Assembly: GCA_964429695.1 (NCBI GenBank)
Contig: CAYSCS010000003.1
Location: 6,704-70,703, forward strand
From: an uncultured Eubacteriales bacterium
GTDB lineage: Bacteria > Acidobacteriota > Aminicenantia > Aminicenantales > Aminicenantaceae
Length of the DNA: 64,000 nt
Direction of reading: 5' to 3'
The translations under genes were made by a program, and so were the position numbers. This document shows positions 1-64,000 of this stretch, piece by piece. How positions within the stretch are numbered: the first letter of the stretch is position 1; the number at the start of each line of letters is the position of its first letter. The notes under the pieces were generated by a model, which had not been told where the DNA came from, did no database searches, and was given only the letters and a program-made list of their open reading frames with translations.

Positions 1-6
1 TTCCTC

Positions 7-1530
7 TTGGCCACCTTGAGTGGCGTTCTGAGTGCCCTTTCTTTTCCTAAATTCAACCTCTTTTTTCTTGCCTGGCTCTCTCTAATCCCTCTACTTCTCC
101 TCATCTCCAAACACAGCCCGAAAGAATCTTTTTTCCTTGGCGCTGTGGCGGGAAGTGTCTTTTATGGAATACTAATCTATTGGATTCCCTCTGTTCCTGC
201 TCACTATGGTAATTTATCTCTAGGATTAAGCCTCCTTATCTACCTCATATTTTTTCTTTTTTTGGGACTCTTTTGGGGAATTTTCTCCCTTCTTCTCTCC
301 GTGATAAGGGGAGCCTTTCCTAAGATATTCTTAATTTTAGCCCCCTTCCTCTGGGTGTCTTTAGAATATATTCTGAGCCATATTTTCACCGGCTTTCCTT
401 GGGGGCTTTTAGGCAATACCCAATCTCAAAATCTCCCTTTCCTCCAGCTTGCTTCTCTAACCGGCGTCTATGGAATCTCCTTCATGCTGGTCCTCCTCCA
501 GAGCATGTTTGTGGCTTCTCTTCTTCAAAAAAGAAGAAAACCATTTTTTATTTCTCTAATCCTGGTGATTCTCATTCACGCATGGGGTGTTCTTACCCTA
601 AGAAATTCCATGGCCACTGATAAATCCTTAAGAGTAGCTGTGCTTCAAGGAAACGTATCCTCTGATATTTATTGGGACAGAATCCCAATCGAGGAAATTG
701 AGGAATTGTTCTTAGAGCATCTTGAAATGAGCTTCAAGGCACATAGACAGGGAGCAGGCTTAATCATTTGGCCAGAATTCTCGGTTCCTCTCTGTTTTAG
801 CTGCCCCGATGCTCTTTATCAAGATTTTAAAAATGAACTCTTTCAATTCGTAGCGGAGACAAAAAGCACGCTTCTTCTGGGGACAAATGAAACTTCAACT
901 CTATCTAATTCCAGGTTATTTTTTAACACGGCCCTCTGCCTGAGTCCAGACCTTTCTCTTACCGAGTATCATAAGATGCACCTTGTCCCTTTCGGAGAAT
1001 ACACTCCTTATGAGAAATTTTTTTCCTTTATTAAAAAAATAACCCATGCCATTGGAGACATTTCACCAGGAAAAAGTTACACCCTCCATAGTTACAAAAA
1101 TGTTAAGTTTGGTTCTCCAATCTGCTATGAAATAATCTTTCCCGATTTAGTCAGAAGATTTGTCAAAAAGGGGGCACAGTTTTTAGTAACCATAACCAAT
1201 GATGGCTGGTACGGAAAAAGTTCCGCTCCATACCAGCATTTTTCCATAGCAGTGATAAGAGCAGTAGAAAACAGACGTTATCTTCTGAGAGCGGCAACCA
1301 CAGGAATCAGCGGCATCGTCGATCCCTACGGCCGGATTATTTCTAAGTCAGAGCTAATGACAAAGACATTCCTTGTGGGAGATATCCACCCTCTTCACTC
1401 TTTAACTTTTTATACAAGATTTGGCAACTATCTTCCCCAGGGGTGCTTGACAATGACCCTTATATTTCTTATCCTTGCTCTAATAAAGAGGAAACATGGA
1501 AGAAAAAGTTCAGAGAGAAAGATTATCTGA
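7..1530 (+). CDS. lnt: Apolipoprotein N-acyltransferase. The N-terminus may extend upstream of the window start.
   Basis: The N-terminal half is multi-TM and hydrophobic. The C-terminal CN-hydrolase domain shows VAVLQGN, IIWPE and ICYEIIFPD (catalytic Cys) motifs, collinear with E. coli Lnt. The reading frame is open back to nt 1. Confidence 0.8.
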   Translation: MATLSGVLSALSFPKFNLFFLAWLSLIPLLLLISKHSPKESFFLGAVAGSVFYGILIYWIPSVPAHYGNLSLGLSLLIYLIFFLFLGLFWGIFSLLLSVIRGAFPKIFLILAPFLWVSLEYILSHIFTGFPWGLLGNTQSQNLPFLQLASLTGVYGISFMLVLLQSMFVASLLQKRRKPFFISLILVILIHAWGVLTLRNSMATDKSLRVAVLQGNVSSDIYWDRIPIEEIEELFLEHLEMSFKAHRQGAGLIIWPEFSVPLCFSCPDALYQDFKNELFQFVAETKSTLLLGTNETSTLSNSRLFFNTALCLSPDLSLTEYHKMHLVPFGEYTPYEKFFSFIKKITHAIGDISPGKSYTLHSYKNVKFGSPICYEIIFPDLVRRFVKKGAQFLVTITNDGWYGKSSAPYQHFSIAVIRAVENRRYLLRAATTGISGIVDPYGRIISKSELMTKTFLVGDIHPLHSLTFYTRFGNYLPQGCLTMTLIFLILALIKRKHGRKSSERKII

Positions 1531-2627
1531 GCTTCACGCTCAGGTTAAAGAGAGTTTTCAAAAACTAGAAGAGTTAAGGGGTTTTCTTTGAAGTTGAAAA
1601 TAAAAAAGCCGAAATAAAAAAATTAGAAGAGGAACTCTCTCTGCCTGAAACCTGGGAGAATCAGAAAAAATTCCAAAAGTTACAACAATCTAAGAGAAAA
1701 CTCGAAAGAGAGTTAGATTTCTTTTCAAAAATAATGGAAAAGAAGGAAGAAATCGAAGTGCTTACCGAACTTCTTGAAGAAGGCGAGAGCGTAGAACAAG
1801 AATTGAGGAAAGCATTAGACTCATTCACCGCAAAGCTTGAAGAGGCGGAAACCGAAACGCTTTTCTTCGAAGAAGATGACTCTCGAAATGCCATCCTTAC
1901 CATCCATCCCGGCGCAGGAGGAACAGAATCTCAGGACTGGGCTCAGATGCTACTCAGAATGTATCTAAAATATGCTGAAAGAAAAGGTTTTAAAGCAGAA
2001 ATCCTAGATTCTCTTCCAGGGGAGGAAGCGGGTTTAAAGAGTGTAACAGTGCGCATAGAAGGAGATTATGCTTATGGTTATTTCAGCCAGGAAGTGGGAG
2101 TCCACCGTTTGGTCAGGATTTCACCCTTTGACGCCAATCGAAGAAGGCACACCTCCTTTGCAGCAGTTTTCGTATATCCTGAAGTAGAAGAAGATATTGA
2201 GATTGAGATAAACCCAGAAGATTTGAGGATAGATACTTTCAGGTCTTCTGGAAGAGGTGGGCAACATGTCAATGTCACTGACTCTGCAGTAAGGATTACT
2301 CATATTCCCACTGGGATTGTGGTTCAATGCCAGAACGAAAGGTCCCAACATAAAAATAAGGCATCGGCGATGAAGGTTCTCAAGGCTCGACTTTATGAAC
2401 TTGAGAAGAAGAAGCAGCGAGAAAAACTCGAGAAGCTTGAGAATACAAAAACAGAAATCGGTTGGGGAAATCAGATTCGCTCTTACGTTCTTCACCCTTA
2501 CCGGCTCATAAAAGACCTTAGGACAAAGGTTGAGGTAAGCAATGTAGAAAGAGTTTTGGATGGTGACCTAGATGAGTTTACCAAAGCAGCTTTAAAGTTG
2601 AGGAAGGAAAAGAAGCCTTCTCCATGA
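1496..2627 (+). CDS. prfB: Peptide chain release factor 2, encoded in two frames joined by a programmed +1 ribosomal frameshift. Frame A is 1496..1588 and the +1 frame is 1590..2627.
   Basis: The short N-terminal ORF MEEKVQRERLSELHAQVKESFQKLEELRGFL ends at the in-frame UGA within CTT TGA A, immediately after an SD-like AGGGG. The +1 frame continues into the 297-aa track ORF, which carries the RF2 SPF and GGQ motifs (SPFDANRRRHTS, RSSGRGGQHVNVTDSAVRITH). E. coli prfB has LRGYL-stop at the same place. Confidence 0.9.
1572..1592 (+). promoter_or_regulatory. prfB +1 programmed frameshift site: an internal SD-like AGGGGU, a slippery CUU codon and an in-frame UGA.
   Basis: The sequence is agggguuuuCUUUGAa. 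The UGA at 1589-1591 terminates the 31-codon frame. The +1 frame from 1590 is contiguous with the RF2 body. Confidence 0.85.
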
Positions 2628-2640
2628 TTCTTCAAAATTC

Positions 2641-3435
2641 CTATTCTTTAATTCTTTGCTTTGACTCCTGCCAAATCCTATCCATCAAGCTTGCATCTAC
2701 TTCTTCAACATTCATCCCTCTTTGACGTATGATATCCTCCATCATCCTGAACCTACGGATAAATTTTTTTATTGCCCCCTTAAGGGCAATCTCCGGATTA
2801 ACGCCGCAGAGTCGGGAGACGTTAGCCAAAGAGAAAAGTACATCCCCTATTTCTTGATAAACTGCTTTCTCATTCTTCTCTTCGAGAACCTTCTCCAACT
2901 CCATTAATTCCTCTTTAACCTTCTTGAAAGCCTGAGGGGCATCATCCCAGTCAAATCCACAGGATGAAGCCTTCAAGCCAACTTGAAAAGCCTCAAGAAG
3001 AGAAGGCAGATTTTTCACCATTCCATCAAATATGGAATGAATTTCTTTCTCTTCTTCTTTACGCTTCTGCCAATCTTTGGCCACCTCAGCAGGGGTCTTC
3101 TTCCTCTTTGATTTAGCGAAGACATACGGATGTCGATTAACCATCTTTTGATTTACACCTTGAAGCACATCTGAAATCTCAAACCTTTTCTTTTCTTTAG
3201 AAATCTGGGCTAAAAAAACTAGCTCCATCATCACATCCCCAATCTCTTCCTTGATCGCTCGTGGATCGTCTCTGATTATGGCTTCAGCTAATTCGTAAAC
3301 TTCTTCTAAGAGATAATTCATTATCGATTTTTCATCCTGAATTTTATCCCAAGGACAACCCTCTTCCCCCCTTAGCTCATCTAAAATCCTGACAAGTCTT
3401 ACGAATTCCTTCTCTGTTTTCTGATTTTTATTCAT
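2641..3435 (-). CDS. mazG: Nucleoside triphosphate pyrophosphohydrolase MazG, with tandem MazG domains.
   Basis: EEGCPWDKIQDEKSIMNYLLEEVYELAEAI in the first domain and a second EExGD-type repeat (VYQEIGDVLFSLANVSR) match the MazG family signature. Confidence 0.8.
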   Translation of the reverse strand: MNKNQKTEKEFVRLVRILDELRGEEGCPWDKIQDEKSIMNYLLEEVYELAEAIIRDDPRAIKEEIGDVMMELVFLAQISKEKKRFEISDVLQGVNQKMVNRHPYVFAKSKRKKTPAEVAKDWQKRKEEEKEIHSIFDGMVKNLPSLLEAFQVGLKASSCGFDWDDAPQAFKKVKEELMELEKVLEEKNEKAVYQEIGDVLFSLANVSRLCGVNPEIALKGAIKKFIRRFRMMEDIIRQRGMNVEEVDASLMDRIWQESKQRIKE

Positions 3436-3553
3436 CCTGATATACCTTGAATTAAATCAGGTAATATTGTAATATTTTTAATTAATCGTAAAAAGAACTA
3501 AATTCATTTCTCATTTAAACAAGCATCTCATCCAAAGCATCAGAGGAAAAGAA

Positions 3554-3874
3554 ATGCAAGAAAAAAATAAAGAGAACGAAGGAAAGACAGAAAAAGCAGA
3601 GGAAAAAGGACAGGTTCTTCCTCCCCTTGACTTTAGTTCCCTTGTCCTTCCCTTCTACACTCAAGCCTTGGTCTCTTTAGGAGTCATAATAAACCCAACT
3701 TCAAAAAAATTTGAGAAAAACTTGGAACTTACCAAGAGGCTTATTGACCTCCTAGACCTTTTGAGAGAAAGGACGAAGGGAAACTTAAAAGAAGAAGAAG
3801 AAAAATTCTTGAGCTCATGTCTTCACCATCTGAAGATGAGCTACATGCAAGAGGCGAATATAATCAAGTTGTGA
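3554..3874 (+). CDS. Small K/E-rich conserved hypothetical protein, possibly a DUF1844-type.
   Basis: It is a 106-aa ORF with a charged low-complexity N-terminus followed by LPPLDFSSLVLPF...LGVIINP...RTKGNL. I recall this pattern as DUF1844-like. The stop codon abuts the ribF start. Confidence 0.4.
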   Translation: MQEKNKENEGKTEKAEEKGQVLPPLDFSSLVLPFYTQALVSLGVIINPTSKKFEKNLELTKRLIDLLDLLRERTKGNLKEEEEKFLSSCLHHLKMSYMQEANIIKL

Positions 3875-3876
3875 AG

Positions 3877-4806
3877 ATGGAAGTCATTAATGACCTCAAA
3901 ACAATTACTCCTCTCAAGAAGAGCACTGCCCTCGCCATAGGGAATTTTGATGGAATTCACCTTGGGCATCAGAAAATCCTGAAGTTACTCCAAAAAGAAT
4001 CCCGCAAGTTAGGCCTACTTCCTGCTGTTCTCACTTTTTCTCCTCATCCCGAAAAAGTGTTGGGCAATAAACCCATAAAGATGATTCAAACGCTTGAACA
4101 AAGATTAGAAGAAATCAGCAAATATGGGATAGAACTTGCAATCGTGGCCACTTTTGATAAGAGTTTCGCCCTTCTTTCTGCGGAAGAATTCATCCTGGAA
4201 ACAGTCGCAAAAACACTTTCTGCTAGAGTCGTCGTTATCGGGGAAGATTTCAGATTCGGAAGAGACAGGGAAGGGGATATATCGCTCTTTAAATCCCTTT
4301 CTTCCACTCTCAATTTCAAGCTTCACGTTGTTTCTAGTGTAAAAAAGAATGGCACAGTAATCTCCAGCAGCCTAATCCGCACCCTGCTCGAAGAAGGAGA
4401 GGTCGAAAAGGCAAATTTTTTCCTGGGAAGGGCTTACCGAATAGATGGAAAAGTAATAAAAGGGAGCTCAAGAGGAAGGTCAATAGGATTCCCGACAGCT
4501 AACATCGAAAGCGAGAATGAAATCCTCCCTCCTGGAGTTTTTCTGACGACTGCGCAAATAAGAGGAAAACAATTCTCATCTTTGACGAATGTGGGAGAAT
4601 GCCCTACCTTTGATAAGACAGGAATCAGAGTAGAAACTCATCTCTTAGATTTTGATAGAATCCTTTACGGAGAAAAAATAAGAATCGTCTTTTTGAAGAA
4701 AATAAGGAAAGAAATAGAATTTAAAGACACAGAGGCTCTCAAAGCCCAGATTTCAGAGGACATCAAGAAAGCAAGGGCATTCTTCCATCGACACCAGGAA
4801 AAGTGA
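3877..4806 (+). CDS. ribF: Bifunctional riboflavin kinase / FMN adenylyltransferase.
   Basis: ALAIGNFDGIHLGHQKIL (the nucleotidyltransferase HxGH motif) is followed by a riboflavin-kinase half (GRSIGFPTANIE, ETHLLDFD). I prefer the start at Met 3877 (MEVINDLK) over the 3817 track start, which overlaps the upstream ORF. Confidence 0.85.
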   Translation: MEVINDLKTITPLKKSTALAIGNFDGIHLGHQKILKLLQKESRKLGLLPAVLTFSPHPEKVLGNKPIKMIQTLEQRLEEISKYGIELAIVATFDKSFALLSAEEFILETVAKTLSARVVVIGEDFRFGRDREGDISLFKSLSSTLNFKLHVVSSVKKNGTVISSSLIRTLLEEGEVEKANFFLGRAYRIDGKVIKGSSRGRSIGFPTANIESENEILPPGVFLTTAQIRGKQFSSLTNVGECPTFDKTGIRVETHLLDFDRILYGEKIRIVFLKKIRKEIEFKDTEALKAQISEDIKKARAFFHRHQEK

Positions 4807-4901
4807 AATTTAGCCAATTTCTTGACTTTTTCAAAGATATAATGCATGTTCTTAAAAGCATGTCTAAGCTTCAAAAAAATACTTAATCTCCGGAGCAATC
4901 G

Positions 4902-5456
4902 ATGAAAGAAAAAATTAAAGCAAGAGTAATGGATGGCTCTAAAATAAGAAGAGCGCTCCATCGGATGACGACTGAAATAATTGAGAGAAATCGAAACCTC
5001 AAGAACTTAGTCATAGTCGGAATCAGGACAAGAGGGATTTACCTCGGAAAGAGAATTTCTAAGCTTATCAAAGAAATGGAAAATGTTGAGGTTCCGGTTG
5101 GAGTCCTGGACATAACTCTTTATAGAGATGATTTCTCCGAGCTTGAAGCTCAACACATAGTCCAAAAGACAGAAATAAACTTCCCCATAGCCAAAAAAGA
5201 TGTCCTCCTTGTGGACGATGTTCTTTTCACGGGGAGGACAATTCGCGCCGCTATGGACAGTCTCATTGACCTGGGAAGGCCTGATACAATCCAGCTTCTT
5301 GTTCTTATCGACCGTGGCCACCGTGAACTTCCCATAAGAGCGGATTATGTGGGAAAATTTCTCCCTACCTCAAAGAGAGAGGTTGTTCAGGTGAAGCTTA
5401 AAGAAATAGATGGAAGTGACGAAGTCTTAATCACGGAGCCCGCAGGTCTGAAATAG
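4902..5456 (+). CDS. pyrR: Pyrimidine operon regulator / uracil phosphoribosyltransferase PyrR.
   Basis: The PRPP-binding motif [19 protein letters not shown], a 184-aa length and the position upstream of pyrB and pyrC support the call. Confidence 0.85.
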
Positions 5457-5466
5457 GAGAGGAACC

Positions 5467-6405
5467 TTGAGCTTCAAACACAAACATCTCTTAGGAATTA
5501 AAGACCTTACCCCGCAAGACATCCTGACCATCCTGGAAACAGCCGAATCCTTACATGAAATCTCAAAACGCGAAATTAAAAAAGTCCCCACACTAAGAGG
5601 AAAAACAATCATCAACCTCTTCTTCGAGCCCAGCACTCGAACCCGCAGTTCTTTTGAACTTGCTGCGAAGAGATTGAGTGCGGATATTGTGAATTTCAAT
5701 CGCTCCGCAAGCTCAGTCGTCAAAGGAGAAAGCTTAAAAGACACTGTCTTGAACCTCGAAGCCATGAATCCAGATGCAATCGTCATCAGGCATTCTGCTT
5801 CAGGGGCTCCGCACTTCATAAGCTCATTCTGCCGCTCGCATGTGATCAATGCCGGAGACGGCTCTCATGAACATCCCACTCAGGCACTCCTCGATGCCTT
5901 CACCATCAAACAAGAAAAGAAAACTCTGCAAGGCCTCAAAGTGGTCATAGTAGGAGACATTTTGCACAGCAGGGTAGCAAGATCAAATATCATGCTCCTA
6001 ACCAAAGTGGGAACACAAGTCGTCCTCTGCGGCCCTCCATCTCTTCTTCCCCAGGCTTTTAAAAAATTCGGTGTGGATATAGAGTACAACCTAGATAGAG
6101 CTCTTGAGGAGGCAGATGTGGTCATGATGCTTCGAATCCAGCTGGAAAGACAGAAAAAAAACTTCTTCCCTTCCATCCGCGAATACCGAAACCTCTACGG
6201 CTTGACCAAGGAAAGATTCAGAAAAGCCAAGAAAAACGCAATAATCATGCATCCCGGGCCGATAAATCGAGGGGTGGAAATTTCCACAGAACTTGCTGAC
6301 TCTGCCAAGTCGGTAATCCTAAAGCAAGTGGAGAATGGGATTGCGGTGAGGATGGCTGTCCTGTATCTTTTATTAGGAGGAAAAGAGAGTGAGGCTCTTG
6401 ATTAA
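5467..6405 (+). CDS. pyrB: Aspartate carbamoyltransferase catalytic subunit.
   Basis: [15 protein letters not shown] and HPTQALLD motifs are present. A TTG start lies 7 nt after an AGGAGAGG SD. Confidence 0.9.
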
Positions 6406-7669
6406 AAATGGAAGAGTCATTGACCCTTCTTCAGGAATTGACGAAACCCTTGATATCCTCATCGACAGAGGAAAGATCGTAGAAATTAAACCAAAGATTG
6501 ATAATCAAGAAGCAAAAATCATCGACGCTTCAAGGCTTGTCGTTTCACCTGGATTCATTGACATGCATACCCATCTGCGGGAACCGGGAGAAGAAGAAAA
6601 AGAGACGATTTACACTGGCTCTCAGGCTGCAGCTAGAGGAGGATTCACCTCGATCGCCTGTATGCCCAATACAAACCCTGTAAATGACAACCGCGGGGTA
6701 ACAGAGTTCATAATCTCAGAGGCAAAGAAAAGAGCAGTGGTCAACATCTTCCCCATCGCAGCCGTGACCAAGGAACAAAAAGGAGAAGAGCTTATAGATA
6801 TGGCAGATTTGGTTGAGGCTAATGCCATAGCCTTTTCTGACGATGGTTTCCCTGTGAAGACCAGTCTCATCATGCGTCGTGCACTCGAATATTCAAAACT
6901 TCTAAACACATTAATCATCGACCACTGTGAAGACCGCAGTTTAAGCGAAGACGGTGTGATGAATGAAGGCTATTATTCCTATCTTTTGGGCTTAAGAGGC
7001 ATACCTGATTCAGCAGAAGAAATCATAGTGGCACGCGACCTTATTTTAGCTGAGAAGACGGGTTCAAGGATTCACCTTGCCCACTTAAGCGTCAAAGGCG
7101 CTGTTGAGCTTCTCAGAGAAGCTAAGAAGAGAAGAGTCAAGGTAACGGCAGAAGTAACCCCCCATCATCTCATTCTGGATGACTCTTCCCTCCAGACCTA
7201 CGATACCAACCTAAAAGTTAATCCCCCTCTTAGGTCAAAAGATGATGTAAAAGCCCTCTTGGAAGCTGTGAAAGATGGAACCATAGATGTAATTGCTACA
7301 GACCATGCACCCCATACAGAGGATGAGAAGGCTGTGGAATTTGACCAAGCTCCATTCGGAATAAATGGCCTCGAAACTGCAGTTTCCCTTCTTTTAGATA
7401 GATTGGTAAACAAAAATGTGATTCCTCTTTCAAAATTCATCGAAATGATAGCCACAAAACCTGCTGAAATATTGGGTTTAGAGAATAAAGGGAAAATAAG
7501 AGTGGGAGCAGATGCAGATTTGACAATCCTCAATCTCCACAAGGAAATAGTAATTGACATAACAAAATTCAAATCAAAGAGTAGAAACAACCCCTTCCAC
7601 GGCTGGAAATTGAAAGGAGCCCCTACAATGACCATCGTGGGAGGGAAGATTGTCTATTCCTCTCTTTAA
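6389..7669 (+). CDS. pyrC: Dihydroorotase.
   Basis: [10 protein letters not shown] metal-binding motif and ATDHAPH are present. A GTG start follows an AGGAGG SD. The ORF overlaps the pyrB end. Confidence 0.85.
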
Positions 7670-7674
7670 TCTAA

Positions 7675-8415
7675 ATGAAGATAAAAATCCCGCAGATTGA
7701 AAAAAAAATAGGCCATATTTTCAAAGACAAGATGCTTCTTAAGACCGCACTCACTCACAGGTCTTATGCTCATGAATCCAAGAAAAATACCCCGGAAAAT
7801 GAAACCCTAGAGTTTCTCGGAGATTCTGTGGTAGGCTTCCTTATTGCCGATTTTCTTTACAGGAACTACACCGCACTCCCGGAAGGAGAGCTTTCAAAAC
7901 TCAAATCAACCGCTGCCAGCACCTCCTCTCTAGCCTCCTTCGCAAGAAAGATTGGCCTCGATAAAAGAATAATCTTGGGCAAGGGAGAAGAAAAAAGCGG
8001 CGGAAGAAAAAAAGAAACAATTCTTGCCGGAGCTTTTGAAGCACTTGTGGCTGCTTTATATTTAGATGCAGGGTTAAATGCGGCTCAGGACTTCTTTCTG
8101 CCCCTTCTTAAATCTCTGTTTAAAAAAGTGGATGTTCAAAAATTCATCATAAGCGATTATAAATCCGCCCTCCAAGAACATTACCAGAGGCAAAGCTTAC
8201 CTTCTCCAGTGTATAAGACAATAAAAATAGAAGGGCCAGAGCATAAAAAAAGTTTTGTCATCAAAGTCATTTCCGGAGATGAAACCCTTGCCGTGGCGAA
8301 AAGTCATTCAAAAAAAAGTGCCGAGCAAAAAGCAGCTCAGAAGGCCCTCAAAAAGATCTTAGGAAAAAGGATGAAATCTCTCACACCAGAAACATTTTTC
8401 CTTCAAAAAAAATGA
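7675..8415 (+). CDS. rnc: Ribonuclease III.
   Basis: The RNase III signature ETLEFLGDSVVGFLIADFLY is present, with a C-terminal dsRBD (KSALQEHYQRQSLPSPVYK...KKSAEQKAAQKAL). Confidence 0.85.
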   Translation: MKIKIPQIEKKIGHIFKDKMLLKTALTHRSYAHESKKNTPENETLEFLGDSVVGFLIADFLYRNYTALPEGELSKLKSTAASTSSLASFARKIGLDKRIILGKGEEKSGGRKKETILAGAFEALVAALYLDAGLNAAQDFFLPLLKSLFKKVDVQKFIISDYKSALQEHYQRQSLPSPVYKTIKIEGPEHKKSFVIKVISGDETLAVAKSHSKKSAEQKAAQKALKKILGKRMKSLTPETFFLQKK

Positions 8416-8750
8416 TTGAATCTTATGAATTTGGCAAGATAAAAATCAAAGGAGAAACCTTCACCCAAGACCTCATCATTTTCCCTGAGAAAATAAATCC
8501 TTCTTGGTGGCGAAAATCCGGACACAGAGTAAGCCTTCAGGACCTGGATGAGGTATTCGCTCAAGAACCCGAAATCCTCATCATTGGAACAGGATATGCC
8601 TCGCTGATGAAAGTAGATGAAGAGGTGAAAAAATGTGCCCAGAGAAAGGGAATAACCTTGATAGTAGAAAATACCAGGAAGGCGGTGAAAATCTTTAATG
8701 ACCTTCACTCCAAGAAAAGGGTAATCGCTGCATTTCACCTCACCTGTTGA
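8412..8750 (+). CDS. Mth938-like (DUF498) domain protein.
   Basis: It is 112 aa, with a pattern I recall for the Mth938 family: FGKIKIKGETFTQDLIIFP...PEILIIGTG. Confidence 0.5.
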   Translation: MIESYEFGKIKIKGETFTQDLIIFPEKINPSWWRKSGHRVSLQDLDEVFAQEPEILIIGTGYASLMKVDEEVKKCAQRKGITLIVENTRKAVKIFNDLHSKKRVIAAFHLTC

Positions 8751-8823
8751 ATTGCTACTTTTCATTTCCGTAGAGAAAAGATAAAATTAAGCACTAATAA
8801 AATACTGAATCTGCAGGTGCTAA

Positions 8824-9471
8824 TTGAAAAAATGTGTTAGATGTAAGAAAAGGAAAGGGAAACGTTATTGTCCTGCACTTAGGGAAACGCTGTGTAGCCT
8901 CTGCTGCGGTCTTCTCAGGGAAAAAAAGATTCACTGTCCTCCAGGATGCTTGTATCTCGCCCAGCATAAGTCTTACCAAGAAAAAAAGTCAATGGAAAAA
9001 AATCCTGATATTTCTTCCTGGGAGGATTTCAGGAAAGATGACATTTTGAAGGATGAAAGGATGGCTTGGCTAGCTCTCCACATCGAAATTCCTCTGGGAA
9101 TTTATGCAGCAAAAAAAGAATCCTTCACAGACAAAGATGCTCTTTTAGCCTTGAATTATGCAAAGGAAAAACTTCAGAAGGAAAAGAGCCTCATCCTGCT
9201 TTCCAGTGAAGAATCACAACCAAAGAACGAAATTGGAGAGGAGATTCTGCGGAGCATGGAAAACTGTAGCTTCCAAAGAAACATAATCATTCCCGGAGAA
9301 TCTCCTGGCTACAGAAAAGAGGAAAAAATCAAATGCTTGGAAAGAATAATACTTTCTCTGAAATTCTCAGCGAGGAAAAACCTGGAGGAAAGAAACTACC
9401 TGGAATCTCTCCTTGAAAGAATCGAAAAATTAAGGGAATTTTCAAAAAAAGGAAAAATATTGATTACTTGA
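8824..9471 (+). CDS. Hypothetical protein with an N-terminal Cys-rich (putative zinc-ribbon) segment.
   Basis: The N-terminus reads MKKCVRCKKRKGKRYCPALRETLCSLCCGLLREKKIHCPPGC, giving the pattern CxxC..C..CxxCC..CxxxC. The rest is K/E-rich with no family I recognise. Confidence 0.4.
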   Translation: MKKCVRCKKRKGKRYCPALRETLCSLCCGLLREKKIHCPPGCLYLAQHKSYQEKKSMEKNPDISSWEDFRKDDILKDERMAWLALHIEIPLGIYAAKKESFTDKDALLALNYAKEKLQKEKSLILLSSEESQPKNEIGEEILRSMENCSFQRNIIIPGESPGYRKEEKIKCLERIILSLKFSARKNLEERNYLESLLERIEKLREFSKKGKILIT

Positions 9472-9500
9472 TAAAATAGATTGAAGAATCATTCCCTACC

Positions 9501-10523
9501 TTATTCTTTGCTGATGAGCACCGCTACAAAATTGAGGGAAGGAATATTACTACAGATTATTTTTATGATAGAGGTAATCGGGACGGCAAGGACCATTCCA
9601 GGAAGACCCCAAAGCCAGCCCCAGAAAAAAAGAGAGAAGAGAACGGCAAGCGGGCTCAGTCCCAATCCCTCTCCCATGACCCTGGGCTCTACAAGACTGC
9701 CGAGAATCACCTGAATCGCACTCAGAATGATGAGTATCCATAAGGCCGGCCACGCGCTTCCAAACTGAAAAAGTGCCATGGTCGAAGGTAAAATAGTAGC
9801 CACTATCGAGCCGATATTGGGAATATAGTTCAGAATAAAGGTGAAAAAGCCAAAGACCAAGGCAAAATCAACTCTAAAGGCAGCAAGCACAGCAAAGGCT
9901 AATCCCCCTGTTATCAGGCTTATCACAGTTTTTATGGCGAGATATCTCTGAATCTGATTGTCTATTTTTTGAATGATATCCAAGATTTTCTTTCCCCTTG
10001 GGTCAGGGAAAGAGGTCTTTACCTTGGAAAGAATTTTTCCTCTTCCAGCTAAGATGAAGATGAGGAACACGAAGATCAAAAATAAATTAGAGATGAAGGA
10101 GAAGAAGGGACCGAGCGAAGAGAGGAGAAAGTTTGCCATCTTATTGAAATTAATTTGCTTTGTCCAATCAAACGGCTCTCCTTCAAGCCGATGAGAACCA
10201 ATCTTTTCCTGAAGAAGGTTCAGAATAGAATTTAATTTTTCTCCGTAGCCCGAAAGGTCCGAAGCAAATGCCTTCCCGCTTGAATAAAAAAGAGCCCCCA
10301 AAAGATAGCTTATGAAAAAAGATGCAATGAGAATAAAGGCGATGGAAATGGTTTTAGGAACCTTATAACGGGTTAAGAACACGAGAATCGGCGAAAGGAT
10401 GAAAGAGAGAAAGATAGCCAAGAAAAAGGGAAAAAGCACGGGCTTAGCCACGCGAAGCACAACCCCAGAGATGAAGATGACGATTATGACCAAAGAAGAA
10501 GTTATTACTTTATTATCTTGCAT
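9501..10523 (-). CDS. AI-2E family (UPF0118/PerM-like) transporter.
   Basis: The protein is multi-TM with the conserved C-terminal motif VEPRVMGEGLGLSPLAVLFSLFFWGWLWGLPGMVLAVPI. Confidence 0.8.
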   Translation of the reverse strand: MQDNKVITSSLVIIVIFISGVVLRVAKPVLFPFFLAIFLSFILSPILVFLTRYKVPKTISIAFILIASFFISYLLGALFYSSGKAFASDLSGYGEKLNSILNLLQEKIGSHRLEGEPFDWTKQINFNKMANFLLSSLGPFFSFISNLFLIFVFLIFILAGRGKILSKVKTSFPDPRGKKILDIIQKIDNQIQRYLAIKTVISLITGGLAFAVLAAFRVDFALVFGFFTFILNYIPNIGSIVATILPSTMALFQFGSAWPALWILIILSAIQVILGSLVEPRVMGEGLGLSPLAVLFSLFFWGWLWGLPGMVLAVPITSIIKIICSNIPSLNFVAVLISKE

Positions 10524-10735
10524 TCTATCCTTTTTTTAATAAATATTACTACCTCTTCCAAGAGTAAGTCAAAAAATATCCCTTCTTCTGGCTAAAGATT
10601 TCCCCCTCAAAAGGTGAGGTCGAGAAGATGAATATCACCCCATTTTTCACCCGCAAAGGCGATTGACCAATCCCTTGCGAAACTTAAAATCAGAAAAGAA
10701 AATCATGAAGGGAATTTCTCTGAAAGGCTCATCGA

Positions 10736-11212
10736 ATGAAAAACAGCAAGGATAAGAACCGAATGAAAGTTCTTCTTGCCGAGGATGAAACCATTTCCTG
10801 CAAAGCCCTTGAAAAGGATATAAAAAACTGGGGGTTTGAAGTCATTGCCACTCATGACGGAAAACAGGCGTGGGATACACTGCACAAGGAAGAGATCAGT
10901 ATTGCCATCTTAGACTGGTTGATGCCTGGTATGAGTGGCATCGAGCTGTGTAAAAAAATTCGCAGGGAATATCCAAGGGATATCTACATCATTCTTTTAA
11001 CCGGGAAGGATGAAGAAGATGATATCTCTCAAGGAATTGAGGCCGGTGCTGACGATTACATGACTAAACCATTCAGCTTCCTGGACTTAAAATTAAGACT
11101 CGAAAATGCTAGAAGAGAAGTCAAGCTAAAAGGAAGCAGGAAAATATGGAAAAACACATGCCCGTTGGAGGAGATTGAGAAAGTAAATTCGGGAAATAGT
11201 AAGGCACCTTAA
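10736..11212 (+). CDS. Single-domain CheY-like response regulator.
   Basis: It contains KVLLAEDE...ILDWLMPGMSGIELCKKIR...ILLTGK, i.e. a receiver fold with its phospho-acceptor Asp and conserved Lys. Confidence 0.8.
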   Translation: MKNSKDKNRMKVLLAEDETISCKALEKDIKNWGFEVIATHDGKQAWDTLHKEEISIAILDWLMPGMSGIELCKKIRREYPRDIYIILLTGKDEEDDISQGIEAGADDYMTKPFSFLDLKLRLENARREVKLKGSRKIWKNTCPLEEIEKVNSGNSKAP

Positions 11213-11261
11213 GATGAGGCTAAAAAACTAAATCTTTTGATGAAAAGAGGAACTCATCCCC

Positions 11262-12068
11262 ATGAATGAGAAGATGATGCTTAGAGTGTTGGAAGAAATT
11301 GATAAAATCCATGGGTTTGATGCGAGGCACTACAAGCTTTCCACGCTCAAGAGACGCCTCTGCCTCCGACTCCTGGCAACTCAGACTAATTCATATGAGG
11401 AATATCTCAATTTTATAAAGAAAAACCCCTCAGAATGCGAAAAATTCCTGGAAACATTGACCATCAACGTCACAGATTTCTTCCGTGAGAAAAATGTTTT
11501 CCTCTCCCTTAAGCAAAAAATCCTTCCCGCCTTACTCGATAGTCTCTCCAGGAAAAAAAGAAAAACCCTTCGCGCTCTCTCTATCGGGTGTGCAGAGGGA
11601 CAGGAACCATATTCTCTAGCCATTATCCTGAGCGAAATCAGGGAAAAAATGGAGAGTAAAATTAAAATTTTTATCCATGCGACTGATATAAACAGGAATT
11701 GCTTGTCTCGAGCCAAGAAGGGAAGGTATGGAATGAATCAGGTTAAAAGCGTGCCTCGAACATATCTTCTCCGCTATTTTCAAAACCATAAAAATTCATT
11801 CGAAGTAAAACCGAGCATAAAAAAAATGGTTAGGTTCAAAAGGCACGACATCATAAAAGGCAATAATCTAGGGAAATTTGACCTCATTTTGTGCCGAAAT
11901 CTCTTCATCTTTTTTGAATCTGAACTTCAAGTTTTCCTCTTGCAAAAGATTCATTCTTATCTAAGAAGCAGGGGAATCCTGATTCTCGGAAGTTGCGAAT
12001 TCCCTAAGATTGAAGGTCTTTTCCGCCCTCTTTCTGCAAGAGAAAGGATTTATGAAAGGTTGAATTAA
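11262..12068 (+). CDS. cheR: CheR-type protein-glutamate O-methyltransferase.
   Basis: The CheR N-terminal helical domain is followed by a SAM-MTase domain with [21 protein letters not shown] and [13 protein letters not shown]. The stop lies 1 nt before the hybrid kinase start. Confidence 0.8.
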
Positions 12069-12069
12069 A

Positions 12070-15000
12070 ATGGCTCCCATGGAAGGAAAGGGAAAGGAAA
12101 TCGTCTCCTTCGATCAACTCATCGAGACACTCGGGGAAGATATACTCTCCTTGAAAAAAATTTGTACTGATATCGAACAGACCCGGCGCAACATACATCA
12201 AAAGCATAATGAAATGCTTCTTCTCCATTCAAAACTTGAAGCCCAGGAAGAATTGAAGGCAATGAATGAAGAGCTCGAGGCAACCACAGAGGAACTTAAA
12301 GCCGCGAATGAAGAACTCCGTGTCATGAATGAGGCATTAAAAGAAGCCCAGAAAAAACTGGAGGAAGAAAAGGCTTATCTTGACCAGCTCTTTGAAAGCG
12401 CTCAGGAAGCAATCGTGATGATAGATGGCGAAGAAAGAGTGATCCGGGTCAATGGGGAATTCCTCAAAGTCTTCGGATATTCAAAAAATGAGGTGATGGG
12501 GAAAAAAATTGATGACCTTGTGGCGCCTCAAGAAAATCATGAGCAAGCGGTTTCAATCACCCGAAAAGTTGCTGGCGGAGAGAAGGTTGCCTTCGAAGCT
12601 TTAAGAAGACGTAAAGATGGGACCTTGATCAACGTCTCGGTGCTCGCCTCTCCCATCCTCATCGATAATAAGCTCCAGGCAACCTATGCCATCTACCGTG
12701 ACATCACTCAGGAGAGAAAATTCTTCGAAAAACTCAAAGAGTCGGAAAAGAGATTTCAGGACATTGCCCTCAGTTCAGGAGACTGGATCTGGGAAACCGA
12801 TAGAGAGGGACGCTTTACCTATGTCACAGGCCGGGTTAAAAACTTCCTTGGCTATGAGCCTGAAGAAGTTCTGGGAAAAAAATTCTCCGATTTCATGCCA
12901 GAGGAGGAGGCTCTTCGAGTTACTCCAATTTTTAAAAGAATCGTCTCAGAAAAAAGTCACATCGAAGATTTTGAATGCTGGTGTCTGACAAAGGAGGGAA
13001 AAAGAGGCTGCCTCCTTATCAGCGGTGTCCCCGTAGTGAATGAGAAGGGAGAGCTTTCTGGTTATCGGGGAGTCACCAAAGACATAACTGCTCAAAAGAT
13101 GATGCAAACTTATCTTCGGGAGAGCGAGGAGAAATACAGGATGGTAATCGAACAGAGCGCAGATTGTATTTATGTTATGGAGATCGAAACAAAGAAGATT
13201 CTAGACTCCAACAATTCTCTTCGAGCTCTCCTTGGATACACCCTGGAGGAAATAAAGAGACTCACCATCTACGATTTTCTCGCCCTTCCTCGAGAAGAAA
13301 TAGAAAGAGACATCGTGGAGACAAAAGCCAAGACAAAACTTCTCCTTGGAAAACGGCCCTACAAAAGGAAAGACGGAACAGTTGTGGAGGTTGAAGAAAG
13401 TTCAAGCCTGATAAACTATGGAGGGAAAGAGGCACTCTGCTTTGTGGGAAGGGACCTTTCTTTAGACTCTGTAAAAGTAAAAGAATTGATTCAGAGAGAA
13501 GCAAATAAACTCTCGACGATGATTTCAAGTTTTGAAGAAGGAATAATCTTCACTGACTCAAGAGATTCTATCGTTGAAGTCAACGAATATTTTTTAAGAC
13601 TTATAAAAAAAGAAAAGAAAGAGATAGTTGGAAAATCTTTCTGGGAGTTAGAACCGCTGCTCAGACTCCTGGAGAACGAAGAATTGAAATCTAAGATATC
13701 AAATTTTAAGGAGTCCATACCCGCACCTCCTCTTTCTCTTCAGAAATCGTTGAATGGGGTGGAGGCAATCTTCCGCTTTTATCCCATTTATCACAGGGAA
13801 TGTTACCAGGGCTTTATCTTAAAAATCACAGATGTCACCGAAATCGTAGAAGCTAAGAAGCAGGCTCAGGCCGCATCTCAAGCAAAAAGCCAATTTCTGG
13901 CAAACATGAGTCATGAAATACGCACCCCTATGAACGGGATCTTGGGTATGACTGAGCTGGCCCTCAACACAAACCTCACCCCCGAACAGAGAAAATACAT
14001 AGAAGGAATAAAATCATCCGCCGAATCTTTGATGGATATCATCAATGACATCCTCGATATCTCCAAGGTTGAAGCCAGGAAATTTGAAATCGAAAAAACG
14101 CCCTTCAATCTCCATGAACTTATTTATGAGACAGTTTCCTCTCTCTCTTACCAGGCTTACAAAAAGAAGCTTGAGCTGGCCTGTAAAATTCCTCCTGAGA
14201 TTATTAAGGAAGTAATCGGCGATCCTGTAAGATTACGTCAGGTTTTGATAAATCTTCTCTCCAATGCCATAAAATTCACTGAAAAAGGCGAAGTACTTCT
14301 AGCAGTAAAAGAAGAAGCAAAGAAACAAGATGAAGTGATGCTTCATTTTTCGGTTAGCGATACAGGCATAGGAATTCCTGAAAATAAGCTCGAGATAATT
14401 TTTGACTCCTTTGTTCAAGCGGATGGTTCCATGACCAGGAAGTTTGGAGGAACAGGCCTCGGACTCGCCATCTGCCGCCAGTTTGTTGAACTCATGGGAG
14501 GAAAAATCTGGGCTGAGAGTAAGGTTGGAGAAGGTTCAACTTTTCACTTTATCCTTCCTCTTAAAATAGGAAACCAGGCTGAAGATGAAATTCTTCCTAG
14601 TGAAGAATTTAAAGGGCTTACAGTCCTCATTGTTGACGACAGCCCCAAGAGTCGGAGCATCTTAACAGAAATTTTGAAGAGCTGGAAAATGAAACCCACA
14701 GAAGCAGATTCAGGAGAGGAAGCGAGGGCCTTGATCGAAAGAGCAAAAAGCGCGGGCAACCCCTTTTCTATGGCAATCATCGACGCCTATATGCCTGGGA
14801 TGGACAGTTTCATCATTGCCCAAGAACTCAAGCATCACTCTGAGCTTGCCAAATCAACGATAATCATGCTCAGTGCTGCAGAGAATAAAAACGATGCCTC
14901 TCCTTGGCAAAGATTAGGAATAACTTCCTTCATCACCAAGCCCATAAACCAGAAAATCCTGTACAGGGAAATGCTCAAGATTGTTGGAAATAAAAAGGAA

Positions 15001-15450
15001 GAAGACTCAAGAATCCCTGAAATTTCAACACCTCAACATGCCCCCTCCCGCGAGTGTTACAGAATCCTCCTTGCTGAAGATAATATCATCAACCAAAAAG
15101 TTGCTTTCTACATGCTTGAAAAACTTGGGCATCAAGTCAAAGCCGCCCACAATGGCGAGGAAGCAATTTCTGCCTTGGAAAAAAACATCTTTGATTTAAT
15201 CTTGATGGACGTTCAGATGCCCAAAATGGATGGCTTTGAAGCCACAGCTATTATCAGGGAAAAGGAAGCAAAAACCGGTAAGCATATTCCTATCATTGCC
15301 ATGACAGCTCATGCCATGAAAGGGGATCGAGAAAAATGTTTGGAAGCTGGAATGGATGATTACATCTCCAAACCTCTCAACTCAGACGAGCTCTCCAGGA
15401 CTATAGAAAGAGTGATGAGGAAGTTCAAAGAAAACCAAAAAAATCGATAG
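12070..15450 (+). CDS. Hybrid sensor histidine kinase with five parts: a coiled coil with NEEL repeats, three PAS/PAC domains, HisKA, HATPase_c and two receiver domains.
   Basis: The N-terminal coiled coil reads [34 protein letters not shown]-like blocks follow. The H-box is [21 protein letters not shown], and the ATPase part shows DTGIGIP and [10 protein letters not shown]. The two receivers are [10 protein letters not shown]...[10 protein letters not shown] and [12 protein letters not shown]...[12 protein letters not shown]. Confidence 0.9.
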
Positions 15451-15455
15451 AAAAC

Positions 15456-16376
15456 ATGAAGCACTCAAACCTTAAAATTCTCATCGCAGACGATGACATC
15501 GTTTCTCGTAAAATGCTGGAAAAGGCTCTCAAAGATTGTGGATATAAATTAGTCATCACTCGGAATGGAGAGGCAGCCTGGGAGGCCCTTATTGAAGACA
15601 AAGACATTCAATTGATAATTCTTGATTGGATGATGCCCAAAATTGATGGAATTGAACTATGCCGCAAGATACGTAATTTGAACAAGGATAAAAATACGTA
15701 TACCTACATCATCCTCCTCACCTCTAAGGACACGCCAGAAGATGTGCTCAAGGGCCTTTCTTCGGGAGCAGATGATTATATAACCAAGCCCTTCCATCAT
15801 CTTGAGTTAAAGGCTCGCTTGAATACGGGTATCAGAATCATCGAACTTCACAATAGGCTTACCCAAGACAGTCTCACCAAACTTCCCAACAGAAATAAAA
15901 TAATTCAACACCTGGATGAAGAGTTAAATAGAAGCTTGAGGGAAAAAAAGCCAGTGGGGGTGATAATGGCTGATATAGATAATTTTAAGATGATTAACGA
16001 TACCTATGGCCATCAGGTTGGAGATGAGGTGTTGATTGAAATTGCTTCTCGTCTTCAAAGAAATCTTCGGCGTTATGATAAAATTGGACGTTACGCAGGT
16101 GACGAATTGCTGATTGTCATCCCCAACTGCAAACATTCAAACCTCAAAGGTATCGCTGAAAGGTTAAGGAAAAATGTCAGCGACAATAAAATAACCACAG
16201 GTGCTGGTCTGCTTGAAGTTACGCTAAGTTTAGGGTGTGCTTCATCTGAGCATTTCCCTTTCATTTCCACCGGGGAACTCATCAAAGCCAGCGACGAAGC
16301 CCTGTACATGGCAAAAAGAAACGGTCGCAACTGTGTAATCGTGAGTAAAATAAGTACTTCTAAAATAGAGGATTAA
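15456..16376 (+). CDS. Response regulator with a GGDEF domain whose A-site is degenerate (AGDEL) and whose RxxD I-site is intact.
   Basis: The receiver domain reads KILIADDD...ILDWMMPKIDG. The GGDEF domain contains RRYDKIGRYAGDELLIVIP. Confidence 0.85.
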   Translation: MKHSNLKILIADDDIVSRKMLEKALKDCGYKLVITRNGEAAWEALIEDKDIQLIILDWMMPKIDGIELCRKIRNLNKDKNTYTYIILLTSKDTPEDVLKGLSSGADDYITKPFHHLELKARLNTGIRIIELHNRLTQDSLTKLPNRNKIIQHLDEELNRSLREKKPVGVIMADIDNFKMINDTYGHQVGDEVLIEIASRLQRNLRRYDKIGRYAGDELLIVIPNCKHSNLKGIAERLRKNVSDNKITTGAGLLEVTLSLGCASSEHFPFISTGELIKASDEALYMAKRNGRNCVIVSKISTSKIED

Positions 16377-16377
16377 A

Positions 16378-16725
16378 ATGAATGAAAATGATTATTCGAA
16401 AAAAGATGCCCCCATTGATTTTTCCTCAGCCCTGGAAAGAACAGGAGGGGATAGGTCCTTTCTCATGGAACTCATCAATCTTTATCTAGATGATTTCAAG
16501 CAGAAATTTGAGGAGTTACAGAAAGCAATTACTGAGGGAAATTTCTCCTCAATCCAGGAACTCGGGCACAGCCTCAAAGGAGCTTCTGCAAACTTAAGCA
16601 TGCCATATTTGCAAATTGCTTCTCATACTATGGAGCTCGCGGGAAAAGAGAAAAACATAGAAAAAGCCCAAAAGACACTCCAGCTTTTGGAACAAGAATT
16701 TAAAAGATTGAATGACTTCCTCTGA
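16378..16725 (+). CDS. Hpt (histidine phosphotransfer) domain protein.
   Basis: It is 115 aa with an HSLKGASANLSM motif, which I read as the HxxKG phospho-His signature. Confidence 0.7.
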   Translation: MNENDYSKKDAPIDFSSALERTGGDRSFLMELINLYLDDFKQKFEELQKAITEGNFSSIQELGHSLKGASANLSMPYLQIASHTMELAGKEKNIEKAQKTLQLLEQEFKRLNDFL

Positions 16726-17098
16726 TTCATTCTGGTGCGCTAAAGAAATGATGAAAAGGGAAAAAACAAGAAAAGAGAAAGTATCAAAGAATCGAGTTTC
16801 CTCTATAAATGAATTGATTCCGCTTTACCTCGAAAATGTCCACCTTTATCTTGTCACCCTAAGGCGTGCTCTTGATGAAGAAAATTTTGACGAAATCGAA
16901 AATATAGGTCACAAGATGAAAGGCTCGGGAAAAAGCTTCGGTTTTGAGAGAATCTCAGAATTGGGAAAAGAAATTGAGGAACGTTCCAGAGAAAAAAATA
17001 AAAATACACTCAGAAAGCTGGCCAAAAGTATGGAGGATTATCTTTCTGATGTGTATCCGCCGCTTAAATCTTCAGATGAGAACAGAAAAACGATTTGA
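16712..17098 (+). CDS. Second Hpt domain protein.
   Basis: The Hpt motif GHKMKGSGKSFGF is present. It sits in tandem with the first Hpt gene, with a 14-nt overlap. Confidence 0.65.
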   Translation: MTSSDSFWCAKEMMKREKTRKEKVSKNRVSSINELIPLYLENVHLYLVTLRRALDEENFDEIENIGHKMKGSGKSFGFERISELGKEIEERSREKNKNTLRKLAKSMEDYLSDVYPPLKSSDENRKTI

Positions 17099-17120
17099 AT
17101 CGTTTTAAATCATAAGTTCG

Positions 17121-17143
17121 CCTCTCCTCAAAAAGAGGAAGAG
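17121..17143. terminator. Candidate bidirectional terminator hairpin between two convergent genes.
   Basis: CCTCTCCTC-AAAAA-GAGGAAGAG is an imperfect inverted repeat lying between the end of the Hpt gene and the end of the minus-strand secreted-protein gene. Confidence 0.3.
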
Positions 17144-17165
17144 TAATTAGCTTTGAAACAGAAAT

Positions 17166-18092
17166 TTACCTCTCGAGAGATTGAATAAGCAGGTTAAGAT
17201 ATCCCTCACCTATTTCTTCAAATCCATCTCTTATTTTCAGGATCCCGCAGAGATAATTCCCTACCTTGGCAAGAAAGATGTTATGGTAATAACGGTCTTT
17301 TATGAGCCATATAGACTCTCTTTCTTCAACCGAGTGATTGTTCTTAGCTTCAAGGTACATTTTGAGCATTCGCTGTGCATCCTCTTCATCCTCCCCTTCG
17401 ATTATAAAACAATCAAATTCCAACAAATCCAGCTTATAGTTTACAAGATACCCATTTTTGAGAAATGCATAGCCTAAAAAATTTTTTAAAACGAACTTTT
17501 CGCTATTGGCAACCCTTCCTTCTTGAGGAAAAAAACTGAGGAGAGAAGGAAGTTTACCCTTTTCTTCTACCTTTTCGATGATCCGATGGGCAAAGGTTTT
17601 CAAATTATCTTCAACCTCTTCCTTAGCTTCGAAACAAAGGAGCTTGACATAATATTCTCCGATGATGAAATTTAAAGTCCCCTCTTCAAGATAGCCATGA
17701 TTTCCTACAGATAGGAATTTGCTCTCAGGATATCTCTCTGCACTGTATATTCCGAAGGCATTCTTTTCATTCCCCATATCATATATTTCAATCAAAAGGC
17801 TTGTTTCTTCTTCATCTGCATACTGTACGACGATTAACTCTTCAAAATCATAGGCTAAATATGCCTCTGCAGCTCCATCAAGGTATTCAAAAAGATCTTC
17901 TGGATAATAAATCCGAGGTTTCACAGACATTTTCCATCCTTCCACAACGGGTAACAACTCATGGAGGTTAGAGGGTTTCTTTTCCCCATTTCCTGCCTGT
18001 ACCATGGGTAAGCAGAGGCTCTCCATAACTAGGATGAAAATCGTTATTTTCTTTATTTTCATCTTTAATCTCTCTCCAAGATTAGGCTTCAA
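17166..18092 (-). CDS. Secreted hypothetical protein.
   Basis: It has an N-terminal signal peptide, MKIKKITIFILVMESLCLPMVQA. The mature part is acidic with no motif I recognise. Confidence 0.5.
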   Translation of the reverse strand: MKPNLGERLKMKIKKITIFILVMESLCLPMVQAGNGEKKPSNLHELLPVVEGWKMSVKPRIYYPEDLFEYLDGAAEAYLAYDFEELIVVQYADEEETSLLIEIYDMGNEKNAFGIYSAERYPESKFLSVGNHGYLEEGTLNFIIGEYYVKLLCFEAKEEVEDNLKTFAHRIIEKVEEKGKLPSLLSFFPQEGRVANSEKFVLKNFLGYAFLKNGYLVNYKLDLLEFDCFIIEGEDEEDAQRMLKMYLEAKNNHSVEERESIWLIKDRYYHNIFLAKVGNYLCGILKIRDGFEEIGEGYLNLLIQSLER

Positions 18093-18171
18093 CTATAAAG
18101 CATAATGTTTATTTTAGCAAGAGGTACCGATATTGACTTAAACTCGGAAGGATAGTAACTTAAGAAAAAGG

Positions 18172-19065
18172 ATGAAATCAAAAGTCATTATACTCAGAAC
18201 AAACAAGTTACGGAATCAAAACGGAAACATAGATTTTAATCGAGTTTTAGAAGCATACCGAAAAGGATTTCAGAGACTCACCAATTTTAATCGCATCAAA
18301 GATGCCCTGGAGAGCCTCTTCCCTTCCAACGAGAAAATAGGGATTAAAGTCAACACTATTGGAGGAAGAAGCCTTTCTACCCTACCCGAAGTATCTTTTC
18401 CCTTGGGGAAGGCTCTCACGGAGGGGAAAATAAAAGAGGAAAACATCGTCATTTGGGACCGAACAGAAAGAGAGCTAAAAGAGGCGGGATATCGACTCAA
18501 CATGAATCGAAATGAAATCAAAGTCCTCGCTACAGACTCTCCTGGGGTGAATTATGAGCACGAACTAATTGCTCATTTGAACATAGGTAGCCTGTTTTCC
18601 TCGATTCAGACGCGCTGGATTAATTCCTCAATCAGCCTTGCTCTTTTAAAAGATCATGGACTTGCCGGAGTCACAGCAGGGATGAAAAACTATTTCGGTG
18701 CCATCCATAATCCCAACAAATACCACGACTCAAACTGCAACCCCTTTGTAGCCGAACTATTCGATACAGAGCCAATCAAAAAGAAACACAAAATCACAAT
18801 TCTTGACTGCACGCTTGTTCAGTTCCATAAGGGTCCTGCATACCATTCGCGGTGGGCAAAAAAATATGACTCTTTTGTTTTCAGCCTCGACCCTGTGGCA
18901 GCTGATTTCATAGGCTGGAAAATAATAGAAGAATTGAGGGCAAAAAGTGGGCTTCCTTCTCTAGAAGAAGAAAAGAGGGCTCCTCTTTACCTCTATGCTG
19001 CCGAAAGAATGGGTCTGGGAAAGGCAAATCTCAACATGATAGAAATCATAGAAGAGGAAATATGA
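18172..19065 (+). CDS. DUF362-like protein.
   Basis: A KIGIKVNTIGG block, analogous to the KPN motif, and LKDHGLAGVTAGMKNYFG resemble the DUF362 family as I remember it. Confidence is moderate. Confidence 0.45.
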   Translation: MKSKVIILRTNKLRNQNGNIDFNRVLEAYRKGFQRLTNFNRIKDALESLFPSNEKIGIKVNTIGGRSLSTLPEVSFPLGKALTEGKIKEENIVIWDRTERELKEAGYRLNMNRNEIKVLATDSPGVNYEHELIAHLNIGSLFSSIQTRWINSSISLALLKDHGLAGVTAGMKNYFGAIHNPNKYHDSNCNPFVAELFDTEPIKKKHKITILDCTLVQFHKGPAYHSRWAKKYDSFVFSLDPVAADFIGWKIIEELRAKSGLPSLEEEKRAPLYLYAAERMGLGKANLNMIEIIEEEI

Positions 19066-19124
19066 AAAAGAATACGTATCAAAAAAATCCAATCATCTGC
19101 CGTGCTCCGTCATTATAGGGTGAA

Positions 19125-20246
19125 ATGAAGAGAAGGGAATTTTTTAATTCAATCGGAGGGGCAATTCTTGCCTCCAAATTAAAAATTTCTTTTTCTCGCG
19201 ATGGGTTTTATGGCCTTTCTGGACAAGAAAATCTTTCTAAAGTTGAGGCCCGTTACTATAAGAAGCTAGCAGATAGAGAAATCGAGTGTCTCCTCTGCCC
19301 TCGGTATTGCAAGTTGGGTGATAGAGAGAGAGGATATTGCGGAGTCAGGGAAAACAACGATGGCATCTATTATACTCTTGTCTATGGAAAGGCATGTGCA
19401 ATCCATATCGACCCCATCGAAAAAAAACCTCTGTTCCATTACCTACCAGGTAGTCAAGCCCTTTCCATCGCTACGGCTGGATGCAACGTGAATTGCAAGT
19501 TCTGCCAGAACTGGGAAATTTCTCAGGTAAGGCCTGAACAGGTTCGACACTATGATTTCCCTCCCGAGATGGTGGTCGAATACTCCCGACAGCAGAGTTG
19601 CCCGATAATAGCCTATACCTATACGGAGCCTGTTGTTTTTTACGAGTACATGTATGACACCTCTCTCTCAGCAAGAAAAGCAAACTTAAAAAGTGTGGTA
19701 ATCACTGGAGGTCATATCAATCCTGAACCCCTCGAAGAGCTGACCAAGGTCGTGGATGGGATCAAAATCGACCTTAAATCTTTCTCCGAGAATTTTTACC
19801 ACAACTATGTTAGAGGAGAGCTGAAACCTGTCCTGGAAGCGATAAAAATCGTTCATAGAAGTAAAGCCTGGCTGGAAATTGTGTATCTCGTCATTCCTAC
19901 CTTGAACGACAGCCCTTCTGAAATCCGCTCACTCAGTCGCTGGATGATGAAAGAAGTGGGGCCTGATGTGCCAATCCATTTTTCAAGATTTCATCCAATG
20001 TATCTCATAAAAAACCTTCCCCCTACTCCAGTTTCAACTCTCGAAAAGGCAAGAAAGATTGCTTTCGAAGAAGGACTTCACTACGTCTACATTGGAAATG
20101 TTCCAGGTCACGAAGGAGAAAGTACGTTCTGCCCGAAGTGCCAGAATAAAGTTGTGGAAAGATATGGATTTCAGGTAAAAAAGATTAACCTCAAAAGAGG
20201 GAATTGTAATCGCTGCGGTAATCCGATTCCCGGAATCTGGGTTTAA
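19125..20246 (+). CDS. AmmeMemoRadiSam-system-type radical SAM enzyme (PFL-activase-like) with an N-terminal twin-arginine-like signal.
   Basis: An N-terminal CLLCPRYCKLGDRERGYCGVR Cys cluster is followed by the radical SAM CX3CX2C motif in TAGCNVNCKFCQNW. A C-terminal CPKCQ...CNRCGNP zinc ribbon closes the protein. The N-terminus MKRREFFNSIGGAILAS resembles a Tat signal. Confidence 0.85.
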   Translation: MKRREFFNSIGGAILASKLKISFSRDGFYGLSGQENLSKVEARYYKKLADREIECLLCPRYCKLGDRERGYCGVRENNDGIYYTLVYGKACAIHIDPIEKKPLFHYLPGSQALSIATAGCNVNCKFCQNWEISQVRPEQVRHYDFPPEMVVEYSRQQSCPIIAYTYTEPVVFYEYMYDTSLSARKANLKSVVITGGHINPEPLEELTKVVDGIKIDLKSFSENFYHNYVRGELKPVLEAIKIVHRSKAWLEIVYLVIPTLNDSPSEIRSLSRWMMKEVGPDVPIHFSRFHPMYLIKNLPPTPVSTLEKARKIAFEEGLHYVYIGNVPGHEGESTFCPKCQNKVVERYGFQVKKINLKRGNCNRCGNPIPGIWV

Positions 20247-20291
20247 TTCTTAAAAGATAAAGGAGATATAGTTTCAGTCTCAAAGGTCAAG

Positions 20292-22442
20292 GTGAGAAAG
20301 TTAATCCCTCCCTTTTTCTTGGGGTTTATTGCCCTCTCTTTTCAGGTATTACTCCTTAGAGAGTTCTTCGCCTATTTTTATGGAAATGAAATCACATCTG
20401 GAATTCTCTTGGGAACATGGCTTTTCTGGGGAGGTATAGGAAGCATCCTAGCCTCAAGAATAAAATTTAGGCCTGAGATATTACCCCTGATGTATTACTT
20501 CACTATCCTTCTCTTCCTTTTTTGTCTTGCAGGGCTGAGGTTTTCGCGCCTTATTCTCAATATTCTGCCCGGGGAATTGACAGGAACAACAACCATTCTC
20601 ATTTATTCAACCTTGCTTTCGCTGCTCATAAGCTTTCCCCTAGGGATGCTCTTTGTCTTCAACACAAGGCTTCTTGAAGGTAATGTTTCGGAAGTTTATT
20701 TTCTAGAGAGTTTAGGTTCGGCTCTAGCCGGAACTTTCGTCTCTCTTTTTTTTGTCCCCACCTTCTCCAATTGGGAAAGCACCGCCCTAATAGGAGCCTT
20801 ATCTTCAATCTTTATTTTCCTTTCCTCAAGAAAAAGAAAACATATCTTCCTTCTCTTACCTCTTTTGATCTTCTTGGCTCTCTTCAGCCTTTTTGATTTC
20901 AAGAGTGAGAAATTATACTGGAACCCTTTCAACCTGATTCAAAGTAAAGACACACCATATGGCAAGCTTCAACTCATAAAAACAGAAGAACAAATTTCCC
21001 TTTACAACAACTCCCTTCTCGAATATTCATACCCTGACCTTCTGGCTGCAGAAGAATCTGTTCATTTCGCCCTTCTTCAGCTCCCTGAGGCTAGGAAGAT
21101 TCTTCTTCTAGGAGGGGGAGCTGGAGGGGGTTTAAAGCAGGTTTTAAAATATCCTCAAGCAGAAGTGGATTATGTTGAAATCGACCCTGAAATCATTCGT
21201 TTTTCTCTGCGCCATCTCCCTCCTGAAGAAAGAAAATCAATCCAAGCACCCCGAGTGAAAGTCTTTTATCAAGACGGAAGAGCCTTTTTAAAAAAAGTAA
21301 GAAAAAAATATGATGCGATAGTTCTCAACCTGCCTGAACCAGCTACGGCTCAGATAAATCGCTTCTACACAAAAGAATTCTTCCAAGAGGCAAGAAAAAA
21401 GCTTTCTTCAGAGGGAATCCTCTCTCTTCGTCTCCCTTCGGCTGAAGATTACATAAGCAGGGAAAGAGGCGATTTTCTTTCAGTCCTCTACCATACTCTA
21501 AAAGAGGTTTTTCCTCATCTTGAAGTAATCCCTGGGGGTACGAATATCTTTCTTGCTTCCTCGCGACCTTTAATCTCAGATGCAGAATCATTCGCTCAAG
21601 CTATGGAGAAGTTAAATCTTCAAAATACATTCATCACCCGCCATTTCCTCCTCTCACGCTTGAGCCCCTTGCGCAAGAAAACTTTAGAAGATTCTATGTT
21701 TTCTCGAGAAAAAAAGATAAATCGAGACCTAACCCCCATAAGCTACTTCTTCAACAATGTGCTCTGGGGAACCCAGTTCAGAGGCATAGAAGGGAAAATT
21801 TTCACTTACCTTTCTCGAATCTCAAGGTTTTGGCTTTTAGATTTCCCCTTAATAATTTTTCTGCTTCTCCTTTCCTGGTTCTGGCAGGGGAGAAAAAGGG
21901 CCTCCTTCTTACTAACCCCCTTAGCTCTCATGGGATTCAGCACTATCACTTTTGAAATCATCGTCCTCATTTCCTTCCAAACCAAATACGGGTATCTTTA
22001 TCAGAGGATAGCACTCCTTCTTGCAAGTTTTATGGCAGGGCTTTCCCTGGGTGCCTTAAGAGGCATGAAGAGGAAAAAAATCTATTTTCCCCTCCTCCCT
22101 CTCATTCAATTTGGGTTTGTTCTCATTTTTTCTTTCTATTCCCTTCTTCTCAATTCCCATCCTCCAGAAACATTTTTCTTTTTAGCCCTAATCCTCATTG
22201 GCTATTTCGGGGGCGACCTGTTTATCATCTCTAACTCGCTCTTCCTTAGAGGGAGTTCAAATTATGGCCTGGGATACGGGCTCGACCTCCTCGGCGCTTT
22301 CTTGGGGGCGCTGGTGTGTTCTTCCCTACTGATACCTCTCCTTGGGCTTCCAATCCTTCTCCGTTATCTTATTCTTATTAATTCATTCTGCGTTCTCTTT
22401 CTCATCTTGGGAATGTGGCGTTTTAAATTCGAAAAAATTTAG
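20292..22442 (+). CDS. Polytopic membrane protein with a central spermidine-synthase-like (aminopropyltransferase-fold) domain.
   Basis: There are about 6 predicted TM helices at the N-terminus and several at the C-terminus. The central soluble domain reads ILLLGGGAGGGLKQVLKYPQAEVDYVEIDPEIIRF...DAIVLNLPEP, the SpeE-type SAM/dcSAM-binding pattern. Confidence 0.75.
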   Translation: MRKLIPPFFLGFIALSFQVLLLREFFAYFYGNEITSGILLGTWLFWGGIGSILASRIKFRPEILPLMYYFTILLFLFCLAGLRFSRLILNILPGELTGTTTILIYSTLLSLLISFPLGMLFVFNTRLLEGNVSEVYFLESLGSALAGTFVSLFFVPTFSNWESTALIGALSSIFIFLSSRKRKHIFLLLPLLIFLALFSLFDFKSEKLYWNPFNLIQSKDTPYGKLQLIKTEEQISLYNNSLLEYSYPDLLAAEESVHFALLQLPEARKILLLGGGAGGGLKQVLKYPQAEVDYVEIDPEIIRFSLRHLPPEERKSIQAPRVKVFYQDGRAFLKKVRKKYDAIVLNLPEPATAQINRFYTKEFFQEARKKLSSEGILSLRLPSAEDYISRERGDFLSVLYHTLKEVFPHLEVIPGGTNIFLASSRPLISDAESFAQAMEKLNLQNTFITRHFLLSRLSPLRKKTLEDSMFSREKKINRDLTPISYFFNNVLWGTQFRGIEGKIFTYLSRISRFWLLDFPLIIFLLLLSWFWQGRKRASFLLTPLALMGFSTITFEIIVLISFQTKYGYLYQRIALLLASFMAGLSLGALRGMKRKKIYFPLLPLIQFGFVLIFSFYSLLLNSHPPETFFFLALILIGYFGGDLFIISNSLFLRGSSNYGLGYGLDLLGAFLGALVCSSLLIPLLGLPILLRYLILINSFCVLFLILGMWRFKFEKI

Positions 22443-22463
22443 CCAAAAAATCGAGGAAGATTC

Positions 22464-22492
22464 TTGACACTCTTTTGAAATTGTGCTTTACT
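22464..22492 (+). promoter_or_regulatory. Candidate sigma70-like promoter upstream of hdrC.
   Basis: The sequence is TTGACA-N17-TTTACT, sitting about 80 nt upstream of the first gene of the 13-gene cluster. The -10 hexamer is weak. Confidence 0.3.
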
Positions 22493-22569
22493 TAAAGGTA
22501 AATTTTTCTGATTTACAAATCCTATAGCGATAATAGGTTTTTAAAACCAGCGCAAAAAGAGATTATTAG

Positions 22570-22977
22570 ATGAGAATTAACTTATCCCAAAAAAAAATAA
22601 GAAATCCATTAGTCCAAAAAGTCCAGGAACTCAGCGGCCAAAACCTTCTTGCCTGCTACCAGTGTGGAAAATGCTCTGCTGGGTGCCCAGCTATCTCTGA
22701 GATGGATATTCTCCCTAACCAGATTATTCGTTATGCTCAACTAGGCCTGAGCGATGAGCTTTTAAGGTCGAAAGCGATCTGGATCTGCGCTTCATGTTTC
22801 ACCTGCAACGCTCGTTGTCCAAAGGGGATTAATATAGCTGAAGTAATAGAAGCCTTGAGACAGATACTCCTCCGCAAGAGGGAGGACCACGTTAAAATTG
22901 AAAAACTCTCTGAGAAGGAAAAGAAAGAAGTCCCTCCCATTGCCCTCATCAGCAGTTTTAGAAAGTTTACTTCCTAA
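22570..22977 (+). CDS. hdrC: Heterodisulfide reductase subunit C-like protein with two [4Fe-4S] clusters.
   Basis: The two cluster motifs are CYQCGKCSAGCP and CASCFTCNARCP. Size and context match HdrC. Confidence 0.8.
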   Translation: MRINLSQKKIRNPLVQKVQELSGQNLLACYQCGKCSAGCPAISEMDILPNQIIRYAQLGLSDELLRSKAIWICASCFTCNARCPKGINIAEVIEALRQILLRKREDHVKIEKLSEKEKKEVPPIALISSFRKFTS

Positions 22978-23037
22978 CGAGAAGCGGGTGTATGGAAAAA
23001 GAAATCATTAATTATTTAATTAAAATAAGGTCTAATA

Positions 23038-23916
23038 ATGAAAATAAGTTATTATCCTGGCTGTACCCTGAAGAACCATGCAAAAAATTTTGAAGATTCA
23101 ACCCTTTGTGCCCTAAAAGCTCTAGGCATAGAAGTCGAAGAACTGCGGCGTTGGAACTGTTGTGGAACAGTTTTTTCCTTAGCCACGGATGATTTAATTC
23201 ATCATCTGGCTCCCATCCGAAACCTCATCAGAGTCAAGGAATCTAATTCTAACCGAGTAATGACCCTCTGCGCCATGTGCTACAATACCTTGAAAAGAGC
23301 GAATGAAAGACTCAAGCAAGACCCAGTAAGCCTCGAAAAAATTAACAAATTCATGTACCTAGAGAAAATCGATTATGAAGGAGATGTGAAAATCTTTCAT
23401 CTTCTAGAATTTTTGAGAGATGAGATAAGCTTCGAGAATATTAAGAAGAAAGTAATTAAGCCCCTGAATAATCTGAAAGTAGCGAATTATTATGGATGTC
23501 TCCTGATAAGACCCAAAGAAATAGGCTTCGATGATGTTGAAAATCCTGTGATAATGGAGAATTTAATGCTTTCCCTGGGCGCTACACCCATAGATTTTCC
23601 TTACAAAACAGAGTGCTGTGCAGCCTATCAGACTGTTGACAAACCAGAAATTGTGGCAGAGAGAACCTTCCAGATCATCACTGCGGCACGGCTCCACGGA
23701 GCTGAAGTCCTAGCAGTGAGCTGTCCTCTCTGCGCCTTCAACCTCGACCAAAGGCAGAAAAAAACCCTGGAGAAATATCCTGATTTTAAAATTACCCCAG
23801 TCCTTTATTTCACGCAGCTCATGGCCATAGCACTCGGTTGCAAGGAAAATGAACTGAGATTAGACCTCCATTATATAGACCCTAAGCCTATTCTTGAAGA
23901 AAAAGGTCTGATATGA
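23038..23916 (+). CDS. hdrB: Heterodisulfide reductase subunit B-like protein with two CCG domains.
   Basis: WNCCGT..., YYGCLL... and ECCAAY are the hallmark CCG-domain Cys patterns. Confidence 0.85.
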   Translation: MKISYYPGCTLKNHAKNFEDSTLCALKALGIEVEELRRWNCCGTVFSLATDDLIHHLAPIRNLIRVKESNSNRVMTLCAMCYNTLKRANERLKQDPVSLEKINKFMYLEKIDYEGDVKIFHLLEFLRDEISFENIKKKVIKPLNNLKVANYYGCLLIRPKEIGFDDVENPVIMENLMLSLGATPIDFPYKTECCAAYQTVDKPEIVAERTFQIITAARLHGAEVLAVSCPLCAFNLDQRQKKTLEKYPDFKITPVLYFTQLMAIALGCKENELRLDLHYIDPKPILEEKGLI

Positions 23917-23923
23917 GGCTCAA

Positions 23924-24199
23924 ATGATTTACTTTGGAGATTTAAAAGAGAAAAAGGGAAAAATCCATATCAACAGGGATAGATGCAAAGGATGCGGATT
24001 TTGTGTGGAATATTGCCCTAGAGATGTGCTCGAAATGTCAGACGAATTCAACATCAAAGGATATCATCCTCCCTTTGTCAAAAACGAGGAAAAATGCCTC
24101 TATTGTCAACTTTGCGAGGCAATATGTCCTGAATTTGCCATATTTGTGACTCTCAAGAAAGAGGAGGAAGAAGGTGAAAAAGGTGAAAGCCGACCCTAA
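23924..24199 (+). CDS. korD: 2-oxoacid:ferredoxin oxidoreductase delta subunit (2x[4Fe-4S] ferredoxin).
   Basis: It is 91 aa with the motifs CKGCGFCVEYCP and CLYCQLCEAICP, immediately upstream of the alpha, beta and gamma subunits. Confidence 0.7.
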   Translation: MIYFGDLKEKKGKIHINRDRCKGCGFCVEYCPRDVLEMSDEFNIKGYHPPFVKNEEKCLYCQLCEAICPEFAIFVTLKKEEEEGEKGESRP

Positions 24200-25340
24200 G
24201 GGAGTCTTAACAGGCTCACATTACTTAGACGGAGATTATGCCATCGCCGAAGGAGCCCTTGCTGCAGGTTGTCGCTTTTTTGCTGGTTATCCTATTACTC
24301 CCTCCACTGAGACGGCTGAACGGTTTGCCGAAAGGATTCCGATGGTGGGAGGGATTTTCATTCAGATGGAAGACGAAATTGCCTCCATAGCAGCCCTGAT
24401 TGGAGCAGTATGGGGCGGGATGAAAGCTATGACGGTGACCTCAGGACCAGGATTCTCGTTAATGATGGAGAACATAGGGCTCGCCTGTATGCTGGAAACC
24501 CCTCTTGTCATCGCCAATGTCCAGAGAGGAGGACCCTCCACCGGGCTTCCTACTCTTACCGGGCAGCAGGACATGATGCAAGTAAGATGGGGTTCCCACG
24601 GTGACTATGAAATAATTGCACTTTCTCCTGATTCCCCTCAGGAATGCTTCGACCTTACCATAAAAGCTTTCAATCTTTCTGAAATGTACAGGGTGCCAAC
24701 CTTCATCATGACCGATGAATGTGTGGGGCACATGCATGAGAAGGTAGTCATCCCTCCTGCTGAAGAAATAGAGCTTGTAGAAAGGAAATGGTACACCGGC
24801 CCCAAGGATAAATATCTTCCTTTTAAACCTGATAAAGATATGATTCCTTTCATGGTTAAAGTAGGGGAAGGTTATCGCTTTCACATCACAGGACTCACCC
24901 ATGATGAGAGAGGCTATCCAGTGATTAATGCCGAATGCCAGAATAAATGTGTCCCTCACTTGGTGGATAAAATAAAGCTCAATGCAGAAAAAATAATCGA
25001 GTTTCAAGAAGATGAAACCGATGACGCAGAGGTTGTTGTGGTCTCCTATGGGATAACTTCTCGGGTTTCTATAAGAGCCGTTCAACAAGCCCGAAAAGCA
25101 GGCATAAAGGTAGGAACACTGAGGTTGATTACTGTCTGGCCTTTCCCTGAAAGAAGAATAAGAGAGCTAGCAGGAAAAATAAAGGCCTTTGTGGTTCCAG
25201 AAATCAACTATGGTCAAATGGTCTATGAAGTAGAAAGATGCGCCGCAGGTAAAGCTTCTGTGTACCATGTACCCCACTGCGGTGGTTGGGTTCACGACCC
25301 CAAAGATATTTTCAAGGTTATCAAGGAGGCAGCAAAATGA
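24174..25340 (+). CDS. korA: 2-oxoacid:ferredoxin oxidoreductase alpha subunit.
   Basis: This 388-aa protein has the POR/KOR alpha fold signature (GYPITPSTE, GFSLMMENIGLACMLETPLV). It overlaps the delta and beta genes. Confidence 0.85.
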   Translation: MKKVKADPKGVLTGSHYLDGDYAIAEGALAAGCRFFAGYPITPSTETAERFAERIPMVGGIFIQMEDEIASIAALIGAVWGGMKAMTVTSGPGFSLMMENIGLACMLETPLVIANVQRGGPSTGLPTLTGQQDMMQVRWGSHGDYEIIALSPDSPQECFDLTIKAFNLSEMYRVPTFIMTDECVGHMHEKVVIPPAEEIELVERKWYTGPKDKYLPFKPDKDMIPFMVKVGEGYRFHITGLTHDERGYPVINAECQNKCVPHLVDKIKLNAEKIIEFQEDETDDAEVVVVSYGITSRVSIRAVQQARKAGIKVGTLRLITVWPFPERRIRELAGKIKAFVVPEINYGQMVYEVERCAAGKASVYHVPHCGGWVHDPKDIFKVIKEAAK

Positions 25341-26209
25341 AAGAAGAAGATCGCCTCGAAGAAAGAAATCCAATTGAAGATTTCCTCAGGATGGACAGAA
25401 TTCCCCATATTTGGTGTCCGGGCTGCGGGATTGGAACTGTTGTCAGCTCCTTTGCTGAAGCGCTTCGCAAGAGCAAGCTTAATCTGGATAAAGTAGCCAT
25501 TCTTTCGGGAATCGGGTGCACAGGCCGGGTGGCTGGATACGTCAAACTCGACTCCATCCACACCACCCATGGCCGAGCCATTCCTGTAGCCACAGGAGTG
25601 AAGCTGGCGAATCCTGAGCTCAAGGTTGTTGTCTTTAGTGGAGACGGAGACATAGTAGGAATTGGAGGAAACCATTTCATTCACGCAGCAAGGAGAAACA
25701 TGGACCTCATCGTCATCTGTGTCAATAATTTCAATTACGCGATGACAGGAGGACAGGTAGCAGCTACGACTCCCATCTTAGCCAATCTTTCCACAGCACC
25801 TTACGGGAATTTCGAATATCCCTTCAATCTCCCCTATCTCGCCGAGGCTTCAGGTGCTACCTATGTGGCTCGCTGGACAGCACTCCACTTAAGACGAGTG
25901 ACCAAATCCATTCAAGAAGCCTTGGAACACAGAGGCTTTTCCTTTATAGAGGTCATCACTCCCTGTGTGACCCTTTATGCAAGAAGAAACCGGCTTGGGG
26001 ATGGGCTGAATCTTCTCAAATACTACTATGAGAATTCAGAAATACAACACGGAGCAGATACGCGTACTCTGGATATTTCCTACCAGGGGAAAATCATCGT
26101 GGGTAAATTCGTCCACAAGCAAAAGCCCACTTTCCTTGATTGTATGAATGAGCATCTCTCCAAAGTGTTGGGAAATAAATATAAACCCTATGGAGTAAGC
26201 CATGACTGA
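25337..26209 (+). CDS. korB: 2-oxoacid:ferredoxin oxidoreductase beta subunit (TPP-binding).
   Basis: WCPGCGIG is near the N-terminus, and the TPP motif GCTGRV...VVFSGDGD is present. I prefer the Met at 25337 (RBS AAGGAGG, ATGA overlap with the korA stop) to the longer 25286 track ORF. Confidence 0.85.
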   Translation: MKEEDRLEERNPIEDFLRMDRIPHIWCPGCGIGTVVSSFAEALRKSKLNLDKVAILSGIGCTGRVAGYVKLDSIHTTHGRAIPVATGVKLANPELKVVVFSGDGDIVGIGGNHFIHAARRNMDLIVICVNNFNYAMTGGQVAATTPILANLSTAPYGNFEYPFNLPYLAEASGATYVARWTALHLRRVTKSIQEALEHRGFSFIEVITPCVTLYARRNRLGDGLNLLKYYYENSEIQHGADTRTLDISYQGKIIVGKFVHKQKPTFLDCMNEHLSKVLGNKYKPYGVSHD

Positions 26210-26792
26210 GATAAGGTTTTCAGGTTTTGGAGGACAGGGAATAATTCGCTGTGGCTTGATAGCCGGAAAGGCACTTTCTCTCTTCGATAATAAGCATGCC
26301 ACAATGACTCAAAGCTTCGGTCCTGAGGCAAGGGGAAGTGCATGTAGCTCTCAGCTTGTCGTCTCTGAGGACCGTGTCCTTTATCCTTACATCACCAGAC
26401 CTGAAATCCTCGTAGCCATGTCTCAGGAAGCCTATGATAAATATGAGCCAGAGCTTCGAGAAGGAGGTATTCTAATCATAGACAGGGACCTAGTTAAACC
26501 CAAGGCCTCCAAGAGAAATATCAAGATTTATTCCATACCTTCCACTCGTTTTGCTGAAGAACTTGGTAACCGCATCATAGCTAACTTAGTCATGCTTGGG
26601 TTTTTCACTGCAATCACAGGGGTTGTCTCTCCAGAGGCCATGAAAAAGGCCCTTCCTGGACTTGTTCCCCAAAGATTTCTCGACCTTAACATCAAAGCGT
26701 TTGAAAAAGGTTACGATTATGGAATGGAAGTCCTCGCCGCAGAGAAGGACACGGAAAAGAAATCTCAGAAGAAAGAAAAGCCTCAGACCTGA
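26202..26792 (+). CDS. korC: 2-oxoacid:ferredoxin oxidoreductase gamma subunit.
   Basis: This 196-aa protein has a POR/KOR gamma-like N-terminus, IRFSGFGGQGIIRCGLIAGKA. Confidence 0.8.
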   Translation: MTEIRFSGFGGQGIIRCGLIAGKALSLFDNKHATMTQSFGPEARGSACSSQLVVSEDRVLYPYITRPEILVAMSQEAYDKYEPELREGGILIIDRDLVKPKASKRNIKIYSIPSTRFAEELGNRIIANLVMLGFFTAITGVVSPEAMKKALPGLVPQRFLDLNIKAFEKGYDYGMEVLAAEKDTEKKSQKKEKPQT

Positions 26793-26806
26793 GGGAGAGG
26801 ATTAAG

Positions 26807-28753
26807 ATGAGGAGAACTGGAGTATTTGTTTGTCATTGTGGAATAAACATCGCAGGAACAGTAGATGTTAAAAAGGTAGCCAAAGAGCTCTCCACCCATC
26901 CCAATGTGGTTCATTCTGAAGACTACGTTTATATGTGTTCTGACCCCGGCCAAAACTTAATCAGCAATGCCATTAAACAAAAAAAACTCGATAGCGTAGT
27001 GGTCGCCTGCTGTTCCCCTACCCTTCACGAATCAACCTTCAGAAACTGCGTTAAATCAGCCGGAGTAAATCCTTTCCATTGTGAAATAGCAAATATTCGT
27101 GAACAATGCAGCTGGGTCCATAAAGAGATGGAAAAGGCGACAAGTAAGGCCATAAAAATAACTAGAAGCACCGTGGAGAAAGTGACGCGCAACGAGCCCC
27201 TTGAACCAATAAGTGTCCCAGTGACCAAAAGGGCACTGGTAATTGGAGGAGGAATCGCAGGTATTCAGGCCTCGCTCGACCTTGCTAACAGCGGTTTCGA
27301 GGTTGTTCTTGTCGAAAGGTCACCCTCCATTGGAGGGCACATGATCCAGCTCTCAGAAACATTTCCTACCCTTGATTGTTCTCAATGCATCCTGACACCA
27401 AAGATGGTGGAAGTCGCCAAACATCCTAAGATAAAACTAATGACCTACAGTGAGGTTCAGGAAGTCTCGGGATATGTAGGAAACTTCAGGGTCAAAATAC
27501 TCAAGAAACCCACCTACGTGGATCCCGATAAATGTACCCTCTGCGATGAATGTACTAAAGTCTGCCCTGTAGTCACAGAAAATGAATTCGACTTAGGCCT
27601 CACTGGCCGTCGCGCCATATATATCCCATTTCCTCAGGCCATCCCTGCCTCTTATACCTTGGACATAAACTCCTGCCCCGGTCTTTTGCCCATTGCTTGT
27701 GGAAAGTGTGCCGATGTCTGTGAGCCAAAAGCCATAGATTACGACATGAAGCCAAAAATCATAGAAATGGATTTTGGGGCCATAATTGTCGCTACCGGTT
27801 ACGACCTCTATGGAAAGGAAAACATGGCAGAATACGGTTATGGAAAGTACCCTGATGTCATAGATGGCCTTCAATTCGAGAGACTCTGTTCTGCTTCAGG
27901 CCCAACGAAAGGAAAAATTCTCCGCCCTTCTGATCATAAAGAACCCAAAGAAGTAGTCTTCATTCAGTGTGTAGGCTCTCGCGACCCTGAAATGCATTGC
28001 TCCTATTGCTCAAAGATTTGCTGCATGTACACGGCGAAACATGCCATGCTCTATAAGCATCATGTTCCAGATGGCCAGGCTTATATCTTCTACATAGACA
28101 TAAGGTCTGGGGGGAAGGGGTATGAAGAGTTTGTTCAGAGGGCAGTGGAAGAAGATAGTGTCCTGTATCTTCGCGGTAAAGTCTCCAAAATATTTGAAGA
28201 AAGAGGAAAGATAAGGGTCTGGGGCGTAGACACCTTATCCGGAAAAGACATCGAAATAGACGCCGACATGGTGGTTCTGGCCATGGCCATGAGACCCTCA
28301 AAAGGAGCAGAAGAATTAGCCAAGAAACTAAAGATTGCGCTGGATAAGGATGGTTTTCTTGCCGAGGCCCATCCCAAACTAAGACCTGTGGAAAGTGTTA
28401 CCTCTGGGGTTTTCCTCGCTGGCGCAGCCCAAGCTCCTAAAGATATTCCAGAGGCCGTTGCTCAAGCAAGCGGCGCAGCCTCAAAGGCAATAGCCATATT
28501 ATCCCAGGAAAGGCTATTCCATTCTCCCACTGTGGCCAAAGTCAACACAAATCTCTGCACAGGTTGTGGAATGTGCGTCTCTGTATGTCCCTATGAAGCC
28601 CTCTCCCTTAAAGATGGAAAGGTGGAAGTAAAAGAAGTTCTTTGCGAAGGATGTGGAACATGTTCAGCAACATGCCTGAGGGCAGCGATTCAGGTAAAAA
28701 ACCTGACGCCAAGACAAGTCTACGATATGATTAACGCCTCCCTCGGAGGATGA
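26807..28753 (+). CDS. hdrA: Heterodisulfide reductase subunit A-like flavo-iron-sulfur protein.
   Basis: It has the typical HdrA start MRRTGVFVCHCGINIAGTVD, the FAD motif VIGGGIAGIQASLDLA, several CxxCxxCxxxCP clusters and the inserted ferredoxin domain. Confidence 0.9.
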   Translation: MRRTGVFVCHCGINIAGTVDVKKVAKELSTHPNVVHSEDYVYMCSDPGQNLISNAIKQKKLDSVVVACCSPTLHESTFRNCVKSAGVNPFHCEIANIREQCSWVHKEMEKATSKAIKITRSTVEKVTRNEPLEPISVPVTKRALVIGGGIAGIQASLDLANSGFEVVLVERSPSIGGHMIQLSETFPTLDCSQCILTPKMVEVAKHPKIKLMTYSEVQEVSGYVGNFRVKILKKPTYVDPDKCTLCDECTKVCPVVTENEFDLGLTGRRAIYIPFPQAIPASYTLDINSCPGLLPIACGKCADVCEPKAIDYDMKPKIIEMDFGAIIVATGYDLYGKENMAEYGYGKYPDVIDGLQFERLCSASGPTKGKILRPSDHKEPKEVVFIQCVGSRDPEMHCSYCSKICCMYTAKHAMLYKHHVPDGQAYIFYIDIRSGGKGYEEFVQRAVEEDSVLYLRGKVSKIFEERGKIRVWGVDTLSGKDIEIDADMVVLAMAMRPSKGAEELAKKLKIALDKDGFLAEAHPKLRPVESVTSGVFLAGAAQAPKDIPEAVAQASGAASKAIAILSQERLFHSPTVAKVNTNLCTGCGMCVSVCPYEALSLKDGKVEVKEVLCEGCGTCSATCLRAAIQVKNLTPRQVYDMINASLGG

Positions 28754-29178
28754 AGATGAGAGAAGATTTTGAGCCAAAAATTATGGCATTCCTCTGCAAA
28801 TGGTGTTCCTCGGCAGGAAGTGACCTCGCTGGAGTCTCTCGGATGGAATATCCGCCCAACGCAGTCCCAATTACTGTGATGTGCTCGGGAAGTGTCTCAC
28901 CCCTATACATTTTCAATGCCTTCAAAAGAGGGGCAGATGGAGTGCTTGTCTCAGGTTGTCATCCTGGTGATTGCCATTATATAAAAGGAAACTATTATGC
29001 ACGCCGAAGAATAGCCCTCGTGAAGAAACTCCTTGAATTCATAGGCCTTGAACCCCAGAGGTTCCAAATGTCTTGGGTTTCCGCAGCTGAAGGCCTCAAG
29101 TATACCCAGATAATCAAGGACTTCGTAAAAGAAATAAAACCCCTTGGACCCCAAACTAAGCTGAGGAGAGAAAAGTAA
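28750..29178 (+). CDS. mvhD: MvhD/FlxD-like protein (methyl-viologen-reducing hydrogenase delta-subunit family).
   Basis: MAFLCKWCSSAG...MCSGSVSPLYIFNAFKRGADGVLVSGCHPGDCHY is the canonical MvhD motif set. Confidence 0.85.
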   Translation: MKMREDFEPKIMAFLCKWCSSAGSDLAGVSRMEYPPNAVPITVMCSGSVSPLYIFNAFKRGADGVLVSGCHPGDCHYIKGNYYARRRIALVKKLLEFIGLEPQRFQMSWVSAAEGLKYTQIIKDFVKEIKPLGPQTKLRREK

Positions 29179-30209
29179 TGGTTAATCCTGAGGAACTTAA
29201 AAATGAAGCCAAGAAAGCACTGAAAGAAGGGAAAGTAAAATACATCATCGGATATAGAAAAAAACCAGAAGAATCAATGGCTACCCCAGCCTTCATCAGG
29301 AGAGCCGAAGATTCAGAAATTCTTATTTGGGATCCAACGTGCGTTCACAATCTAGTTCGATTCCTGAGTGATGAGAAGAGGAGAAGAAAGAGAGAAAAAA
29401 ACCCTGAACAAAGGCCTGTGGGGATAGTGATAAAAGGCTGCGACAGCCGGGCGATAAACGTGCTTCTCCAGGAGAAATTCATAGCCCGAGAAGATGTTTA
29501 CCTCATCGGCATTTCCTGTGAGGACAATGGAGTTATAGATGAGAAAAAATTACGAAAAAAACTAAACGGGAGAAAAGCCAAAAGAGTCGATTTCAAAGAA
29601 GGACAAGAATTAATCATCGAAACTGAGGAAGGCAAAATTTTCCTTCCTGCCAAGGAAATCCTCGCTGAAAGATGTCTTGAATGCAAAGTTAATTTCCCCA
29701 TAGTATACGATGTTCTTTTAGGGGATAAAACAAAGCGAAAGCCAGAGAAAGAATTCGCTTCAGTTGAAAAATTCGATTCACTCTCAACCTCCCAAAAATG
29801 GGATTTCTGGAAGAATCAACTCGAGAAGTGTATCCGCTGCTATGCTTGCCGGTCTGTTTGTCCCATGTGCTACTGCGATGAATGTGTAGTGGACACCATA
29901 AGCTTTGCCGTGAGCGCGGATACAACGGCAGAGGAAAAGGCAAATAAAATTAAATGGATAGAAAAATCTCCAGTCCTCTCGGAAAACATTGTCTATCATA
30001 TGGTCAGAGCAATCCATCTTGCGGGTCGATGCGTTGACTGCGGAGAGTGCGAAAGAGCATGCCCTGTAAACATCCCCTTGCGTCTTTTGAATAATAAAAT
30101 GGAAAAAGAAGCCAAAGAGCTCTTCGGGTATGAAGCAGGTCTTGATTCTCAACAACCATCCCTCGTTGCCTGTTTCAGAGATGAGGACCCGCAAGATTTT
30201 ATCAGGTAA
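29178..30209 (+). CDS. Fe-S oxidoreductase subunit, AsrA/HydB (sulfhydrogenase-beta)/FlxC-like.
   Basis: CIRCYACRSVCPMCYCDEC and CVDCGECERACP are two [4Fe-4S] motifs whose spacing matches the AsrA/HydB family. It is a paralog of the next gene. Confidence 0.55.
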   Translation: MVNPEELKNEAKKALKEGKVKYIIGYRKKPEESMATPAFIRRAEDSEILIWDPTCVHNLVRFLSDEKRRRKREKNPEQRPVGIVIKGCDSRAINVLLQEKFIAREDVYLIGISCEDNGVIDEKKLRKKLNGRKAKRVDFKEGQELIIETEEGKIFLPAKEILAERCLECKVNFPIVYDVLLGDKTKRKPEKEFASVEKFDSLSTSQKWDFWKNQLEKCIRCYACRSVCPMCYCDECVVDTISFAVSADTTAEEKANKIKWIEKSPVLSENIVYHMVRAIHLAGRCVDCGECERACPVNIPLRLLNNKMEKEAKELFGYEAGLDSQQPSLVACFRDEDPQDFIR

Positions 30210-30214
30210 GAAAG

Positions 30215-31255
30215 ATGGATAAAGTACTCCACAAAAAGGCGTTACCTAAATGGCTTAAAGAACTTGAATCATACGAAATCTATGCTCCTCAAGAAAATGA
30301 TGACCTCTGGAGCTTTGAGTTAGTCAAGTCCTTTGAATTCTTGGATTCAAATTATTCAAACTGCATCCAGTCCCCAAAAAAAATAATCTTCCCTCAAACA
30401 GAGACCCTGCTCAAGTTTGAGAGATTAGAAAATGGAAAGCTCGAGGTTGAAGAACAATTACCAGAAGACAGAAAAAAAGTCATCTTTGGAGTAAGACCTT
30501 GTGACGCAAAAGCACTCACTCTCATGGATAAGGTCTTCACAGGAGATTTCGAAGACCTATATTACACAAAGAGAAGAAACCAGACCACTCTAGTTGGGCT
30601 AGGTTGTAATACTCCCCCCTCTCCACAGTGTTTCTGTGTTTCTGTCGGTGGCTCACCCCATTCGAATGAAGGGCTTGATATTCTGATGACTGACCTTGAA
30701 GATAAATATTACCTTCAATCATTTACCGCTAAAGGCAATGAACTCTTGATCCTGGGAAAGAATATTTTCGAGGAACCGAACCCAGATGAAAAAAGCATGC
30801 TTAAGCGCATTCATCAGGAAGCAAAGAATAAATTCAAAACTAAGCTCCGTGAAATTGAAAAAATACCGGATAAATTAAAAGGAATGTTTGACTCTTCCTT
30901 CTGGGATGAGGAGGCCATGAGTTGCATCCGTTGCGGAATATGTACATATCTCTGTCCTACCTGCCACTGTTTTGATATAAATGATGAAGTTTACTCTACT
31001 TCTTCCCTGAGAGGAAAGCGCATCAGAACCTGGGATACATGCCAGTTCCCTGATTTCACTATGCACTCTTCTGGGCATAATCCACGGCCTGACAAGGCAT
31101 CCCGGCTAAGACAGAGGATTTTTCATAAGTTCCAGTATTTTGTGGAGAAGTTCAATGCCTACCAATGTACAGGGTGCGGAAGATGCATCTCCAAATGCCC
31201 GGTAGGTATAGACATAACCGAAATTCTGGAAAAGGTGAAAAATTATGGCTCATAA
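30215..31255 (+). CDS. Fe-S oxidoreductase subunit, AsrA/HydB/FlxB-like.
   Basis: CIRCGICTYLCPTCHCFD and CTGCGRCISKCPVG are present. The length of about 345 aa is typical of AsrA/HydB. It overlaps the next gene by 11 nt. Confidence 0.6.
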   Translation: MDKVLHKKALPKWLKELESYEIYAPQENDDLWSFELVKSFEFLDSNYSNCIQSPKKIIFPQTETLLKFERLENGKLEVEEQLPEDRKKVIFGVRPCDAKALTLMDKVFTGDFEDLYYTKRRNQTTLVGLGCNTPPSPQCFCVSVGGSPHSNEGLDILMTDLEDKYYLQSFTAKGNELLILGKNIFEEPNPDEKSMLKRIHQEAKNKFKTKLREIEKIPDKLKGMFDSSFWDEEAMSCIRCGICTYLCPTCHCFDINDEVYSTSSLRGKRIRTWDTCQFPDFTMHSSGHNPRPDKASRLRQRIFHKFQYFVEKFNAYQCTGCGRCISKCPVGIDITEILEKVKNYGS

Positions 31256-32069
31256 CCCATACATTCCGAGGCTGGCAAGAATAATTGAAATTAAAGAGGA
31301 AGTAGGCGGCACAAGACCAATCAAAACCTTCAGAACCAAGTTTCTCAACGAAGATGGCTTCTCCTTCCGATGTGGCCAATGCGCCATGCTTTCTGTCTTC
31401 GGCAAAGGAGAATCAATGATCTCCATTTCATCCAGCCCTCTTGAGAAGGAATTTATTCAGTTCAGTGTCCTGAAAATGGGAAGAGTGACCACGGCGCTTC
31501 ATGAGATGGAGGTAGGAGATATCATTGGAATAAGAGGGCCTTATGGGAATGGTTTTCCGATAGAAGAATGGAAGGGGAAAAATCTTATTTTCATCGGCGG
31601 TGGAATCGGACTGGCTCCCATCTGGTCAGTTTTACAAACGGCCCTGGCAAAGAAAGAAGAATATGGAGAGCTGATGCTCATCTACGGAGCCAGAACTTCC
31701 CGAGATTTAGTTTTTAAAAAAGAATTAGAGGAATTAAAAAGAGAGATCAAAGTCCACCTTTCAATCGACGTGGAGGAGCCTGGATGGAAGGAGTATGTTG
31801 GTTTTGTTCCCCTCAACGTGCTTGACAAAAAACCATCGCCAAATAACGCAATTACCGTCACTTGCGGTCCACCAATCATGATTAAATTTGTTATAAAAAA
31901 TCTTCAAGCTCTAGGTTTCCAGGACGATCAAATTTATACTACAGTAGAAAATAAGATGAAGTGTGGAATAGGAAAATGTGGACGATGTAATATAGGGGTT
32001 AATTATGTTTGTAAGGATGGCCCTGTCTATTCTTGGGCTGTGCTAAAAAAACTTCCTCAGGAATATTAG
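31245..32069 (+). CDS. FAD/NAD(P)-binding oxidoreductase with a C-terminal [2Fe-2S] cluster (HydG/AsrB/FlxA/PyrK-like).
   Basis: It has an FNR-like fold (RPIKTF...FRCGQCAMLSV; GGGIGLAPI NAD motif) and a C-terminal CGIGKCGRCNIG cluster. Confidence 0.75.
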   Translation: MAHNPYIPRLARIIEIKEEVGGTRPIKTFRTKFLNEDGFSFRCGQCAMLSVFGKGESMISISSSPLEKEFIQFSVLKMGRVTTALHEMEVGDIIGIRGPYGNGFPIEEWKGKNLIFIGGGIGLAPIWSVLQTALAKKEEYGELMLIYGARTSRDLVFKKELEELKREIKVHLSIDVEEPGWKEYVGFVPLNVLDKKPSPNNAITVTCGPPIMIKFVIKNLQALGFQDDQIYTTVENKMKCGIGKCGRCNIGVNYVCKDGPVYSWAVLKKLPQEY

Positions 32070-32085
32070 AAGAAAGGAGAAAAAA

Positions 32086-32820
32086 ATGGAAGAAAAGAAA
32101 CCTAAGCCAGCTCAAAAACAGAAATACACACCGCTAAAAAATGAAGAAAAAAGAGAATTTGTAACCGTGTTCATCATGGGTAAAGCCTATAAAGTCCCGG
32201 CCGATGCCACAATCATGGGAGCCATCGAATACGCGGGATATCAAATAAAAAGAGGGGCAGGGTGTCGCGAAGGTTTCTGCGGAGCCTGCGCAACTGTTTT
32301 CCGACTTCCCGGAGATTTCAAGATTTATACAGGACTCGCCTGTACCACTCTCGTCAAAGAAGGCATGTGGCTCTCTCAGCTTCCTGCCATCCCTGACAGA
32401 CGCGCCACCTATGACATAAATAAGCTCGTGCCCAGTGTGGTCACCTTCCAGATCCTCTACCCAGAAATTTTTCGCTGCGTCGCCTGTAATACTTGCACTA
32501 AAGCTTGCCCCCAGAACCTAGAAGTCATGGATTATATCCAAGCTGCAATGAGAGGTGATATCGAAAAAGTGATGGACCTTTCCTTTGACTGTCTCTGCTG
32601 CGGGCTATGCGCCATCCGCTGTCCAGCAGAGATAGTCCAATATAATGTGGGGATTCTCGCTAAAAGGCTTTATGGAAAGTATCTTTCAAAGAAAAGCCTT
32701 CAACTTGAAAAAAGAATAAAAGAAATTCAGAAAGGAATTTATGACAAAGAATATAAAAAATTGATGCTTATGAGCAAAGAAGAGCTTAAAAAATTATATT
32801 ATGAAAGAGACATTGAATGA
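32086..32820 (+). CDS. Succinate dehydrogenase / fumarate reductase iron-sulfur subunit-like protein.
   Basis: The N-terminal [2Fe-2S] motif is CREGFCGACATVF. Downstream are CVACNTCTKACP and CLCCGLCAIRCP, the SdhB/FrdB cluster arrangement. Confidence 0.75.
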   Translation: MEEKKPKPAQKQKYTPLKNEEKREFVTVFIMGKAYKVPADATIMGAIEYAGYQIKRGAGCREGFCGACATVFRLPGDFKIYTGLACTTLVKEGMWLSQLPAIPDRRATYDINKLVPSVVTFQILYPEIFRCVACNTCTKACPQNLEVMDYIQAAMRGDIEKVMDLSFDCLCCGLCAIRCPAEIVQYNVGILAKRLYGKYLSKKSLQLEKRIKEIQKGIYDKEYKKLMLMSKEELKKLYYERDIE

Positions 32821-32863
32821 GGAACGAAGAAGAAAAAAAACTTTTAACTTTAAGGAGTAACAA

Positions 32864-34531
32864 ATGTACCCAGAATACATGAGGCCATCCCTAGAAAAAG
32901 TTGCCCAAACTCGCCCCAAGAGGTTTGAGCTCGAAAAATCAGGAAAACCAGTTTTTCCTCCCATGAAAGCCGAAGAAAGAGAAGAGGTTCTCAAGAAATT
33001 TCATCCCGATTATAAACCCGATGCCAGGCGAAAGATTCGCATCGGAGTAAATAATGGAGAAGAAATAACCACAGAAGTGGCAGATATGCTGGAATCACAC
33101 TCGAGAATAAAGCCTGAGCTATTTAACCTTACCAATCCTGATTTTGAAACGGATATTCTAATCATTGGAGGAGGCGGCGCAGGATGTGCAGCAGCCATAA
33201 TCGCCATGCAGAACAAGGCAAAATCAATCATCTCCACAAAACTGCGCCTAGGAGATGCGAATTCGATGATGTCACAGGGAGGGATGCAAGCCGCTGTTAC
33301 TGAACAGGACTCCCCTACCCGCCATTATCTGGATGCAATGGGAGGTGGCCATTTTGACAACAAACCTGAACTCGTAAGAGCCTTGACAGAGGATGGCCCT
33401 GAAGTTGTTAAATGGCTTGAAGAGCTGGGTGTAATCTGGGATAAATATGAAGATGGCTCTCTCCAGGTCCTCCATGGGGGAGGAACATCCAGAAAAAGAA
33501 TGCACTCCTGCCGCGATTATACGGGAGCAATAATCATGCGCACGCTGATGGATGAAGTAAGAAACCACCCTGATATGATTCGCGTCTTGGAATTCATGCC
33601 CACAGTTGAGCTTATCATGGACAAGAGAGGCAGATGCGCGGGAGGTGTTCTCTATAATCTGGAGACAGAGGAATATTTTACGGTCAAGGCCAAGGCAGTC
33701 ATCATCGCTACAGGAGGATACGGAAGGCTTCACATCCGCGGCTTTGACACCACCAACCACTACGGGGCAACTGGAGATGGGCTTGTCATTGCTTACCGCG
33801 CCGGGGCAAAGCTACTCTACATGGACTCAGTTCAATATCATCCTACGGGAGCAGTCTTCCCTGAACAGATTGCCGGTTTTTTAATCACCGAAAAAATCAG
33901 AGGAGCAGGGGGGCAACCAATAAATAAATTCGGTGAACTTTTTGTCTTCCCTCGGGAACCAAGGGATGTTGAGAGTGCGGCTATCATCAGGGAATGCGTA
34001 GAACGAAAAAACGGAATTGAAACCCCAAGCGGCCGCGTGGGTGTCTGGCTGGATTCCCCCCTAATTGAAATGATTCAAGGCGAGGGATACATAAATAAAC
34101 AATTCCCGGCTATGCATCGCCAATTCATTCGCTATGGGATTGATATAACTAAAGAGCCGATGCTCATCTATCCCTCCCTCCATTACCAGAATGGGGGAAT
34201 CGAGATTAATGAAAGATGCGAAACCAACATTCCCGGTCTCTACGTTGCTGGAGAAGCCTCAGGAGGAGTCCATGGCCGTAATCGACTGATGGGAAATTCG
34301 GTTCTTGACTACAATGTGTTTGGAAGAAGAGCGGGTAAATATGCAGCAGAATACATAAAATCAGTCAAGATAGGAACCTTGACCCTTGAGCATGTAAATG
34401 CGTATGAACAGGAATTGAAAAAAGCAGGGATTAAAACAGATAGAATCGCACCTGTCCTTCTTCCCTCTTATACGCCCGAGGATGTGAGAAGACGACAGCT
34501 CACGGCTCACTATGAAGGAACGCTGAGATAG
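32864..34531 (+). CDS. Fumarate reductase / succinate dehydrogenase / L-aspartate oxidase-family flavoprotein subunit.
   Basis: The FAD motif is ILIIGGGGAGCAAAI. There is no His at the covalent-FAD position (SQGGMQAAV). The conserved LHYQNGGIEI...GLYVAGEASGGVHGRNRLMGNSVLD block is present. An unusual roughly 100-aa N-terminal extension precedes the FAD motif. Confidence 0.8.
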   Translation: MYPEYMRPSLEKVAQTRPKRFELEKSGKPVFPPMKAEEREEVLKKFHPDYKPDARRKIRIGVNNGEEITTEVADMLESHSRIKPELFNLTNPDFETDILIIGGGGAGCAAAIIAMQNKAKSIISTKLRLGDANSMMSQGGMQAAVTEQDSPTRHYLDAMGGGHFDNKPELVRALTEDGPEVVKWLEELGVIWDKYEDGSLQVLHGGGTSRKRMHSCRDYTGAIIMRTLMDEVRNHPDMIRVLEFMPTVELIMDKRGRCAGGVLYNLETEEYFTVKAKAVIIATGGYGRLHIRGFDTTNHYGATGDGLVIAYRAGAKLLYMDSVQYHPTGAVFPEQIAGFLITEKIRGAGGQPINKFGELFVFPREPRDVESAAIIRECVERKNGIETPSGRVGVWLDSPLIEMIQGEGYINKQFPAMHRQFIRYGIDITKEPMLIYPSLHYQNGGIEINERCETNIPGLYVAGEASGGVHGRNRLMGNSVLDYNVFGRRAGKYAAEYIKSVKIGTLTLEHVNAYEQELKKAGIKTDRIAPVLLPSYTPEDVRRRQLTAHYEGTLR

Positions 34532-34706
34532 GAAGACGAGGTTTCCCCCTCCTCAAAAGGAGACATCCTGAAGAAAACAAAAGAACCTCTTCCTTTGACC
34601 GTGAGGGCCAGAGCCTCTCTCTCTTTTTGACTTTTTGGAAAAATTGTTATATCTAATAAAATAGTTTAGTTTACTATTCCCTCTTGTAAAGGGTGGGAGG
34701 CTTTAA

Positions 34707-35138
34707 ATGGAATACAACGGAATCGAAAGAAGGGCATGCATCAGGTTCAAAATACCCGGCTCAACAGTCAGCTATAAAAAAAGTCCTCTCTTAAGCGATA
34801 AGGAAGAGTACGGAGAAGAATTTTGCCCTATTCTGGATATCAGCCGAGGAGGAGTGAGGTTTTTATCTCAGAAGCCTCTTAAAATTAACACCCAACTCAC
34901 TCTCAAGATTTCAGTCCCAGGAGAAACAATACCTCTCAAACAACTGGGAATTGTGCGCTGGTCAACTTACAATCCAGGAAAAAGCTATAAATATCAAATT
35001 GGGGTCCAGTTCAATCCTTATGGTGAAAAAAAGGAAGAAAATTATCCTGGAAACCTAGTTAAAATCATTGCTTTTGAACAGAAGTTCGCCCTCCCGAATC
35101 AGTTAGAAACTGACGAATTTGAGACCGATAGCAGTTGA
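34707..35138 (+). CDS. PilZ domain protein, a putative c-di-GMP receptor.
   Basis: It contains RRACIRFKI (RxxxR) and DISRGGVRF (D/NxSxxG), both PilZ motifs. Confidence 0.7.
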   Translation: MEYNGIERRACIRFKIPGSTVSYKKSPLLSDKEEYGEEFCPILDISRGGVRFLSQKPLKINTQLTLKISVPGETIPLKQLGIVRWSTYNPGKSYKYQIGVQFNPYGEKKEENYPGNLVKIIAFEQKFALPNQLETDEFETDSS

Positions 35139-35179
35139 AATAAGCTAGGTTAAATAAACTTCTTTTTGGTTCAAAAACC

Positions 35180-37243
35180 CTATCCCTCGGGGACGATTTG
35201 AGAATAATCTGCTATCTTAAAAAAGAGGGATTGAATGCTCTGAAGAAGGGCGAGGCGATTCCTTCTGATTTTCCTGTCTTCTGCCATGACCAGGACCCCA
35301 TCAAAAAATTTGTCGATAGAAGGAGATAGATTAAAAATCATCCTCTGGGCCTTGGCAAAATCTCCACTCAAAAGCATGCGATTAACATTTTCTTTGATAA
35401 TGTTGAAACATGTATATAATTCTTTCTCTTCCTTTTCAATCAATAAGTCTGGATTGAGCTTGTAAAGAGGATGATCACGTAAAATGTTAGTAACTCTTTT
35501 AGCGACATGAATAAAAGTAGTAAATTGCTGGCTTTTTCTAAGATTATCCAGAGCCTGAATCCTAAGGTAGGAATCATAGATACTCTCCAGCCCAATAGCC
35601 AAGGAAGCTTTGATCAAATCATACCTAAAACCATTGTTTTCTAACAGGTGATAAAGACGATTTGAAAAAAACTCAAGGCAGGAATTCTTGACTTCATCCT
35701 TCGGCTGCAGGAGTTTCTCTCCGTAAAGACGGATGGCTCTTTCAATGACCTTTGGGAGTGAAAACCTGAGTTTTTTCTCTATCGCCATCCTGCAGACCCC
35801 ATGAGCACTTCTTCGAAGACCGAAGGGGTCTTTGGAGCCTGTAACCTTCACTCCTATACCTGTGGCACCTACAATCGTATCAACCTTATCAGCCAGAGAA
35901 AGAATTACTCCCGCCAACGAGGAGGGTATCTTATCTTCAGAGCCCAAAGGTTGATAATGTTCGTAGATAGCCTTCCAGACTTGAGCCGAGTACCCTTGCG
36001 CCGCAGCATAGAGCCCTCCTATCTTTCCCTGAAGAAGAGGAAATTCCCTTACCATTTCTGTCAATAAGTCAGCCTTTGCAAGCTCTGTGGCTTCAAGAAG
36101 CTCTTGTTTCAATTCCCTGGCTTCTAATTGGTCAGCAAGATAATAAACAAGTTTTTTCAGCCTTTCAACCTTGTCCTTGTAAGTCCCCAGTCTCTCCTCG
36201 TAGATAATCGAATCCAGGCTCTTTGCTCTTTCCTTTAAAGAAACCTTTAAGTCGTTTTCCCAAAAAAACTTAGCATCCTCGAGCCTCGCCTTAAGGACCC
36301 TCTCATTCCCCTTGCGGATGAGGCCCTTGGGATCATCTGGCGCATCAGCTACTCCCACAAAATAGGGAAGTTGGCGTTTCCCTTTTACCACCGAAAAAAG
36401 ACTCTGACCTTCTCTCATAGCCACACTCAAGACCTCAAGGGGAAGGGAAAGGTACTTTTCAGGGAATTCCCCCATGAAAACGAAGGGCATCTCAACATCA
36501 AAAACAATTTTGTTTAAAAGGTCCTCGTCGTGGTAAAGCCGGGCTTCTAGTCTTGAAAGCACCTTCTCAACTTGCTCTAAGATAATCTTTCTCCGCTCTT
36601 CTGGGTCTATCACTACCTTATTTTCCTTTAAGAGCGAAATATACTCTTCGCAAGACTTGGGCTTGAGCCTCTGGAAAGAATGAATCTTATGCCCATAGGT
36701 TGAATCAGAAGAAGACAAGCCTTCGCATGAAAACGAAAGATGTTCCCTTCCTAAGATGCAGAATATATTCCGCAAGGGACGAGAAAATTTGAATGATATT
36801 TCCCCCCATCTCATCATTTTCGGGAAAGAAAGGGAGAGGATAATTTTAGGAATTAACTCTGCCAAAATCTCTTGTGCTCTTTTCCCTTTTGCAACTTTTT
36901 TAAAACCTAGATATTCCCCTTTTTCTGTTTTTATTATTTCGAGGGAATCCGCGCTTATTCCCTTAGCCTTGGCAAAACCTTCAGCTGCAGGAGAAAGCCT
37001 TCCATCTTGGAGAAAAGCAACAGACTTGGGTGGACCAAGGATTGTTTCTTCCCTGTCCTCCTGGAAGGGAGCAACATCGCCAACTACCACCAGTCTTCTG
37101 CATGTTGCGAAAACCTTGAGAGTGCTTAATCCAAGGTTTGCTTTTTTAAGTTCTTCGGTAAATTTTGTCTTTAACTGAAAAATCGCCTCTTGGAGATGAG
37201 AGGTAGGCATCTCTTCGCAAATAATTTCGAGCACAAACTCCAT
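35180..37243 (-). CDS. glyS: Glycine--tRNA ligase beta subunit.
   Basis: This 687-aa protein begins MEFVLEIICEEMP, a typical GlyS N-terminus. It overlaps the glyQ stop. Confidence 0.9.
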   Translation of the reverse strand: MEFVLEIICEEMPTSHLQEAIFQLKTKFTEELKKANLGLSTLKVFATCRRLVVVGDVAPFQEDREETILGPPKSVAFLQDGRLSPAAEGFAKAKGISADSLEIIKTEKGEYLGFKKVAKGKRAQEILAELIPKIILSLSFPKMMRWGEISFKFSRPLRNIFCILGREHLSFSCEGLSSSDSTYGHKIHSFQRLKPKSCEEYISLLKENKVVIDPEERRKIILEQVEKVLSRLEARLYHDEDLLNKIVFDVEMPFVFMGEFPEKYLSLPLEVLSVAMREGQSLFSVVKGKRQLPYFVGVADAPDDPKGLIRKGNERVLKARLEDAKFFWENDLKVSLKERAKSLDSIIYEERLGTYKDKVERLKKLVYYLADQLEARELKQELLEATELAKADLLTEMVREFPLLQGKIGGLYAAAQGYSAQVWKAIYEHYQPLGSEDKIPSSLAGVILSLADKVDTIVGATGIGVKVTGSKDPFGLRRSAHGVCRMAIEKKLRFSLPKVIERAIRLYGEKLLQPKDEVKNSCLEFFSNRLYHLLENNGFRYDLIKASLAIGLESIYDSYLRIQALDNLRKSQQFTTFIHVAKRVTNILRDHPLYKLNPDLLIEKEEKELYTCFNIIKENVNRMLLSGDFAKAQRMIFNLSPSIDKFFDGVLVMAEDRKIRRNRLALLQSIQSLFFKIADYSQIVPEG

Positions 37244-38091
37244 CAGGAAATATCCCCCTTTGAGGCATATTTTTGAGCTATTTGAGAAACAAGTTTCCTG
37301 ATTTCAGCTATCATGTTTACTCTTTCCGTGACACTTATCGCTCCTCTTGCATCCAAGATATTGAATAGATGAGAGCATTTGAGACAGAGGTCATAGGCGG
37401 GAAAGAGGAGGTTTCTATCGATGAGTCTTTGTCCTTCTTTCACATTTTTCAGGAATGAATCTCGAAGCAATCTAACTGAAGCTTGATTGAAATTGTACTC
37501 TGAAAATTCCCTCTCATCCCCCAATCTCAGCTCTCCATAGCTCACTTCCTCTGACCATTTTAATTCATAGATGTTATCCTTTTCTTCCAAGAACATCTCC
37601 AGCCTCTCCAGTCCATACGTAATCTCTACAGGAACTGGAAAGAGGTCAATTCCTCCCGCCTGTTGAAAATAAGTAAATTGTGTAATCTCTAAGCCGTCCA
37701 GCAAAACTTGCCAGCCTACGCCCCATGCTCCTATCGTAGGCGACTCCCAGTCATCTTCATCAAAACGAATATCATGCTCTTTAAGGTCAATTCCTAGCCT
37801 TGAAAGGCTGGAAAGATAAGTCTGCTGGATATCGGGAGGAGAAGGCTTAATAATTACCTGATATTGGAAATGCTTTTGGACTCTGAGGGGGTTTTCTCCA
37901 AATCTTCCATCTCTGGGCCTTCGGGATGGCTGCGTATAGGCAACCTTCCAGGGCCTCTTATCCAGAACCCTGAAGAATGTGTCTGGAGTCATCGTTCCTG
38001 CACCCACCTCGAGGTCATAACTCTGAGCGAGGTAACAGCCTTGTTCAGCCCAGAATCTATGTAATTCCAAGATTAACTCTTGAAAAGTCAT
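37243..38091 (-). CDS. glyQ: Glycine--tRNA ligase alpha subunit.
   Basis: MTFQELILELHRFWAEQGCYLAQSYDLEVGAGTMTP is almost invariant GlyQ sequence. Confidence 0.95.
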   Translation of the reverse strand: MTFQELILELHRFWAEQGCYLAQSYDLEVGAGTMTPDTFFRVLDKRPWKVAYTQPSRRPRDGRFGENPLRVQKHFQYQVIIKPSPPDIQQTYLSSLSRLGIDLKEHDIRFDEDDWESPTIGAWGVGWQVLLDGLEITQFTYFQQAGGIDLFPVPVEITYGLERLEMFLEEKDNIYELKWSEEVSYGELRLGDEREFSEYNFNQASVRLLRDSFLKNVKEGQRLIDRNLLFPAYDLCLKCSHLFNILDARGAISVTERVNMIAEIRKLVSQIAQKYASKGDIS

Positions 38092-38157
38092 CCCTTCTCT
38101 CCCTCACCTTCTCAAAGCCTTTTCTCTAATCTATTTCCCGCAGCAGGGAGGTTAAAT

Positions 38158-39618
38158 TTATATACTTTGATTTGATTTTCTCTCCCAGCGCAAGACTGGA
38201 TTCCTTGCCGCAAGCGTCTCATCCAGCCTCCTCAAGTAAGGCTCATGAGGTGCCTCTTTCAACAACTCTGGCTTTTCTTCGGCTTCCTTTGCAATCTGCT
38301 TCATGGCTTCTATGAACATATCCAGGTCCCTCTTGCTTTCCGTCTCTGTGGGCTCAATCATCAAAGCACCATGAACTATCAAGGGAAAGGAGACAGTAGG
38401 AGGATGAAGGCCAAAATCTATGAGCCTCTTAGCGATGTCTATGTTTGTAACTCCATATTTTCTCTGATTTTTATCAGAAAACACACACTCATGGAGGGTG
38501 GGTGTGGGATATTTAAGGTCGTATTCATTTTCTAAACTCTTGCGTATGTAGTTTGAATTCAAAACAGATATTTCTGATATTTCCTTAAGACCCCGAGCTC
38601 CAAGGGAAAGGATATACGCAAGAGCCTTGACAATGACCAAAAAATTCCCGTAATAACTCCTCACCCTACCAATAGATTTAGGCCTCTCGAAATTAAAAAA
38701 GAACTCTTCTCCTCTTTTTTCAACTACAGGGACAGGAAGAAAAGGCTCGAGTCTCTTCTTGACTCCAACTGGGCCCGAACCCGGTCCTCCTCCTCCATGA
38801 GGAGTAGAGAAAGTCTTATGCAGATTTAGATGGATAACATCAACATCCATGTCTCCCGGCCTCGAGAAACCAATCAAGGCGTTCAAATTAGCACCATCCA
38901 TGTACAGGAATCCGCCATTATCATGCACAATTTTTGCTATCTCTTTGATTTCCTCTTCAAAAATCCCCAGGGTATTCGGGTTGGTAATCATCAAGGCCGC
39001 CACATGTTCATTCATGACTTCTGAAAGGTGCCTTATATCCACAGTACCCTTCTCGTTCGACCTTATTTCCTCCACTCTATAACCACAGATATGAGCGCTT
39101 GAAGGATTTGTCCCGTGGGCTGAATCAGGAATAAGGACGATCTCCCGGGGGTCTCCTCTTTCTTCCAAGAAAGCGCGAATCATCATCATTCCTACTAATT
39201 CCCCCTGTGCACCAGCTGAAGGCTGAAGAGTAAAGGCATCCATCCCGGTTATTTCTGCGAGTAACCTCTCAGTCTCAAAAAGAATTCGCAGATTCCCCTG
39301 CGCTAAATCTTCTGGGGCATAGGGATGAACCTGGGTAAAGCCATCAAGAGAAGCAATTTTCTCATTTATCTTGGGATTATATTTCATGGTGCAGGAACCG
39401 AGAGGATAGAGGCCCTCATCAACACAATAATTCATCTTGGAGAGCCGGGTGAAATGCCTTATTATTTCTACCTCAGAGACTTCGGGAAAATCCTGAATGT
39501 CTTCTCTAAGCGGAATTTCCTTGAGAAAATCATCTTTTGAAACGATGTCAAGGGGAGGGAGGATGAATCCTGTTTTCCCTTGACCGCTGAGCTCAAAAAT
39601 CAAAGGTTCTCTAATCAT
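38158..39618 (-). CDS. gcvPB: Glycine dehydrogenase (decarboxylating) subunit 2.
   Basis: The PLP-dependent P-protein C-terminal half is present (SAHGTNPSSA..., HLNLHKTFSTPHGGGGPG). Confidence 0.9.
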   Translation of the reverse strand: MIREPLIFELSGQGKTGFILPPLDIVSKDDFLKEIPLREDIQDFPEVSEVEIIRHFTRLSKMNYCVDEGLYPLGSCTMKYNPKINEKIASLDGFTQVHPYAPEDLAQGNLRILFETERLLAEITGMDAFTLQPSAGAQGELVGMMMIRAFLEERGDPREIVLIPDSAHGTNPSSAHICGYRVEEIRSNEKGTVDIRHLSEVMNEHVAALMITNPNTLGIFEEEIKEIAKIVHDNGGFLYMDGANLNALIGFSRPGDMDVDVIHLNLHKTFSTPHGGGGPGSGPVGVKKRLEPFLPVPVVEKRGEEFFFNFERPKSIGRVRSYYGNFLVIVKALAYILSLGARGLKEISEISVLNSNYIRKSLENEYDLKYPTPTLHECVFSDKNQRKYGVTNIDIAKRLIDFGLHPPTVSFPLIVHGALMIEPTETESKRDLDMFIEAMKQIAKEAEEKPELLKEAPHEPYLRRLDETLAARNPVLRWERKSNQSI

Positions 39619-40984
39619 TTTTCCCCCTTCCTCTCTCTTTCTTCAGAATCTCTCTTAAAGCCTCCTCAAGTCTTTCTATATCCTCTCTTTTATACACTTC
39701 TGTCACACAAAAAAGGGCACAATTTTTGAGCTCCGGATAAAATTTTTCAAGATCTAAGCCTCCGATTATTCCCTTTTCTCTAAGCTCATGCTGAATATCT
39801 TCATATTTTTGGGGGAACTCGACGACAAATTCATTAAAAAATTTTCCACCAAATTTCTGTCTTATACCTCCGATAGCTACCATCTTCTCCAGGGCAAAAT
39901 GAGCCTTCTGAATATTCTGCCAGGCCATTTCCCTTAAACCCCTTTTCCCCAAGCATTCCAGGAAAATTGTCGCCCGCAGGGCACACCAAGCTTGATTGGT
40001 ACATATGTTTGAGGTGGCTCTTTCTCTTCGGATATGCTGCTCCCTTGTTGAGAGGGTTAAAACATACCCTTTCTTTCCATCAGCATCCTTCGTCTCTCCC
40101 GCAATTCTCCCCGGGAATTGGCGAAGAAACTGCTTTGCACAAGCCATGAAACCAAGCGATGGACCTCCAAAACTCAGGGGCATCCCCAGAGCCTGACCTT
40201 CTCCACAAACAATATCCGCTCCTAATTTTCCTGGTGCTTCTAAAACACCAAGAGAAACGGGGTCTGTCACCACAACCACTGAGAGAGCACCCATTCCATG
40301 GGCAAGCTCTGAGACTGTGCTCACATCTTCTATTTCCCCAAAAAAATTCGGGGATTGAACCACAAACGCACATGTCTTTTCATCCAGACTTTCTTTGAGC
40401 TCTTCTAAACTGACCGTCCCCTCCCTTCCGTATCCAACTTCTTCTACAATAAGCCCCAGATTTCTCGCATAAGTTCGTACCGTGGCTCTGTACTCAGGAT
40501 GAAGCACAGAACTCAGAATGACCTTTGATCTTCCTATTATCCGGTTTGCCATCAACACAGCCTCTGCTACGCTCGAAGCTCCATCATAGAGAGAAGCGTT
40601 TGAGATCTCCATTCCTGTGAGTTGGCAAATCAGCGTTTGAAATTCAAAAATTGTCTGGAGAGTCCCCTGGCTTATCTCTGGTTGATATGGTGTGTAAGGG
40701 CTTAGAAACTCGCCTCTCGTGCTGAGATAGTCAACGCTCGAAGGAATGAAATGACGGTAAGCTCCTGCACCAAGGAAAGAGAGGAATTCCTGATATTTAT
40801 TCTCCTCTGCAAGGCTTTGGAAGTGCTGGAGAAGCTCAGGTTCTCGAAGAGGGGGTGGCACGTTGAGCTCTTTCTTTAGCCTCAGTTTTTCTGGAATCGA
40901 CTTAAAAAGCTCCTCAATAGACCCCACACCAATCTTCCCCAGCATTTCTTTCTTATCTTCCTCACTCAACGAAATATAGCTCAT
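39611..40984 (-). CDS. gcvPA: Glycine dehydrogenase (decarboxylating) subunit 1.
   Basis: This is the P-protein N-terminal half (FLGAGAYRHFIPS, LSTREQHIRRERATSNICTNQ). It overlaps gcvPB by 8 nt. Confidence 0.9.
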   Translation of the reverse strand: MSYISLSEEDKKEMLGKIGVGSIEELFKSIPEKLRLKKELNVPPPLREPELLQHFQSLAEENKYQEFLSFLGAGAYRHFIPSSVDYLSTRGEFLSPYTPYQPEISQGTLQTIFEFQTLICQLTGMEISNASLYDGASSVAEAVLMANRIIGRSKVILSSVLHPEYRATVRTYARNLGLIVEEVGYGREGTVSLEELKESLDEKTCAFVVQSPNFFGEIEDVSTVSELAHGMGALSVVVVTDPVSLGVLEAPGKLGADIVCGEGQALGMPLSFGGPSLGFMACAKQFLRQFPGRIAGETKDADGKKGYVLTLSTREQHIRRERATSNICTNQAWCALRATIFLECLGKRGLREMAWQNIQKAHFALEKMVAIGGIRQKFGGKFFNEFVVEFPQKYEDIQHELREKGIIGGLDLEKFYPELKNCALFCVTEVYKREDIERLEEALREILKKERGRGKND

Positions 40985-41014
40985 TTATTCAATCCTTTTC
41001 TAAAGTAAAATTTT

Positions 41015-41401
41015 TTAATCTTGGATTCCCTCCAAATAACTCTCGTACTCCGCCGCTGACATCAATTTCTCCAATTCACTTTTATCTTTTATTTTAAGAC
41101 GAATGATCCATCCTTCTCCATGGGGGTCTTGGTTTACTATCTCTGGAGAATCATTCAATTTTTTGTTAACCTCGATGACCTCACCAGAAAGCGGTGAATA
41201 TATATCAGAGACAGCCTTCACCGATTCTATCACACCTATCGTCTGATGAAATTCAAGTTGAGTTCCCACTTCTGGTAATTCGATATAGACTACATCGCCC
41301 AGCTGTTTTTGAGCAAAATCTGTTATCCCCACAACTGCCTCTTCTCCTTTAACCTGAACCCACTCATGGTCTTTAGTATAATAATAATCATTGGGATACA
41401 T
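41015..41401 (-). CDS. gcvH: Glycine cleavage system H protein.
   Basis: The lipoyl-lysine motif ESVKAVSDIYSPLSGEV is present. The protein is 128 aa. Confidence 0.9.
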   Translation of the reverse strand: MYPNDYYYTKDHEWVQVKGEEAVVGITDFAQKQLGDVVYIELPEVGTQLEFHQTIGVIESVKAVSDIYSPLSGEVIEVNKKLNDSPEIVNQDPHGEGWIIRLKIKDKSELEKLMSAAEYESYLEGIQD

Positions 41402-41523
41402 AGAGGTCCTCCCTTTTATATTTTAATCTAAAAGAATTTCTAAACCGAGTTTTAGGTTTATATTCTCCATTTCTCTCTTATAGAATCTCAAAGATGCATG
41501 GTTTGCAATTTAAGGCCTCCAGG

Positions 41524-42618
41524 CTATTTTCCGTTTTTTCTCTTGTAAAAAGGCGTGGGGACGACTCTAGCCTTGAGGCGTCTTTCTCTTACCCCAATCT
41601 CGAACTCCGTTCCTGGAGCAGAGTACTCCAGAGGGAGATAAACTAAACCTATACTCTTCTTTAGATAGGGAGAATAGCTCCCTGAAGTTACCTCTGAAAC
41701 TTTTTTACCTTCGATAAAAACAGGATAATGGGGTCGAGCAATCCCCCTGCTGATAATTTCAAAACCGACGAGTTTTCTCTTGATTCCTTCTTTCTTTTGA
41801 TTCAAGAGGGCTTCTTTTCCTAGGAAATCGGACTTTTCGAACTTCACCATCCATCCCAGGCCTGCCTCAAGGATAGAAGTTGTCTCATCTATATCGTTTC
41901 CATAAAGCATCAGCTTTGCTTCCAAGCGCAGGGTATCCCGGGCTCCCAGCCCTGCAGGGAGAAGCCCAAAGCTTTCTCCCCTCTTCAAGATTGCCTCCCA
42001 GATTAGTTCAGGATGAGGGGAGAGTGTATAGATTTCAAAGCCATCTTCACCAGTGTAACCAGTTCGAGAAATCATCACCTCCTCACCCTCAATCTTTCCT
42101 CTTGCTGACCAGAAAGGCCTCATCTCTTCCAAATTAATTGTGGTGAGTGGCTGAAGAATTTGTTGGGATTTTGGCCCCTGTAGGGCAATCTGGGTATAGT
42201 CATCGCTTTTGTTTACGACTTCAACCTCAAAATTTTTGGCATGAGAGAGAATCCAGGCAAAGTCTTTCTCCGTATTTGCAGCATTAGTCACCAACAGATA
42301 TTCTTCCCCTCCAAGATTATAAACAAGAATGTCATCCACAAAAGTTCCTTTAGATGTTATCAGGGCTGAATATTGAGCCCTGTTAGGTTCGAGCCTCGAA
42401 ACATCATTCGGAGTGAGATACTGAAGGAAGTCAAGCGGCCTCTTCCCCCGGACTATTATCTCTCCCATATGGCTAACATCAAAAAGACCGGCTCTTTCGC
42501 GTACAGCCAGATGTTCCTCAATTATGCCCTTGAATTCGAGAGGCATTTCCCAGCCAAAGAATTCAATCATTCTTGCACCAAGCCTCTTATGAGAAGAGTA
42601 AAGGCGTGTTCTTTTCAT
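41524..42618 (-). CDS. gcvT: Aminomethyltransferase (glycine cleavage T protein).
   Basis: The GcvT family pattern is present (GLFDVSHMGEI, RLEAKLMLYGNDI). Confidence 0.9.
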   Translation of the reverse strand: MKRTRLYSSHKRLGARMIEFFGWEMPLEFKGIIEEHLAVRERAGLFDVSHMGEIIVRGKRPLDFLQYLTPNDVSRLEPNRAQYSALITSKGTFVDDILVYNLGGEEYLLVTNAANTEKDFAWILSHAKNFEVEVVNKSDDYTQIALQGPKSQQILQPLTTINLEEMRPFWSARGKIEGEEVMISRTGYTGEDGFEIYTLSPHPELIWEAILKRGESFGLLPAGLGARDTLRLEAKLMLYGNDIDETTSILEAGLGWMVKFEKSDFLGKEALLNQKKEGIKRKLVGFEIISRGIARPHYPVFIEGKKVSEVTSGSYSPYLKKSIGLVYLPLEYSAPGTEFEIGVRERRLKARVVPTPFYKRKNGK

Positions 42619-42740
42619 CGTTTTCCCTTTTTTGTTCTTATTGAATTTAATTTACTATCATATATTCCTCTTCGATGCAAGGGTGATTAATTATTTCGGC
42701 TTGTCCGCCATAAAAAATTTGTTATAATTAAACAAACAAG

Positions 42741-44678
42741 ATGATTGGATTTAAGAATTCTTTAAGAAAAGAAATATTCAGAAGGCTGGAGCAAAAATAT
42801 CCATTAGCCCTTGAGGACCTTGATTTTAGCTACACGCCCAAGCCTGAACTAGGAGACTTGGCCCTCTCTTTTCCTTTTCAGCTTGCCAAAAAATTAAAGC
42901 TACCAGCCAACAAGATTGCAGCAGAATTGATTCCTTTTTTTTCTAATCTCAAAGGAGTAAAAGAAGCCCAAGTGGCGGGAGGTGGATATATCAATCTACA
43001 TCTTGACAGAGAAAAATTTTTCATCTCTCAACTCTCTTCATACGAAAAATCTTTCTTGGAGCCTGAAGAAGAAAAAATAATCATCGAGCACACAAACATC
43101 AATCCCAACAAGGCTGCTCACATCGGTCACTTACGCAATGCTTGCCTCGGGGACACACTCGCAAGATGCCTCCGTTACAAAAAAGAAAAGGTTGAAGTCC
43201 AGAATTACATAGACGACACAGGGGTTCAGGTCGTGGATGTAGTCTTCGGGTTTATGGAAATGGAAAAGAAGTCCCTCGAAGAGATAGAGAAAATACAAGG
43301 CAAATTTGATTATTATTGCTGGGACCTCTATACGCGAGTCTCTTCTTACCTCAAAAATCACCCCGAAGCACAGCAGAAAAAGTCAGAGATTTTAAAAAGA
43401 GTTGAGGAAGGAAAAAATCCAGAAGCCCAGATCGCAGCCCACATCTCCCGCCGAATTCTCAAGGCACATCTAAGAACCATGAAAAGAATAGACGTCAGTT
43501 ATGACCTCCTCCCCTGTGAGAGTAGTATTCTCAGGCTAAAGTTCTGGGAGAAAGCATTTGAAAGCCTCAAGGAAAGGAAGGCCATCTATTTAGCTAAAGA
43601 AGGGGCGAATAAGGGATGCTGGGTGATGAAGGTTGAGGGAGATGAAGAAAAAGAAAAGATTATCGTTCGCAGTGACAATACAGTCACCTATGTGGGAAAA
43701 GACATTGCCTACCAGCTCTGGAAATTTGGTTTGTTAGGAATGGACTTCTATTATGAGCCTTTCCTTCAAGACAACGGGAGAACAATCTGGATAACGACTT
43801 CTTATCCAAGATACGAAACACCTTCTTTCGGAAAAGGAAGCCTTGTCTACAATGTCATAGATTCAAGACAGGCTTATCTCCAGAAGATTGTCGTCCAAGG
43901 TCTCAAAGCTCTAAAATACCTCTCTCAAGCAGAAAAATCAATCCACTTCTCCTACGAAATGGTTGCCCTCTCCCCCAAGAGTTTGAAGGAGCTCAACCTC
44001 AAGCTCTCTAATGAAGAAAAAGAAAAGGCCTTCCTTGAAGTCTCCGGAAGAAAAGGAGTTGGGATTAAGGCTGACGACCTTCTGGATAGCCTAGAAGAAA
44101 AGGCTTTTCGAGAAGTCGAAAAAAGAAACCCCCATCTTACTTTCGAAGAGAAAAAAAGCACTGCTTGGAAGATCGCCTGTGGTGCCTTACGCTATTTCAT
44201 GCTCAAATTTGCTCGGAATTCTCTCCTCGTTTTCGACTTCGAAGAAGCCTTGAATTTTGAGGGTGAAACAGGTCCCTACCTTCAATATACCCTGGTAAGG
44301 TTAAACAGCATCTTCCGCAAGTTGGAAGAGAGAGAGGGGAAGGAAGAAAGACAAGTCTTTGAGATTCTCAACAGCGGTGAATTTTCGCTTGATTCACTCG
44401 GAGAACAGGAAAAAGCGGATTTCTGGGATCTCTTTCTCTTCGCTTCCCAATTCGAAGAAGAAATACTCCATTCAATTCGCTCCCTTGAATTCTCTCACCT
44501 TGCCAAATTCACTTTCAACCTTTGCCAAAAATTCAATTCATATTATCATCTATATCCGGTTCTGGCTGAAAAAGATATTATTATTAAAAATACTCGCATC
44601 TTAACCATTTTTTACATTAAAGAAGTTCTCAAGCGCATGCTTTCCCTAATGGGGATTCCTCAACCAGAGAGGATGTAA
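42741..44678 (+). CDS. argS: Arginine--tRNA ligase.
   Basis: The class I HIGH motif sits in NPNKAAHIGHLRNACLGD. The DALR anticodon-binding C-terminus ends ...PERM, as in E. coli ArgRS. Confidence 0.85.
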   Translation: MIGFKNSLRKEIFRRLEQKYPLALEDLDFSYTPKPELGDLALSFPFQLAKKLKLPANKIAAELIPFFSNLKGVKEAQVAGGGYINLHLDREKFFISQLSSYEKSFLEPEEEKIIIEHTNINPNKAAHIGHLRNACLGDTLARCLRYKKEKVEVQNYIDDTGVQVVDVVFGFMEMEKKSLEEIEKIQGKFDYYCWDLYTRVSSYLKNHPEAQQKKSEILKRVEEGKNPEAQIAAHISRRILKAHLRTMKRIDVSYDLLPCESSILRLKFWEKAFESLKERKAIYLAKEGANKGCWVMKVEGDEEKEKIIVRSDNTVTYVGKDIAYQLWKFGLLGMDFYYEPFLQDNGRTIWITTSYPRYETPSFGKGSLVYNVIDSRQAYLQKIVVQGLKALKYLSQAEKSIHFSYEMVALSPKSLKELNLKLSNEEKEKAFLEVSGRKGVGIKADDLLDSLEEKAFREVEKRNPHLTFEEKKSTAWKIACGALRYFMLKFARNSLLVFDFEEALNFEGETGPYLQYTLVRLNSIFRKLEEREGKEERQVFEILNSGEFSLDSLGEQEKADFWDLFLFASQFEEEILHSIRSLEFSHLAKFTFNLCQKFNSYYHLYPVLAEKDIIIKNTRILTIFYIKEVLKRMLSLMGIPQPERM

Positions 44679-44811
44679 GAGGAGAAAGAGAGAAATCATG
44701 CATGAAGCTAAGAGTTTCAGGAAAAGGGATTAACAAATCAGAACTCAATTCTGTATAATTAACCTTAATTAACTTTCTAAAAATTAAGAACAATTGAAAT
44801 AAAGAAATGAT

Positions 44812-45762
44812 TTGAACTCGATAAGGAGTTTGAAGATGATTAAGGTAGAGCATCTTACCAAGAAATATGGCGACTTGATTGCCATTCAGGACTTAAGTTT
44901 TGAGGTTGAAAAAGGGAAAATTTGGGGGCTTCTCGGTCCCAACGCAGCAGGAAAGACTACCACAATGAGGATCCTCACTGGCTACCTTCCTGCTACAGAA
45001 GGAAAAGCTTCGGTGGCCGGCTACGATGTCTTTGAAGCGCCCAAAGAAGTGAAAAAGGTCACAGGATACTTACCTGAAAACTTGCCTATTTATCCTGAAA
45101 TGACAGTGGAATCTTACTTAAAATTTGTCTCTGAAATAAAGCAGATCCCTCAACCTAAAAGAAAACAGTCTCTAGAGAAAGCCATCGAAATAAGCGGTCT
45201 TCAACCTGTGAGGAAGAGGTTGATAAGGAACATTTCCAGAGGATTCAAGCAGAGGGTAGGCATAGCCCAGGCTTTAATCCATTCTCCCCAGGTTTTGATT
45301 TTGGATGAACCGACCATCGGGCTTGACCCTGCTCAAATCATCGAAATTCGAAAACTCATCAAATCCTTAAAGGGAGAGCGAACTATAATTCTCTCGACAC
45401 ACATTCTTGCTGAAGTAACCCAAACCTGCGATGGGGTGGTGATAATCAACGAAGGTAAATTGATGGCCTCAGGCTCTATTGAAGAGTTGACTGCTTCCTT
45501 CAGGGATAAAGAAGGAGTATTTTTAAAAGTTAAAAAGGGTGGGCTAGAGACCTTCTACCTCCTTAAAGGGATTAAAGGAGTGGAAAATGTGACTCAAGAA
45601 GCGGATGGGTTTAAGATAGAGTGGTCGAAAGGGAACGACATCAGAGATGAGCTCATTAAAATGATCGCTCAAAAAGACTTAGGCCTGCTGGAGATGAGGC
45701 CTCTCGCCATGAACATCGAGGACCTTTACTTAAAAGCTATCTCTGGAGGTATGGAAAGATGA
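44812..45762 (+). CDS. ABC transporter ATP-binding protein (GldA-like).
   Basis: Walker A is GPNAAGKTT, the signature is ISRGFKQR, and Walker B is LILDEPTIGLD. Confidence 0.85.
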   Translation: MNSIRSLKMIKVEHLTKKYGDLIAIQDLSFEVEKGKIWGLLGPNAAGKTTTMRILTGYLPATEGKASVAGYDVFEAPKEVKKVTGYLPENLPIYPEMTVESYLKFVSEIKQIPQPKRKQSLEKAIEISGLQPVRKRLIRNISRGFKQRVGIAQALIHSPQVLILDEPTIGLDPAQIIEIRKLIKSLKGERTIILSTHILAEVTQTCDGVVIINEGKLMASGSIEELTASFRDKEGVFLKVKKGGLETFYLLKGIKGVENVTQEADGFKIEWSKGNDIRDELIKMIAQKDLGLLEMRPLAMNIEDLYLKAISGGMER

Positions 45763-46526
45763 GAAACATCTGGGCAATTTTTAAGAAGGAGGTAAAAACC
45801 TATTTTACCTCTCCTATTGCATATGTGGTCATTACAGTTTTCATGGTGCTGGTGGGATTTTTCTTTTACAGCCTTATCTGGTGGTTCAACTCTCAATCCC
45901 TCCAAATGGCTCGCAACCCTTATTATCTCCAACAACTCAACATAAATCAGATGGTGTATGCCCCTCTTTTCCACAACATAAGCATAGTGCTTCTGCTGAT
46001 GCTTCCCTTGCTCACAATGCGTCTCTTTTCTGAAGAAATAAAGATTAAAACCGATGAGCTCCTTTACACTTCCCCCCTCTCGGTGGGAGAAATCATCCTT
46101 GGTAAGTATTTTGCTTCCCTCTTTGTCCTCTTAGTGATGCTCTTTCTCTCTGGAATTCTTTCAATCTTTACCTTTGTTCATGGTAACCCAGAAATTGCCC
46201 CTATTCTTATCGGATATCTAGGATTATTTTTAATGGGAGCTGCCTTCATAGCCGTGGGGATCTTTTTCTCCTCTCTAACAGAAAATCAGATAGTTTCCGC
46301 CATCCTGACTTTTGGTGCACTCCTCCTTTTCTGGATTCTCAACTGGGCTTCTTATTCAGCGGGTGGTGCCTGGAAGGATATCCTGAATTATCTCTCCTTC
46401 TTTCAGCATTTCGATGATATGACAAAAGGAATCCTCGATACGAGCGACCTCATTTATTATCTAAGCTTTGCTTTCTTCGGGCTTTTCCTGACCCACTCTG
46501 TGATTCAATCCCGAAGGTGGAGGTAA
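45759..46526 (+). CDS. ABC-2 type permease (GldF-like).
   Basis: It has six predicted TM helices and is translationally coupled to the ATPase gene. Confidence 0.7.
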   Translation: MRNIWAIFKKEVKTYFTSPIAYVVITVFMVLVGFFFYSLIWWFNSQSLQMARNPYYLQQLNINQMVYAPLFHNISIVLLLMLPLLTMRLFSEEIKIKTDELLYTSPLSVGEIILGKYFASLFVLLVMLFLSGILSIFTFVHGNPEIAPILIGYLGLFLMGAAFIAVGIFFSSLTENQIVSAILTFGALLLFWILNWASYSAGGAWKDILNYLSFFQHFDDMTKGILDTSDLIYYLSFAFFGLFLTHSVIQSRRWR

Positions 46527-46529
46527 AGC

Positions 46530-48119
46530 ATGGAAAAAATCAAAAAAAACATGAATTACATCGCCATTGCCCTGATATTCATATCTTTCGTGTTGTTTAA
46601 GATATGGCCATACAAAAAGTTTCTCTCCTTAATCTTTCTTGTCTTGGGAGCTCTGGTTTTAGTAGTCTATGTGCTCATCAACATTTCAACCCTAAGGCAG
46701 AGCCTCAAGAGAAAATCATTCTTATATTCGAGCAACCTTCTTCTTATCATTCTCCTCGTTCTGGGCATCCTGGTCCTCATCAATTCCTTTCTCGCCCGAC
46801 ATCACTACAGGTTTGATTTCACCGAAGCAAAACTCCATAGCCTTTCTGACCAATCAGTCAATGTCCTCAAAAACCTGAAAGATGAGGTCCGCATAAAGCT
46901 CTTTTTCAGAGAAGATAACTTCAGCCGACAGAAAATGGAACACTTGATGAAAATCTATGCTTATCATTCAAAAAAAATTAAATATGAATTCATAGACCCT
47001 GATAAAAACCCTGGGCTTGTCAAAAGATACGAAATCTCAGAAGATGGGACGACCATTTTCGAATATGGAGACAAGGAAAGCCGTATCACTTCTTCTAACG
47101 AAGAGGACATAACCAATGCCATCATCAAGATAACACGAGAAAAGAAAAAGGACATCTATTTTCTCGAAGGACATGGAGAAGCAAGCATAGAGGAAACCCG
47201 GGAGAGAGGGTATTCCCAAGCTAAAAGCGAGCTTGAAAAATTAGGATATGAAGTCAAAAAACTCAGCTTAGCCCTTTCTGAAACTTTTCCTAAAGACTGC
47301 ATGCTTCTCGTCATCGGAGGACCCGAAAAAGACCTGCTTCCTCATGAACTTGAGACAATTAAGGATTATATTTTCCAAGGTGGAAGGGTTTTCTTGATGG
47401 TTGACCCGGAGAATTCCCCTGGGCTCAAGCCTTTCCTCAAGGATTTTGGAATAAAACTCGAAGATGACCTTATCGTGGACCCTGTTTCCCGTCTCCTAGG
47501 AGGAGATTATTTCATGCCAGTGGTGAGTGAGTATGAATACCATGAAATAACCAAGAGGTTTCGCTACGCTACCTTTTTCCCTTATGCTCGCTCTGTGGAT
47601 AAGGCAGATGAAGTCCCTGAAGGATTAACAGTGGAAGTAATTGCAAAAACAAGTTCCAATGCTTGGTCAGAAAGAGAACTCGATCAAAGACAGGTTAGAT
47701 TTAACAAGGATAAAGATAAAGGAGGTCCAATACCCGTGGCGGTTGTGACTAAAATAAAGCAGAAACAGGAAACTCAGGAGAGCAACAGAGCAGAAGATGA
47801 GGAAGAAATTCAAGGCGAAAAGAGTGCTGAAAAAGAAAAATCAGGAACAGAAGGACGCCTTGCGGTTTTTGGGGATTCAGACTTTGCCACAAATAATTAT
47901 TATAATTTATCCGGGAACGGAAATTTGTTCCTCAACACAATCAACTGGCTGACAGAGGAAGCCGACCTCATCTCCATCCAGCCCAAAACCCAGTCTCCAA
48001 AGACCATCCATCTTACTCCATCTCAGGGAAGAATGATTTTCTTCGTTTCTTTAATCATCCTTCCCCTTATCATCCTGGTAAGCGGTGTCTCAATCTGGAT
48101 AAGGAGGAGAAACCTATGA
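46530..48119 (+). CDS. GldG-like ABC-transporter auxiliary component.
   Basis: It has an N-terminal TM segment, a large periplasmic domain and a C-terminal TM segment. The size of about 530 aa and its position after the ABC-2 permease match the GldG family. Confidence 0.6.
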   Translation: MEKIKKNMNYIAIALIFISFVLFKIWPYKKFLSLIFLVLGALVLVVYVLINISTLRQSLKRKSFLYSSNLLLIILLVLGILVLINSFLARHHYRFDFTEAKLHSLSDQSVNVLKNLKDEVRIKLFFREDNFSRQKMEHLMKIYAYHSKKIKYEFIDPDKNPGLVKRYEISEDGTTIFEYGDKESRITSSNEEDITNAIIKITREKKKDIYFLEGHGEASIEETRERGYSQAKSELEKLGYEVKKLSLALSETFPKDCMLLVIGGPEKDLLPHELETIKDYIFQGGRVFLMVDPENSPGLKPFLKDFGIKLEDDLIVDPVSRLLGGDYFMPVVSEYEYHEITKRFRYATFFPYARSVDKADEVPEGLTVEVIAKTSSNAWSERELDQRQVRFNKDKDKGGPIPVAVVTKIKQKQETQESNRAEDEEEIQGEKSAEKEKSGTEGRLAVFGDSDFATNNYYNLSGNGNLFLNTINWLTEEADLISIQPKTQSPKTIHLTPSQGRMIFFVSLIILPLIILVSGVSIWIRRRNL

Positions 48120-49468
48120 AATTCAAGACAACGATTATCCTCTTCGCAATCTTCATCGCTCTCCTCGGATTTTTCTTCTTCTTCGAGCGCTTGAACATAT
48201 CAAAAAAGAAAGAAGAAGAAAAACTCGTCTCCCTTCCCAAGGAGGACATCCAGAAGATTGCCTTCAAAACAGACGACGAGAACATCGTCTTTGAGAAGGA
48301 GAAGGAAGAGTGGCTGATCAAGGTTCCCCTTGAAGCAAAGGCAGATGGCTATGAAGTCAATCGTTTAGCAGAGAACTTCTGTGATTTGAAAATAGAGAGG
48401 GTAGTTGAAAAAGATGCCCAAGACTTAGAGAAATATGGAATACCAGGCAAAGAAATAAAATTGTATTCCAAGGGAAAAGAGCAACCTCTGACAATTCTGA
48501 TTGGGAATGAGAATCCAATTGACAAGACTTTCTTTGCCAAGAGAGAAGATGAAACAAGGGTTGTTCTTATTCCCAGCTATCTCAGCAGTCTCCTCGATAA
48601 CAAGGTCTTCGATTTTCGCCAGAAAGATATTTTCAAATTTGAAACGGATGAGGTAAAAAGAATAAAACTTCGGGCAAAGGAAATAACCTGGGATGGAGAG
48701 AAGAGAGAAGACGAATGGTTCCTTACTAAGCCTGTAGAGGCTCTAGCTCGAAAATCCAGGATTGAAGACATTCTCTATTCTCTTTCCAATCTCAAGGCTA
48801 AAGAATTCATATCGGAAAAAAAGACCGATGAGGAGCTCAAATCTTACAGGCTTCAAGAACCGGAGTATGAAATCGTCCTCTCGATGCCTTCTAAAAACCA
48901 AGAAGTAACTTTTCTCCTCAACAAAAAAGATGAAAAACTTTATGCAACTACTTCACTCTCGACAAAAATCATTTCTATTGAAGATTACATCCTTTCTGAC
49001 CTTGAGAAAAAGGTCGAAGAGTTGCGCGAAAAAAAGGTGGCGGATTTCTATGCTTGGGAAGTGAATAGAATCTATCTGAAAAAGGGAGAAATCGAAATAG
49101 ATGCAGAAAAAGGAGAGGGGGAAAAATGGCACCTCAAAACTCAACAAAAACAAGAATTAGAAAAAGATAAATTAGAGGCATTCATTCGAAAAATAGAGGG
49201 ATTAGAGGCAGAAGAATTTATCGACCCTCCTTTTAAGCTGGAAGATTATGGTCTCGTCAACCCTCAAGGGCAGATAAAGATAGGGATAAAGGAGAAAGAG
49301 AAGCTAAAAGAAATAGTCATTTTCTTAGGCAAGGAAGATAGTGAAAATAAAAAGATATTTGTGAAGAACGAAAGGCTCGGATACCTCTTCCTTGTTCCTT
49401 CTTCTTTTCTTGACGAATTTCCAAAAACGCAAGAGGAGTGGATAGTAAAGAAAGAGAAAAAAGACTAA
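48116..49468 (+). CDS. DUF4340-like protein, a GldG-associated component.
   Basis: It has an N-terminal TM anchor followed by a long K/E-rich repetitive domain, and it overlaps the GldG-like gene. DUF4340 proteins typically follow GldG. Confidence 0.5.
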   Translation: MKFKTTIILFAIFIALLGFFFFFERLNISKKKEEEKLVSLPKEDIQKIAFKTDDENIVFEKEKEEWLIKVPLEAKADGYEVNRLAENFCDLKIERVVEKDAQDLEKYGIPGKEIKLYSKGKEQPLTILIGNENPIDKTFFAKREDETRVVLIPSYLSSLLDNKVFDFRQKDIFKFETDEVKRIKLRAKEITWDGEKREDEWFLTKPVEALARKSRIEDILYSLSNLKAKEFISEKKTDEELKSYRLQEPEYEIVLSMPSKNQEVTFLLNKKDEKLYATTSLSTKIISIEDYILSDLEKKVEELREKKVADFYAWEVNRIYLKKGEIEIDAEKGEGEKWHLKTQQKQELEKDKLEAFIRKIEGLEAEEFIDPPFKLEDYGLVNPQGQIKIGIKEKEKLKEIVIFLGKEDSENKKIFVKNERLGYLFLVPSSFLDEFPKTQEEWIVKKEKKD

Positions 49469-49496
49469 ATTTCAGAGCCATAAATCAACCTTATAG

Positions 49497-49738
49497 AAAA
49501 TTTAGCTCTTCTCCAAATTAGTTGGTGAAAATATGATATCTCATAGAGGAGAGAAGACTAATAACTTCTTCCTTTTGTTAGAGTTCTGCCAATTCAAAAC
49601 GCTTAGGAGATACTCCCTTCGTACTCACTTTGATATTTTGAATCTTAAGCCTCCCTCTTATTCCAATGAAATCTTATAGTTACGCGTCCAGATATTCAAT
49701 TTTTTATCAACTAATCGGGAGATAATCCTAAAATTTTT
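49497..49738 (+). repeat. Copy A of a roughly 240-bp intergenic repeat family with imperfect terminal inverted repeats.
   Basis: About 90% identity to the copies at 58307-58548 (minus strand), 60044-60285 and 63076-63316. The 5' end is AAAATTTAGaCTCTTCTCCAAATTAGTTGGTGAAAATATGATATCTC and the 3' end is TTTTATCAACTAATCGGGAGATAATCC. The reverse complement of the 3' end pairs with the 5' end. Confidence 0.7.
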
Positions 49739-49826
49739 ACTCCTTAATTATCTCAAAAATAAACCACTGACTCGACAATCAATTTCTTACTCGATATAAT
49801 CAAAATCAATAAAATTTAAGAAAAAA

Positions 49827-50894
49827 ATGGAGAAGATAGAACCAACTTATTCATTCGTCCCTTATGGAAAAGAGCTCTTACCCGAAAAGAACACTCTCGT
49901 TTTAGACGTGGGGATGAAAACTATGCCCGGAGTCATAGACCATCATCACCCTCATGCTGAACCAGAGTGCACCGCCTCCCTCATTACAAAATACCCTGAG
50001 CTTGTTCTTCACCATCTGAAGAGAGAGGAAATTTTTCCCAAGGACCCGCCGCAAATCCGGATCATCACTCACCGTCTCCCTGACTTTGATTCAATTTCTT
50101 CGATCTTCCTCTCCCTCAAGTTGCTGGAACAAGGAAATGTAGATGTCTCAATGGAAAAAATTGCTCACTATGCAAAGATTGTGGACTCTGCTTCCCTGCC
50201 AAGAGAAATTGACCTTGCTTCTACCCCTTATTCTATCCTTCGTGCCTTGTTCAGAAAAATCCATAAAGAAGAAGAATTGACTAATCTTGAAAGAGTGAAT
50301 GAAGGCCTGAAGTTGATGCGATTCCTTCATGCCAGACTGAAAGAGGGTTACGAAATACTAGAAAACAGGCCTCTTTTCCGGAGCGTGGAAAGATATCAAA
50401 AGGCAATGGAAGCTGTCGAGGAAGATTACTTTGACTACCTTGAGGATTTAAAAAGAGCACGGATGATTTCCCTCCATCTCCCTTTGATTGAAGGTCAAAA
50501 GTCAAGAAGAGTAGAAGGGCTCATCATAAAAAACCCTAGGTCCTTTCTCCTCAAGGAATGGGCGAGAAGAGACAGGGTTAATTCTACTCAAAGACAGGGA
50601 TTTTCATTCTTAATGACAAATTTTGGGGACAGAAGATACATCCTTGGAGTCTATCCTGAAACCGGAGTGTATTTGTATGGACTGGGAGAACTTTTAAACA
50701 TCGAAGAAGAAAAAAGGAGGATTGCTTGCTCTCGTCCTCTCGCTTATAGATGGTATGATGGCAATTGCCCCTTTTTCAACTTCCGAATAATCGATTCTCC
50801 CCAGGATGGGACAAGCCTTTCTCAAGAAGAAATAGAAACTATTCTCTTTAACTTCAGCCAAGAAATAGAGAGAAAATTCTCGAGAAGAGCTTAA
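49827..50894 (+). CDS. Hypothetical protein.
   Basis: It is a 355-aa ORF with good coding appearance. It contains GVIDHHHPHAEP but I recognise no confident family. Confidence 0.5.
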   Translation: MEKIEPTYSFVPYGKELLPEKNTLVLDVGMKTMPGVIDHHHPHAEPECTASLITKYPELVLHHLKREEIFPKDPPQIRIITHRLPDFDSISSIFLSLKLLEQGNVDVSMEKIAHYAKIVDSASLPREIDLASTPYSILRALFRKIHKEEELTNLERVNEGLKLMRFLHARLKEGYEILENRPLFRSVERYQKAMEAVEEDYFDYLEDLKRARMISLHLPLIEGQKSRRVEGLIIKNPRSFLLKEWARRDRVNSTQRQGFSFLMTNFGDRRYILGVYPETGVYLYGLGELLNIEEEKRRIACSRPLAYRWYDGNCPFFNFRIIDSPQDGTSLSQEEIETILFNFSQEIERKFSRRA

Positions 50895-50936
50895 GCCTTA
50901 AGAATTTACTCCCTGAGTTACTCCAGAAAACAGGAA

Positions 50937-51030
<94 letters not shown>

Positions 51031-51178
51031 TTAAAATTTCTTGTGTTATTTTAACATTTTTTTCCCTTCGGTCAAAATCTCCTTTTCTTCAAGGAGAAAA
51101 TTTTCTCTCCATTCCTTGAGAATAGAGAAATTTGAAGGTCTTTCTCTTGTTTTTAAGAGGTTATGCTTCAAAAGTTTA

Positions 51179-51268
51179 TGGCGGAGGGAGAGGGATTCGA
51201 ACCCCCGTCCCGATTGCTCGGGAAGCGATTTTCAAGACCGCCGCCTTAAACCACTCGGCCATCCCTCC
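51179..51268 (-). tRNA. tRNA-Ser (anticodon UGA), class II with an encoded CCA.
   Basis: The reverse complement reads GGAGGGA...GCGGT-CTTGAAA-ATCGC-TCCCGAGCAATCGGGA-CGGGGGTTCGAATCCCTC-TCCCTCC-G-CCA. Confidence 0.85.
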
Positions 51269-51291
51269 ACCAAGAAAAGGGATTTCATTCT

Positions 51292-52569
51292 CTACGACTC
51301 AGTTATCTTCTCCAACCCTCCAGTATAAGGTCGAAGGGCTTCAGGAATGCGGACAGAGCCCTCTTCTTCTTGATAACTTTCAAGAATGGCACTCACTGTC
51401 CTGCCTAGCGCCACTCCTGACCCATTGAGGGTATGAACAAACTCTAATCTGGATTTTGCCTCTCTTCGAAACCTGATGTTTGCTCTCCGTGCTTGGAAAT
51501 CCTCACAGTTAGTACAGGATGAGACTTCAAGATATTTTTTTTGAAAAGGCATCCACACTTCAAGGTCATAAGTCTTTGCTCCGGAAAAACCAAGGTCTGC
51601 GGTACAAAGGCTCACTACTCGATAATGAAGGTCAAGTCTCTTGAGAACTTCCTCTGCATCATTTGTCATCCTCTCCAACTCTTCATAGGATTTTTCGGGT
51701 AAAGAAAAAGTCATGAGCTCAACTTTATTGAATTGATGCTGACGAATGAGTCCTTTTATATCTTTCCCGTAAGAACCGGCCTCACGTCTGAAACAAGGTG
51801 TATAGGCGACAAATCTAAGGGGAAGAGAATCAGAGCTTAAAATTTCGTTTCTATAATAGTTTGTCAGCGGCACCTCTGCCGTAGGTATGAGGTACCATGA
51901 ATATCCCTTTAGCTTGAAGAGGTCATCTTCGAACTTGGGTAAATTCCCCGTTCCGATCAAACTTTCCTCATTGGCTATGAAAGGAGGAATCATCTCTTTA
52001 TATCCTCTTTCGCGGGTATGGATATCGAGCATGAAATTAATCAGAGCCCTTTCCAGCAAGGCTCCTCCACCCAGATAGACTGCAAATCTTGAGCCTGCAA
52101 TCTTAGAAGCTCGATCGAAATCAAGAATGCCCAGGTTTTTCCCTATTTCCCAGTGTGGCTTGGGATCAAAATTAAACTCTGGTTTCTTCCCAAACTCCCT
52201 GACGACAAGATTATCTTCAGAACCTTTACCATAGGGAACAGAAGAATGGGGAATGTTTGGTATTCCGAGTAAAATTTGTCTAAGCTCTCCCTCATTTTTC
52301 CTTAATTCATCTTCTAAATCTTTCAATTTTCCTGCTACTTCCTTCATTTCTAGAATCAGAGTTCCTGGATTCTTCCCCTCTTTTCTCATCCTTCCAATCA
52401 CCTCGGAAGCCTTATTCTGCCTCGAGCGAAGAGCTTCGACCTCTCTCAAGATAAACTTCCTCTTCTGGGAAAGTTGCACCAACTCTTCCCATGGAATTTC
52501 TATCCCTCGCGAGGCAATCCTCTCCCTCACAAACTGTATGTTTTCGAGCACAAACTTAGGGTCTAACAT
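51292..52569 (-). CDS. serS: Serine--tRNA ligase.
   Basis: The SerRS N-terminal coiled-coil arm is [22 protein letters not shown]. The class II catalytic core includes [25 protein letters not shown]. Confidence 0.9.
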
Positions 52570-52685
52570 GGCAAAAATTATAGCATATCTTTTTCAGGCT
52601 TGTAAAAAATATGGATGGGTCAGGAGATTGTGGAGAATTTTGGCCCAAAGTTTAAAAAAGAATGACTTCTTCACGAAGGGCTCTA

Positions 52686-52725
52686 TAGATCGCAAAAAAA
52701 GAAGTGGTAACTGGTAACCCACCAA
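52686..52725 (-). terminator. Candidate intrinsic terminator / attenuator in the serS leader.
   Basis: The minus strand reads GGTGGGTTA-CCAG-TTACCACTT followed by CTTTTTTT. There is no upstream gene on this strand, and the element lies about 120 nt before the serS ATG. Confidence 0.35.
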
Positions 52726-53613
52726 TCAACCTAAGATAAGAAATATTTTAAATGAGGGCTTTTCTAAAGCTCCCAGGTATCACTAAAGTGACTAATTCAG
52801 CCCAAAATGGGGATGAAGAAAAATTAAGTCATTTGGAGGACATTTTGCTCTACCTACCCACTGACACCACCTTCTATGCCAAAGAATGGATAGGGAAATG
52901 AGCCACATTTTCAGCCTCTCCCCAAGGTCCTCAACTTGAAGAAGAGGTAATCACAAATGAATTATCATCTTAAGCCTCTTAACGATTTTCGGTCAAAAAT
53001 AGAAGCGGAGAATACTTCTCTTCGATTAAAAGCTTTTTTGGACCACCTTTCTTATTGGGAAAAAAGATATTTTCAAAAACTGAGCATAGATTCAGAACGA
53101 ACGATTTCATTATGGAAGAGGCTAAGGGAAAGTCACTAATAAAAAGAGAGGCGATCCTCCATCTATTTTGCTCTAAAACATTTCATCTCAACCTCCTCAA
53201 CAAGCTTTCTGGCAATCCGTAACACAAAATTTGGAGGAACATGTTCTTCTCTCAAATAATCAGATAAGATAATTTTTCTGTAATTTTTATTCTTTCCTTG
53301 ATGATTTCATTTTTTTCTAGCAAGCGATCCCCTTTTGTTGAGAAAAATAGGCATATTTGACATGCGGAAGGCTTTTCTCCTCACTTGATTTCCAAAAAAG
53401 AGGCAACTCAAAGAGACCTCACTTCCGGCTCTTCTCTGATTTTGTGGGGTGAGCGCTAGAGAAGTCTCAGATTCTTAACTCCACACCTCTGACACAGAGA
53501 AGGTGATAAATCCGCTTTTTTATAATCCAAAGAAAAAAGGCTCGGTTATTCAAATATTCAGGTTCTTTTTTAAGAGGTTGACTCAAATCTCTCCTTAAAA
53601 TATATTAAGTAAA

Positions 53614-54156
53614 ATGAAAAAAGCTCCTGCCTTCTTGAAGGGTTACATTCAAGTCTATACTGGAAACGGAAAAGGAAAGACAACCGCCGCACTTGGTCTT
53701 GCCCTTCGAGCCGCGGGTCATGGGGTAAAGGTCTTCATAGGGCAGTTTCTCAAAGGTCAGCATTATGGAGAGCTTGATTCTATAAAAAAGCTCCATCCCT
53801 TAATCATCATCAAACAATTTGGACGAAAGGGTTTTCTCCATGTTACTGAAAACCCTGATGAAGAAGACATCAAACGAGCAAGGAAGGGTCTTCAAGATTG
53901 CGAGAAGGCAATGCTTTCAGGAAATTACAAAATCATAATCCTGGATGAAATAAATGTTGCCCTCCATTTCAACCTGATCTCAGAGGAGGAGATCTATAAA
54001 TTCCTGGACCGAAAACCAGAAGACGTGGAGGTAGTTCTTACTGGAAGGTACGCGCCTCTCTCCCTAATCAAGAGAGCCGACCTTGTAACCGAGATGAAAC
54101 AGAAAAAACATTATTACCAGAAAGGAATAAAGGCAAGGGTTGGGATAGAAAAATAA
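53614..54156 (+). CDS. cobO: Cob(I)yrinic acid a,c-diamide adenosyltransferase (CobO/BtuR/PduO-independent type).
   Basis: GYIQVYTGNGKGKTTAALGLALRAAGHG is the CobA/CobO P-loop family signature. Confidence 0.85.
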   Translation: MKKAPAFLKGYIQVYTGNGKGKTTAALGLALRAAGHGVKVFIGQFLKGQHYGELDSIKKLHPLIIIKQFGRKGFLHVTENPDEEDIKRARKGLQDCEKAMLSGNYKIIILDEINVALHFNLISEEEIYKFLDRKPEDVEVVLTGRYAPLSLIKRADLVTEMKQKKHYYQKGIKARVGIEK

Positions 54157-54160
54157 AAAG

Positions 54161-54532
54161 ATGAAAATAGAAAAGTTTGAATCCTTGGTCGAGGAAGCCC
54201 TCGCGGAAATCCCTGAAAAATTCAAAAAGTATATCAAGAATCTTGCCATCCTGGTCGAAGAAAGGCCCCCAAAAAAAATCTTTAATTTTCGAGATATATC
54301 TCCAAAAAGCTTAATCCTTGGCCTCTATCACGGAGTCCCCTTTAAACATCGTGGACCATACTACGGAAATTTGCCACCCGATGTAATCGTGATTTATAAA
54401 GAGCCAATCGAGAGCGTTTGTCGCAATGAAGAAGAGGTGCAGCAAAAAATAAAGGAGGTAGTCTTTCACGAGATCGGACACTATTTTGGGCTGAGTGAGG
54501 AAGATTTGAAGCTCAAAGAAGATGAAGGGTAA
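54161..54532 (+). CDS. Small zincin-like metallopeptidase-fold protein.
   Basis: It is 123 aa, with the HExxH motif in VVFHEIGHYFGL near the C-terminus. Confidence 0.6.
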   Translation: MKIEKFESLVEEALAEIPEKFKKYIKNLAILVEERPPKKIFNFRDISPKSLILGLYHGVPFKHRGPYYGNLPPDVIVIYKEPIESVCRNEEEVQQKIKEVVFHEIGHYFGLSEEDLKLKEDEG

Positions 54533-54574
54533 TCTAAAGCCTTTTAACCAAATATATTATTGAGAGAAGGAAAA

Positions 54575-55474
54575 ATGGAAAAGAATTTCAGAGGAATCTT
54601 CGCAGCCTTAACCACACCCTTTTTAAACGACGAGGTTTCCTTCGAAAAATTCAAGCAAAACATCGAGAAGTATAACCTGTTTCCTCTTTCCGGGTATGTG
54701 GTAGCTGGCACTTCTGGAGAAGAAGTTTTTCTTTCAGAGGAGGAAGTGGAAGGATTGACGAGGGTAGCCAAAGAGAATTCACCTTTGGAGAAAAAAATCA
54801 TCGTCGGAGTGGCCAAAGAATCAACGCGAGCCACATTTGTCCAAGCAAAGCAGATAGCAAACTTAGGAGCCGATGCTCTCTTGATAAGGACACCTTCTTA
54901 TTTCCGGACAAAAATGACTCGAGAGGCTCTCGAAAAACATTATCTCTTCATCGCAGATAATTCAAATATTCCCATAATCATCTACCATATTCCCCAACAC
55001 ACAGGCCTTTCCCTAGAGCCAGAATTAATCATAAGACTCTCTGAACATCCAAACATATGGGGAATAAAAGATAGTTCAGGCTCCCTGAGTCTCCTGGAAG
55101 AAACGATTCCTTATCTTCCTCGAGATTTTTATTTCCTTCTTGGAGCTGCCAGTCTCTTACTCCCTGGCTTAATTCTGGGTGCCTCAGGAGGGATTCTTCG
55201 TCTAGCAACCATTCTGCCGGGCCCGTGCCTCAAACTCTACAATTTGATTCAGGAAGGAAAAATTGAGGAAGCAAAGAAAATTCAGCTTGCCTTAAATCCT
55301 GTTAACAAGGCCATCACCCAGACATTTGGAATCGCGGGGACAAAGTTCGCTCTCGACCTTCTGGGGTTTTATGGAGGTCTGCCTCGCTTACCCCTCACCC
55401 CTCTTTCTGATGAGCAAAAAAAGGAGATGGAAAAGACCCTCCACTCTTTCCTCAAAAGGGATGAACCACTTTAA
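54575..55474 (+). CDS. DapA/NAL-family class I aldolase (dihydrodipicolinate synthase-like).
   Basis: GIFAALTTPF...GTSGE and the Schiff-base Lys context GIKDSSG are present. I prefer the ATG at 54575 (SD GAGAAGG) over the TTG at 54560. Confidence 0.7.
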   Translation: MEKNFRGIFAALTTPFLNDEVSFEKFKQNIEKYNLFPLSGYVVAGTSGEEVFLSEEEVEGLTRVAKENSPLEKKIIVGVAKESTRATFVQAKQIANLGADALLIRTPSYFRTKMTREALEKHYLFIADNSNIPIIIYHIPQHTGLSLEPELIIRLSEHPNIWGIKDSSGSLSLLEETIPYLPRDFYFLLGAASLLLPGLILGASGGILRLATILPGPCLKLYNLIQEGKIEEAKKIQLALNPVNKAITQTFGIAGTKFALDLLGFYGGLPRLPLTPLSDEQKKEMEKTLHSFLKRDEPL

Positions 55475-55509
55475 GACACAAAACCAGAAAGCTTGAAGAA
55501 ATAAAAAAA

Positions 55510-56718
55510 TTGACAAGGCGTTCTTTTCTCAAGAATATTCTCTCCCTGACAGCCTCTTCATCTCTTCCAGGCTCAACAAGAATCTCTGAGAAGACAAAAT
55601 CCCTAGCCCGGAAGAGAAAAGGAAATATGTTCTACAGACAACTGGGAAGAACTGGCGTCTTTATCTCTGAAATCTCTATGGGGGGAAGCCCAGTTCCGGA
55701 AATGCCTGTGCTTCTCCGTGCTTTCGAAAAAGGGGTAAACTTCATTGATACCTCTCACAACTATATGAATGGTAATAGCGAGCGTCGGATTGGTCAGTTT
55801 CTAAAAGAAGTGGGAAGAGAAAATGTGTATGTGGGGACAAAATTTCACGTGCACAAAAACTCCAGCGTAGATTCCATCATCGAAACCGTGAACGGCAGTT
55901 TGAAAAGACTTGAGACAGATTATCTGGACGTACTCTGCATCCATGGGGTCGATGACGAAAAAATTGTTAGGGATGAAAGGGTAATTGAAGCATTCGAAAG
56001 GCTGAAGAAATATGGGAAATACAGATTTAGAGGAATATCGTGTCATTCAAATCACCACAGTGTAGTGAGCAGTACCATCCAGACTTCCTATTATGACCTC
56101 ATTCTCCTTGCTTACAATGCATTTGACATCCAGACTCCGCGAAAAGAAATTGAAGTTTATGAGGACTATCTCAAGCAATGCAACCTTAGCCACTTGATTT
56201 CTCTGGCCAATTCAAGGGAGGTAGGCATCATTGCCATGAAAACCTTAAAAGTAGGTGCAAAAAGGCAGGACCTCACCAAGTATAAAACAGGTACTACCTC
56301 TTTGATCCAGGCTATGTTGAAATGGGTCCTTTCCAATCCAGGTATTACTTCCGCGCTTACGGAAATGTTGACCTTCGCTCAACTCGAGGAGGACCTGGGA
56401 GCGGTGGGAAAGGAACTCGATGAGAGAGAAAGAAAAATGCTCTTTCGCTATGTAGCGGAGAATGACGTAGATTACTGCCGACTCTGCGGCGAGTGCGGAA
56501 AGCATTGCCCTTCAGGAATCCCAACAACTAAAATACTCCACATTCTGATCTACTATGAGAACTATGGCAAGAAAGAACTCGCGCAGACTGAGTATTCACT
56601 CCTCGAGCCTTCTCAGAGAGCCAACCGCTGTATGGGTTGTGGGAATTGTGAAAGAGCTTGTCCTTACGGGGTTAGGATTCGGCACAAATTAAAGGAAGCT
56701 TCTCTTTATTTCTCATAG
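55510..56718 (+). CDS. Aldo/keto reductase fused to a C-terminal 2x[4Fe-4S] ferredoxin domain, with a twin-arginine signal.
   Basis: The N-terminus MTRRSFLKNILSLTASSS resembles a Tat signal. The AKR core is present, followed by C-terminal CRLCGECGKHCP and CMGCGNCERACP. Confidence 0.8.
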   Translation: MTRRSFLKNILSLTASSSLPGSTRISEKTKSLARKRKGNMFYRQLGRTGVFISEISMGGSPVPEMPVLLRAFEKGVNFIDTSHNYMNGNSERRIGQFLKEVGRENVYVGTKFHVHKNSSVDSIIETVNGSLKRLETDYLDVLCIHGVDDEKIVRDERVIEAFERLKKYGKYRFRGISCHSNHHSVVSSTIQTSYYDLILLAYNAFDIQTPRKEIEVYEDYLKQCNLSHLISLANSREVGIIAMKTLKVGAKRQDLTKYKTGTTSLIQAMLKWVLSNPGITSALTEMLTFAQLEEDLGAVGKELDERERKMLFRYVAENDVDYCRLCGECGKHCPSGIPTTKILHILIYYENYGKKELAQTEYSLLEPSQRANRCMGCGNCERACPYGVRIRHKLKEASLYFS

Positions 56719-56992
56719 ACCGTGCACCTTGATCCGACCATGCTTTACCTGCGTCATCCCTGGATTTAGCTCAGGCAAGGCTTACCTGCAGCACAAGAAT
56801 TGACCCTGCTACCGCTGCTACCTTCCGGTCCTGACGGGCTTCACAGGGCATTCTTTGCACAGGGCCCTGACCGTCAACACCACTTCCAGAAACCCAGACC
56901 AGACAAAGCATAGCCTCGTCAAGGAGTTCAGCCCCACTATAGCGGATTGTGGGTTACAGGGCACCGCTAGCTCCCCGCCTAGCACGGCCTTT
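56718..56992 (-). ncRNA. ffs: Signal recognition particle RNA, long (Alu-domain-containing, Bacillus/archaeal-type) form.
   Basis: The minus strand contains GUCAGGACCGGAAGGUAGCAGC, the helix-8 GGAA tetraloop consensus. Its 5' part, GCCGUGCUAGGCGGGGAGCUAGCGGUGCCCUGUAACCCACAAUCCGCU, and its 3' end, AAGGUGCACGGUC, closely parallel B. subtilis scRNA. Confidence 0.8.
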
Positions 56993-57038
56993 AAATCTTA
57001 ACTTTCTCCCCTAAAACATGTCAAATCCAGCTGAGGAA

Positions 57039-58289
57039 TCAGAACCTTAAGGCAAGACCAACCCGAAGCAATAAACCATCCCAGAATCCCACCTCGCCTC
57101 TCAAAATCAAGGGATGAAAAATCTCGGCTCTCACTCCGAGATTAAGCTGGAAGAGAAGGAAAATGTTGGGGATATTGAAATCTGCCTCCTCCTCTGCTTC
57201 CTTGAAGCTCTTTGTCTCAGAGCTTTCAATCTCTTCTTGAGGACCTAGCCAGTTATAATTTCCAGAAAATTCGTAATGCACTTCTCCCTTAAGAGATGCG
57301 ATCCCAGCCCCTAGCACAAAATAGGGTGTTACTTTCCAGTTAGGTTTTATCTCCCAGCGAAAACTCAAGTTCGTAGTCAAGGGCGAAAGCCTGAGATAAG
57401 CATCTGTTTCGACATCAGCATATGTTCCATCGGCGAATCTTTGCTTAAAAGGACCCTTCAGGGTAAAACGCAGATTAGTCTTTTCCAGAGATAACCCCAG
57501 ACTGAAGCTTCTTTTTTCCCCATGAGGAAAAAACCTCATCTCGATCCCATAGTTTGAACCGCCCGTGTCTAAAACAAAACTTTGTTCACCTGTGGTGCTA
57601 ATAAGAGCCGGGTGCGACTCCCTTACCTTACCAGAAACTTTTTTCCCTATCTCCTCACTCACTTCTTCAATCAATCTCTCCTCAAACAAGCCTTTGAAAA
57701 TGTCAAAACTCCATGAGCCACAATGAACCTCAACTTCCCATTTCCCACCTTCATAGGAAAATTTGGGGGAAGGACCTACAACCTCCTGAGCCGGAGGTGA
57801 TGAGACAGGTGAAGGAGGACTCTCACCTTTAAGGGAACTCTTCATCATCTTTTCTTTTTTTATTTTTTCCTTTTCTTCAAAGAAGAAATCCACGAACTGT
57901 TGTGGATAAAACAGGGGAGAGATTTCTTTCTCAGCGTCGATTTCTAAGACCCTTTGCAACCACTCTCTTGATTTATCTAAATCCTCACTCATGAAATACG
58001 AGAGAGAGAGCCCAAAGTATACCCTGGATAAATTCAAAATGTTATCTGTAAGAGGAATTGCCTTGAGAAAGAATTGAATTGCTTTTTCGTATTCTCTGCT
58101 CTGAAGAAAATACTCAGCCTGTATCAACACCTCTTCGAAAGAATCGTCCTTCTCCTCAGGATAAAGACTCATAGCCAGATTAGAAAATAACCACACCGCT
58201 AAAAACAGAATAAAATTTTTCTTTAAACCCATAAGCATCCTTCTCATCTCAAGAGCTAAAATCCTAACTTCATGAGAAATCTTTGTCAA
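57039..58289 (-). CDS. Putative outer-membrane protein (a TPR-like N-terminus plus a beta-barrel-like C-terminus).
   Basis: A signal/anchor segment is followed by TPR-like helices. The C-terminal half has alternating hydrophobic residues and ends with an aromatic terminal residue (…GLALRF), as in OMP beta-barrels. Confidence 0.45.
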   Translation of the reverse strand: MTKISHEVRILALEMRRMLMGLKKNFILFLAVWLFSNLAMSLYPEEKDDSFEEVLIQAEYFLQSREYEKAIQFFLKAIPLTDNILNLSRVYFGLSLSYFMSEDLDKSREWLQRVLEIDAEKEISPLFYPQQFVDFFFEEKEKIKKEKMMKSSLKGESPPSPVSSPPAQEVVGPSPKFSYEGGKWEVEVHCGSWSFDIFKGLFEERLIEEVSEEIGKKVSGKVRESHPALISTTGEQSFVLDTGGSNYGIEMRFFPHGEKRSFSLGLSLEKTNLRFTLKGPFKQRFADGTYADVETDAYLRLSPLTTNLSFRWEIKPNWKVTPYFVLGAGIASLKGEVHYEFSGNYNWLGPQEEIESSETKSFKEAEEEADFNIPNIFLLFQLNLGVRAEIFHPLILRGEVGFWDGLLLRVGLALRF

Positions 58290-58306
58290 TATGAGTTAAA
58301 TTTTTT

Positions 58307-58548
58307 GGATTATCTCCCGATTAGTTGATAAAAAATAGAACATCTGTGCGCGTAACTATAAGATTTCATCGGATTAAGAGGGGGATTCAGATTCAAAATA
58401 TCAAAGCGAATACGAAGGGAGTATCTCTTAAGCGTTTTGAATTGACCGAACTCTAACAAAAGGAAGAAGTTATTAGTCTTCTCTCCTCTACGAGATATCA
58501 TATTTTCACCAACTAATTTGGAGAAGAGCCAATTTTTTTCTCTTTTCA
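58307..58548 (-). repeat. Copy B (inverted orientation) of the roughly 240-bp terminal-inverted-repeat family.
   Basis: Its reverse complement aligns end to end with copies A, C and D. Confidence 0.7.
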
Positions 58549-58985
58549 TTCCCCTTTGAATATCAACCTCTGCTCAGAATTTAGCCCTGTTTTAAACAAA
58601 TTTTCCTCTTCCTGCTCTCTTGGCTCTTCTTGCCCAAATCTTTAGTCGGATGATGCCTAAGCTCATCAAAAAATATATACTTCTGGCATAATCAACTCTC
58701 TTTTTTCAAGCTGGATTTATGGTTTTGTTCAAACAAAAAAACCATGAGCATAGCCTTAAAGAAAATCAAAGCTTGGTTTGCAATCAATTTACATCAAAAG
58801 AGGTATGGTGTCTGCCGAGTTTAAGTGGAAGTATGAATGCTTACGAAAATTTCTTCCTTCTCCAAGGGATAGAGAAAAGCAGAAGAAGAAATTAAATTTT
58901 CAGGCAAATCATTAAGGAAAAGGAAGAAGATATTGATTAAAAAAGATAAAATTGCTATATTTTAAAATTAAGAGAGGAGAAAAAG

Positions 58986-59675
58986 ATGTTTTTTTGGGAT
59001 TATACGTTCGTCTTATTGATTCCGCCTCTTCTCCTTGCTCTCTATGCTCAACAGAAAGTGAGAAGCACCTATAAACATTTCAGCACAAAGATTGCCTCCT
59101 CCCGAGTCACTGGTTCTCAGCTGGCTTGGCAAATCTTAAGGTCGGCGGGTGCAAATGAGGTTAAAGTCGAAGTAATTCCCGGTCAGCTAACTGATCACTA
59201 TGACCCGCGGAAAAAAGCACTTCGCCTTTCAAAAGCAGTCTCAGCGAGTAATTCTTTGGCTGCACTTGGAATCGCAGCCCACGAAACAGGACATGCCCTC
59301 CAGCATCACATGGGATATTTCCCTTTACAAATAAGAAATGCCATCTATCCTCTTGCAAGTTTCGGCTCCTCACTTGCCTTCCCCATATTTTTCATAGGCT
59401 TCATCTTCAGCAGGCAAGGTCCAAGCATCCTCATGGATATAGGGATTTTTCTTTTCGCAGGAGCAGTCCTCTTCAGTGTGCTTACCTTACCTGTGGAATT
59501 CAATGCCTCATCCAGAGCATTGAATCTTCTTAAAGAAGGAGGCTATTTAAGCAAGGCTGAGCTCCAAGGAGCAGGCAAGGTCCTCTCGGCAGCAGCTCTG
59601 ACTTATGTAGCGGCGACTGCGATGGCTGCCATGCAATTATTGAGGCTCTTCCTGATAAGGAACTCAAGGAGATAA
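58986..59675 (+). CDS. Membrane-associated neutral zinc metallopeptidase (Zn_peptidase_2-like).
   Basis: HExxH sits in AAHETGHALQH, flanked by TM helices. The 229-aa size is typical of this family. Confidence 0.7.
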   Translation: MFFWDYTFVLLIPPLLLALYAQQKVRSTYKHFSTKIASSRVTGSQLAWQILRSAGANEVKVEVIPGQLTDHYDPRKKALRLSKAVSASNSLAALGIAAHETGHALQHHMGYFPLQIRNAIYPLASFGSSLAFPIFFIGFIFSRQGPSILMDIGIFLFAGAVLFSVLTLPVEFNASSRALNLLKEGGYLSKAELQGAGKVLSAAALTYVAATAMAAMQLLRLFLIRNSRR

Positions 59676-60043
59676 TCCCTTTTTAAGAAAAACGAAATGG
59701 AGGAAGGTCAGTCTCTTAAATTTGAAGGTTAATCCGCTTTTATTGCAAGTATAAAAGAGATATTTTCATGACTCGGGAAGGAATTCAATCTCATTGAATT
59801 CATTTTTTAAGAGGTTAATTATTTGAATATCAATAAGAGAAGGGCCATTCATCATAAATTTTTCTCTAAGATATCTCCTTTAAAGCCTCTCTTTAGGCTT
59901 TTTGAAGAACTTGATTCTCAAAGTTTACCCAGTAAAATCAGCAGAACAAATTTAAATGATTTGACTCAATAAAGATTGCACATAAAGAATAAACAATTTA
60001 TCATGAATTAATCCCATTTAGGTAGATATGTTAGAGAGAAGTA

Positions 60044-60285
60044 AAAAATTTAGACTCTTCTCCAAATTAGTTGGTGAAAATATGATATCTCATAGAGTAG
60101 AAAAGACTGATAATTTCTTCCTTTTGTTAGAGTTCGGCCAATTCAAAACGCTTAGGAGATACTCCCTTCGTATTCGCTTTGATATTTTGAATCTGAATCC
60201 CCCTCTTATTCCAATGAAATCTTATAGTTACGCGCCCGGATATTCTATTTTTTATCAACTAATCGGGAGATGATCCATAATTTTT
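60044..60285 (+). repeat. Copy C of the roughly 240-bp terminal-inverted-repeat family.
   Basis: It aligns with copies A, B and D. Confidence 0.7.
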
Positions 60286-60301
60286 AAAGAGAGGAGTTAA
60301 T

Positions 60302-62908
60302 ATGGAAAAAAAATTAATTAAAAGAAATGTTATCTTTGTCCCTTTCTTTCTTCTCATCTTCTCCATATTTTCACTCGCTCAAACAGAGCCCCAACAATTT
60401 TTAGGGCACATGGTTGGTGCGGATCGAAAGCTTGCTGACTATGGGCAGATTCTGGCTTACTTTGAGAAGCTCGATCAGGAATCTGAAAAAATTAAAGTCA
60501 TAGAAATAGGAAAATCAACGCTAGGAAAGCCCATGATTATGGCTATCATTACCTCTGAGAAGAACATGGAAAATCTGGATGAATACAGGCAAATTTCAAA
60601 GAAACTAAGAGATGCGAGAGACATCGAACCTGAAGAGGCAAAACAGCTTGCCAGAAGAGGAAAAGTAATCCTCCTCATAACCTGCAATATACACGCTACA
60701 GAAATCGCCTCCTCACAGATGGCTCTGGAATTTGCTTATAACCTCGCATCGGGTAATACTCCTTTTGACATTGATAAAGTCCTCGAAGATGTAATCGTCC
60801 TCCTTTGTCCTACCATAAATCCTGATGGCCAGATGATGGTTACTGATTGGTACAGAAAATATGTGGGAACAAGATACGAGGGAGGACAGATGCCCTGGCT
60901 CTATCATCATTATGCAGGACATGACAATAACAGAGACTGGTTCATGTTTAACCTCAAAGAAACCCAGGCAGTAACAAAAGTTCTCTACCACGATTGGATT
61001 CCTCAAATTCACATAGACGAACATCAAATGGGTTCAACAGGTGCGCGGCTTTTCATTCCCCCTTTCATGAACCCTCCCATACCAAACGTTCATCCTCTCT
61101 GCTGGCGTGGGGTCAATCTCTGTGGGGCAAATATGGCTTATGACCTCCAAAAAAAAGGTTTTAAAGGTGTTGTGCACGGAAGAAGTTATACTGGGTGGTG
61201 GATTGGAGCATGCGATGATACTTCCTGGCTCCACAACTGCATCGGTCTTCTCAGTGAAATGGCATCAGTTAAAGTGGCAACCCCGATTTATATTGAGCCC
61301 ACAGAGATTCCTGAAGCTTATTATAAAAAGCAGATGGAATTCCCCGACCCCTGGCCGGGAGGATGGTGGAAGTTGAGAGACCTTGTGGACTATGAGCTAA
61401 CTCTCTCGATGAGCCTGGTCAAGACGGCTCATCTTCATAAAGAGGACTTTTTGTTCAATTTTTATAAAATGTGTAAAGACTCAATCGAAGAAGGCAAAAA
61501 AGGTAAACCTTTTGCCTTCGTCATTCCCAAAGAGCAACCAGATTATCCAACCACTCTGAGAATGCTAGAAATATTGAAGTTCGGCGGAGTGGAAATCTAT
61601 AAAGCGAAAAAAAGTTTCATCGCAGATGGAAAATTCTATCCCGCTGACTCTTTTGTAGTGCTCATGTCTCAACCCTACAGAGCATATGCCCAGGCACTTC
61701 TTGAAAAACAGAAATATCCTGATATTCGTCAATATCCGGGAGGCCCTCCCGTTCCTCCCTACGATAATGCGGGCTGGACCCTTCCTTTACAGATGGGAGT
61801 CAAGTGTGAGCAGATTGAAAATCCGTTTAGCGCAGAACTCGAGAGTTTAGAAAATATAACATATTCTTTCAACCTTAAAGAACTTGACTCTCCCTACTTA
61901 GTGTTCGATTCAAGAAAAAATGCCTCATTTGCCGTTATTTTTAATCTCCTCAAAAAAGGAGTAGAGGTACGCAGAGCAAGAGAATGTCTGAAGTCTCGAG
62001 GGATAGATGCTGCAATAGGAAGCTTTATCATCAAAAACTCTCCAGAAATAAGAGAACACCTGAAACCACTTCTTGAGAAATGGAGAGTCTCCTGTGAGGG
62101 GCTTGATGATATTTCCTCTATTTCTGCATCTACGATAAGAAATCCTCAAATTGGCCTGTATCAATCCTGGCGAGCCAATATGGACGAAGGTTGGACAAGG
62201 TATGTTCTTGATGACTTCGGAATCTCGTACTCGACACTGCACAATGAAGATTTCAAGGTTTCAAAAAAAGAGAAGAAAAAGCTCAGCGAAAGGTTTGATG
62301 TACTTATTTTCGCAAGCGAAAGACCGGAAATCATCAAGACTGGTAAGCCATCTCCTGAGTCACGCTATGCGAGATACTTCACGGCAATGCCTCCAGAGTA
62401 TGAAGGCGGTATCGAGAAAGAAGGAGTCGAGGCTTTGAGGGAATTTGTGGAGAATGGAGGAATTCTGGTTACTCTGAACCAAGCATGTGAGCTAATTCTC
62501 AAGGAATTTGAACCCCCTATTTCTAATGCCCTGGAAAAAGTGGAACAGACCAAATTCTTCTGCCCAACCTCTCTTTTAAGGATCAAGGTAGATAACACAA
62601 ATCCTGTAGGATACGGATTGGCGGAGGAAACCGCAGCAATGTTTTCTGATAGTCTGGCTTTCTCCACATGGATTCCCCCAAGCGGAGATTGGGAGAGGAA
62701 GGTTGTCGCCAGCTATCCTGAAGAGAATATCCTCTTGAGCGGATGGTTGATTGGAGAAGACATCATTGCTCGCAAGGCTTCTGTGGTTGATCTCAAGTAC
62801 AAGAAAGGCCACTTTATCCTCATCGGTTTTTGCTCTCAACACAGGGCTCAATCTCATGGCACGTATAAATTTCTCTTCAATTCCCTTCTCTACCCTGTTG
62901 AAAAATGA
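60302..62908 (+). CDS. Secreted M14-family zinc carboxypeptidase-like protein with a large C-terminal extension.
   Basis: It has a signal peptide. HATE is the M14 HxxE zinc ligand, and TINPDG and the conserved downstream His region are present. The 868-aa length implies extra C-terminal domains. Confidence 0.7.
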   Translation: MEKKLIKRNVIFVPFFLLIFSIFSLAQTEPQQFLGHMVGADRKLADYGQILAYFEKLDQESEKIKVIEIGKSTLGKPMIMAIITSEKNMENLDEYRQISKKLRDARDIEPEEAKQLARRGKVILLITCNIHATEIASSQMALEFAYNLASGNTPFDIDKVLEDVIVLLCPTINPDGQMMVTDWYRKYVGTRYEGGQMPWLYHHYAGHDNNRDWFMFNLKETQAVTKVLYHDWIPQIHIDEHQMGSTGARLFIPPFMNPPIPNVHPLCWRGVNLCGANMAYDLQKKGFKGVVHGRSYTGWWIGACDDTSWLHNCIGLLSEMASVKVATPIYIEPTEIPEAYYKKQMEFPDPWPGGWWKLRDLVDYELTLSMSLVKTAHLHKEDFLFNFYKMCKDSIEEGKKGKPFAFVIPKEQPDYPTTLRMLEILKFGGVEIYKAKKSFIADGKFYPADSFVVLMSQPYRAYAQALLEKQKYPDIRQYPGGPPVPPYDNAGWTLPLQMGVKCEQIENPFSAELESLENITYSFNLKELDSPYLVFDSRKNASFAVIFNLLKKGVEVRRARECLKSRGIDAAIGSFIIKNSPEIREHLKPLLEKWRVSCEGLDDISSISASTIRNPQIGLYQSWRANMDEGWTRYVLDDFGISYSTLHNEDFKVSKKEKKKLSERFDVLIFASERPEIIKTGKPSPESRYARYFTAMPPEYEGGIEKEGVEALREFVENGGILVTLNQACELILKEFEPPISNALEKVEQTKFFCPTSLLRIKVDNTNPVGYGLAEETAAMFSDSLAFSTWIPPSGDWERKVVASYPEENILLSGWLIGEDIIARKASVVDLKYKKGHFILIGFCSQHRAQSHGTYKFLFNSLLYPVEK

Positions 62909-63075
62909 GAGTTTTCTAAACTCGATAGATTCAGAAATAAGAGAAAATTTATCTTTGGTTGCACTCAATTCTGGGAATAACAATTCATTTCTCCCTTTTT
63001 CAATCATAAATAATTAAGAGAATAACTTGTGCTTTAAGGATAAAGACTCTGCCTCACGCCTTCGAAGAAAGAGAT

Positions 63076-63316
63076 AAAAAATTTAGACTCTTCTCCAAAT
63101 TAGTTAGTGAAAATATGATATCTCATCGAGGAGAAAAAACTAATAACTTCTTCCTTTTCTTAGAGATCGGCCAATTCAACACCTTTAAGAGATACTCCCT
63201 TCCTATTCGCTTCGATATTTTGAATCTGAATCCTCCTCTTATTCCAAAGAAATCTTATAATTACGCACCCAGATATTCTATTTTTTATAAACTAAGGGGG
63301 GAGCTAATCCAAAATT
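63076..63316 (+). repeat. Copy D of the roughly 240-bp terminal-inverted-repeat family.
   Basis: It aligns with copies A to C. It is the most diverged copy. Confidence 0.7.
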
Positions 63317-63519
63317 GATTTAAACATTTTTCTCTCTACCCGTTCTTCTTACTCTTTGGAGGGAATTATAAATACATGAATTTGAATTATATTTTTACAA
63401 CCTAAAAATATGAATAAAATAAGTTTCCTCCCTTTATATGCTAAAAGAATAAATATTTTCCAGAAACGAAAAGATTCTTGATATTTTTCGAATATTATTA
63501 TAATCTAATATAAAATAAG

Positions 63520-63855
63520 ATGAATAAAAAACTTTTCTATGCACTTTATTCAGAATTTTGCAAAACCCTTGCCAATCCCAAAAGACAAGAAATTCTTGAT
63601 AATCTACGAAGGAAAGAAATGCCAGTAAAAGAATTGATGGAAACTACAGGAATTCCCCAAGCAAACCTCTCCCAGCACCTTTCTCTCTTAAGGTCAAAAG
63701 GAATAGTCACTGCTCGTCGGCAAGGGAATACAATCTATTATTCTCTCACTCACCCAAAAATCATCAAAGCCTTTGATTTGATAGGTGAAGTCTTGAGAGA
63801 TTTACTGAAGTCTCAATCAGAAACAATTTCCTCTGTTACAAGGAGAAAGAAATAA
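63520..63855 (+). CDS. ArsR/SmtB-family transcriptional regulator.
   Basis: A winged-HTH is present: LANPKRQEILDNL...VKELMETTGIPQANLSQHLSLLRSKGIV. Confidence 0.8.
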   Translation: MNKKLFYALYSEFCKTLANPKRQEILDNLRRKEMPVKELMETTGIPQANLSQHLSLLRSKGIVTARRQGNTIYYSLTHPKIIKAFDLIGEVLRDLLKSQSETISSVTRRKK

Positions 63856-63857
63856 GC

Positions 63858-64000
63858 ATGGAGCACGAATCGACTCAAAAGAGAAAAAGACTGGCAATGA
63901 TTGTATTCAGCGGGGATATGGACAAACTCTTTGCAGCCTTTACCATTGCTACAGGTGCCGCTGCCTCTGATATGGACGTAACCATGTTTTTCACTTTTTG
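63858..64000 (+). CDS. DsrE/DsrF-like sulfur-relay family protein (partial, running off the window end).
   Basis: LAMIVFSGDMDKLFAAFTIATGAAASDMDVTMFFTF matches the DsrE-like N-terminus. It begins 3 nt after the ArsR gene. Confidence 0.5.
   Translation, partial: MEHESTQKRKRLAMIVFSGDMDKLFAAFTIATGAAASDMDVTMFFTF

Follow-up and report, generated by a model that had tools for sequence, protein, structure and literature searches.

A gene cluster on the forward strand of the DNA under study (the window, 64 kb in all) codes for a stand-alone CheR methyltransferase and a hybrid histidine kinase, accompanied by receiver, REC-GGDEF and Hpt proteins. Its features are:

10663..10690, + strand: promoter-like site TTGACC-16-TAAAAT before the gene that opens the cluster (10/12, the region's best match to the consensus).
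10736..11212, + strand: first gene of the cluster, stand-alone receiver (REC) protein of 158 aa (Pfam Response_reg, 8.9e-27).
11262..12068, + strand: stand-alone CheR protein-glutamate O-methyltransferase of 268 aa (ORF, Pfam and solved-structure matches).
12066..12072, + strand: gene junction, with the TAA stop (12066-12068), a single A (12069) and the ATG (12070) (direct reading).
12070..15450, + strand: hybrid sensor histidine kinase of 1126 aa, with an N-terminal helix, four PAS, HisKA, HATPase_c, REC and REC (ORF, Pfam, phmmer).
12109..12243, + strand: conserved helix ahead of the coil, kinase residues 14-58, perhaps serving CheR recognition or docking (alignment, AlphaFold).
12247..12339, + strand: NEEL heptad array, residues 60-90, with candidate methyl-accepting Glu pairs 60/61, 67/68, 74/75 and 81/82 (sequence, family alignment).
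12379..13839, + strand: PAS sensor array, about residues 104-590 (Pfam PAS_9 in 4 stretches, local phmmer; first PAS modelled).
13882..14565, + strand: kinase core, HisKA (605-669) and HATPase_c (717-832) (Pfam, 1.9e-22 and 1.2e-32).
14623..15405, + strand: two C-terminal receiver domains, residues 852-967 and 999-1112 (Pfam Response_reg in 2 stretches, local phmmer).
15456..16376, + strand: REC-GGDEF response regulator of 306 aa, the likely output through c-di-GMP synthesis (Pfam GGDEF 7.6e-47, REC 1.8e-26).
16378..16725, + strand: stand-alone Hpt phosphotransfer protein of 115 aa (Pfam Hpt, 1.1e-11).
16712..17098, + strand: second stand-alone Hpt protein, 128 aa, overlapping the first by 14 nt (Pfam Hpt, 1.2e-11).

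The cluster has the components of a multistep phosphorelay: the kinase carries HisKA with its H-box, HATPase_c and two receivers whose Asp motifs are both readable in the sequence, and it is directly followed by the REC-GGDEF gene and the two Hpt genes. Evidence for the promoter is weak since the promoter-like site total does not exceed the shuffled expectation. Syntenic relatives code for a REC-GGDEF protein of 303-309 aa in place of the 158-aa REC of the window. The window REC-GGDEF protein bears the signature AGDEL, preceded at a distance of 5 residues by an RxxD site; relatives have GGDEL or GGDEM. This AGDEL instead of GGDEF in the output enzyme was counted against the mechanism proposed below.

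The CheR ORF matches Pfam CheR_N (3.7e-10) and CheR (1e-50), both past the curated cut-offs, and the solved CheR structures 5FTW (2e-33) and 1AF7 (2.3e-23); it also aligns to 5XLY. Its GxGxxEPYS SAM-binding motif is aligned with ACSTGEEPYT of 5FTW. Residues R31, R32, R36, G109, C110, G113, E115 and Y117 are invariant among 13 clade members. They belong to the glycine-rich motif that binds SAM and, for R31, R32 and R36, to the basic helix of the N-terminal domain that faces the substrate. With both elements invariant, the enzyme appears intact. In a neighbor-joining (NJ) tree it lies within a monophyletic Aminicenantes clade (bootstrap 94/100), and the nearest CheRs outside this clade come from canonical che operons with MCP, CheW, CheB and CheA (L005, L006).

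AlphaFold predicts kinase residues 14-110 as a single continuous helix (pLDDT about 95) leading into the first PAS domain. The earlier note had the kinase begin with NEEL repeats; the peptide is found exactly as given, at residues 60-90, but the repeats do not come first, as the 45-residue helical segment 14-58 precedes them. This segment is conserved as strongly as the array: across 26 family members L21, D24 and R39 do not vary, and K45 and H46 hardly do. A word-indexed protein search with residues 1-115 returned 2 matches only, probably owing to low complexity. When residues 1-230 were compared with plasmids by tblastn the PAS part alone was matched, and a sequence search of the PDB with the coil gave only generic or designed coiled coils. 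A diverged MCP signaling domain was also considered for the coil and found no support: MCPsignal is absent from the window proteins (Pfam, E <= 0.01), a local MCP HMM gave no match on the window, and the AlphaFold model has one helix and no hairpin.

The family alignment of the array displays the heptad N-E-E-L-[E/R]-A-[T/S], recurring at heptad spacing. Within the coil, conservation is highest at the paired Glu residues and at A-S/T. Among the 260 cells at EE-pair positions of the 26-member alignment, 231 are E (89%) and 11 are Q, Gln being the main substitute (11/25 replacements). Compared to the receptor methylation consensus (PMC1079850), the window array has one strict site, EELEAT at residue 67, and one that satisfies a relaxed form, EELKAA at 74. 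Two more heptads match in part (EELKAM at 60, EELRVM at 81), and the fifth reads EAL. Across the window ORFs (19,586 aa), the strict motif EExxA[ST] has 4 occurrences and the relaxed motif 8, two of the latter being heptad-adjacent in the kinase coil. Methylation sites 297, 304 and 311 of Tsr have the same heptad spacing (PMC1079850). MCPs encoded beside related CheRs carry near-identical heptad arrays, such as QEMNATTEEVSST in the MCP of L005. The coil looks like a CheR substrate. With 4-5 strict sites, the family consensus is stronger than the window array, whose degeneracy was counted against the mechanism.

The array is linked almost exclusively to CheR or CheB. Metagenome loci were picked solely by a 3xNEEL DNA pattern (120 loci, of which 100 were assessable). 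In 97/100 assessable cases the NEEL ORF or its locus also codes for CheR or CheB, and both are missing in 3/100. The NEEL ORF itself contains CheR in 90/120 loci; 50 of these 90 ORFs also contain CheB, and 73 have CheB within the ORF or the locus. The fused proteins have arrays of 3-10 repeats. A 1072-aa protein from Cytophagales (L032) shows the complete order CheB-CheR-coil-PAS-kinase. The statement in the earlier note that the NEEL coil marks CheB/CheR-fused sensors is thus borne out. Its further statement, that this coil would be the methyl-accepting segment, found no counterpart in the papers searched: a full-text literature search returned nothing proposing the NEEL coil as methyl acceptor or dealing with methylation of such coils. 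Looser NEEL-like coils also sit between PAS domains in kinases without CheR in the polypeptide (P0140, P0145), so the motif may in part be a favored linker coil.

CheR and the coil kinase are conserved as a pair. Sixteen readable loci with a related Aminicenantes CheR (46-57% identity) were compared to 11 loci with distant CheRs. The coil kinase is encoded as a separate gene directly downstream of CheR in 14/16 of the former and 0/11 of the latter (Fisher p = 6e-6). Paired loci span at least four genomic contexts and the sensor domains behind the coil differ among them. The closest CheR of the genome collection (57%, L024) is followed by the gene of a HAMP-PAS protein without the coil, while L023, L051 and L052 have CheR with CheD and no kinase. 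In the reverse test, from kinase to CheR, L055 has the module with coil kinase P0130 and no CheR upstream, showing that the pairing is frequent and not obligatory in cis. These exceptions (L023, L024, L051, L052 and L055) were also counted against the mechanism.

The absence of CheB, CheA, CheW and MCP genes stated in the earlier note holds. When the 64-kb window was searched by tblastn with the CheA, CheW, CheB, CheD, CheC and MCP sequences of related che operons, cross-hits to REC and ATPase domains were all that came up, and HMMs built from che proteins recovered, from all six-frame segments of the window, only CheR and a weak Hpt cross-hit. MCP, CheA, CheW, the CheB catalytic domain and CheC are found neither in the window nor in 19 related loci covering 251 kb, so that none of these stretches offers a complete Che system. 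The same searches of the window did not find CheD. The supposition that demethylation is missing or encoded elsewhere agrees with this lack of an esterase in the window and with the sister lineage represented by L049 and L050, where cheD, oriented divergently, adjoins CheR and a coil kinase whose array counts 7 heptads. CheD deamidates glutamines of chemoreceptors and also acts as a glutamate methylesterase (PMC3447774).

A row of methylation-style motifs in the kinase beside CheR, with no chemoreceptor nearby, makes the kinase itself the probable methylation target. It is fairly probable that CheR methylates the coiled coil of the kinase and tunes the phosphorelay to the REC-GGDEF protein. 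As first suggested in the earlier note, methylation of the kinase fits the consensus match, the conserved pair and the absence of MCP, CheA and CheW from the window and the 251 kb; the methylation itself we infer. The module would be a chemoreceptor-free methylation unit attached to a phosphorelay. The kinase would dimerize with residues 14-110 pairing as a long parallel coiled coil that enters the first PAS domain. With Asn at heptad position a and Leu at d, the Glu-Glu pairs would be exposed at b and c. The PAS domains would set autokinase activity, and phosphate would pass from His to an internal receiver, to a stand-alone Hpt and to the REC-GGDEF protein, which would change c-di-GMP synthesis.

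CheR and SAM would methyl-esterify the second Glu of E-E-x-x-A-S/T heptads, the best candidate sites being Glu68 and Glu75, followed by the weaker Glu61 and Glu82. Charge neutralization might stabilize the marginal Asn-containing coil and thereby move the kinase to another set-point, as happens on methylation of chemoreceptors. Taking the methyl groups off would call for an esterase/deamidase encoded elsewhere, for which CheD is a candidate because it adjoins the pair in the sister lineage; otherwise the modification might be one of slow turnover. A wider reading is receptor-free adaptation in the style of chemotaxis, in which heptad Glu pairs on the parallel coil of a PAS hybrid kinase are covalently modified by a CheR dedicated to it, joined by CheD in sister lineages. 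A c-di-GMP phosphorelay would in this way have a 'memory' kept by methylation, or a set-point linked to SAM, without MCP, CheA or CheW. This reading is advanced tentatively, with chances put a little below even.

CheR might instead serve ordinary chemoreceptors encoded elsewhere. Its position beside the kinase would then reflect co-regulation only, and the NEEL coil would be a dimerizing signaling helix between modules. This is unlikely, though it accommodates the canonical che operons of the nearest out-clade relatives (L005, L006), the NEEL-like coils joining PAS domains in the CheR-less kinases P0140 and P0145, and the relatives in which the pairing is broken (L023, L024, L055). Against it, the pair is held in the 14 loci and four contexts described above despite changing sensor domains, and 0/19 related loci (251 kb) encode an MCP, CheA or CheW. 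The CheR/CheB link of 97/100 assessable strict-NEEL loci is not expected of a generic linker. Conservation of the coil, moreover, peaks at its paired Glu residues and at A-S/T.

Another explanation, judged very unlikely, is that the coil and the helix before it recruit or regulate CheR as a tether or pseudo-substrate, the methyl group going to another site of the kinase or another protein, or that the coil senses occupancy of CheR or SAM. Such a role could account for the strong conservation of residues 14-58 and for the single strict site of the window array, and it has a precedent in E. coli, where a separate motif of the receptor tethers CheR. The array, however, copies the consensus of the catalytic site and not a tether motif, and the longest arrays (3-10 heptads) occur in fused proteins, where a tether is needless. 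Moreover, the Glu positions vary mostly to Gln, which CheD and CheB convert to Glu in receptors. Methylation of the coil by CheR remains the preferred reading.

In textbooks, bacterial chemotaxis owes its memory to the reversible methylation of glutamates, and, to our knowledge, modification of that kind is known on chemoreceptors only. Genome databases contain many sensor proteins in which CheB and CheR are fused to PAS and kinase domains; these are the entries named 'two-component CheB/CheR fusion protein' (KEGG cheBR). No study was found in a literature search on what CheB/CheR-PAS-kinase fusions methylate, and in full texts the function of the CheB/CheR chimeras is not described, one passing mention aside. 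Like these fusions, the window pair combines a CheR enzyme with a NEEL array that precedes PAS and histidine kinase domains (residues 60-90, with PAS from about 104), the order seen also in L032 and the 90 fused ORFs, and its array has a similar lead-in (LQSS-EEL). In contrast to the fusions, the window CheR is a separate gene and its lineage is a different one (identity to the 83 fused domains does not exceed 37%), the window and the 19 related loci are devoid of a CheB catalytic match, and no PAS_10-type domain separates CheR from the coil. Heptads also differ, being E-E-L-x-A-S/T in the window family and E-E-L-Q/E-S/T-T in the fusions.

The association of the NEEL coil with CheR/CheB, the receptor consensus within the coil, and the occurrence of enzyme and candidate substrate as separate co-translated genes in one phylum, sometimes with CheD, are added here. 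With these, a vague annotation becomes directly testable with two soluble proteins. If the proposal is correct, the two-gene form of Aminicenantes would be a natural, separable enzyme-substrate pair and a route to the function of the large family of CheB/CheR-fusion kinases. Ordinary two-component kinases could then gain adaptation or metabolic (SAM) tuning from borrowed chemotaxis enzymes, and, in a widespread phylum of uncultured anaerobes, control of c-di-GMP would be tied to methylation.

The window system shares with MCPs (E. coli Tsr and Tar; CheD-type systems) a bona fide CheR, the near-identical arrays of MCPs beside related CheRs, and CheD in a sister lineage. Unlike MCPs, the kinase has no MCPsignal, is encoded without CheA or CheW at the locus and carries the regulated kinase within the same polypeptide. 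Its N-terminus is modelled as one helix, presumably forming a parallel two-stranded coil, whereas MCPs have an antiparallel hairpin bundle. The difference between such a target and the antiparallel four-helix bundle of chemoreceptors was counted against the mechanism. In the Wsp system, which controls c-di-GMP and is cited in PMC3447774, WspA is an MCP, WspC is CheR-like, WspE is CheA-like and WspR is a REC-GGDEF protein. Both systems place a CheR-type methyltransferase upstream of a phosphorylation-controlled REC-GGDEF output, but the membrane MCP, CheW-like couplers, CheA-type kinase and CheB of Wsp are absent from the window and the 251 kb of related loci. CheR-TPR fusions are found in clusters of alternative cellular function that, like the window cluster, place CheR amid multidomain REC, kinase, GGDEF and Hpt proteins (PMC3447774). 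Those clusters keep chemoreceptors and CheA (PMC3447774), while the window CheR has no TPR and its cluster no receptor.

The junction between the two genes reads as the earlier note had it, with the CheR stop 1 nt ahead of the 1126-aa kinase. The data do not support reading them as a 'split' that broke an earlier fusion. CheR and the kinase are two genes here as in every close relative; in the relatives mostly 28-53 nt, and in one locus up to 298 nt, lie between them. Identity of the window CheR to stand-alone CheRs of che operons is 41-43% (203-215 bits), compared to a maximum of 37% (171 bits) for the 83 fused CheR domains, and the NJ tree separates the Aminicenantes clade from fused CheRs, which places the window CheR outside the fused lineage; a recent fission of a CheB-CheR-kinase fusion is rejected on these grounds. 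Deep nodes of the tree are without support, so that an ancient relationship to the fused CheRs may exist. It is extremely improbable that a sequencing or assembly frameshift, or a very recent mutation, broke one fused gene into an artefact or pseudogene: the 1-nt spacing and the prevalence of fused CheR-coil proteins elsewhere would suit such an event, but close relatives all have two genes with their own starts, a TGA at 12061-12063, three codons upstream of the ATG, closes the kinase frame and makes a simple read-through fusion impossible, the window CheR terminates where stand-alone CheRs do and is not nested among fused ones, and the kinase N-terminus aligns with 25 homologues from its first residues. 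Judged by this comparison, the two-gene arrangement is real and not an artefact.

The CheR and hybrid kinase genes belong to a cluster of six genes in one orientation, separated by short or negative intergenic gaps, as defined by ORF calls and Pfam:

10736-11212, stand-alone receiver (REC), 158 aa
11262-12068, CheR, 268 aa
12070-15450, hybrid kinase, 1126 aa
15456-16376, REC-GGDEF, 306 aa
16378-16725, Hpt, 115 aa
16712-17098, second Hpt, 128 aa

The best promoter-like match (10663-10690) lies directly upstream of the cluster; such matches show no enrichment in the region relative to shuffles. The CheR stop codon TAA (12066-12068) is followed by a single A and by the kinase ATG at 12070, which confirms the junction given in the earlier note. 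The kinase features four PAS stretches, HisKA, HATPase_c and two receivers (Pfam), with the H-box and the Asp motifs of the receivers preserved. The NEEL peptide given in the earlier note is exact and occupies residues 60-90; the protein does not begin with these repeats, as had been stated, since a conserved helix (residues 14-58) comes ahead of them. The first gene of the cluster codes for a receiver with a short tail where syntenic relatives carry a REC-GGDEF protein of 303-309 aa, and its GGDEF half seems to have been lost in the lineage of the window. The REC-GGDEF protein encoded at 15456-16376 has the signature AGDEL instead of GGDEF; its RxxD site, which lies five residues ahead of the signature, is intact. 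Its orthologues in the related loci L002, L007 and L009 have GGDEL or GGDEM, showing that the entire family deviates from GGDEF, and the non-canonical signature renders cyclase activity of this predicted output enzyme uncertain.

The separation of CheR from the kinase is native and conserved. Neighbourhoods were compared by script at homologue loci and in species-representative genomes that had been scanned with a CheR alignment. Among the best 120 of 1080 CheR homologues, nearly all stand alone and measure about 260-300 aa, with no long multidomain fusion in this set, and the closest ones (44-57% identity) are from Candidatus Aminicenantes. A large kinase gene of its own, sharing the N-terminal module of the window's kinase, is found directly 3' of CheR in 14 of the 16 readable loci of this clade (the window, L001, L011, L012, L013, L014, L015, L017, L018, L019, L020, L021, L022 and L025). 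The intergenic gap measures 28-53 nt in most loci and reaches 298 nt in L019, the window being the only paired locus with a 1-nt gap. The pairs span at least four genomic contexts, namely those of L001, L011, L049 and the window, whose synteny (RF2 ... AI-2E transporter, the cluster, then DUF6599, DUF362 and radical SAM) is common to L002, L007 and L009. The sensor part that follows the coil varies, starting directly with PAS, with a Cys-rich PAS-like domain or with a different domain, and some loci have GAF domains behind the coil while others have none. None of 11 loci of more distant CheRs (37% identity or less) has a coil kinase downstream (Fisher p = 6e-6 versus the clade). The exceptions are L024, which carries the closest CheR among species-representative genomes followed by a HAMP-PAS protein without coil, L023, L051 and L052, where CheR is present and the kinase absent, and L055, whose kinase has the N-terminal module and no CheR upstream.

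Two post-coil sensor modules without family assignment recur among the homologous kinases. P0125, P0126, P0132 and P0148 share a sensor module at residues about 100-200 with the motif RVKELNCL...IPPxWxYPE..CARI, while P0128, P0129, P0130, P0136 and P0137 have a PAS-like module with a cysteine cluster CY...H...CPxCP that may bind a metal.

The coil itself resembles the methylation regions of chemoreceptors. An alignment of 26 non-identical N-termini of the family has 231 E, 11 Q and just 14 other residues at its ten Glu-pair positions, and the A and S/T positions as well as the Asn and Leu positions of the heptads are near-invariant. In the receptor consensus the methyl group goes on the second Glu, as at the heptad-spaced Tsr sites 297, 304 and 311 (PMC1079850). 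The MCPs encoded beside related CheRs carry the same arrays, exemplified by those of L005 (QELSSSAQEMNATTEEVSSTVQQ), L029 (SEEMNASTEEIAAS) and L006 (EENAASAEQTAAAAEEQTAC). The array of the window is below the family consensus, with one strict site fitting EExxA[ST] (EELEAT, 67), one relaxed site (EELKAA, 74), two partial sites (EELKAM, 60; EELRVM, 81) and a degenerate fifth heptad. Heptad positions a and d are taken by Asn and Leu, respectively, which puts the Glu pairs at the exposed positions b and c. A recurring Asn at position a is a hallmark of in-register, marginally stable parallel dimers such as GCN4. AlphaFold (monomer model, 15-row alignment) predicts residues 14-110 as a single unbroken helix, with pLDDT about 95, that runs into the first PAS, a coil geometry that would be unlike the antiparallel hairpin of MCPs.

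A HMMER scan of kinase residues 1-105 against 1.84 billion representatives yielded three classes of matches: kinases with the N-terminal module, CheR-PAS-coil-PAS fusions (P0170, P0230, P0234), and kinases without CheR that have looser NEEL-like linkers between PAS domains (P0140, P0145). A sample independent of CheR was obtained by searching metagenome contigs for a degenerate DNA pattern of three consecutive heptads EEL-x-[AST]-x-N, which demands Asn at position a.

CheR and CheB at the first 120 metagenome loci among the matches listed, a non-random sample
CheR in the same ORF: 90
CheB at those 90 loci: same ORF 50; elsewhere in the locus 23; none shown 17
CheR or CheB in a different ORF, mostly via frameshifts: 7
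Contig end too near to assess: 20
Neither CheR nor CheB, although the DNA upstream extends for 1.5 kb or more: 3

Strict arrays are thus tied to CheR or CheB in 97% of the assessable listed loci. Arrays in the fused proteins comprise 3-10 heptads (median 6) of the type N-E-E-L-Q/E-S/T-T/S, and L032 is a complete CheB-CheR-coil-PAS-kinase. This bears out the statement in the earlier note that the NEEL coil characterises fused CheB-CheR-PAS-kinase proteins. When one protein combines a methyltransferase and a methylesterase with an adjacent array of receptor-type sites and has no receptor domain, the simplest interpretation is that it unites an enzyme with its substrate. In a literature search that was short on subscription journals, no publication turned up on the methylation targets of the fused proteins or on the separate CheR/coil-kinase form.

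Alternatively, CheR could serve MCPs encoded elsewhere in the genome and the coil be a mere linker. The absence of CheA, CheW, CheB and MCP from the window, already stated in the earlier note, was borne out, and no other che gene turned up: tblastn with CheA, CheW, CheB, CheD, CheC and MCP of related che operons gave only REC/ATPase cross-hits, while HMMs of CheR, CheB, CheD, CheW, MCP and CheA against all six-frame segments detected nothing beyond this CheR and a weak cross-match to Hpt, leaving the window without CheD. However, conservation of the CheR-kinase pair, the association of 97% of strict arrays at assessable listed loci with CheR/CheB, and the lack of MCP, CheA and CheW in all 19 Aminicenantes-clade loci examined make this alternative unlikely. 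It is less probable still that the coil tethers or regulates CheR rather than accepting methyl groups. An artefactual split of one fused gene is refuted by the conserved pairs.

The origin of CheR bears on how the pair arose. In a neighbour-joining tree whose deep nodes are without support, the CheRs from Aminicenantes group in a single clade (94 of 100 bootstraps), and the nearest proteins outside it are stand-alone CheRs, one of them (P0060) from the canonical che operon of L005 with MCP, CheW, CheD, CheY, CheB, CheA and CheC. The window CheR is 41-43% identical to its stand-alone relatives (203-215 bits) and at most 37% identical (171 bits; median 32%) to 83 fused CheR domains. Being closer to stand-alone than to fused CheRs, it does not derive from a recently broken fusion. 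Either a chemotaxis-type CheR came to be tied to a kinase with the coil, or their association is ancient.

Of the che genes looked for in 19 Aminicenantes-clade loci (251 kb), only CheD, a candidate demethylase or deamidase, accompanies CheR; no CheA, CheW, MCP, CheB catalytic domain or CheC was detected. In L049 and L050 a clear CheD-domain gene adjoins CheR in divergent orientation; the kinase encoded after that CheR measures 1075 aa and carries seven heptads in its coil. The CheD of these two loci is 72% identical to the L023 orthologue (Pfam 6.7e-20). In the lineage of L023, L051 and L052, CheD and CheR are both retained at the corresponding syntenic position, from which the kinase is absent. 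The divergent CheD genes beside an Aminicenantes-type CheR are:

L023, 7180-7674, minus strand
L049, 7831-8334
L051, 10001-10495

From the co-encoding of CheR and a receptor-like array we infer a mechanism in which PAS domains would control autophosphorylation and a His-Asp-His-Asp relay would run from the kinase through its internal receiver and Hpt to REC-GGDEF. The 1-nt junction might keep CheR production in step with the kinase. CheR would methylate the exposed Glu pairs, relieving charge repulsion in the marginal coiled coil and shifting the set-point of the kinase. Should methylation depend on how the coil is signalling, as it does in receptors, adaptation would result; should it be independent of this, the set-point would be coupled to SAM supply. 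Methyl removal would require CheD or another esterase encoded elsewhere. The proposed system would act like the adaptation branch of chemotaxis, but the pair is without MCP domain, CheA and CheW. It also resembles the CheB/CheR-fusion kinases, from which it differs by its unfused CheR of a different lineage and by having no CheB. CheR and the coil kinase offer a clean two-protein test for an unstudied and widespread architecture.

Elsewhere in the window, a small PilZ-domain protein (34707-35138; Pfam 5.2e-10), encoded about 18 kb away from the cluster, may be a c-di-GMP receptor. An inverted repeat of 252 nt with 91% complementarity (58296-58547 and 60036-60287) flanks 1488 nt that include the gene of a 229-aa membrane protein (58986-59675). 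Each arm has an ORF of about 80 aa, the two being almost alike, and the segment 58296-60287 may be mobile or invertible. A region of about 1 kb (52570-53613) is free of ORFs of at least 70 aa on either strand, and neither an Rfam family nor a tRNA matches there at the gathering threshold. On the minus strand lie a large bacterial SRP RNA (56720-56987; 201.7 bits in Rfam) and two genes for tRNA-Ser (50937-51030 and 51179-51268; anticodons GCT and TGA), one of which is overlapped by ORF 51041-51328, which is probably not a gene. An extended run of redox genes in one orientation (22570-34531), whose translations look by eye like heterodisulfide-reductase-like subunits, 2-oxoacid:ferredoxin oxidoreductase subunits and a FAD flavoprotein, is consistent with an anaerobic lifestyle.

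Follow-up and report, generated by a model that had tools for sequence, protein, structure and literature searches.

Thirteen open reading frames, all in the + orientation, occupy positions 22570-34531 of the window, the 64,000-nucleotide stretch of Aminicenantes DNA analysed here. The host phylum is presumed to be fermentative. The genes lie in the order hdrC, hdrB, korD, korA, korB, korC, hdrA, flxD, flxC, flxB, flxA, FeS subunit and flavoprotein (Table 1). Pfam and NCBIfam profile searches upheld every gene assignment, and the cofactor motifs and catalytic residues were intact; reading frames, coordinates and profiles agreed with the first-pass annotation, which had listed 13 co-directional genes with these identities. 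The 12 intergenic distances were, in order, 60, 7, −26, −4, −8, 14, −4, −1, 5, −11, 16 and 43 nt, and GGAG-like ribosome-binding sites preceded most of the starts. With a largest gap of 60 nt and several overlaps, the single-operon appearance noted in that annotation was borne out. Judging co-transcription from the spacing, the block is most likely one operon.

Table 1 Genes and putative expression signals of the 13-gene block.
Feature	Description	Position	Strand	Basis
Promoter-like sequences	TTGACA-17-TTTACT and TTGAAA-18-TAAATT	22464..22504	+	127-nt gap upstream of hdrC; consensus match only
hdrC-like	135 aa, 2x[4Fe-4S]	22570..22977	+	Fer4_8/17; two CxxCxxCxxxCP motifs
hdrB-like	292 aa, two CCG domains	23038..23916	+	PF02754 x2
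korD	91 aa, delta subunit, 2x[4Fe-4S]	23924..24199	+	two CxxCxxCxxxCP motifs
korA	388 aa, alpha subunit	24174..25340	+	POR_N 236.5 bits, PFOR_II
korB	290 aa, TPP-binding beta subunit	25337..26209	+	TPP_enzyme_C; GDG-x25-NN motif
korC	196 aa, gamma subunit	26202..26792	+	PF01558 121 bits
hdrA	648 aa, FAD and multiple [4Fe-4S]	26807..28753	+	GGGIAG motif, 32 Cys
flxD/mvhD-like	142 aa, [2Fe-2S] adaptor	28750..29178	+	PF02662 FlpD 174.8 bits; VhuD 113 bits
flxC-like	343 aa, Fe-S protein	29178..30209	+	Fer4 families only; two CxxCxxCxxxCP motifs
flxB-like	346 aa, Fe-S protein (AsrA/HydB family)	30215..31255	+	Fer4_22 116 bits; ShyB/HydB/AsrA 165-201 bits
flxA-like	274 aa, NAD(P)H/FAD protein, C-terminal [2Fe-2S]	31245..32069	+	NAD_binding_1, FAD_binding_6, DHODB_Fe-S_bind; HydG/AsrB-like
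frdB/tfrB-N-like	244 aa, Fe-S subunit, [2Fe-2S] and 2x[4Fe-4S]	32086..32820	+	Fer2, Fer4_9, Cys motifs
frdA/tfrA-like	555 aa, flavoprotein	32864..34531	+	FAD_binding_2 263 bits
Terminator-like hairpin	GAGGGC-CAGA-GCCTCTC, then T-run	34603..34628	+	72 nt past the frdA stop; consensus match only

Scans of the region returned promoter-like and terminator-like matches at chance level (27 versus 23.4 ± 4.1 and 25 versus 21.1 ± 4.3, respectively), and the + strand terminator-like matches within the block (23143, 25286, 30624, 31371 and 32278) were all inside coding sequences. No Rfam family matched within the 13-gene block, and further TCA genes, including those for fumarase, citrate lyase and SucCD, were absent from the window.

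Against the HdrA2 model HdrA scored 844 bits, and its residues 3-642 aligned with 5odc_A over the full length (738.6 bits). It closely resembles the bifurcating HdrA known from the structure of the MvhAGD-HdrABC complex and is presumed to be the bifurcating flavoprotein. The HdrC-like subunit matched HdrC TIGR03290 best (85.9 bits, under the cut-off of 160). HdrB matched solved HdrB chains over the full length at 118-140 bits, and its scores to TIGR03288 (HdrB, 174.7 bits) and SdhE (163 bits) were both under cut-off. All ten cysteines of its CCG motifs, C9-x31-CC-x35-CxxC and C154-x38-CC-x34-CxxC, are kept. The CCG domains of HdrB provide the ligands of non-cubane [4Fe-4S] clusters.

Among the Kor subunits, KorA exceeded its NCBIfam cut-off (NF006412, 568.8 bits; cut-off 411). 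KorD matched OGOR_delta best (74.4 bits, under the cut-off of 125), KorB matched the 2-oxoglutarate ferredoxin oxidoreductase beta family best (235 bits, under 364), and KorC scored 207 bits to NF006323, under 235. From the context and the names of best-match families scoring under cut-off, the Kor substrate is most likely 2-oxoglutarate. The korB start is most likely the ATG at 25337 (290 aa, as on the identical JGI contig), not the mechanically called TTG at 25286. In the Flx group, FlxB matched sulfhydrogenase I beta (9nez_B) at 172.8 bits, and FlxC, for which the NCBIfam search gave no match, is its distant paralogue (21% identity). The cluster motif of FlxA is C240-x4-C-x2-C-x7-C.

The FrdB-like subunit matched TfrB partially and SdhB weakly (E 2e-5), and a domain and Cys-motif check found no CCG domain in it. 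The top NCBIfam match of the flavoprotein was TfrA (354 bits, under the cut-off of 718); this protein lacks the Succ_DH_flav_C domain and carries a family-specific N-terminal extension of ~95 aa that is kept across the family. The two proteins also occur as a natural fusion (P0122). The flavoprotein keeps the residues corresponding to E. coli FrdA His232, Thr244, Arg287, His355 and Arg390, with Asn at the position of the covalent-FAD His (E. coli FrdA His44). FrdA His44 mutants and soluble fumarate reductases indicate that loss of the covalent-FAD His favours one-way fumarate reduction. Because His44 is replaced by Asn and the other catalytic residues are kept, one-way fumarate reduction is probably favoured here.

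We surveyed the best 80 of at least 597 related loci, which span more than 15 phyla of bacteria and archaea; 27 of them had full context, with 9 kb on both sides. Among these best 80, the frdB-frdA pair was found in 79-80, and it was adjoined by hdr genes in 62 (23 of the 27 with full context), by sucCD in 19 and by fumarase in 17. In 12 of the same 80, MvhAG-type [NiFe] hydrogenase genes stand in for FlxCBA, an exchange of input modules of the kind typical of HdrA-MvhD complexes. Of the 27 full-context loci, 15 had korDABC beside the pair, with the genes arranged in at least five different orders, and the other 12 had no adjacent kor; thus, neither the Kor nor the Frd-like genes are consistently lacking in relatives. 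Many relatives have hdrCB-frdBA alone, without hdrA (e.g. L036, L044, L048 and L081), and the Aminicenantes relative L009 lacks flxCBA, suggesting that the Frd/HdrBC core can function with different partners or in a non-bifurcating mode.

Neighbour-joining trees of frdA, korA and hdrA were congruent in their main clades, and identities co-varied gene by gene among relatives. As it is conserved across phyla, the Hdr/Flx-Kor-Frd adjacency is far above chance, and the functional linkage suggested by the first-pass annotation is supported. It is extremely improbable that unrelated redox genes came to lie side by side by chance. Such a reading could point to promoter-like matches inside the block, which occur at chance frequency, but it is opposed by the tight spacing and overlaps, by conservation in several rearranged orders over more than 15 phyla and by published co-expression of the orthologous cluster, and the conserved linkage and congruent trees effectively refute it.

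The order at locus L051, fumAB-hdrCB-hdrA-flxDCBA-frdBA-sucCD-korDABC, sets out a whole pathway in sequence, and a proteobacterial contig carries the same genes beside ATP-citrate lyase, aconitase and IDH. Since related loci have fumarase upstream and sucCD between frdBA and kor, the direction is probably reductive, and the genes point to the sequence fumarate → succinate → succinyl-CoA → 2-oxoglutarate. Coupling to 2-oxoacid oxidation, as the first-pass annotation had worded it, is unlikely given these neighbours.

We consider it probable that the block encodes two cooperating reductive-TCA enzymes, a bifurcating NAD(P)H fumarate reductase and KorDABC. The first would be soluble and built around HdrA, bifurcating electrons by a flavin-based mechanism, with its subunits presumably associated. 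NAD(P)H would be oxidised at FlxA (FAD, [2Fe-2S]), and FlxB/FlxC together with the MvhD-like FlxD would relay the electrons to the HdrA FAD, where each pair would be split. The high-potential electron would travel via HdrC/HdrB and the [2Fe-2S]/[4Fe-4S] subunit to the non-covalent FAD of the flavoprotein, reducing fumarate to succinate, and the low-potential electron would reach ferredoxin by way of HdrA's own ferredoxin domains. The predicted net reaction is 2 NAD(P)H + fumarate + Fd(ox) → 2 NAD(P)+ + succinate + Fd(red), which is exergonic at textbook potentials (−320, +30 and about −450 mV).

NADH-dependent fumarate reduction is strongly exergonic by itself, and the block might instead encode a non-bifurcating soluble NAD(P)H:fumarate reductase in which HdrA and the Fe-S subunits serve only as a wire and Kor is merely co-regulated. 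There is precedent for a soluble multi-subunit enzyme of this type: the fumarate reductase of Hydrogenobacter thermophilus, which has five subunits, depends on NADH and is irreversible (Miura et al. 2008, as summarised in PMC13147460). We nevertheless regard this as very unlikely, as HdrA is full-length with ferredoxin-type domains and tightly linked to MvhD, like all characterised bifurcating Hdr complexes, Flx or Mvh inputs are exchanged around a constant HdrA-MvhD core, and the ferredoxin-consuming Kor repeatedly adjoins.

In the two-enzyme reading, the four-subunit KorDABC would spend the reduced ferredoxin on carboxylation of succinyl-CoA to 2-oxoglutarate. The two enzymes together could serve succinate fermentation, the biosynthesis of glutamate or, in a genome that also encodes citrate cleavage, a full rTCA cycle. 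Kor might also be docked on Hdr/Flx/Frd in a 13-subunit supercomplex, with the low-potential electron of HdrA passing straight to KorD/KorB without free ferredoxin; this is the stronger version of the proposal, found both in the first-pass annotation and in Rubin-Blum et al. 2019. korDABC does lie between hdrB and hdrA in the Aminicenantes and proteobacterial clusters, and kor shares its evolutionary history with frdA and hdrA. However, in other phyla kor precedes or follows the hdr/frd genes or is missing, as in the full-context loci without it and in Clostridia-type operons, and therefore its interspersion appears lineage-specific. Furthermore, KorD has the usual 2x[4Fe-4S] make-up of a delta subunit and no extra docking domain, no Kor-Hdr or Kor-Frd fusion was seen, and four-subunit Kor enzymes normally partner free ferredoxin. 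Thus, we consider the supercomplex unlikely.

A thiol carrier could also connect the modules. FlxABCD-HdrABC would reduce a disulfide (DsrC-like or a small heterodisulfide) together with ferredoxin, and the Frd pair, acting as a thiol:fumarate reductase, would re-oxidise the thiol as TfrAB does with CoM-SH/CoB-SH. The retention of both CCG motifs in HdrB is consistent with this, as are the matches of frdB, hdrC and hdrB to collinear parts of the fused TfrB model (33.6, 36.0 and 42.6 bits) and the resemblance of minimal hdrCB-frdBA clusters to a split TfrAB. However, the operon has a single HdrBC pair and its FrdB-like subunit lacks a CCG domain; production and consumption of the thiol would both fall to one HdrB; the block contains no carrier gene; and to our knowledge CoM/CoB would not be expected in these bacteria. 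SdhE of type-E succinate dehydrogenases illustrates that a CCG protein can work with Sdh/Frd in the absence of thiol chemistry, and HdrB here scores nearly as high to SdhE as to HdrB. This model, already proposed in the literature (PMC6315080, PMC11636981), probably does not apply here.

The first-pass annotation knew of no described system combining Hdr/Flx, Kor and Frd-like modules, but the same combination was reported by Rubin-Blum et al. 2019 (PMC6315080) as frdBA-hdrCB-korDABC-hdrA-flxDCBA in Chromatiaceae and the symbionts of tubeworms. Their proposal was a complex of these proteins that passes electrons to OGOR and fumarate reductase, and Mitchell et al. 2024 (PMC11636981) found the orthologous cluster co-expressed in Endoriftia. 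Variant clusters have been published for Cloacimonadota (PMC8542988), Bipolaricaulia (bioRxiv 2023.11.26.568696) and Pseudoclostridium thermosuccinogenes, whose Flx-Hdr-Frd 'succinate operon' is upregulated under CO2 limitation (PMC7282089). Our literature search found no paper in which an enzyme of the Hdr-Flx/Frd kind was purified or assayed. By gene content and order, the block is identified as the Aminicenantes orthologue of the published 'Hdr-Flx / KorABCD / TfrAB' cluster. This cluster type has been known since 2019 from tubeworm symbionts and other anaerobes, its putative role there being NADH-driven joint reduction of fumarate and ferredoxin in support of 2-oxoglutarate formation, and what is new here is the host phylum and the free-standing operon; the internal order hdrC-hdrB-korDABC-hdrA-flxDCBA, plus tfrAB, is the same as in the tubeworm symbionts.

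We assigned the genes of the redox block by Pfam and NCBIfam scans. Thirteen consecutive open reading frames (ORFs) were identified as hdrC, hdrB, korD, korA, korB, korC, hdrA, flxD, flxC, flxB, flxA, frdB, and frdA, and their products are summarized in the table together with the other features of the window discussed here. The successive spacings between these ORFs were 60, 7, −26, −4, −8, 14, −4, −1, 5, −11, 16, and 43 nt, and GGAG-type ribosome-binding sites precede most of the starts.

Coordinates and properties of the redox block and of other features in the window
Feature	Position	Strand	Length	Description
Redox block	22570–34531	+		13 ORFs
HdrC-like		+	135 aa	Two CxxCxxCxxxCP motifs (2x[4Fe-4S])
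HdrB-like		+	292 aa	Two CCG domains
KorD, KorA, KorB, KorC		+		korDABC; korB start probably ATG 25337
HdrA		+	648 aa	Pfam/NCBIfam assignment
FlxD		+		MvhD/FlpD-type protein
FlxC, FlxB		+		Fe-S proteins, distant paralogues
FlxA		+		AsrB/HydG-like FAD/NAD(P) protein with a [2Fe-2S] site
FrdB-like Fe-S subunit	32086–32820	+	244 aa	[2Fe-2S] + 2x[4Fe-4S]
FrdA-like flavoprotein	32864–34531	+	555 aa	FAD_binding_2
N-terminal extension of the flavoprotein	32864–33150	+	~95 aa	Conserved FHPDY and G-x-N-x-GE
PilZ-domain protein	34707–35138	+		Adjoins the 3' side of the block
Hybrid kinase and diguanylate cyclase genes	12070–16376	+		Large PAS/histidine-kinase/receiver hybrid, then receiver-GGDEF protein
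Gene group just 5' of the block	18172–22442	+		DUF362 protein, radical SAM protein, 716-aa protein
Two tRNA-Ser genes	50937–51268	−		GCT and TGA; upstream of serS
Aldo/keto reductase	55510–56718	+		Fused C-terminal 2x[4Fe-4S] ferredoxin domain; adjoins a DHDPS-family gene
Large bacterial SRP RNA	56720–56987	−		256-position; 201.7 bits

HdrA matched the HdrA chain of the solved MvhAGD-HdrABC complex (5odc_A) over its full length with 738.6 bits. The solved HdrB chains gave 118–140 bits with the block HdrB, in which all ten cysteines of both CCG motifs are kept. The Hdr proteins scored below the NCBIfam equivalog cut-offs, which were built for methanogen enzymes. The Kor set is complete, as the alpha, beta, gamma, and delta subunits are present with their Fe-S ligands and the GDG-x25-NN thiamine-diphosphate motif is intact in KorB. 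KorA passed the generic 2-oxoacid:acceptor oxidoreductase alpha model only (568.8 bits, cut-off 411), and the best matches of korD and korB were 2-oxoglutarate families, below cut-off. FlxC and FlxB share 21% identity with each other, and FlxB, which is AsrA/HydB-like, gave 172.8 bits with the beta subunit of sulfhydrogenase I (9nez_B). Thus, the family assignments, the structure matches, and the intact CCG and thiamine-diphosphate motifs bore out the first-pass annotation of the 13-gene block; the only adjustment was the start of korB, for which the mechanical ORF call is probably to be corrected.

The 127-nt gap preceding hdrC holds the sequence TTGACA-17-TTTACT, and a GC hairpin with a trailing T-run lies 72 nt past the last stop codon. 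The PilZ gene follows the block after a gap of 175 nt. Promoter and terminator consensus matches over the region were no better in number than those in shuffled sequence, so the scan neither splits the operon nor proves it. Terminator-like matches on the + strand within the block all fell inside coding sequences, and an Rfam scan of the block matched no RNA family. Judging from the ORF spacing and overlaps, the gap features, and the position of the internal terminator-like matches, co-transcription of the block is likely. Identical contigs were present in one JGI metagenome and one Logan assembly.

The remainder of the 64-kb window consists of housekeeping genes (lnt, prfB, ribF, pyrB/C, rnc, glyQS, gcvPHT, argS, serS, and dapA) together with a PAS histidine kinase, a GGDEF regulator, and an ABC transporter. 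A tblastn search of the window with six kinds of query (idh, acn, mdh, fumarase, sucCD, and mvh) gave zero matches, and a reductive TCA (rTCA) island (aclAB, acn, idh, pntAB, and rnf) around the block was absent from the 64 kb. The three genes just upstream of the block, the last of which encodes a spermidine-synthase-like methyltransferase domain in its middle, are probably a separate unit, lying 127 nt from hdrC. The PilZ gene, which is kept on the identical Logan contig, lies downstream, and the hybrid kinase and diguanylate cyclase genes lie upstream; thus, c-di-GMP signalling genes occur on both sides of the redox operon. The tRNA-Ser, SRP RNA, and aldo/keto reductase genes lie further downstream.

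We analyzed the terminal Fe-S subunit and flavoprotein in relation to known fumarate reductases. Among the NCBIfam models, the flavoprotein matched TfrA, the CoM/CoB fumarate reductase, best, with 354.3 bits against a cut-off of 718 over model positions 6–426 of 546. The C-terminal domain is missing, as Succ_DH_flav_C (PF02910) gave no match in the flavoprotein. The N-terminal extension (residues 1–95) is family-wide, matched no Pfam or NCBIfam family, and is absent from TfrA, SdhA, and NadB. In the alignment to E. coli FrdA, the His that binds FAD covalently in complex II enzymes is replaced by Asn, and the catalytic residues are kept in the motifs HPT (His232), LITE (Thr244), PRD (Arg287), LHY (His355), and GRNRL (Arg390; E. 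coli FrdA numbering), the equivalents of which are invariant across the flavoprotein family. Non-covalent FAD accompanies one-way fumarate reduction, as in FrdA His44 mutants and soluble fumarate reductases. Prediction of the flavoprotein structure with AlphaFold2 from an alignment of 25 sequences gave a model with a mean pLDDT of 59.8, which was too poor for the N-terminal extension or a fold search, and it was therefore not used. The extension might serve to dock the flavoprotein to HdrB or FrdB.

The Fe-S subunit contains the [2Fe-2S] motif and two four-cysteine motifs, with four Cys in the third cluster motif, and is without a CCG domain. In a natural fusion among the database homologues (P0122, 727 aa), the N-terminal 220 residues correspond to the Fe-S subunit and the rest to the flavoprotein, which is Rosetta-stone evidence that the two products in the window form one enzyme. 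The fused TfrB model was matched in successive parts by frdB, hdrC, and hdrB (33.6, 36.0, and 42.6 bits, respectively; cut-off 385), and for this reason the three genes look like a split and diverged TfrB. To our knowledge, CoM and CoB thiols are not expected in the window host.

Two other identities of the flavoprotein were considered. The catalytic residues are common to L-aspartate oxidase as well and alone do not exclude that activity; this enzyme was rejected as the main identity on three grounds, namely that the flavoprotein has a dedicated Fe-S partner, that the two occur naturally fused, and that the family has fumarase and sucCD as neighbours. Canonical membrane-bound complex II (SdhABCD/FrdABCD) was rejected because the covalent-FAD His, the anchor genes, and the C-terminal domain are all lacking; ORF and Pfam scans found no membrane subunit genes within the block.

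We evaluated the conservation of the gene linkage in other genomes. More than 100 flavoprotein homologues had 86–90% identity, the named ones being Candidatus Aminicenantes. These near-identical sequences filled the first homologue search, and a representative search was used for other phyla, which gave full-length family members down to approximately 40% identity. The alignment of the representatives (A1) was scanned against one genome per GTDB species, giving at least 597 relatives, and the best 80 loci were kept. Bacteria among these best 80 of at least 597 comprised Aminicenantes, Gallionellales/Nitrosomonadales, Rhodomicrobiaceae, Ignavibacteria, Cloacimonadota, Neomarinimicrobiota, WOR-3, Thermodesulfobacteriota, Chloroflexota, Bacillota, Spirochaetota, Nitrospirales, and Fibrobacterota, and archaea comprised Thermoplasmata, Theionarchaea, Bathyarchaeota, and Borrarchaeota.

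Neighbours were counted by tblastn with the 13 window proteins as queries (E ≤ 1e-8, at least 50% coverage), both in the best 80 of at least 597 loci and in the 27 full-context loci with at least 9 kb on either side of frdA. frdB was beside frdA in 79 of the 80 (27/27 with full context), at least one hdr gene in 62 (23/27), hdrA with mvhD/flxD in 40 (18/27), korDABC in 24 (15/27), and flxCBA in 18 (10/27). These counts are lower bounds because the flanks end at 10 kb. The gene order was hdrCB-korDABC-hdrA-flxDCBA-frdBA in Aminicenantes, frdBA-hdrCB-korDABC-hdrA-flxDCB(A) in Gallionellales, korDABC-hdrCB-hdrA-mvhD-frdBA in Cloacimonadota, korDABC-hdrA-mvhD-(mvhGA)-hdrCB-frdBA in Thermoplasmata, hdrCB-hdrA-flxDCBA-frdBA-(sucCD)-korDABC in Thermodesulfobacteriota, and hdrBC-hdrA-flxDCBA-frdBA in Clostridia; the minimal form was hdrCB-frdBA. 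The order was thus reshuffled repeatedly with adjacency kept, which is strong evidence for a functional link among the Hdr/Flx, Kor, and Frd-like genes, and the neighbourhood conservation proposed in the first-pass annotation as a check supports that link. Chance adjacency is refuted.

The same arrangements bear on two further explanations. In a Kor-containing supercomplex, Kor would be a physical part of the Hdr-Flx-Frd assembly, as the position of the kor genes inside the window operon might imply; however, the interspersion of kor is lineage-specific, and no fusion supports such a complex. A Tfr-like mechanism with a thiol shuttle is kept alive by the minimal hdrCB-frdBA clusters, but the window has only a single HdrBC pair, an FrdB without a CCG domain, and no carrier gene.

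Several loci departed from the common arrangements. One Aminicenantes metagenome-assembled genome (Zod_Metabat.480, L009) has hdrCB-korDABC-hdrA-flxD-frdBA without flxC, flxB, and flxA, and no hydrogenase within its flanks. Four loci of Rhodomicrobiaceae, alphaproteobacterial, and Ignavibacteria origin (L016, L018, L019, and L020) carry idh-acnB-frdB-frdA(-hdrC) followed by unrelated genes. This arrangement, which lacks hdrB, hdrA, kor, and flx, is a reduced version still tied to TCA genes. Two metagenome-assembled genomes with the full Aminicenantes-type operon (L005 and L007, 85–87% identity) fall inside the Aminicenantes clade, and their label "uncultured Eubacteriales bacterium" is probably wrong.

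Pathway neighbours were identified by a Pfam scan of unassigned ORFs in eight loci and then by a tblastn census of the 80. Among the best 80 of at least 597 loci, fumarase adjoins the cluster in 17 and succinyl-CoA synthetase in 19, and isocitrate dehydrogenase and aconitase are near it in four. In an Oscillospiraceae locus (L080), the cluster is preceded by mdh and fumC and followed by a permease of the Asp-Al_Ex type. The order in a thermodesulfobacteriotal locus (L051), fumAB-hdrCB-hdrA-flxDCBA-frdBA-sucCD-korDABC, follows, as read from the predicted gene functions, the successive steps of the reductive branch that lead from malate to 2-oxoglutarate. These neighbours, with sucCD between frdBA and kor, support fumarate as the predicted substrate of the flavoprotein and succinyl-CoA/2-oxoglutarate as those of Kor. 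L051 and four other loci of this phylum (L054, L055, L058, and L062) also carry a second, more canonical sdhA-like gene 3' of korDABC (at approximately 17.2–20.8 kb in L051), and in L051 it is accompanied by an sdhB of the Fer2_3 type and a CCG gene resembling hdrB/SdhE. The second set may be a type-E-like SdhABE beside the bifurcating-type cluster.

MvhAG-type [NiFe] hydrogenase genes occurred in 12 of the best 80 of at least 597 loci, in lineages without flxCBA. In these loci (L021, L023, L025, L027, L029, L032, L037, L053, L064, L068, L070, and L079), the MvhG/MvhA-type genes are inside or beside the cluster. Since the hydrogenase genes are found where flxCBA is absent, the module would have H2-driven and NAD(P)H-driven versions, and at the level of gene content this shows an input module (predicted to be FlxABC for NAD(P)H and Mvh for H2) exchangeable around a constant HdrA-MvhD core.

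The best-supported reading of the block is a bifurcating fumarate reductase with a ferredoxin-consuming Kor. FlxABCD-HdrABC and the Fe-S/flavoprotein pair would form a bifurcating fumarate reductase that is based on HdrA, depends on NAD(P)H, and reduces ferredoxin alongside fumarate, and Kor, which is probably co-transcribed, would consume the reduced ferredoxin in making 2-oxoglutarate. The textbook potentials are −320 mV for NADH, approximately +30 mV for fumarate/succinate, and approximately −450 mV for ferredoxin. By these values, the reaction of 2 NADH with fumarate and oxidized ferredoxin would be exergonic. A non-bifurcating NADH:fumarate reductase, which would pass electrons to fumarate only, is a rival reading of the same genes. 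We infer the route of the electrons, the choice of nucleotide, the direction in which Kor runs, and the contacts between subunits.

The closest non-Aminicenantes relatives of every block gene, among the best 80 of at least 597 loci, were in Gallionellales, Nitrosomonadales, and Sulfuricellaceae-type Proteobacteria (L011–L015 and L017). Identity to the proteobacterial loci was 73–76% for frdA and 68–72% for korA. For the Gallionellales loci it ranged from 42 to 76% per gene, with 75% for frdA, 68% for korA, approximately 69% for hdrA, and approximately 66% for flxD. Neighbour-joining (NJ) trees of frdA, korA, and hdrA, which carry no bootstrap support, joined Aminicenantes and the proteobacterial clade as sister groups, with Cloacimonadota, Thermoplasmata, and Anaerolineae following in all three. 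Per-gene identity to the window tracked that of frdA (korA r = 0.83 and korC r = 0.92, Aminicenantes excluded). The congruent trees and this correlation indicate that the block behaves as one heritable, transferable unit. The closeness of the proteobacterial relatives and their sister position suggest that the cluster as a whole was transferred laterally between Proteobacteria and a lineage like Aminicenantes, in either direction, and the latter could be the donor that Rubin-Blum et al. called a "distant bacterial clade".

We consider it unlikely that the products form a single megacomplex with Kor wired to the low-potential exit of HdrA and that an Aminicenantes-type operon or a close relative was also the source of the proteobacterial rTCA module. 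If this were true, CO2 would be fixed onto succinyl-CoA at the direct expense of NAD(P)H oxidation and fumarate reduction, with no free ferredoxin, and sulfur-oxidising Proteobacteria would have obtained their rTCA module laterally from such an operon.

A bifurcating fumarate reductase, if real, would fill a gap in anaerobic bioenergetics, as the large drop in free energy from NADH to fumarate would be recovered as reduced ferredoxin. Such recovery would account for how succinyl-CoA carboxylation, the hardest energetic step of the reductive TCA branch, is paid for. As a phylum, the Aminicenantes are uncultured, abundant in the subsurface, and regarded as fermentative. The bifurcation hypothesis is already in the literature; the window adds that the operon is nearly universal and highly conserved in Aminicenantes (86–90%, more than 100 sequences), where it stands outside any rTCA island, and that the module spans many bacterial and archaeal phyla with an exchangeable NAD(P)H or H2 input. 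This widens the set of candidate organisms for biochemical proof and leaves the concept unchanged.

We compared the operon with described systems. Our literature search turned up neither a paper on the Aminicenantes operon nor a biochemical characterisation of any bifurcating fumarate reductase. The methanogen MvhAGD-HdrABC complex (5odc and others) has full-length homologues of its HdrA, HdrB, HdrC, and MvhD in the window; its donor is a hydrogenase, whereas that of the window is an NAD(P)H module, and the proposed acceptor in the window is fumarate, via the extra Fe-S/flavoprotein pair, instead of CoM-S-S-CoB. TfrAB and the window pair are both soluble and both physiologically paired with a four-subunit Kor toward 2-oxoglutarate. 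In the comparison with Methanothermobacter TfrAB (Heim et al. 1998, as cited in later work), TfrA is the best match of the flavoprotein and FrdB, HdrC, and HdrB are collinear on the fused TfrB. The scores are far under the equivalog cut-offs (354 against 718; 34–43 against 385), TfrB is one polypeptide whereas the window has three genes, and the window flavoprotein has the N-terminal extension and lacks approximately 120 C-terminal model positions of TfrA.

All seven subunit families and cofactor motifs of Desulfovibrio vulgaris FlxABCD-HdrABC (Ramos et al. 2015, as cited in later work) are present in the window. The D. vulgaris genes (flxABCD-hdrABC) are reported to be contiguous and linked to an alcohol dehydrogenase, with DsrC as the proposed high-potential acceptor, whereas in the window kor interrupts the flx and hdr genes and the fumarate-reductase pair adjoins them, and the block has no dsrC-like gene. 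For the "succinate operon" of Pseudoclostridium thermosuccinogenes, hdrBC-hdrA-flxDCBA-frdBA, Koendjbiharie and van Kranenburg 2019, as relayed in PMC7282089, proposed a bifurcating Flx-Hdr-fumarate reductase that would be NADH-dependent and reduce ferredoxin. Unlike the window, that operon as relayed there has no kor, has fumarase, and serves succinate fermentation. Clostridial/Oscillospiraceae loci (L065 and L080) share its architecture and encode proteins 47–56% identical to those of the window; their adjoining genes are mdh, fumC, and one for a putative dicarboxylate exporter. Kor, HdrABC, MvhD, and the Frd pair also occur together in Cloacimonadota and Bipolaricaulia: Williams et al. 2021 reported TFR, OGOR, fumarase, SCS, Mvh, and Hdr in the cloacimonadotal "Ca. 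Celaenobacter" (PMC8542988), and a 2023 preprint reported OGOR, Hdr-Flx, and TfrAB in Bipolaricaulia UBA7950 (bioRxiv 10.1101/2023.11.26.568696). The gene order in these clusters is unlike that of the window, and in Cloacimonadota (korDABC-hdrCB-hdrA-mvhD-frdBA in L023, L029, and L033), the input is a group 3c [NiFe] hydrogenase, with MvhAG genes directly downstream, instead of FlxABC.

The nearest system is the tubeworm-symbiont/proteobacterial cluster, which shares all 13 gene families and the proposed function with the window operon. The first-pass annotation had regarded the combination as undescribed; this does not hold, because Rubin-Blum et al. 2019 list frdB, frdA, hdrC, hdrB, korD, korA, korB, korC, hdrA, flxD, flxC, flxB, flxA, aclB, aclA, and idh in an expression table and propose a complex feeding electrons to OGOR and fumarate reductase (PMC6315080), and the internal order hdrC-hdrB-korD-A-B-C-hdrA-flxD-C-B-A in supplementary file 2 of that paper is that of the window. 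The rTCA-island cluster is carried by Ca. Endoriftia, the Escarpia symbiont, Thioflavicoccus mobilis, and related Proteobacteria (PMC6315080, PMC11636981). Mitchell et al. 2024 found it co-expressed with the exception of tfrAB (PMC11636981), and a 2026 survey repeats the bifurcation hypothesis (PMC13147460). Orthology to this published type was judged on NJ trees and on the Gallionellales loci, taken in place of the named published organisms. korDABC lies between hdrCB and hdrA-flxDCBA in the window as in three proteobacterial loci (L011, L013, and L014) and on the retrieved P0292 contig. This proteobacterial contig carries idh, acn, aclBA, frdBA, rubrerythrin, hdrCB, korDABC, hdrA, and flxDCBA, and homologues from Chromatiaceae (Thiodictyon) were also found. 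In the symbiont-type cluster, frdBA is at the 5' end and the genes form part of an rTCA island in a sulfur-oxidising autotroph, whereas the window operon has frdBA at its 3' end and stands free among housekeeping genes of a presumed fermentative Aminicenantes, with no rubrerythrin, pntAB, rnf, aconitase, isocitrate dehydrogenase, or ATP-citrate lyase near it. On these sequence comparisons, what is new here is the host phylum, the free-standing context of the operon, and the placement of frdBA at the 3' end.

Follow-up and report, generated by a model that had tools for sequence, protein, structure and literature searches.

A possible Hdr-Flx/Kor/fumarate reductase operon for NADH-driven electron bifurcation in Aminicenantes, and the wide linkage of kor genes to hdrA

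In the window, i.e. the whole 64-kb stretch of Aminicenantes DNA (64,000 nucleotides) analysed here, four kor genes lie among genes for Hdr, Flx and fumarate reductase-like proteins. We moderately favour the joint reading that they are part of one 13-gene operon, with the order hdrC-hdrB-korDABG-hdrA-mvhD(flxD)-flxC-flxB-flxA-frdB-tfrA, and that this operon is the Aminicenantes version of the Hdr-Flx/KorABCD/fumarate reductase module of tubeworm symbionts, performing electron bifurcation driven by NADH. The genes are tightly packed, their products carry the cofactor motifs given below, and kor is linked to hdrA across many phyla.

22570..22977, + strand: hdrC-like, 135 aa; Pfam Fer4_8/Fer4_17, Fer4 dicluster, two CxxCxxCxxxCP motifs
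23038..23916, + strand: hdrB-like, 292 aa; two Pfam CCG domains, both motifs complete
23924..24199, + strand: korD, delta subunit, 91 aa; Fer4 domains, 2x[4Fe-4S], eight cysteines
24174..25340, + strand: korA, alpha subunit, 388 aa; POR_N and PFOR_II
25337..26209, + strand: korB, beta subunit, 290 aa; TPP_enzyme_C, with TPP and one [4Fe-4S] predicted
26202..26792, + strand: korG (korC), gamma subunit, 196 aa; Pfam POR
26807..28753, + strand: hdrA, FAD bifurcating subunit, 648 aa; N-terminal, inserted and C-terminal Fe-S domains
28750..29178, + strand: mvhD/flxD, adaptor between input module and HdrA, 142 aa; Pfam FlpD (E=8e-52)
29178..30209, + strand: flxC-like Fe-S protein, 343 aa, 17 Cys; Fer4 motifs
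30215..31255, + strand: flxB-like Fe-S protein, 346 aa; Fer4_22, resembles sulfhydrogenase beta / AsrA
31245..32069, + strand: flxA-like NAD(P)H-binding FAD/[2Fe-2S] protein, 274 aa; NAD_binding_1, FAD_binding_6, DHODB_Fe-S_bind
32086..32820, + strand: frdB-like Fe-S subunit, 244 aa; Fer2 and Fer4, cysteine motifs for [2Fe-2S] and 2x[4Fe-4S]
32864..34531, + strand: tfrA-like fumarate reductase flavoprotein, 555 aa; FAD_binding_2 at residues 97-480
34603..34619, + strand: possible operon terminator, hairpin then T-run, 72 nt past the tfrA stop

In the list of open reading frames and the Pfam/NCBIfam scans, korD, korA, korB and korG occupy positions 23924-26792 of the + strand, between hdrC-hdrB and hdrA, from the start of korD to the stop of korG. 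This is exactly the placement, with the delta gene first, given in a preliminary description of this DNA, and the overlapping frames reported there can all be read from the sequence: korD and korA overlap by 26 nt, korA starting at a GTG (24174) just downstream of GAGGAGG, korA and korB have a common ATGA at 25337-25340 preceded by AAGGAGG, and korB and korG overlap by 8 nt. The spacing is 7 nt between hdrB and korD and 14 nt between korG and hdrA, hdrA and mvhD overlap by 4 nt, and the intergenic gaps across the operon range from -26 to +60 nt. A search for hairpins and T-runs gave no internal terminator signal between the operon genes; the candidate beyond tfrA is suitably positioned, and is weak evidence, since such sites in the region are not above shuffled expectation. 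The statement that hdrC and hdrB are normally contiguous with hdrA was right in part, as this arrangement is not universal; several methanogens transcribe hdrA apart from hdrCB. The earlier account ended at hdrA, and thereby missed the six genes on its 3' side (mvhD/flxD, flxC, flxB, flxA, frdB and tfrA) that define the system, as well as the published precedent.

The four Kor proteins have the domains, the motifs and the grouped genes of a four-subunit KorDABG/OGOR-type 2-oxoacid:ferredoxin oxidoreductase, with GDG-X25-NN and the cluster cysteines Cys27/30/61/210 in KorB. Each of the four subunits scores higher with OGOR-type models than with Por or Ior models, and a Vor model nears the OGOR-type score for KorA only (300.5 bits). 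Among the Kor subunits KorA alone passes a curated cut-off (568.8 bits against NF006412, cut-off 411), while the other three score below, as with KorD (best NCBIfam match OGOR_delta, 74 bits, cut-off 125) and KorG (NF006323, 207 bits, cut-off 235); the same applies to most subunits of the operon. The PDB relatives are the 2-oxoglutarate synthase 8ys5 and the OGOR 6n2n, KorA matching 1yd7_A (7e-120) and 8ys5_A (3e-85). The closest relatives of KorA, with 84-89% identity, belong to named Aminicenantes, and its nearest relatives not linked to hdrA are the Kor of Methanobacteriales and Thermococcus. From family similarity and context we infer that the substrate is 2-oxoglutarate.

The Hdr proteins have the FAD, Fe-S domains, two CCG domains and MvhD of an HdrABC-MvhD electron-bifurcating core, with all scores against the NCBIfam Hdr equivalogs under the cut-offs. 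HdrA aligns to 5odc_A over residues 3-642 (738 bits) with its cysteine motifs in register, and reaches 844 bits with the HdrA2 model (cut-off 1100), the C-terminal MvhD part of which is matched by MvhD/FlxD. HdrC matches TIGR03290 below the model cut-off (E=2.5e-24), and so does HdrB with TIGR03288 (174.7 bits) and the SdhE model NF042965 (163 bits); HdrB can be aligned from end to end with methanogen HdrB (7bkb_B, 1e-39), and its CCG cysteines (9, 41, 42, 78, 81 and 154, 193, 194, 229, 232) are predicted sites of non-cubane [4Fe-4S] clusters. As the host is a bacterium, an acceptor other than the CoM-S-S-CoB heterodisulfide is expected.

Adjoining hdrA, we found the components of an FlxABCD NAD(P)H input module, for which the names follow published clusters. 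The C-terminal part of FlxC (209-328) resembles that of FdhB in the Fdh-Hdr complexes 7bkb_E, 8rvu_E and 9t1s_M; FlxB matches the ShyB, HydB and AsrA models, all below cut-off, and PDB 9nez_B (1e-49); and FlxA matches the HydG, ShyC and AsrB models and PDB 9nez_C (3e-59). In the Pfam/NCBIfam scans FrdB has Fer2/Fer4 only and lacks a CCG domain, HdrB being the sole CCG protein in the operon. Of the 488 positions of the TfrB model FrdB covers 19-85 only, and FrdB, HdrC and HdrB together tile this model (NF004898) at 19-85, 123-241 and 262-473. The flavoprotein has TfrA (NF004900) as best model, at 354 bits and under the cut-off of 718, and carries an N-terminal extension of ~95 aa that is conserved in homologues from other phyla. 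Aligned to 7d6v_A, it retains the catalytic HPT, RGxGG, HY and NRL motifs and has Asn in place of the covalent-FAD His, which is likewise replaced in soluble reductases and in L-aspartate oxidase, where the residue is Ser. Covalent FAD is required for succinate oxidation, as established for E. coli Frd, and the replacement of His by Asn therefore points to a reductase over a dehydrogenase. We predict that the fumarate reductase encoded by frdB-tfrA is soluble and binds its FAD non-covalently.

In the mechanism that we propose, NAD(P)H would be oxidised at FlxA and its electrons conducted via the clusters of FlxB, FlxC and MvhD to the FAD of HdrA, where each pair would be split by flavin-based electron bifurcation. 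The high-potential electron would pass through HdrC and HdrB to FrdB and TfrA, reducing fumarate to succinate, and the low-potential electron would exit via the ferredoxin-like domains of HdrA to Kor, by KorD directly or by free ferredoxin, so that succinyl-CoA would be reductively carboxylated to 2-oxoglutarate. The overall reaction would be 2 NADH + fumarate + succinyl-CoA + CO2 -> 2 NAD+ + succinate + 2-oxoglutarate + CoA, in which one fumarate is reduced per succinyl-CoA carboxylated, the stoichiometry of a reductive TCA branch. With textbook potentials of -320 mV for NADH as donor, and of +33 mV for fumarate and about -500 mV for succinyl-CoA/2-oxoglutarate as acceptors, the NADH-driven reaction is exergonic.

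The presence of flxABCD and fumarate reductase genes in the operon fits Kor as a consumer of low-potential electrons, that is a 2-oxoglutarate synthase, and this role is more likely, judged from the genes, than the reduction of ferredoxin. With an flxABCD input and a fumarate reductase with non-covalent FAD in the same operon, the direction implied by the label 'ferredoxin-reducing' in the preliminary description is probably wrong. In the reverse process, electron confurcation, Kor would oxidise 2-oxoglutarate, and its low-potential electrons would be joined at the HdrA flavin with high-potential ones from the oxidation of succinate, reducing NAD(P)+. In this way an anaerobe that ferments e.g. 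amino acids could run an oxidative TCA cycle with no need of a quinone-linked succinate dehydrogenase. Hdr-type bifurcating enzymes can in principle run both ways, Aminicenantes are regarded as heterotrophs that ferment peptides or sugars, and no ATP-citrate lyase adjoins the operon here, unlike in the proteobacterial loci L008 and L009 of our survey, all of which would suit this direction. We nevertheless consider it unlikely, since a non-covalent flavin disfavours succinate oxidation, the reaction of 2-oxoglutarate, succinate and 2 NAD+ is endergonic by ~30 kJ/mol (calculated from textbook standard potentials), and in the proteobacterial relatives the module adjoins aclB and is co-expressed with rTCA genes.

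In order to place the kor genes in a wider context, we scanned GTDB species genomes, which gave 68 informative kor loci, and called a locus linked when hdrA was found within 1.5 kb. Linkage was observed in 31 of the 68, covering ~20 bacterial and archaeal lineages with several gene orders (Aminicenantes, Chloroflexota, Desulfobacterota, Planctomycetota, Cloacimonadota, Thermoplasmatota, Bathyarchaeia, Heimdallarchaeota and others), and it concerns 29/50 loci with a KorA identity of at least 55% vs 2/18 below 55% (Fisher p = 7e-4). The hdrCB-kor-hdrA order also occurs in four other genomes of the Aminicenantes type, as well as in MAGs of Rhodocyclaceae and Gallionella, so the insertion of kor is no accident of one genome. 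Alternative orders are kor-hdrA-mvhD-hdrCB-frdB-tfrA, in Thermoplasmata, Vulcanimicrobiota and Fraserbacteria, and hdrCBA-kor-frdB-tfrA, in one deltaproteobacterium. The locus L005 and the archaeal versions lack flxABC, indicating that NADH is not the universal donor. Whether Hdr-linked Kor form a distinct clade, a question raised by the earlier account, is answered by the KorA NJ tree, which places all 31 linked loci in a single clade (87/100 bootstrap support), with the Aminicenantes and Rhodocyclaceae/Gallionella sequences forming a group within the tree (96/100), and with the unlinked Kor of Methanobacteriales, Clostridia-type MAGs and Thermococcus outside the linked clade.

These data bear on the idea that a housekeeping kor operon, functionally unrelated to Hdr, came to lie between hdrB and hdrA through a rearrangement or a horizontal transfer. 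The operon is slightly richer in G+C (0.444) than its flanks (0.413-0.415), and Rubin-Blum et al. infer that Gammaproteobacteria acquired the module horizontally; however, the G+C shift covers the whole operon and not kor alone, the reading frames overlap, the same insertion point recurs in five Aminicenantes-type genomes, Rhodocyclaceae and Gallionella, kor and hdrA are adjacent in ~20 lineages with varied orders, and the linked Kor clade is set apart from the Methanobacteriales, Clostridia-type and Thermococcus proteins. Such an origin is highly improbable and is already contradicted by the synteny survey. The adjacency maintained across many phyla despite reorderings, the separate clade and the tight or overlapping genes agree with the earlier view that Kor is no passenger, and we regard Kor as a predicted functional partner of Hdr.

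A stoichiometric physical Kor-Hdr complex, as first suggested, is unproven, as synteny would fit docking and co-regulation with free ferredoxin alike. Flx-Hdr may reduce free ferredoxin along with a disulfide, either soluble or on a protein (in Desulfovibrio FlxABCD-HdrABC has been proposed to act in this way with DsrC), with Kor using the ferredoxin and the fumarate reductase using the thiol, as co-regulated but physically separate enzymes. Conserved synteny is proof of functional linkage only; within the same KorA clade some members lack a neighbouring hdr (L006, L007, L050, L013-L015, L029, L030 and L046), which indicates that this Kor type can work alone; and no feature of KorD was found that separates hdr-linked from unlinked members. 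Against this, FrdB has no CCG domain of its own, and with HdrB as the only CCG protein a thiol shuttle between separate enzymes would lack a second active site. The tiling of the TfrB model by FrdB, HdrC and HdrB speaks for a direct connection at the fumarate end, the scans revealed neither a separate ferredoxin gene nor a DsrC-like gene in the operon, and direct docking has a structural precedent in Hdr-Fmd. We thus see separate enzymes as a rather improbable arrangement, though less so than confurcation. Going further, we tentatively suggest, as a possibility we hold less probable than not, that Kor-Hdr linkage reflects a general class of supercomplexes in Bacteria and Archaea, in which KorD would dock a four-subunit 2-oxoglutarate synthase on HdrA/MvhD and bifurcated low-potential electrons would reach it with no free ferredoxin. 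Such a class would allow exchange of the input (Flx/NADH or others) and of the sink for high-potential electrons (fumarate reductase, or HdrBC alone). If true, Kor-Hdr would be the TCA-cycle counterpart of the methanogen Hdr-Fmd complexes, and Aminicenantes, presumed fermenters, would gain a reductive TCA branch driven by NADH and independent of ferredoxin, and perhaps a hidden capacity for CO2 fixation.

Within Aminicenantes the chromosomal position of the operon is conserved, and no ATP-citrate lyase accompanies it there. The identity of its proteins is 72-87% for the two genomes most similar to the window and 55-87% over all five, compared with only 48-75% for the flanking genes, and the relatives of ArgRS show 68-73% identity vs 84-89% for KorA. 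The genes following the operon are PilZ, glyQS and gcv. Domain and model scans gave no ATP-citrate lyase or other TCA gene within the 64-kb window, so a full reductive TCA cycle is not demonstrated, and no aclBA, idh, rubrerythrin, pntAB or rnf was found near the operon.

The order frdBA-hdrCB-korDABC-hdrA-flxDCBA-aclBA is documented in tubeworm symbionts (Ca. Endoriftia persephone, the Escarpia laminata symbiont) and in Thioflavicoccus mobilis, where the cluster was reported to be co-expressed as one operon, and also together with rTCA genes, and where Hdr-Flx was proposed to bifurcate NADH electrons to Kor/OGOR and fumarate reductase (Rubin-Blum, Dubilier & Kleiner 2019, PMC6315080; Mitchell et al. 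2024, PMC11636981). The idea of a Kor-Hdr partnership is therefore not new, and was stated there more completely than in the preliminary description; a 2026 review still treats the bifurcating complex of Hdr-Flx, Kor and fumarate reductase as a suggestion. The core hdrC-hdrB-korD-korA-korB-korC-hdrA-flxD-flxC-flxB-flxA is identical in the window, with frdB/tfrA in the same operon, and the proteobacterial loci L008 and L009 are the sister group of the window KorA, the operon proteins of L009 being 47-76% identical to those of the window. In contrast, the window is from Aminicenantes/Acidobacteriota and not Gammaproteobacteria, frdB-tfrA follows flxA downstream and does not precede hdrC, the host is no known autotroph, and the embedding among rTCA genes (aclBA, idh) is missing, whereas L008 and L009 have aclB after flxA. 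In the literature searched, Kor-Hdr linkage appears only for the gammaproteobacterial cluster, without its wide distribution; what is added here is the operon in Aminicenantes, at a conserved position without ATP-citrate lyase, the wide kor-hdrA linkage and the single KorA clade.

Hydrogenobacter thermophilus reportedly has a soluble five-subunit NADH-dependent fumarate reductase in its rTCA cycle, said to join FrdAB to Hdr-like subunits and to subunits that bind NAD(P)H, and to have no HdrA, MvhD or Kor subunits, bifurcation reportedly not having been demonstrated. The same seven protein types as in the window (FlxA-D and HdrA-C) form the NADH dehydrogenase/heterodisulfide reductase FlxABCD-HdrABC of Desulfovibrio vulgaris (Ramos et al. 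2015), but the window order is reversed relative to transcription (hdrC first, flxA last), is split by korDABG, extended by frdB-tfrA and has no adjacent alcohol dehydrogenase, and the proposed high-potential acceptor is fumarate here and DsrC there. For the thiol:fumarate reductase TfrAB of Methanothermobacter (Heim et al. 1998), TfrA is the best model of our flavoprotein, which scores under the curated cut-off and has the extra ~95 aa, and FrdB, HdrC and HdrB cover TfrB; however, TfrB is fused with its own CCG domains, whereas the window has three genes shared with HdrA and no such fusion, and the bacterial host is presumably without CoM and CoB. Finally, in PDB 7bkb (Methanospirillum hungatei Fdh-Hdr-Fmd) HdrABC is found together with Fmd subunits, and Mvh-Hdr-Fmd supercomplexes are reported (PMC13580544). 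In those complexes an HdrABC-MvhD core feeds low-potential electrons directly to a ferredoxin-dependent CO2-fixing enzyme via a polyferredoxin-type subunit. In the system predicted from the window the partner of Hdr would be 2-oxoglutarate synthase and not formylmethanofuran dehydrogenase, the donor NAD(P)H and not H2/formate, and the acceptor fumarate and not CoM-S-S-CoB. HdrA and HdrB of the window are alignable over their full length to the chains of these complexes, and FlxC is similar to their FdhB at the C-terminus. The docking of methanogen Hdr to the ferredoxin-dependent, CO2-fixing Fmd may serve, by analogy, as a precedent for the wiring of Kor.

In the window, korD, korA, korB and korG lie between hdrB and hdrA, as the preliminary description had stated, and the boundaries that it gave for this block (23924-26792) are exactly the start of korD and the stop of korG. 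The overlaps that it reported between the kor reading frames are also present, of 26 nt between korD and korA, through ATGA between korA and korB, and of 8 nt between korB and korG, with GAGGAGG preceding the GTG start of korA and AAGGAGG preceding the ATGA junction. The block is separated from hdrB by 7 nt and from hdrA by 14 nt. The six further genes that follow hdrA, from mvhD/flxD through tfrA, were absent from that description. Since the spacing across all 13 genes ranges from -26 to +60 nt and the neighbouring genes have no relation to them (spermidine-synthase-like on the upstream side; PilZ, glyQS and gcvPHT on the downstream side), the unit is hdrCB-korDABG-hdrA-flxDCBA-frdB-tfrA.

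Genes of the operon, called from the ORF list and from Pfam and NCBIfam scans (hdrC to hdrA each supported by ORF and Pfam/NCBIfam).
22570-22977, + strand, hdrC
23038-23916, + strand, hdrB
23924-24199, + strand, korD
24174-25340, + strand, korA, GTG start
25337-26209, + strand, korB
26202-26792, + strand, korG
26807-28753, + strand, hdrA
28750-29178, + strand, mvhD/flxD
29178-30209, + strand, flxC-like Fe-S protein with 17 Cys
30215-31255, + strand, flxB-like, homologue of sulfhydrogenase beta / AsrA
31245-32069, + strand, flxA-like NAD(P)H/FAD/[2Fe-2S] protein, resembling sulfhydrogenase gamma
32086-32820, + strand, FrdB-like, [2Fe-2S] and two [4Fe-4S]
32864-34531, + strand, TfrA-like fumarate reductase flavoprotein

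An Rfam scan of the whole window matched only an SRP RNA and two tRNA-Ser genes, none of them within or ahead of the operon, and the site counts from promoter and terminator scans were not above shuffled expectation, so that a promoter-like TTGAAA-18-TAAATT site (22475-22504) and a terminator-like hairpin (34603-34619), both sensibly placed, carry little weight. The window outside the operon holds housekeeping genes. The match of the prfB ORF (release factor 2, 1734-2627) to the PCRF profile begins no earlier than position 47, and upstream of it, at 1583-1592, 'AGGGGTTTTCTTTGAAG' is the classical site of programmed +1 frameshifting in RF2, with CTT TGA behind a Shine-Dalgarno-like AGGGG. A signalling cluster (10736-17098) encodes a response regulator, a CheR methyltransferase, a receiver-GGDEF cyclase, two Hpt proteins and a hybrid PAS histidine kinase of 1126 aa that has two receiver domains, and a PilZ protein is encoded just past the operon (34707-35138). 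The two tRNA-Ser genes are immediately downstream of serS (51292-52569, - strand).

RNA genes matched by Rfam.
56720-56987, - strand, large bacterial SRP RNA
50937-51030 and 51179-51268, - strand, tRNA-Ser genes with GCT and TGA anticodons

With 568.8 bits, KorA exceeds the curated cut-off (411) for the alpha model of 2-oxoacid:acceptor oxidoreductases. KorB carries the thiamine-diphosphate motif GDG-X25-NN together with four cluster cysteines, and KorD has two [4Fe-4S] motifs. A KorD signature separating Hdr-linked from unlinked members was looked for and none was found; its 'KGYHPP' insert and acidic tail are common to the whole clade. The alignment of HdrA with the methanogen HdrA structure 5odc_A (738 bits) extends over 640 residues and takes in the flavin-site region as well as all three sets of Fe-S motifs (N-terminal, inserted and C-terminal). 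HdrB can be aligned from end to end with its methanogen counterpart, and the cysteines of both CCG sets are conserved.

A cluster of this kind was described by Rubin-Blum, Dubilier and Kleiner in 2019 (PMC6315080) in an Escarpia tubeworm symbiont, with the order frdB-frdA-hdrC-hdrB-korD-korA-korB-korC-hdrA-flxD-flxC-flxB-flxA-aclB-aclA, and also in other tubeworm symbionts, Thioflavicoccus mobilis and one aquifer MAG. The proposal of these authors and of Mitchell et al. (2024, PMC11636981), under which bifurcation by Hdr-Flx would supply both Kor and fumarate reductase with electrons of NADH, was restated, still as hypothetical, in a 2026 survey of reductive TCA (rTCA) genomes, where Ca. Endoriftia alone of the autotrophs examined had the cluster. 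In the literature searched on general Kor-Hdr linkage we found this cluster alone, and in that on Aminicenantes metabolism no mention of an Hdr-Flx/Kor/fumarate reductase cluster.

In order to test whether Kor is a partner or a passenger, KorA was searched against 50%-identity cluster representatives, 26 of which were aligned with the window KorA, and this alignment then served for a scan of GTDB species, each represented by one genome. The best 80 loci (L numbers) of at least 598 confirmed matches were kept, and the 13 window proteins were mapped on each by tblastn (MAG names are as written in database records). Among these 80, the exact order hdrCB, kor, hdrA is found in four Aminicenantes-type MAGs (L002-L005, L005 without flxCBA), and in a Rhodocyclaceae and a Gallionella MAG (L008 and L009), where the gene after flxA encodes ATP-citrate lyase beta and which therefore belong to the published rTCA cluster type. 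The tblastn mapping also gave kor-hdrA-mvhD-hdrC-hdrB-frdB-tfrA in Thermoplasmata, Vulcanimicrobiota and Fraserbacteria, with similar loci in Heimdallarchaeota and Thermoplasmatota that have a gap of ~3 kb past mvhD and end before tfrA; hdrCBA-kor-frdB-tfrA in one deltaproteobacterium; kor-hdrA(-mvhD fused)-hdrCB lacking frd in Desulfomonile, other Desulfobacterota and one Spirochaetota MAG; and kor-hdrA-hdrA'-mvhD in Calditrichaceae, Chloroflexota, Elusimicrobiota and Thermoplasmata. In three loci a fused or doubled hdrA directly follows korG. These clusters comprise kor, hdrA/mvhD and hdrCB (in L017, an HdrD-like protein), and neither frd nor flx was mapped within the locus.

Fused or doubled hdrA directly after korG.
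L020, 7375-9795, hdrA fused to mvhD, Desulfomonile, 806 aa
L023, 12663-15149, hdrA fused to mvhD, Thermodesulfobacteriota MAG, 828 aa
L017, 3715-6849, doubled hdrA, Thermoplasmata MAG, 1044 aa

Within the best 80 loci, hdrA lies at most 1.5 kb from kor in 29 of the 50 informative loci with a KorA of at least 55% identity, against 2 of the 18 below 55% (Fisher p = 7e-4). A neighbour-joining KorA tree of the same sample, built from simple distances, places all hdrA-linked loci in one clade (bootstrap 87/100), within which about one third of the informative loci have no nearby hdr. The Kor of Methanobacteriales, Clostridia-type MAGs, Fibrobacteraceae and Thermococcus fall outside this clade and are never linked, and the Aminicenantes KorA group with the two proteobacterial rTCA loci (bootstrap 96/100). 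The linked Kor thus form a clade of their own instead of grouping with ordinary housekeeping Kor. This clade and the synteny across lineages and gene orders uphold in part the earlier proposal that Kor is a stoichiometric partner of Hdr: Kor is a functional partner, a stoichiometric complex is putative, and Kor as a passenger among the hdr genes is rejected on the synteny and regarded as highly improbable. The linkage defines a KorA clade across many bacterial and archaeal phyla, and is possibly under-reported. In a mirror-tree test on the window and 25 linked loci (26 in total), KorA and HdrA distances are correlated (Pearson 0.50, Mantel p = 0.001), a result that is weakly informative because HdrA splits into two subtypes (~57-87% and ~47-53% identity to the window), and shared phylogeny alone could produce it.

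The operon proteins (22570-34531) are far more conserved in the lineage than housekeeping proteins: the closest relatives of KorA are 84-89% identical and those of ArgRS (42741-44678) 68-73%, in both cases named Candidatus Aminicenantes/Aminicenantales. L002, L003 and L005 carry, with the operon, the upstream genes DUF6599-DUF362-radical SAM-SpeE-like as in the window, and L005 also has the downstream PilZ-glyS-glyQ in common. Operon protein identity is 72-87% in the two most similar genomes and 55-87% across all five, with 48-75% for the flanking proteins in related genomes. On these comparisons, the operon is old, vertically inherited and strongly constrained in these genomes, and is no recent insertion. 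L005 (8374-17500, an Aminicenantes-type MAG) has a variant, hdrCB-korDABG-hdrA-flxD-frdB-tfrA, in the same chromosomal context; flxC, flxB and flxA are absent from it, and some relatives must therefore either do without the module for NAD(P)H input or encode it at another place.

In the TfrA-like flavoprotein the motifs for fumarate/succinate catalysis (HPT, RGxGG, HY and NRL) are conserved, and it has Asn at the place of the covalent-FAD His of succinate dehydrogenases. Succinate oxidation in this family requires covalent FAD, so that the substitution points to a reductase. Ahead of the FAD-binding domain there is a ~95-aa extension (32864-33150) with no Pfam match, which is kept in all full-length Hdr-linked fumarate reductase flavoproteins of the surveyed loci, across phyla (also L009 13-350, L034, L042, L069 and L018), and could serve in docking. 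A genuine thiol:fumarate reductase is ruled out by the lack of CCG domains in the FrdB-like protein. The methanogen TfrB model is matched in consecutive parts by FrdB (19-85), HdrC (123-241) and HdrB (262-473), and the operon therefore encodes a kind of split thiol:fumarate reductase whose Fe-S/CCG part is shared with HdrA. Such an arrangement favours a putative direct wiring from Hdr to fumarate reductase over a soluble thiol shuttle, and makes it rather unlikely that the operon encodes separate enzymes coupled through free ferredoxin and thiol. Residues 209-328 of the flxC-like protein resemble the C-terminal part of FdhB, which belongs to the formate dehydrogenase module of methanogen Fdh-Hdr complexes with solved structures (7bkb_E, 8rvu_E, 9t1s_M), and by analogy FlxC may have an equivalent adaptor role.

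Refining the published reading with these motifs, we consider the following bifurcation mechanism the best supported and, on balance, probable as a whole. NAD(P)H would enter at FlxA, and electrons would reach the HdrA FAD by way of FlxB, FlxC and MvhD; one electron would then go through HdrC/HdrB and FrdB/TfrA to fumarate, and the other, of low potential, to Kor via KorD or ferredoxin, to carboxylate succinyl-CoA reductively. The relevant potentials are -320 mV for NADH, +33 mV for fumarate/succinate and ~-500 mV for succinyl-CoA+CO2/2-oxoglutarate. With these textbook values the forward reaction is calculated to be exergonic and the reverse uphill by ~30 kJ/mol. Both this and the non-covalent flavin speak for the reductive direction. 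The same two points make a confurcating oxidative device, that is, the same machine reversed, quite improbable, and Kor, previously described as ferredoxin-reducing, probably works in the opposite direction. The reductive branch requires one fumarate to be reduced for each succinyl-CoA carboxylated, which also fits a bifurcating enzyme. Gene content, motifs and conservation are observed here, and we infer the direction, the Kor substrate, the donor specificity and a putative physical association.

In the proposed bifurcating module, highly favourable fumarate reduction would pay 1:1 for unfavourable 2-oxoglutarate synthesis via flavin-based bifurcation. In this organism the operon may supply 2-oxoglutarate/glutamate by a reductive branch or dispose of electrons through fumarate reduction, and could also be a sign of unrecognised CO2 fixation. 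The case for Kor and Hdr working together is strengthened by the strong conservation and vertical inheritance of the operon in Aminicenantes, by a linkage-defined KorA clade spanning many bacterial and archaeal phyla, and by a linkage that outlasts several gene-order changes. More organisms and genes thus come into question for testing the idea biochemically.

The idea of a Kor-Hdr partnership is sound but already published, in a more complete version, as a proposal that so far draws on a few gammaproteobacterial genomes. What is new here is the phylum and the context, the kind of cluster having been described before. In contrast to the tubeworm symbiont cluster, the host belongs to the Aminicenantes, described as fermentative heterotrophs, and neither ATP-citrate lyase nor any other TCA gene is encoded in the 64-kb window; rTCA autotrophs are therefore not the only hosts of the module, which may not be tied to autotrophy. 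A structural precedent is offered by the methanogen Hdr-Fmd complexes, in which, as in 7bkb, Hdr hands electrons directly to a CO2-fixing, ferredoxin-dependent enzyme.
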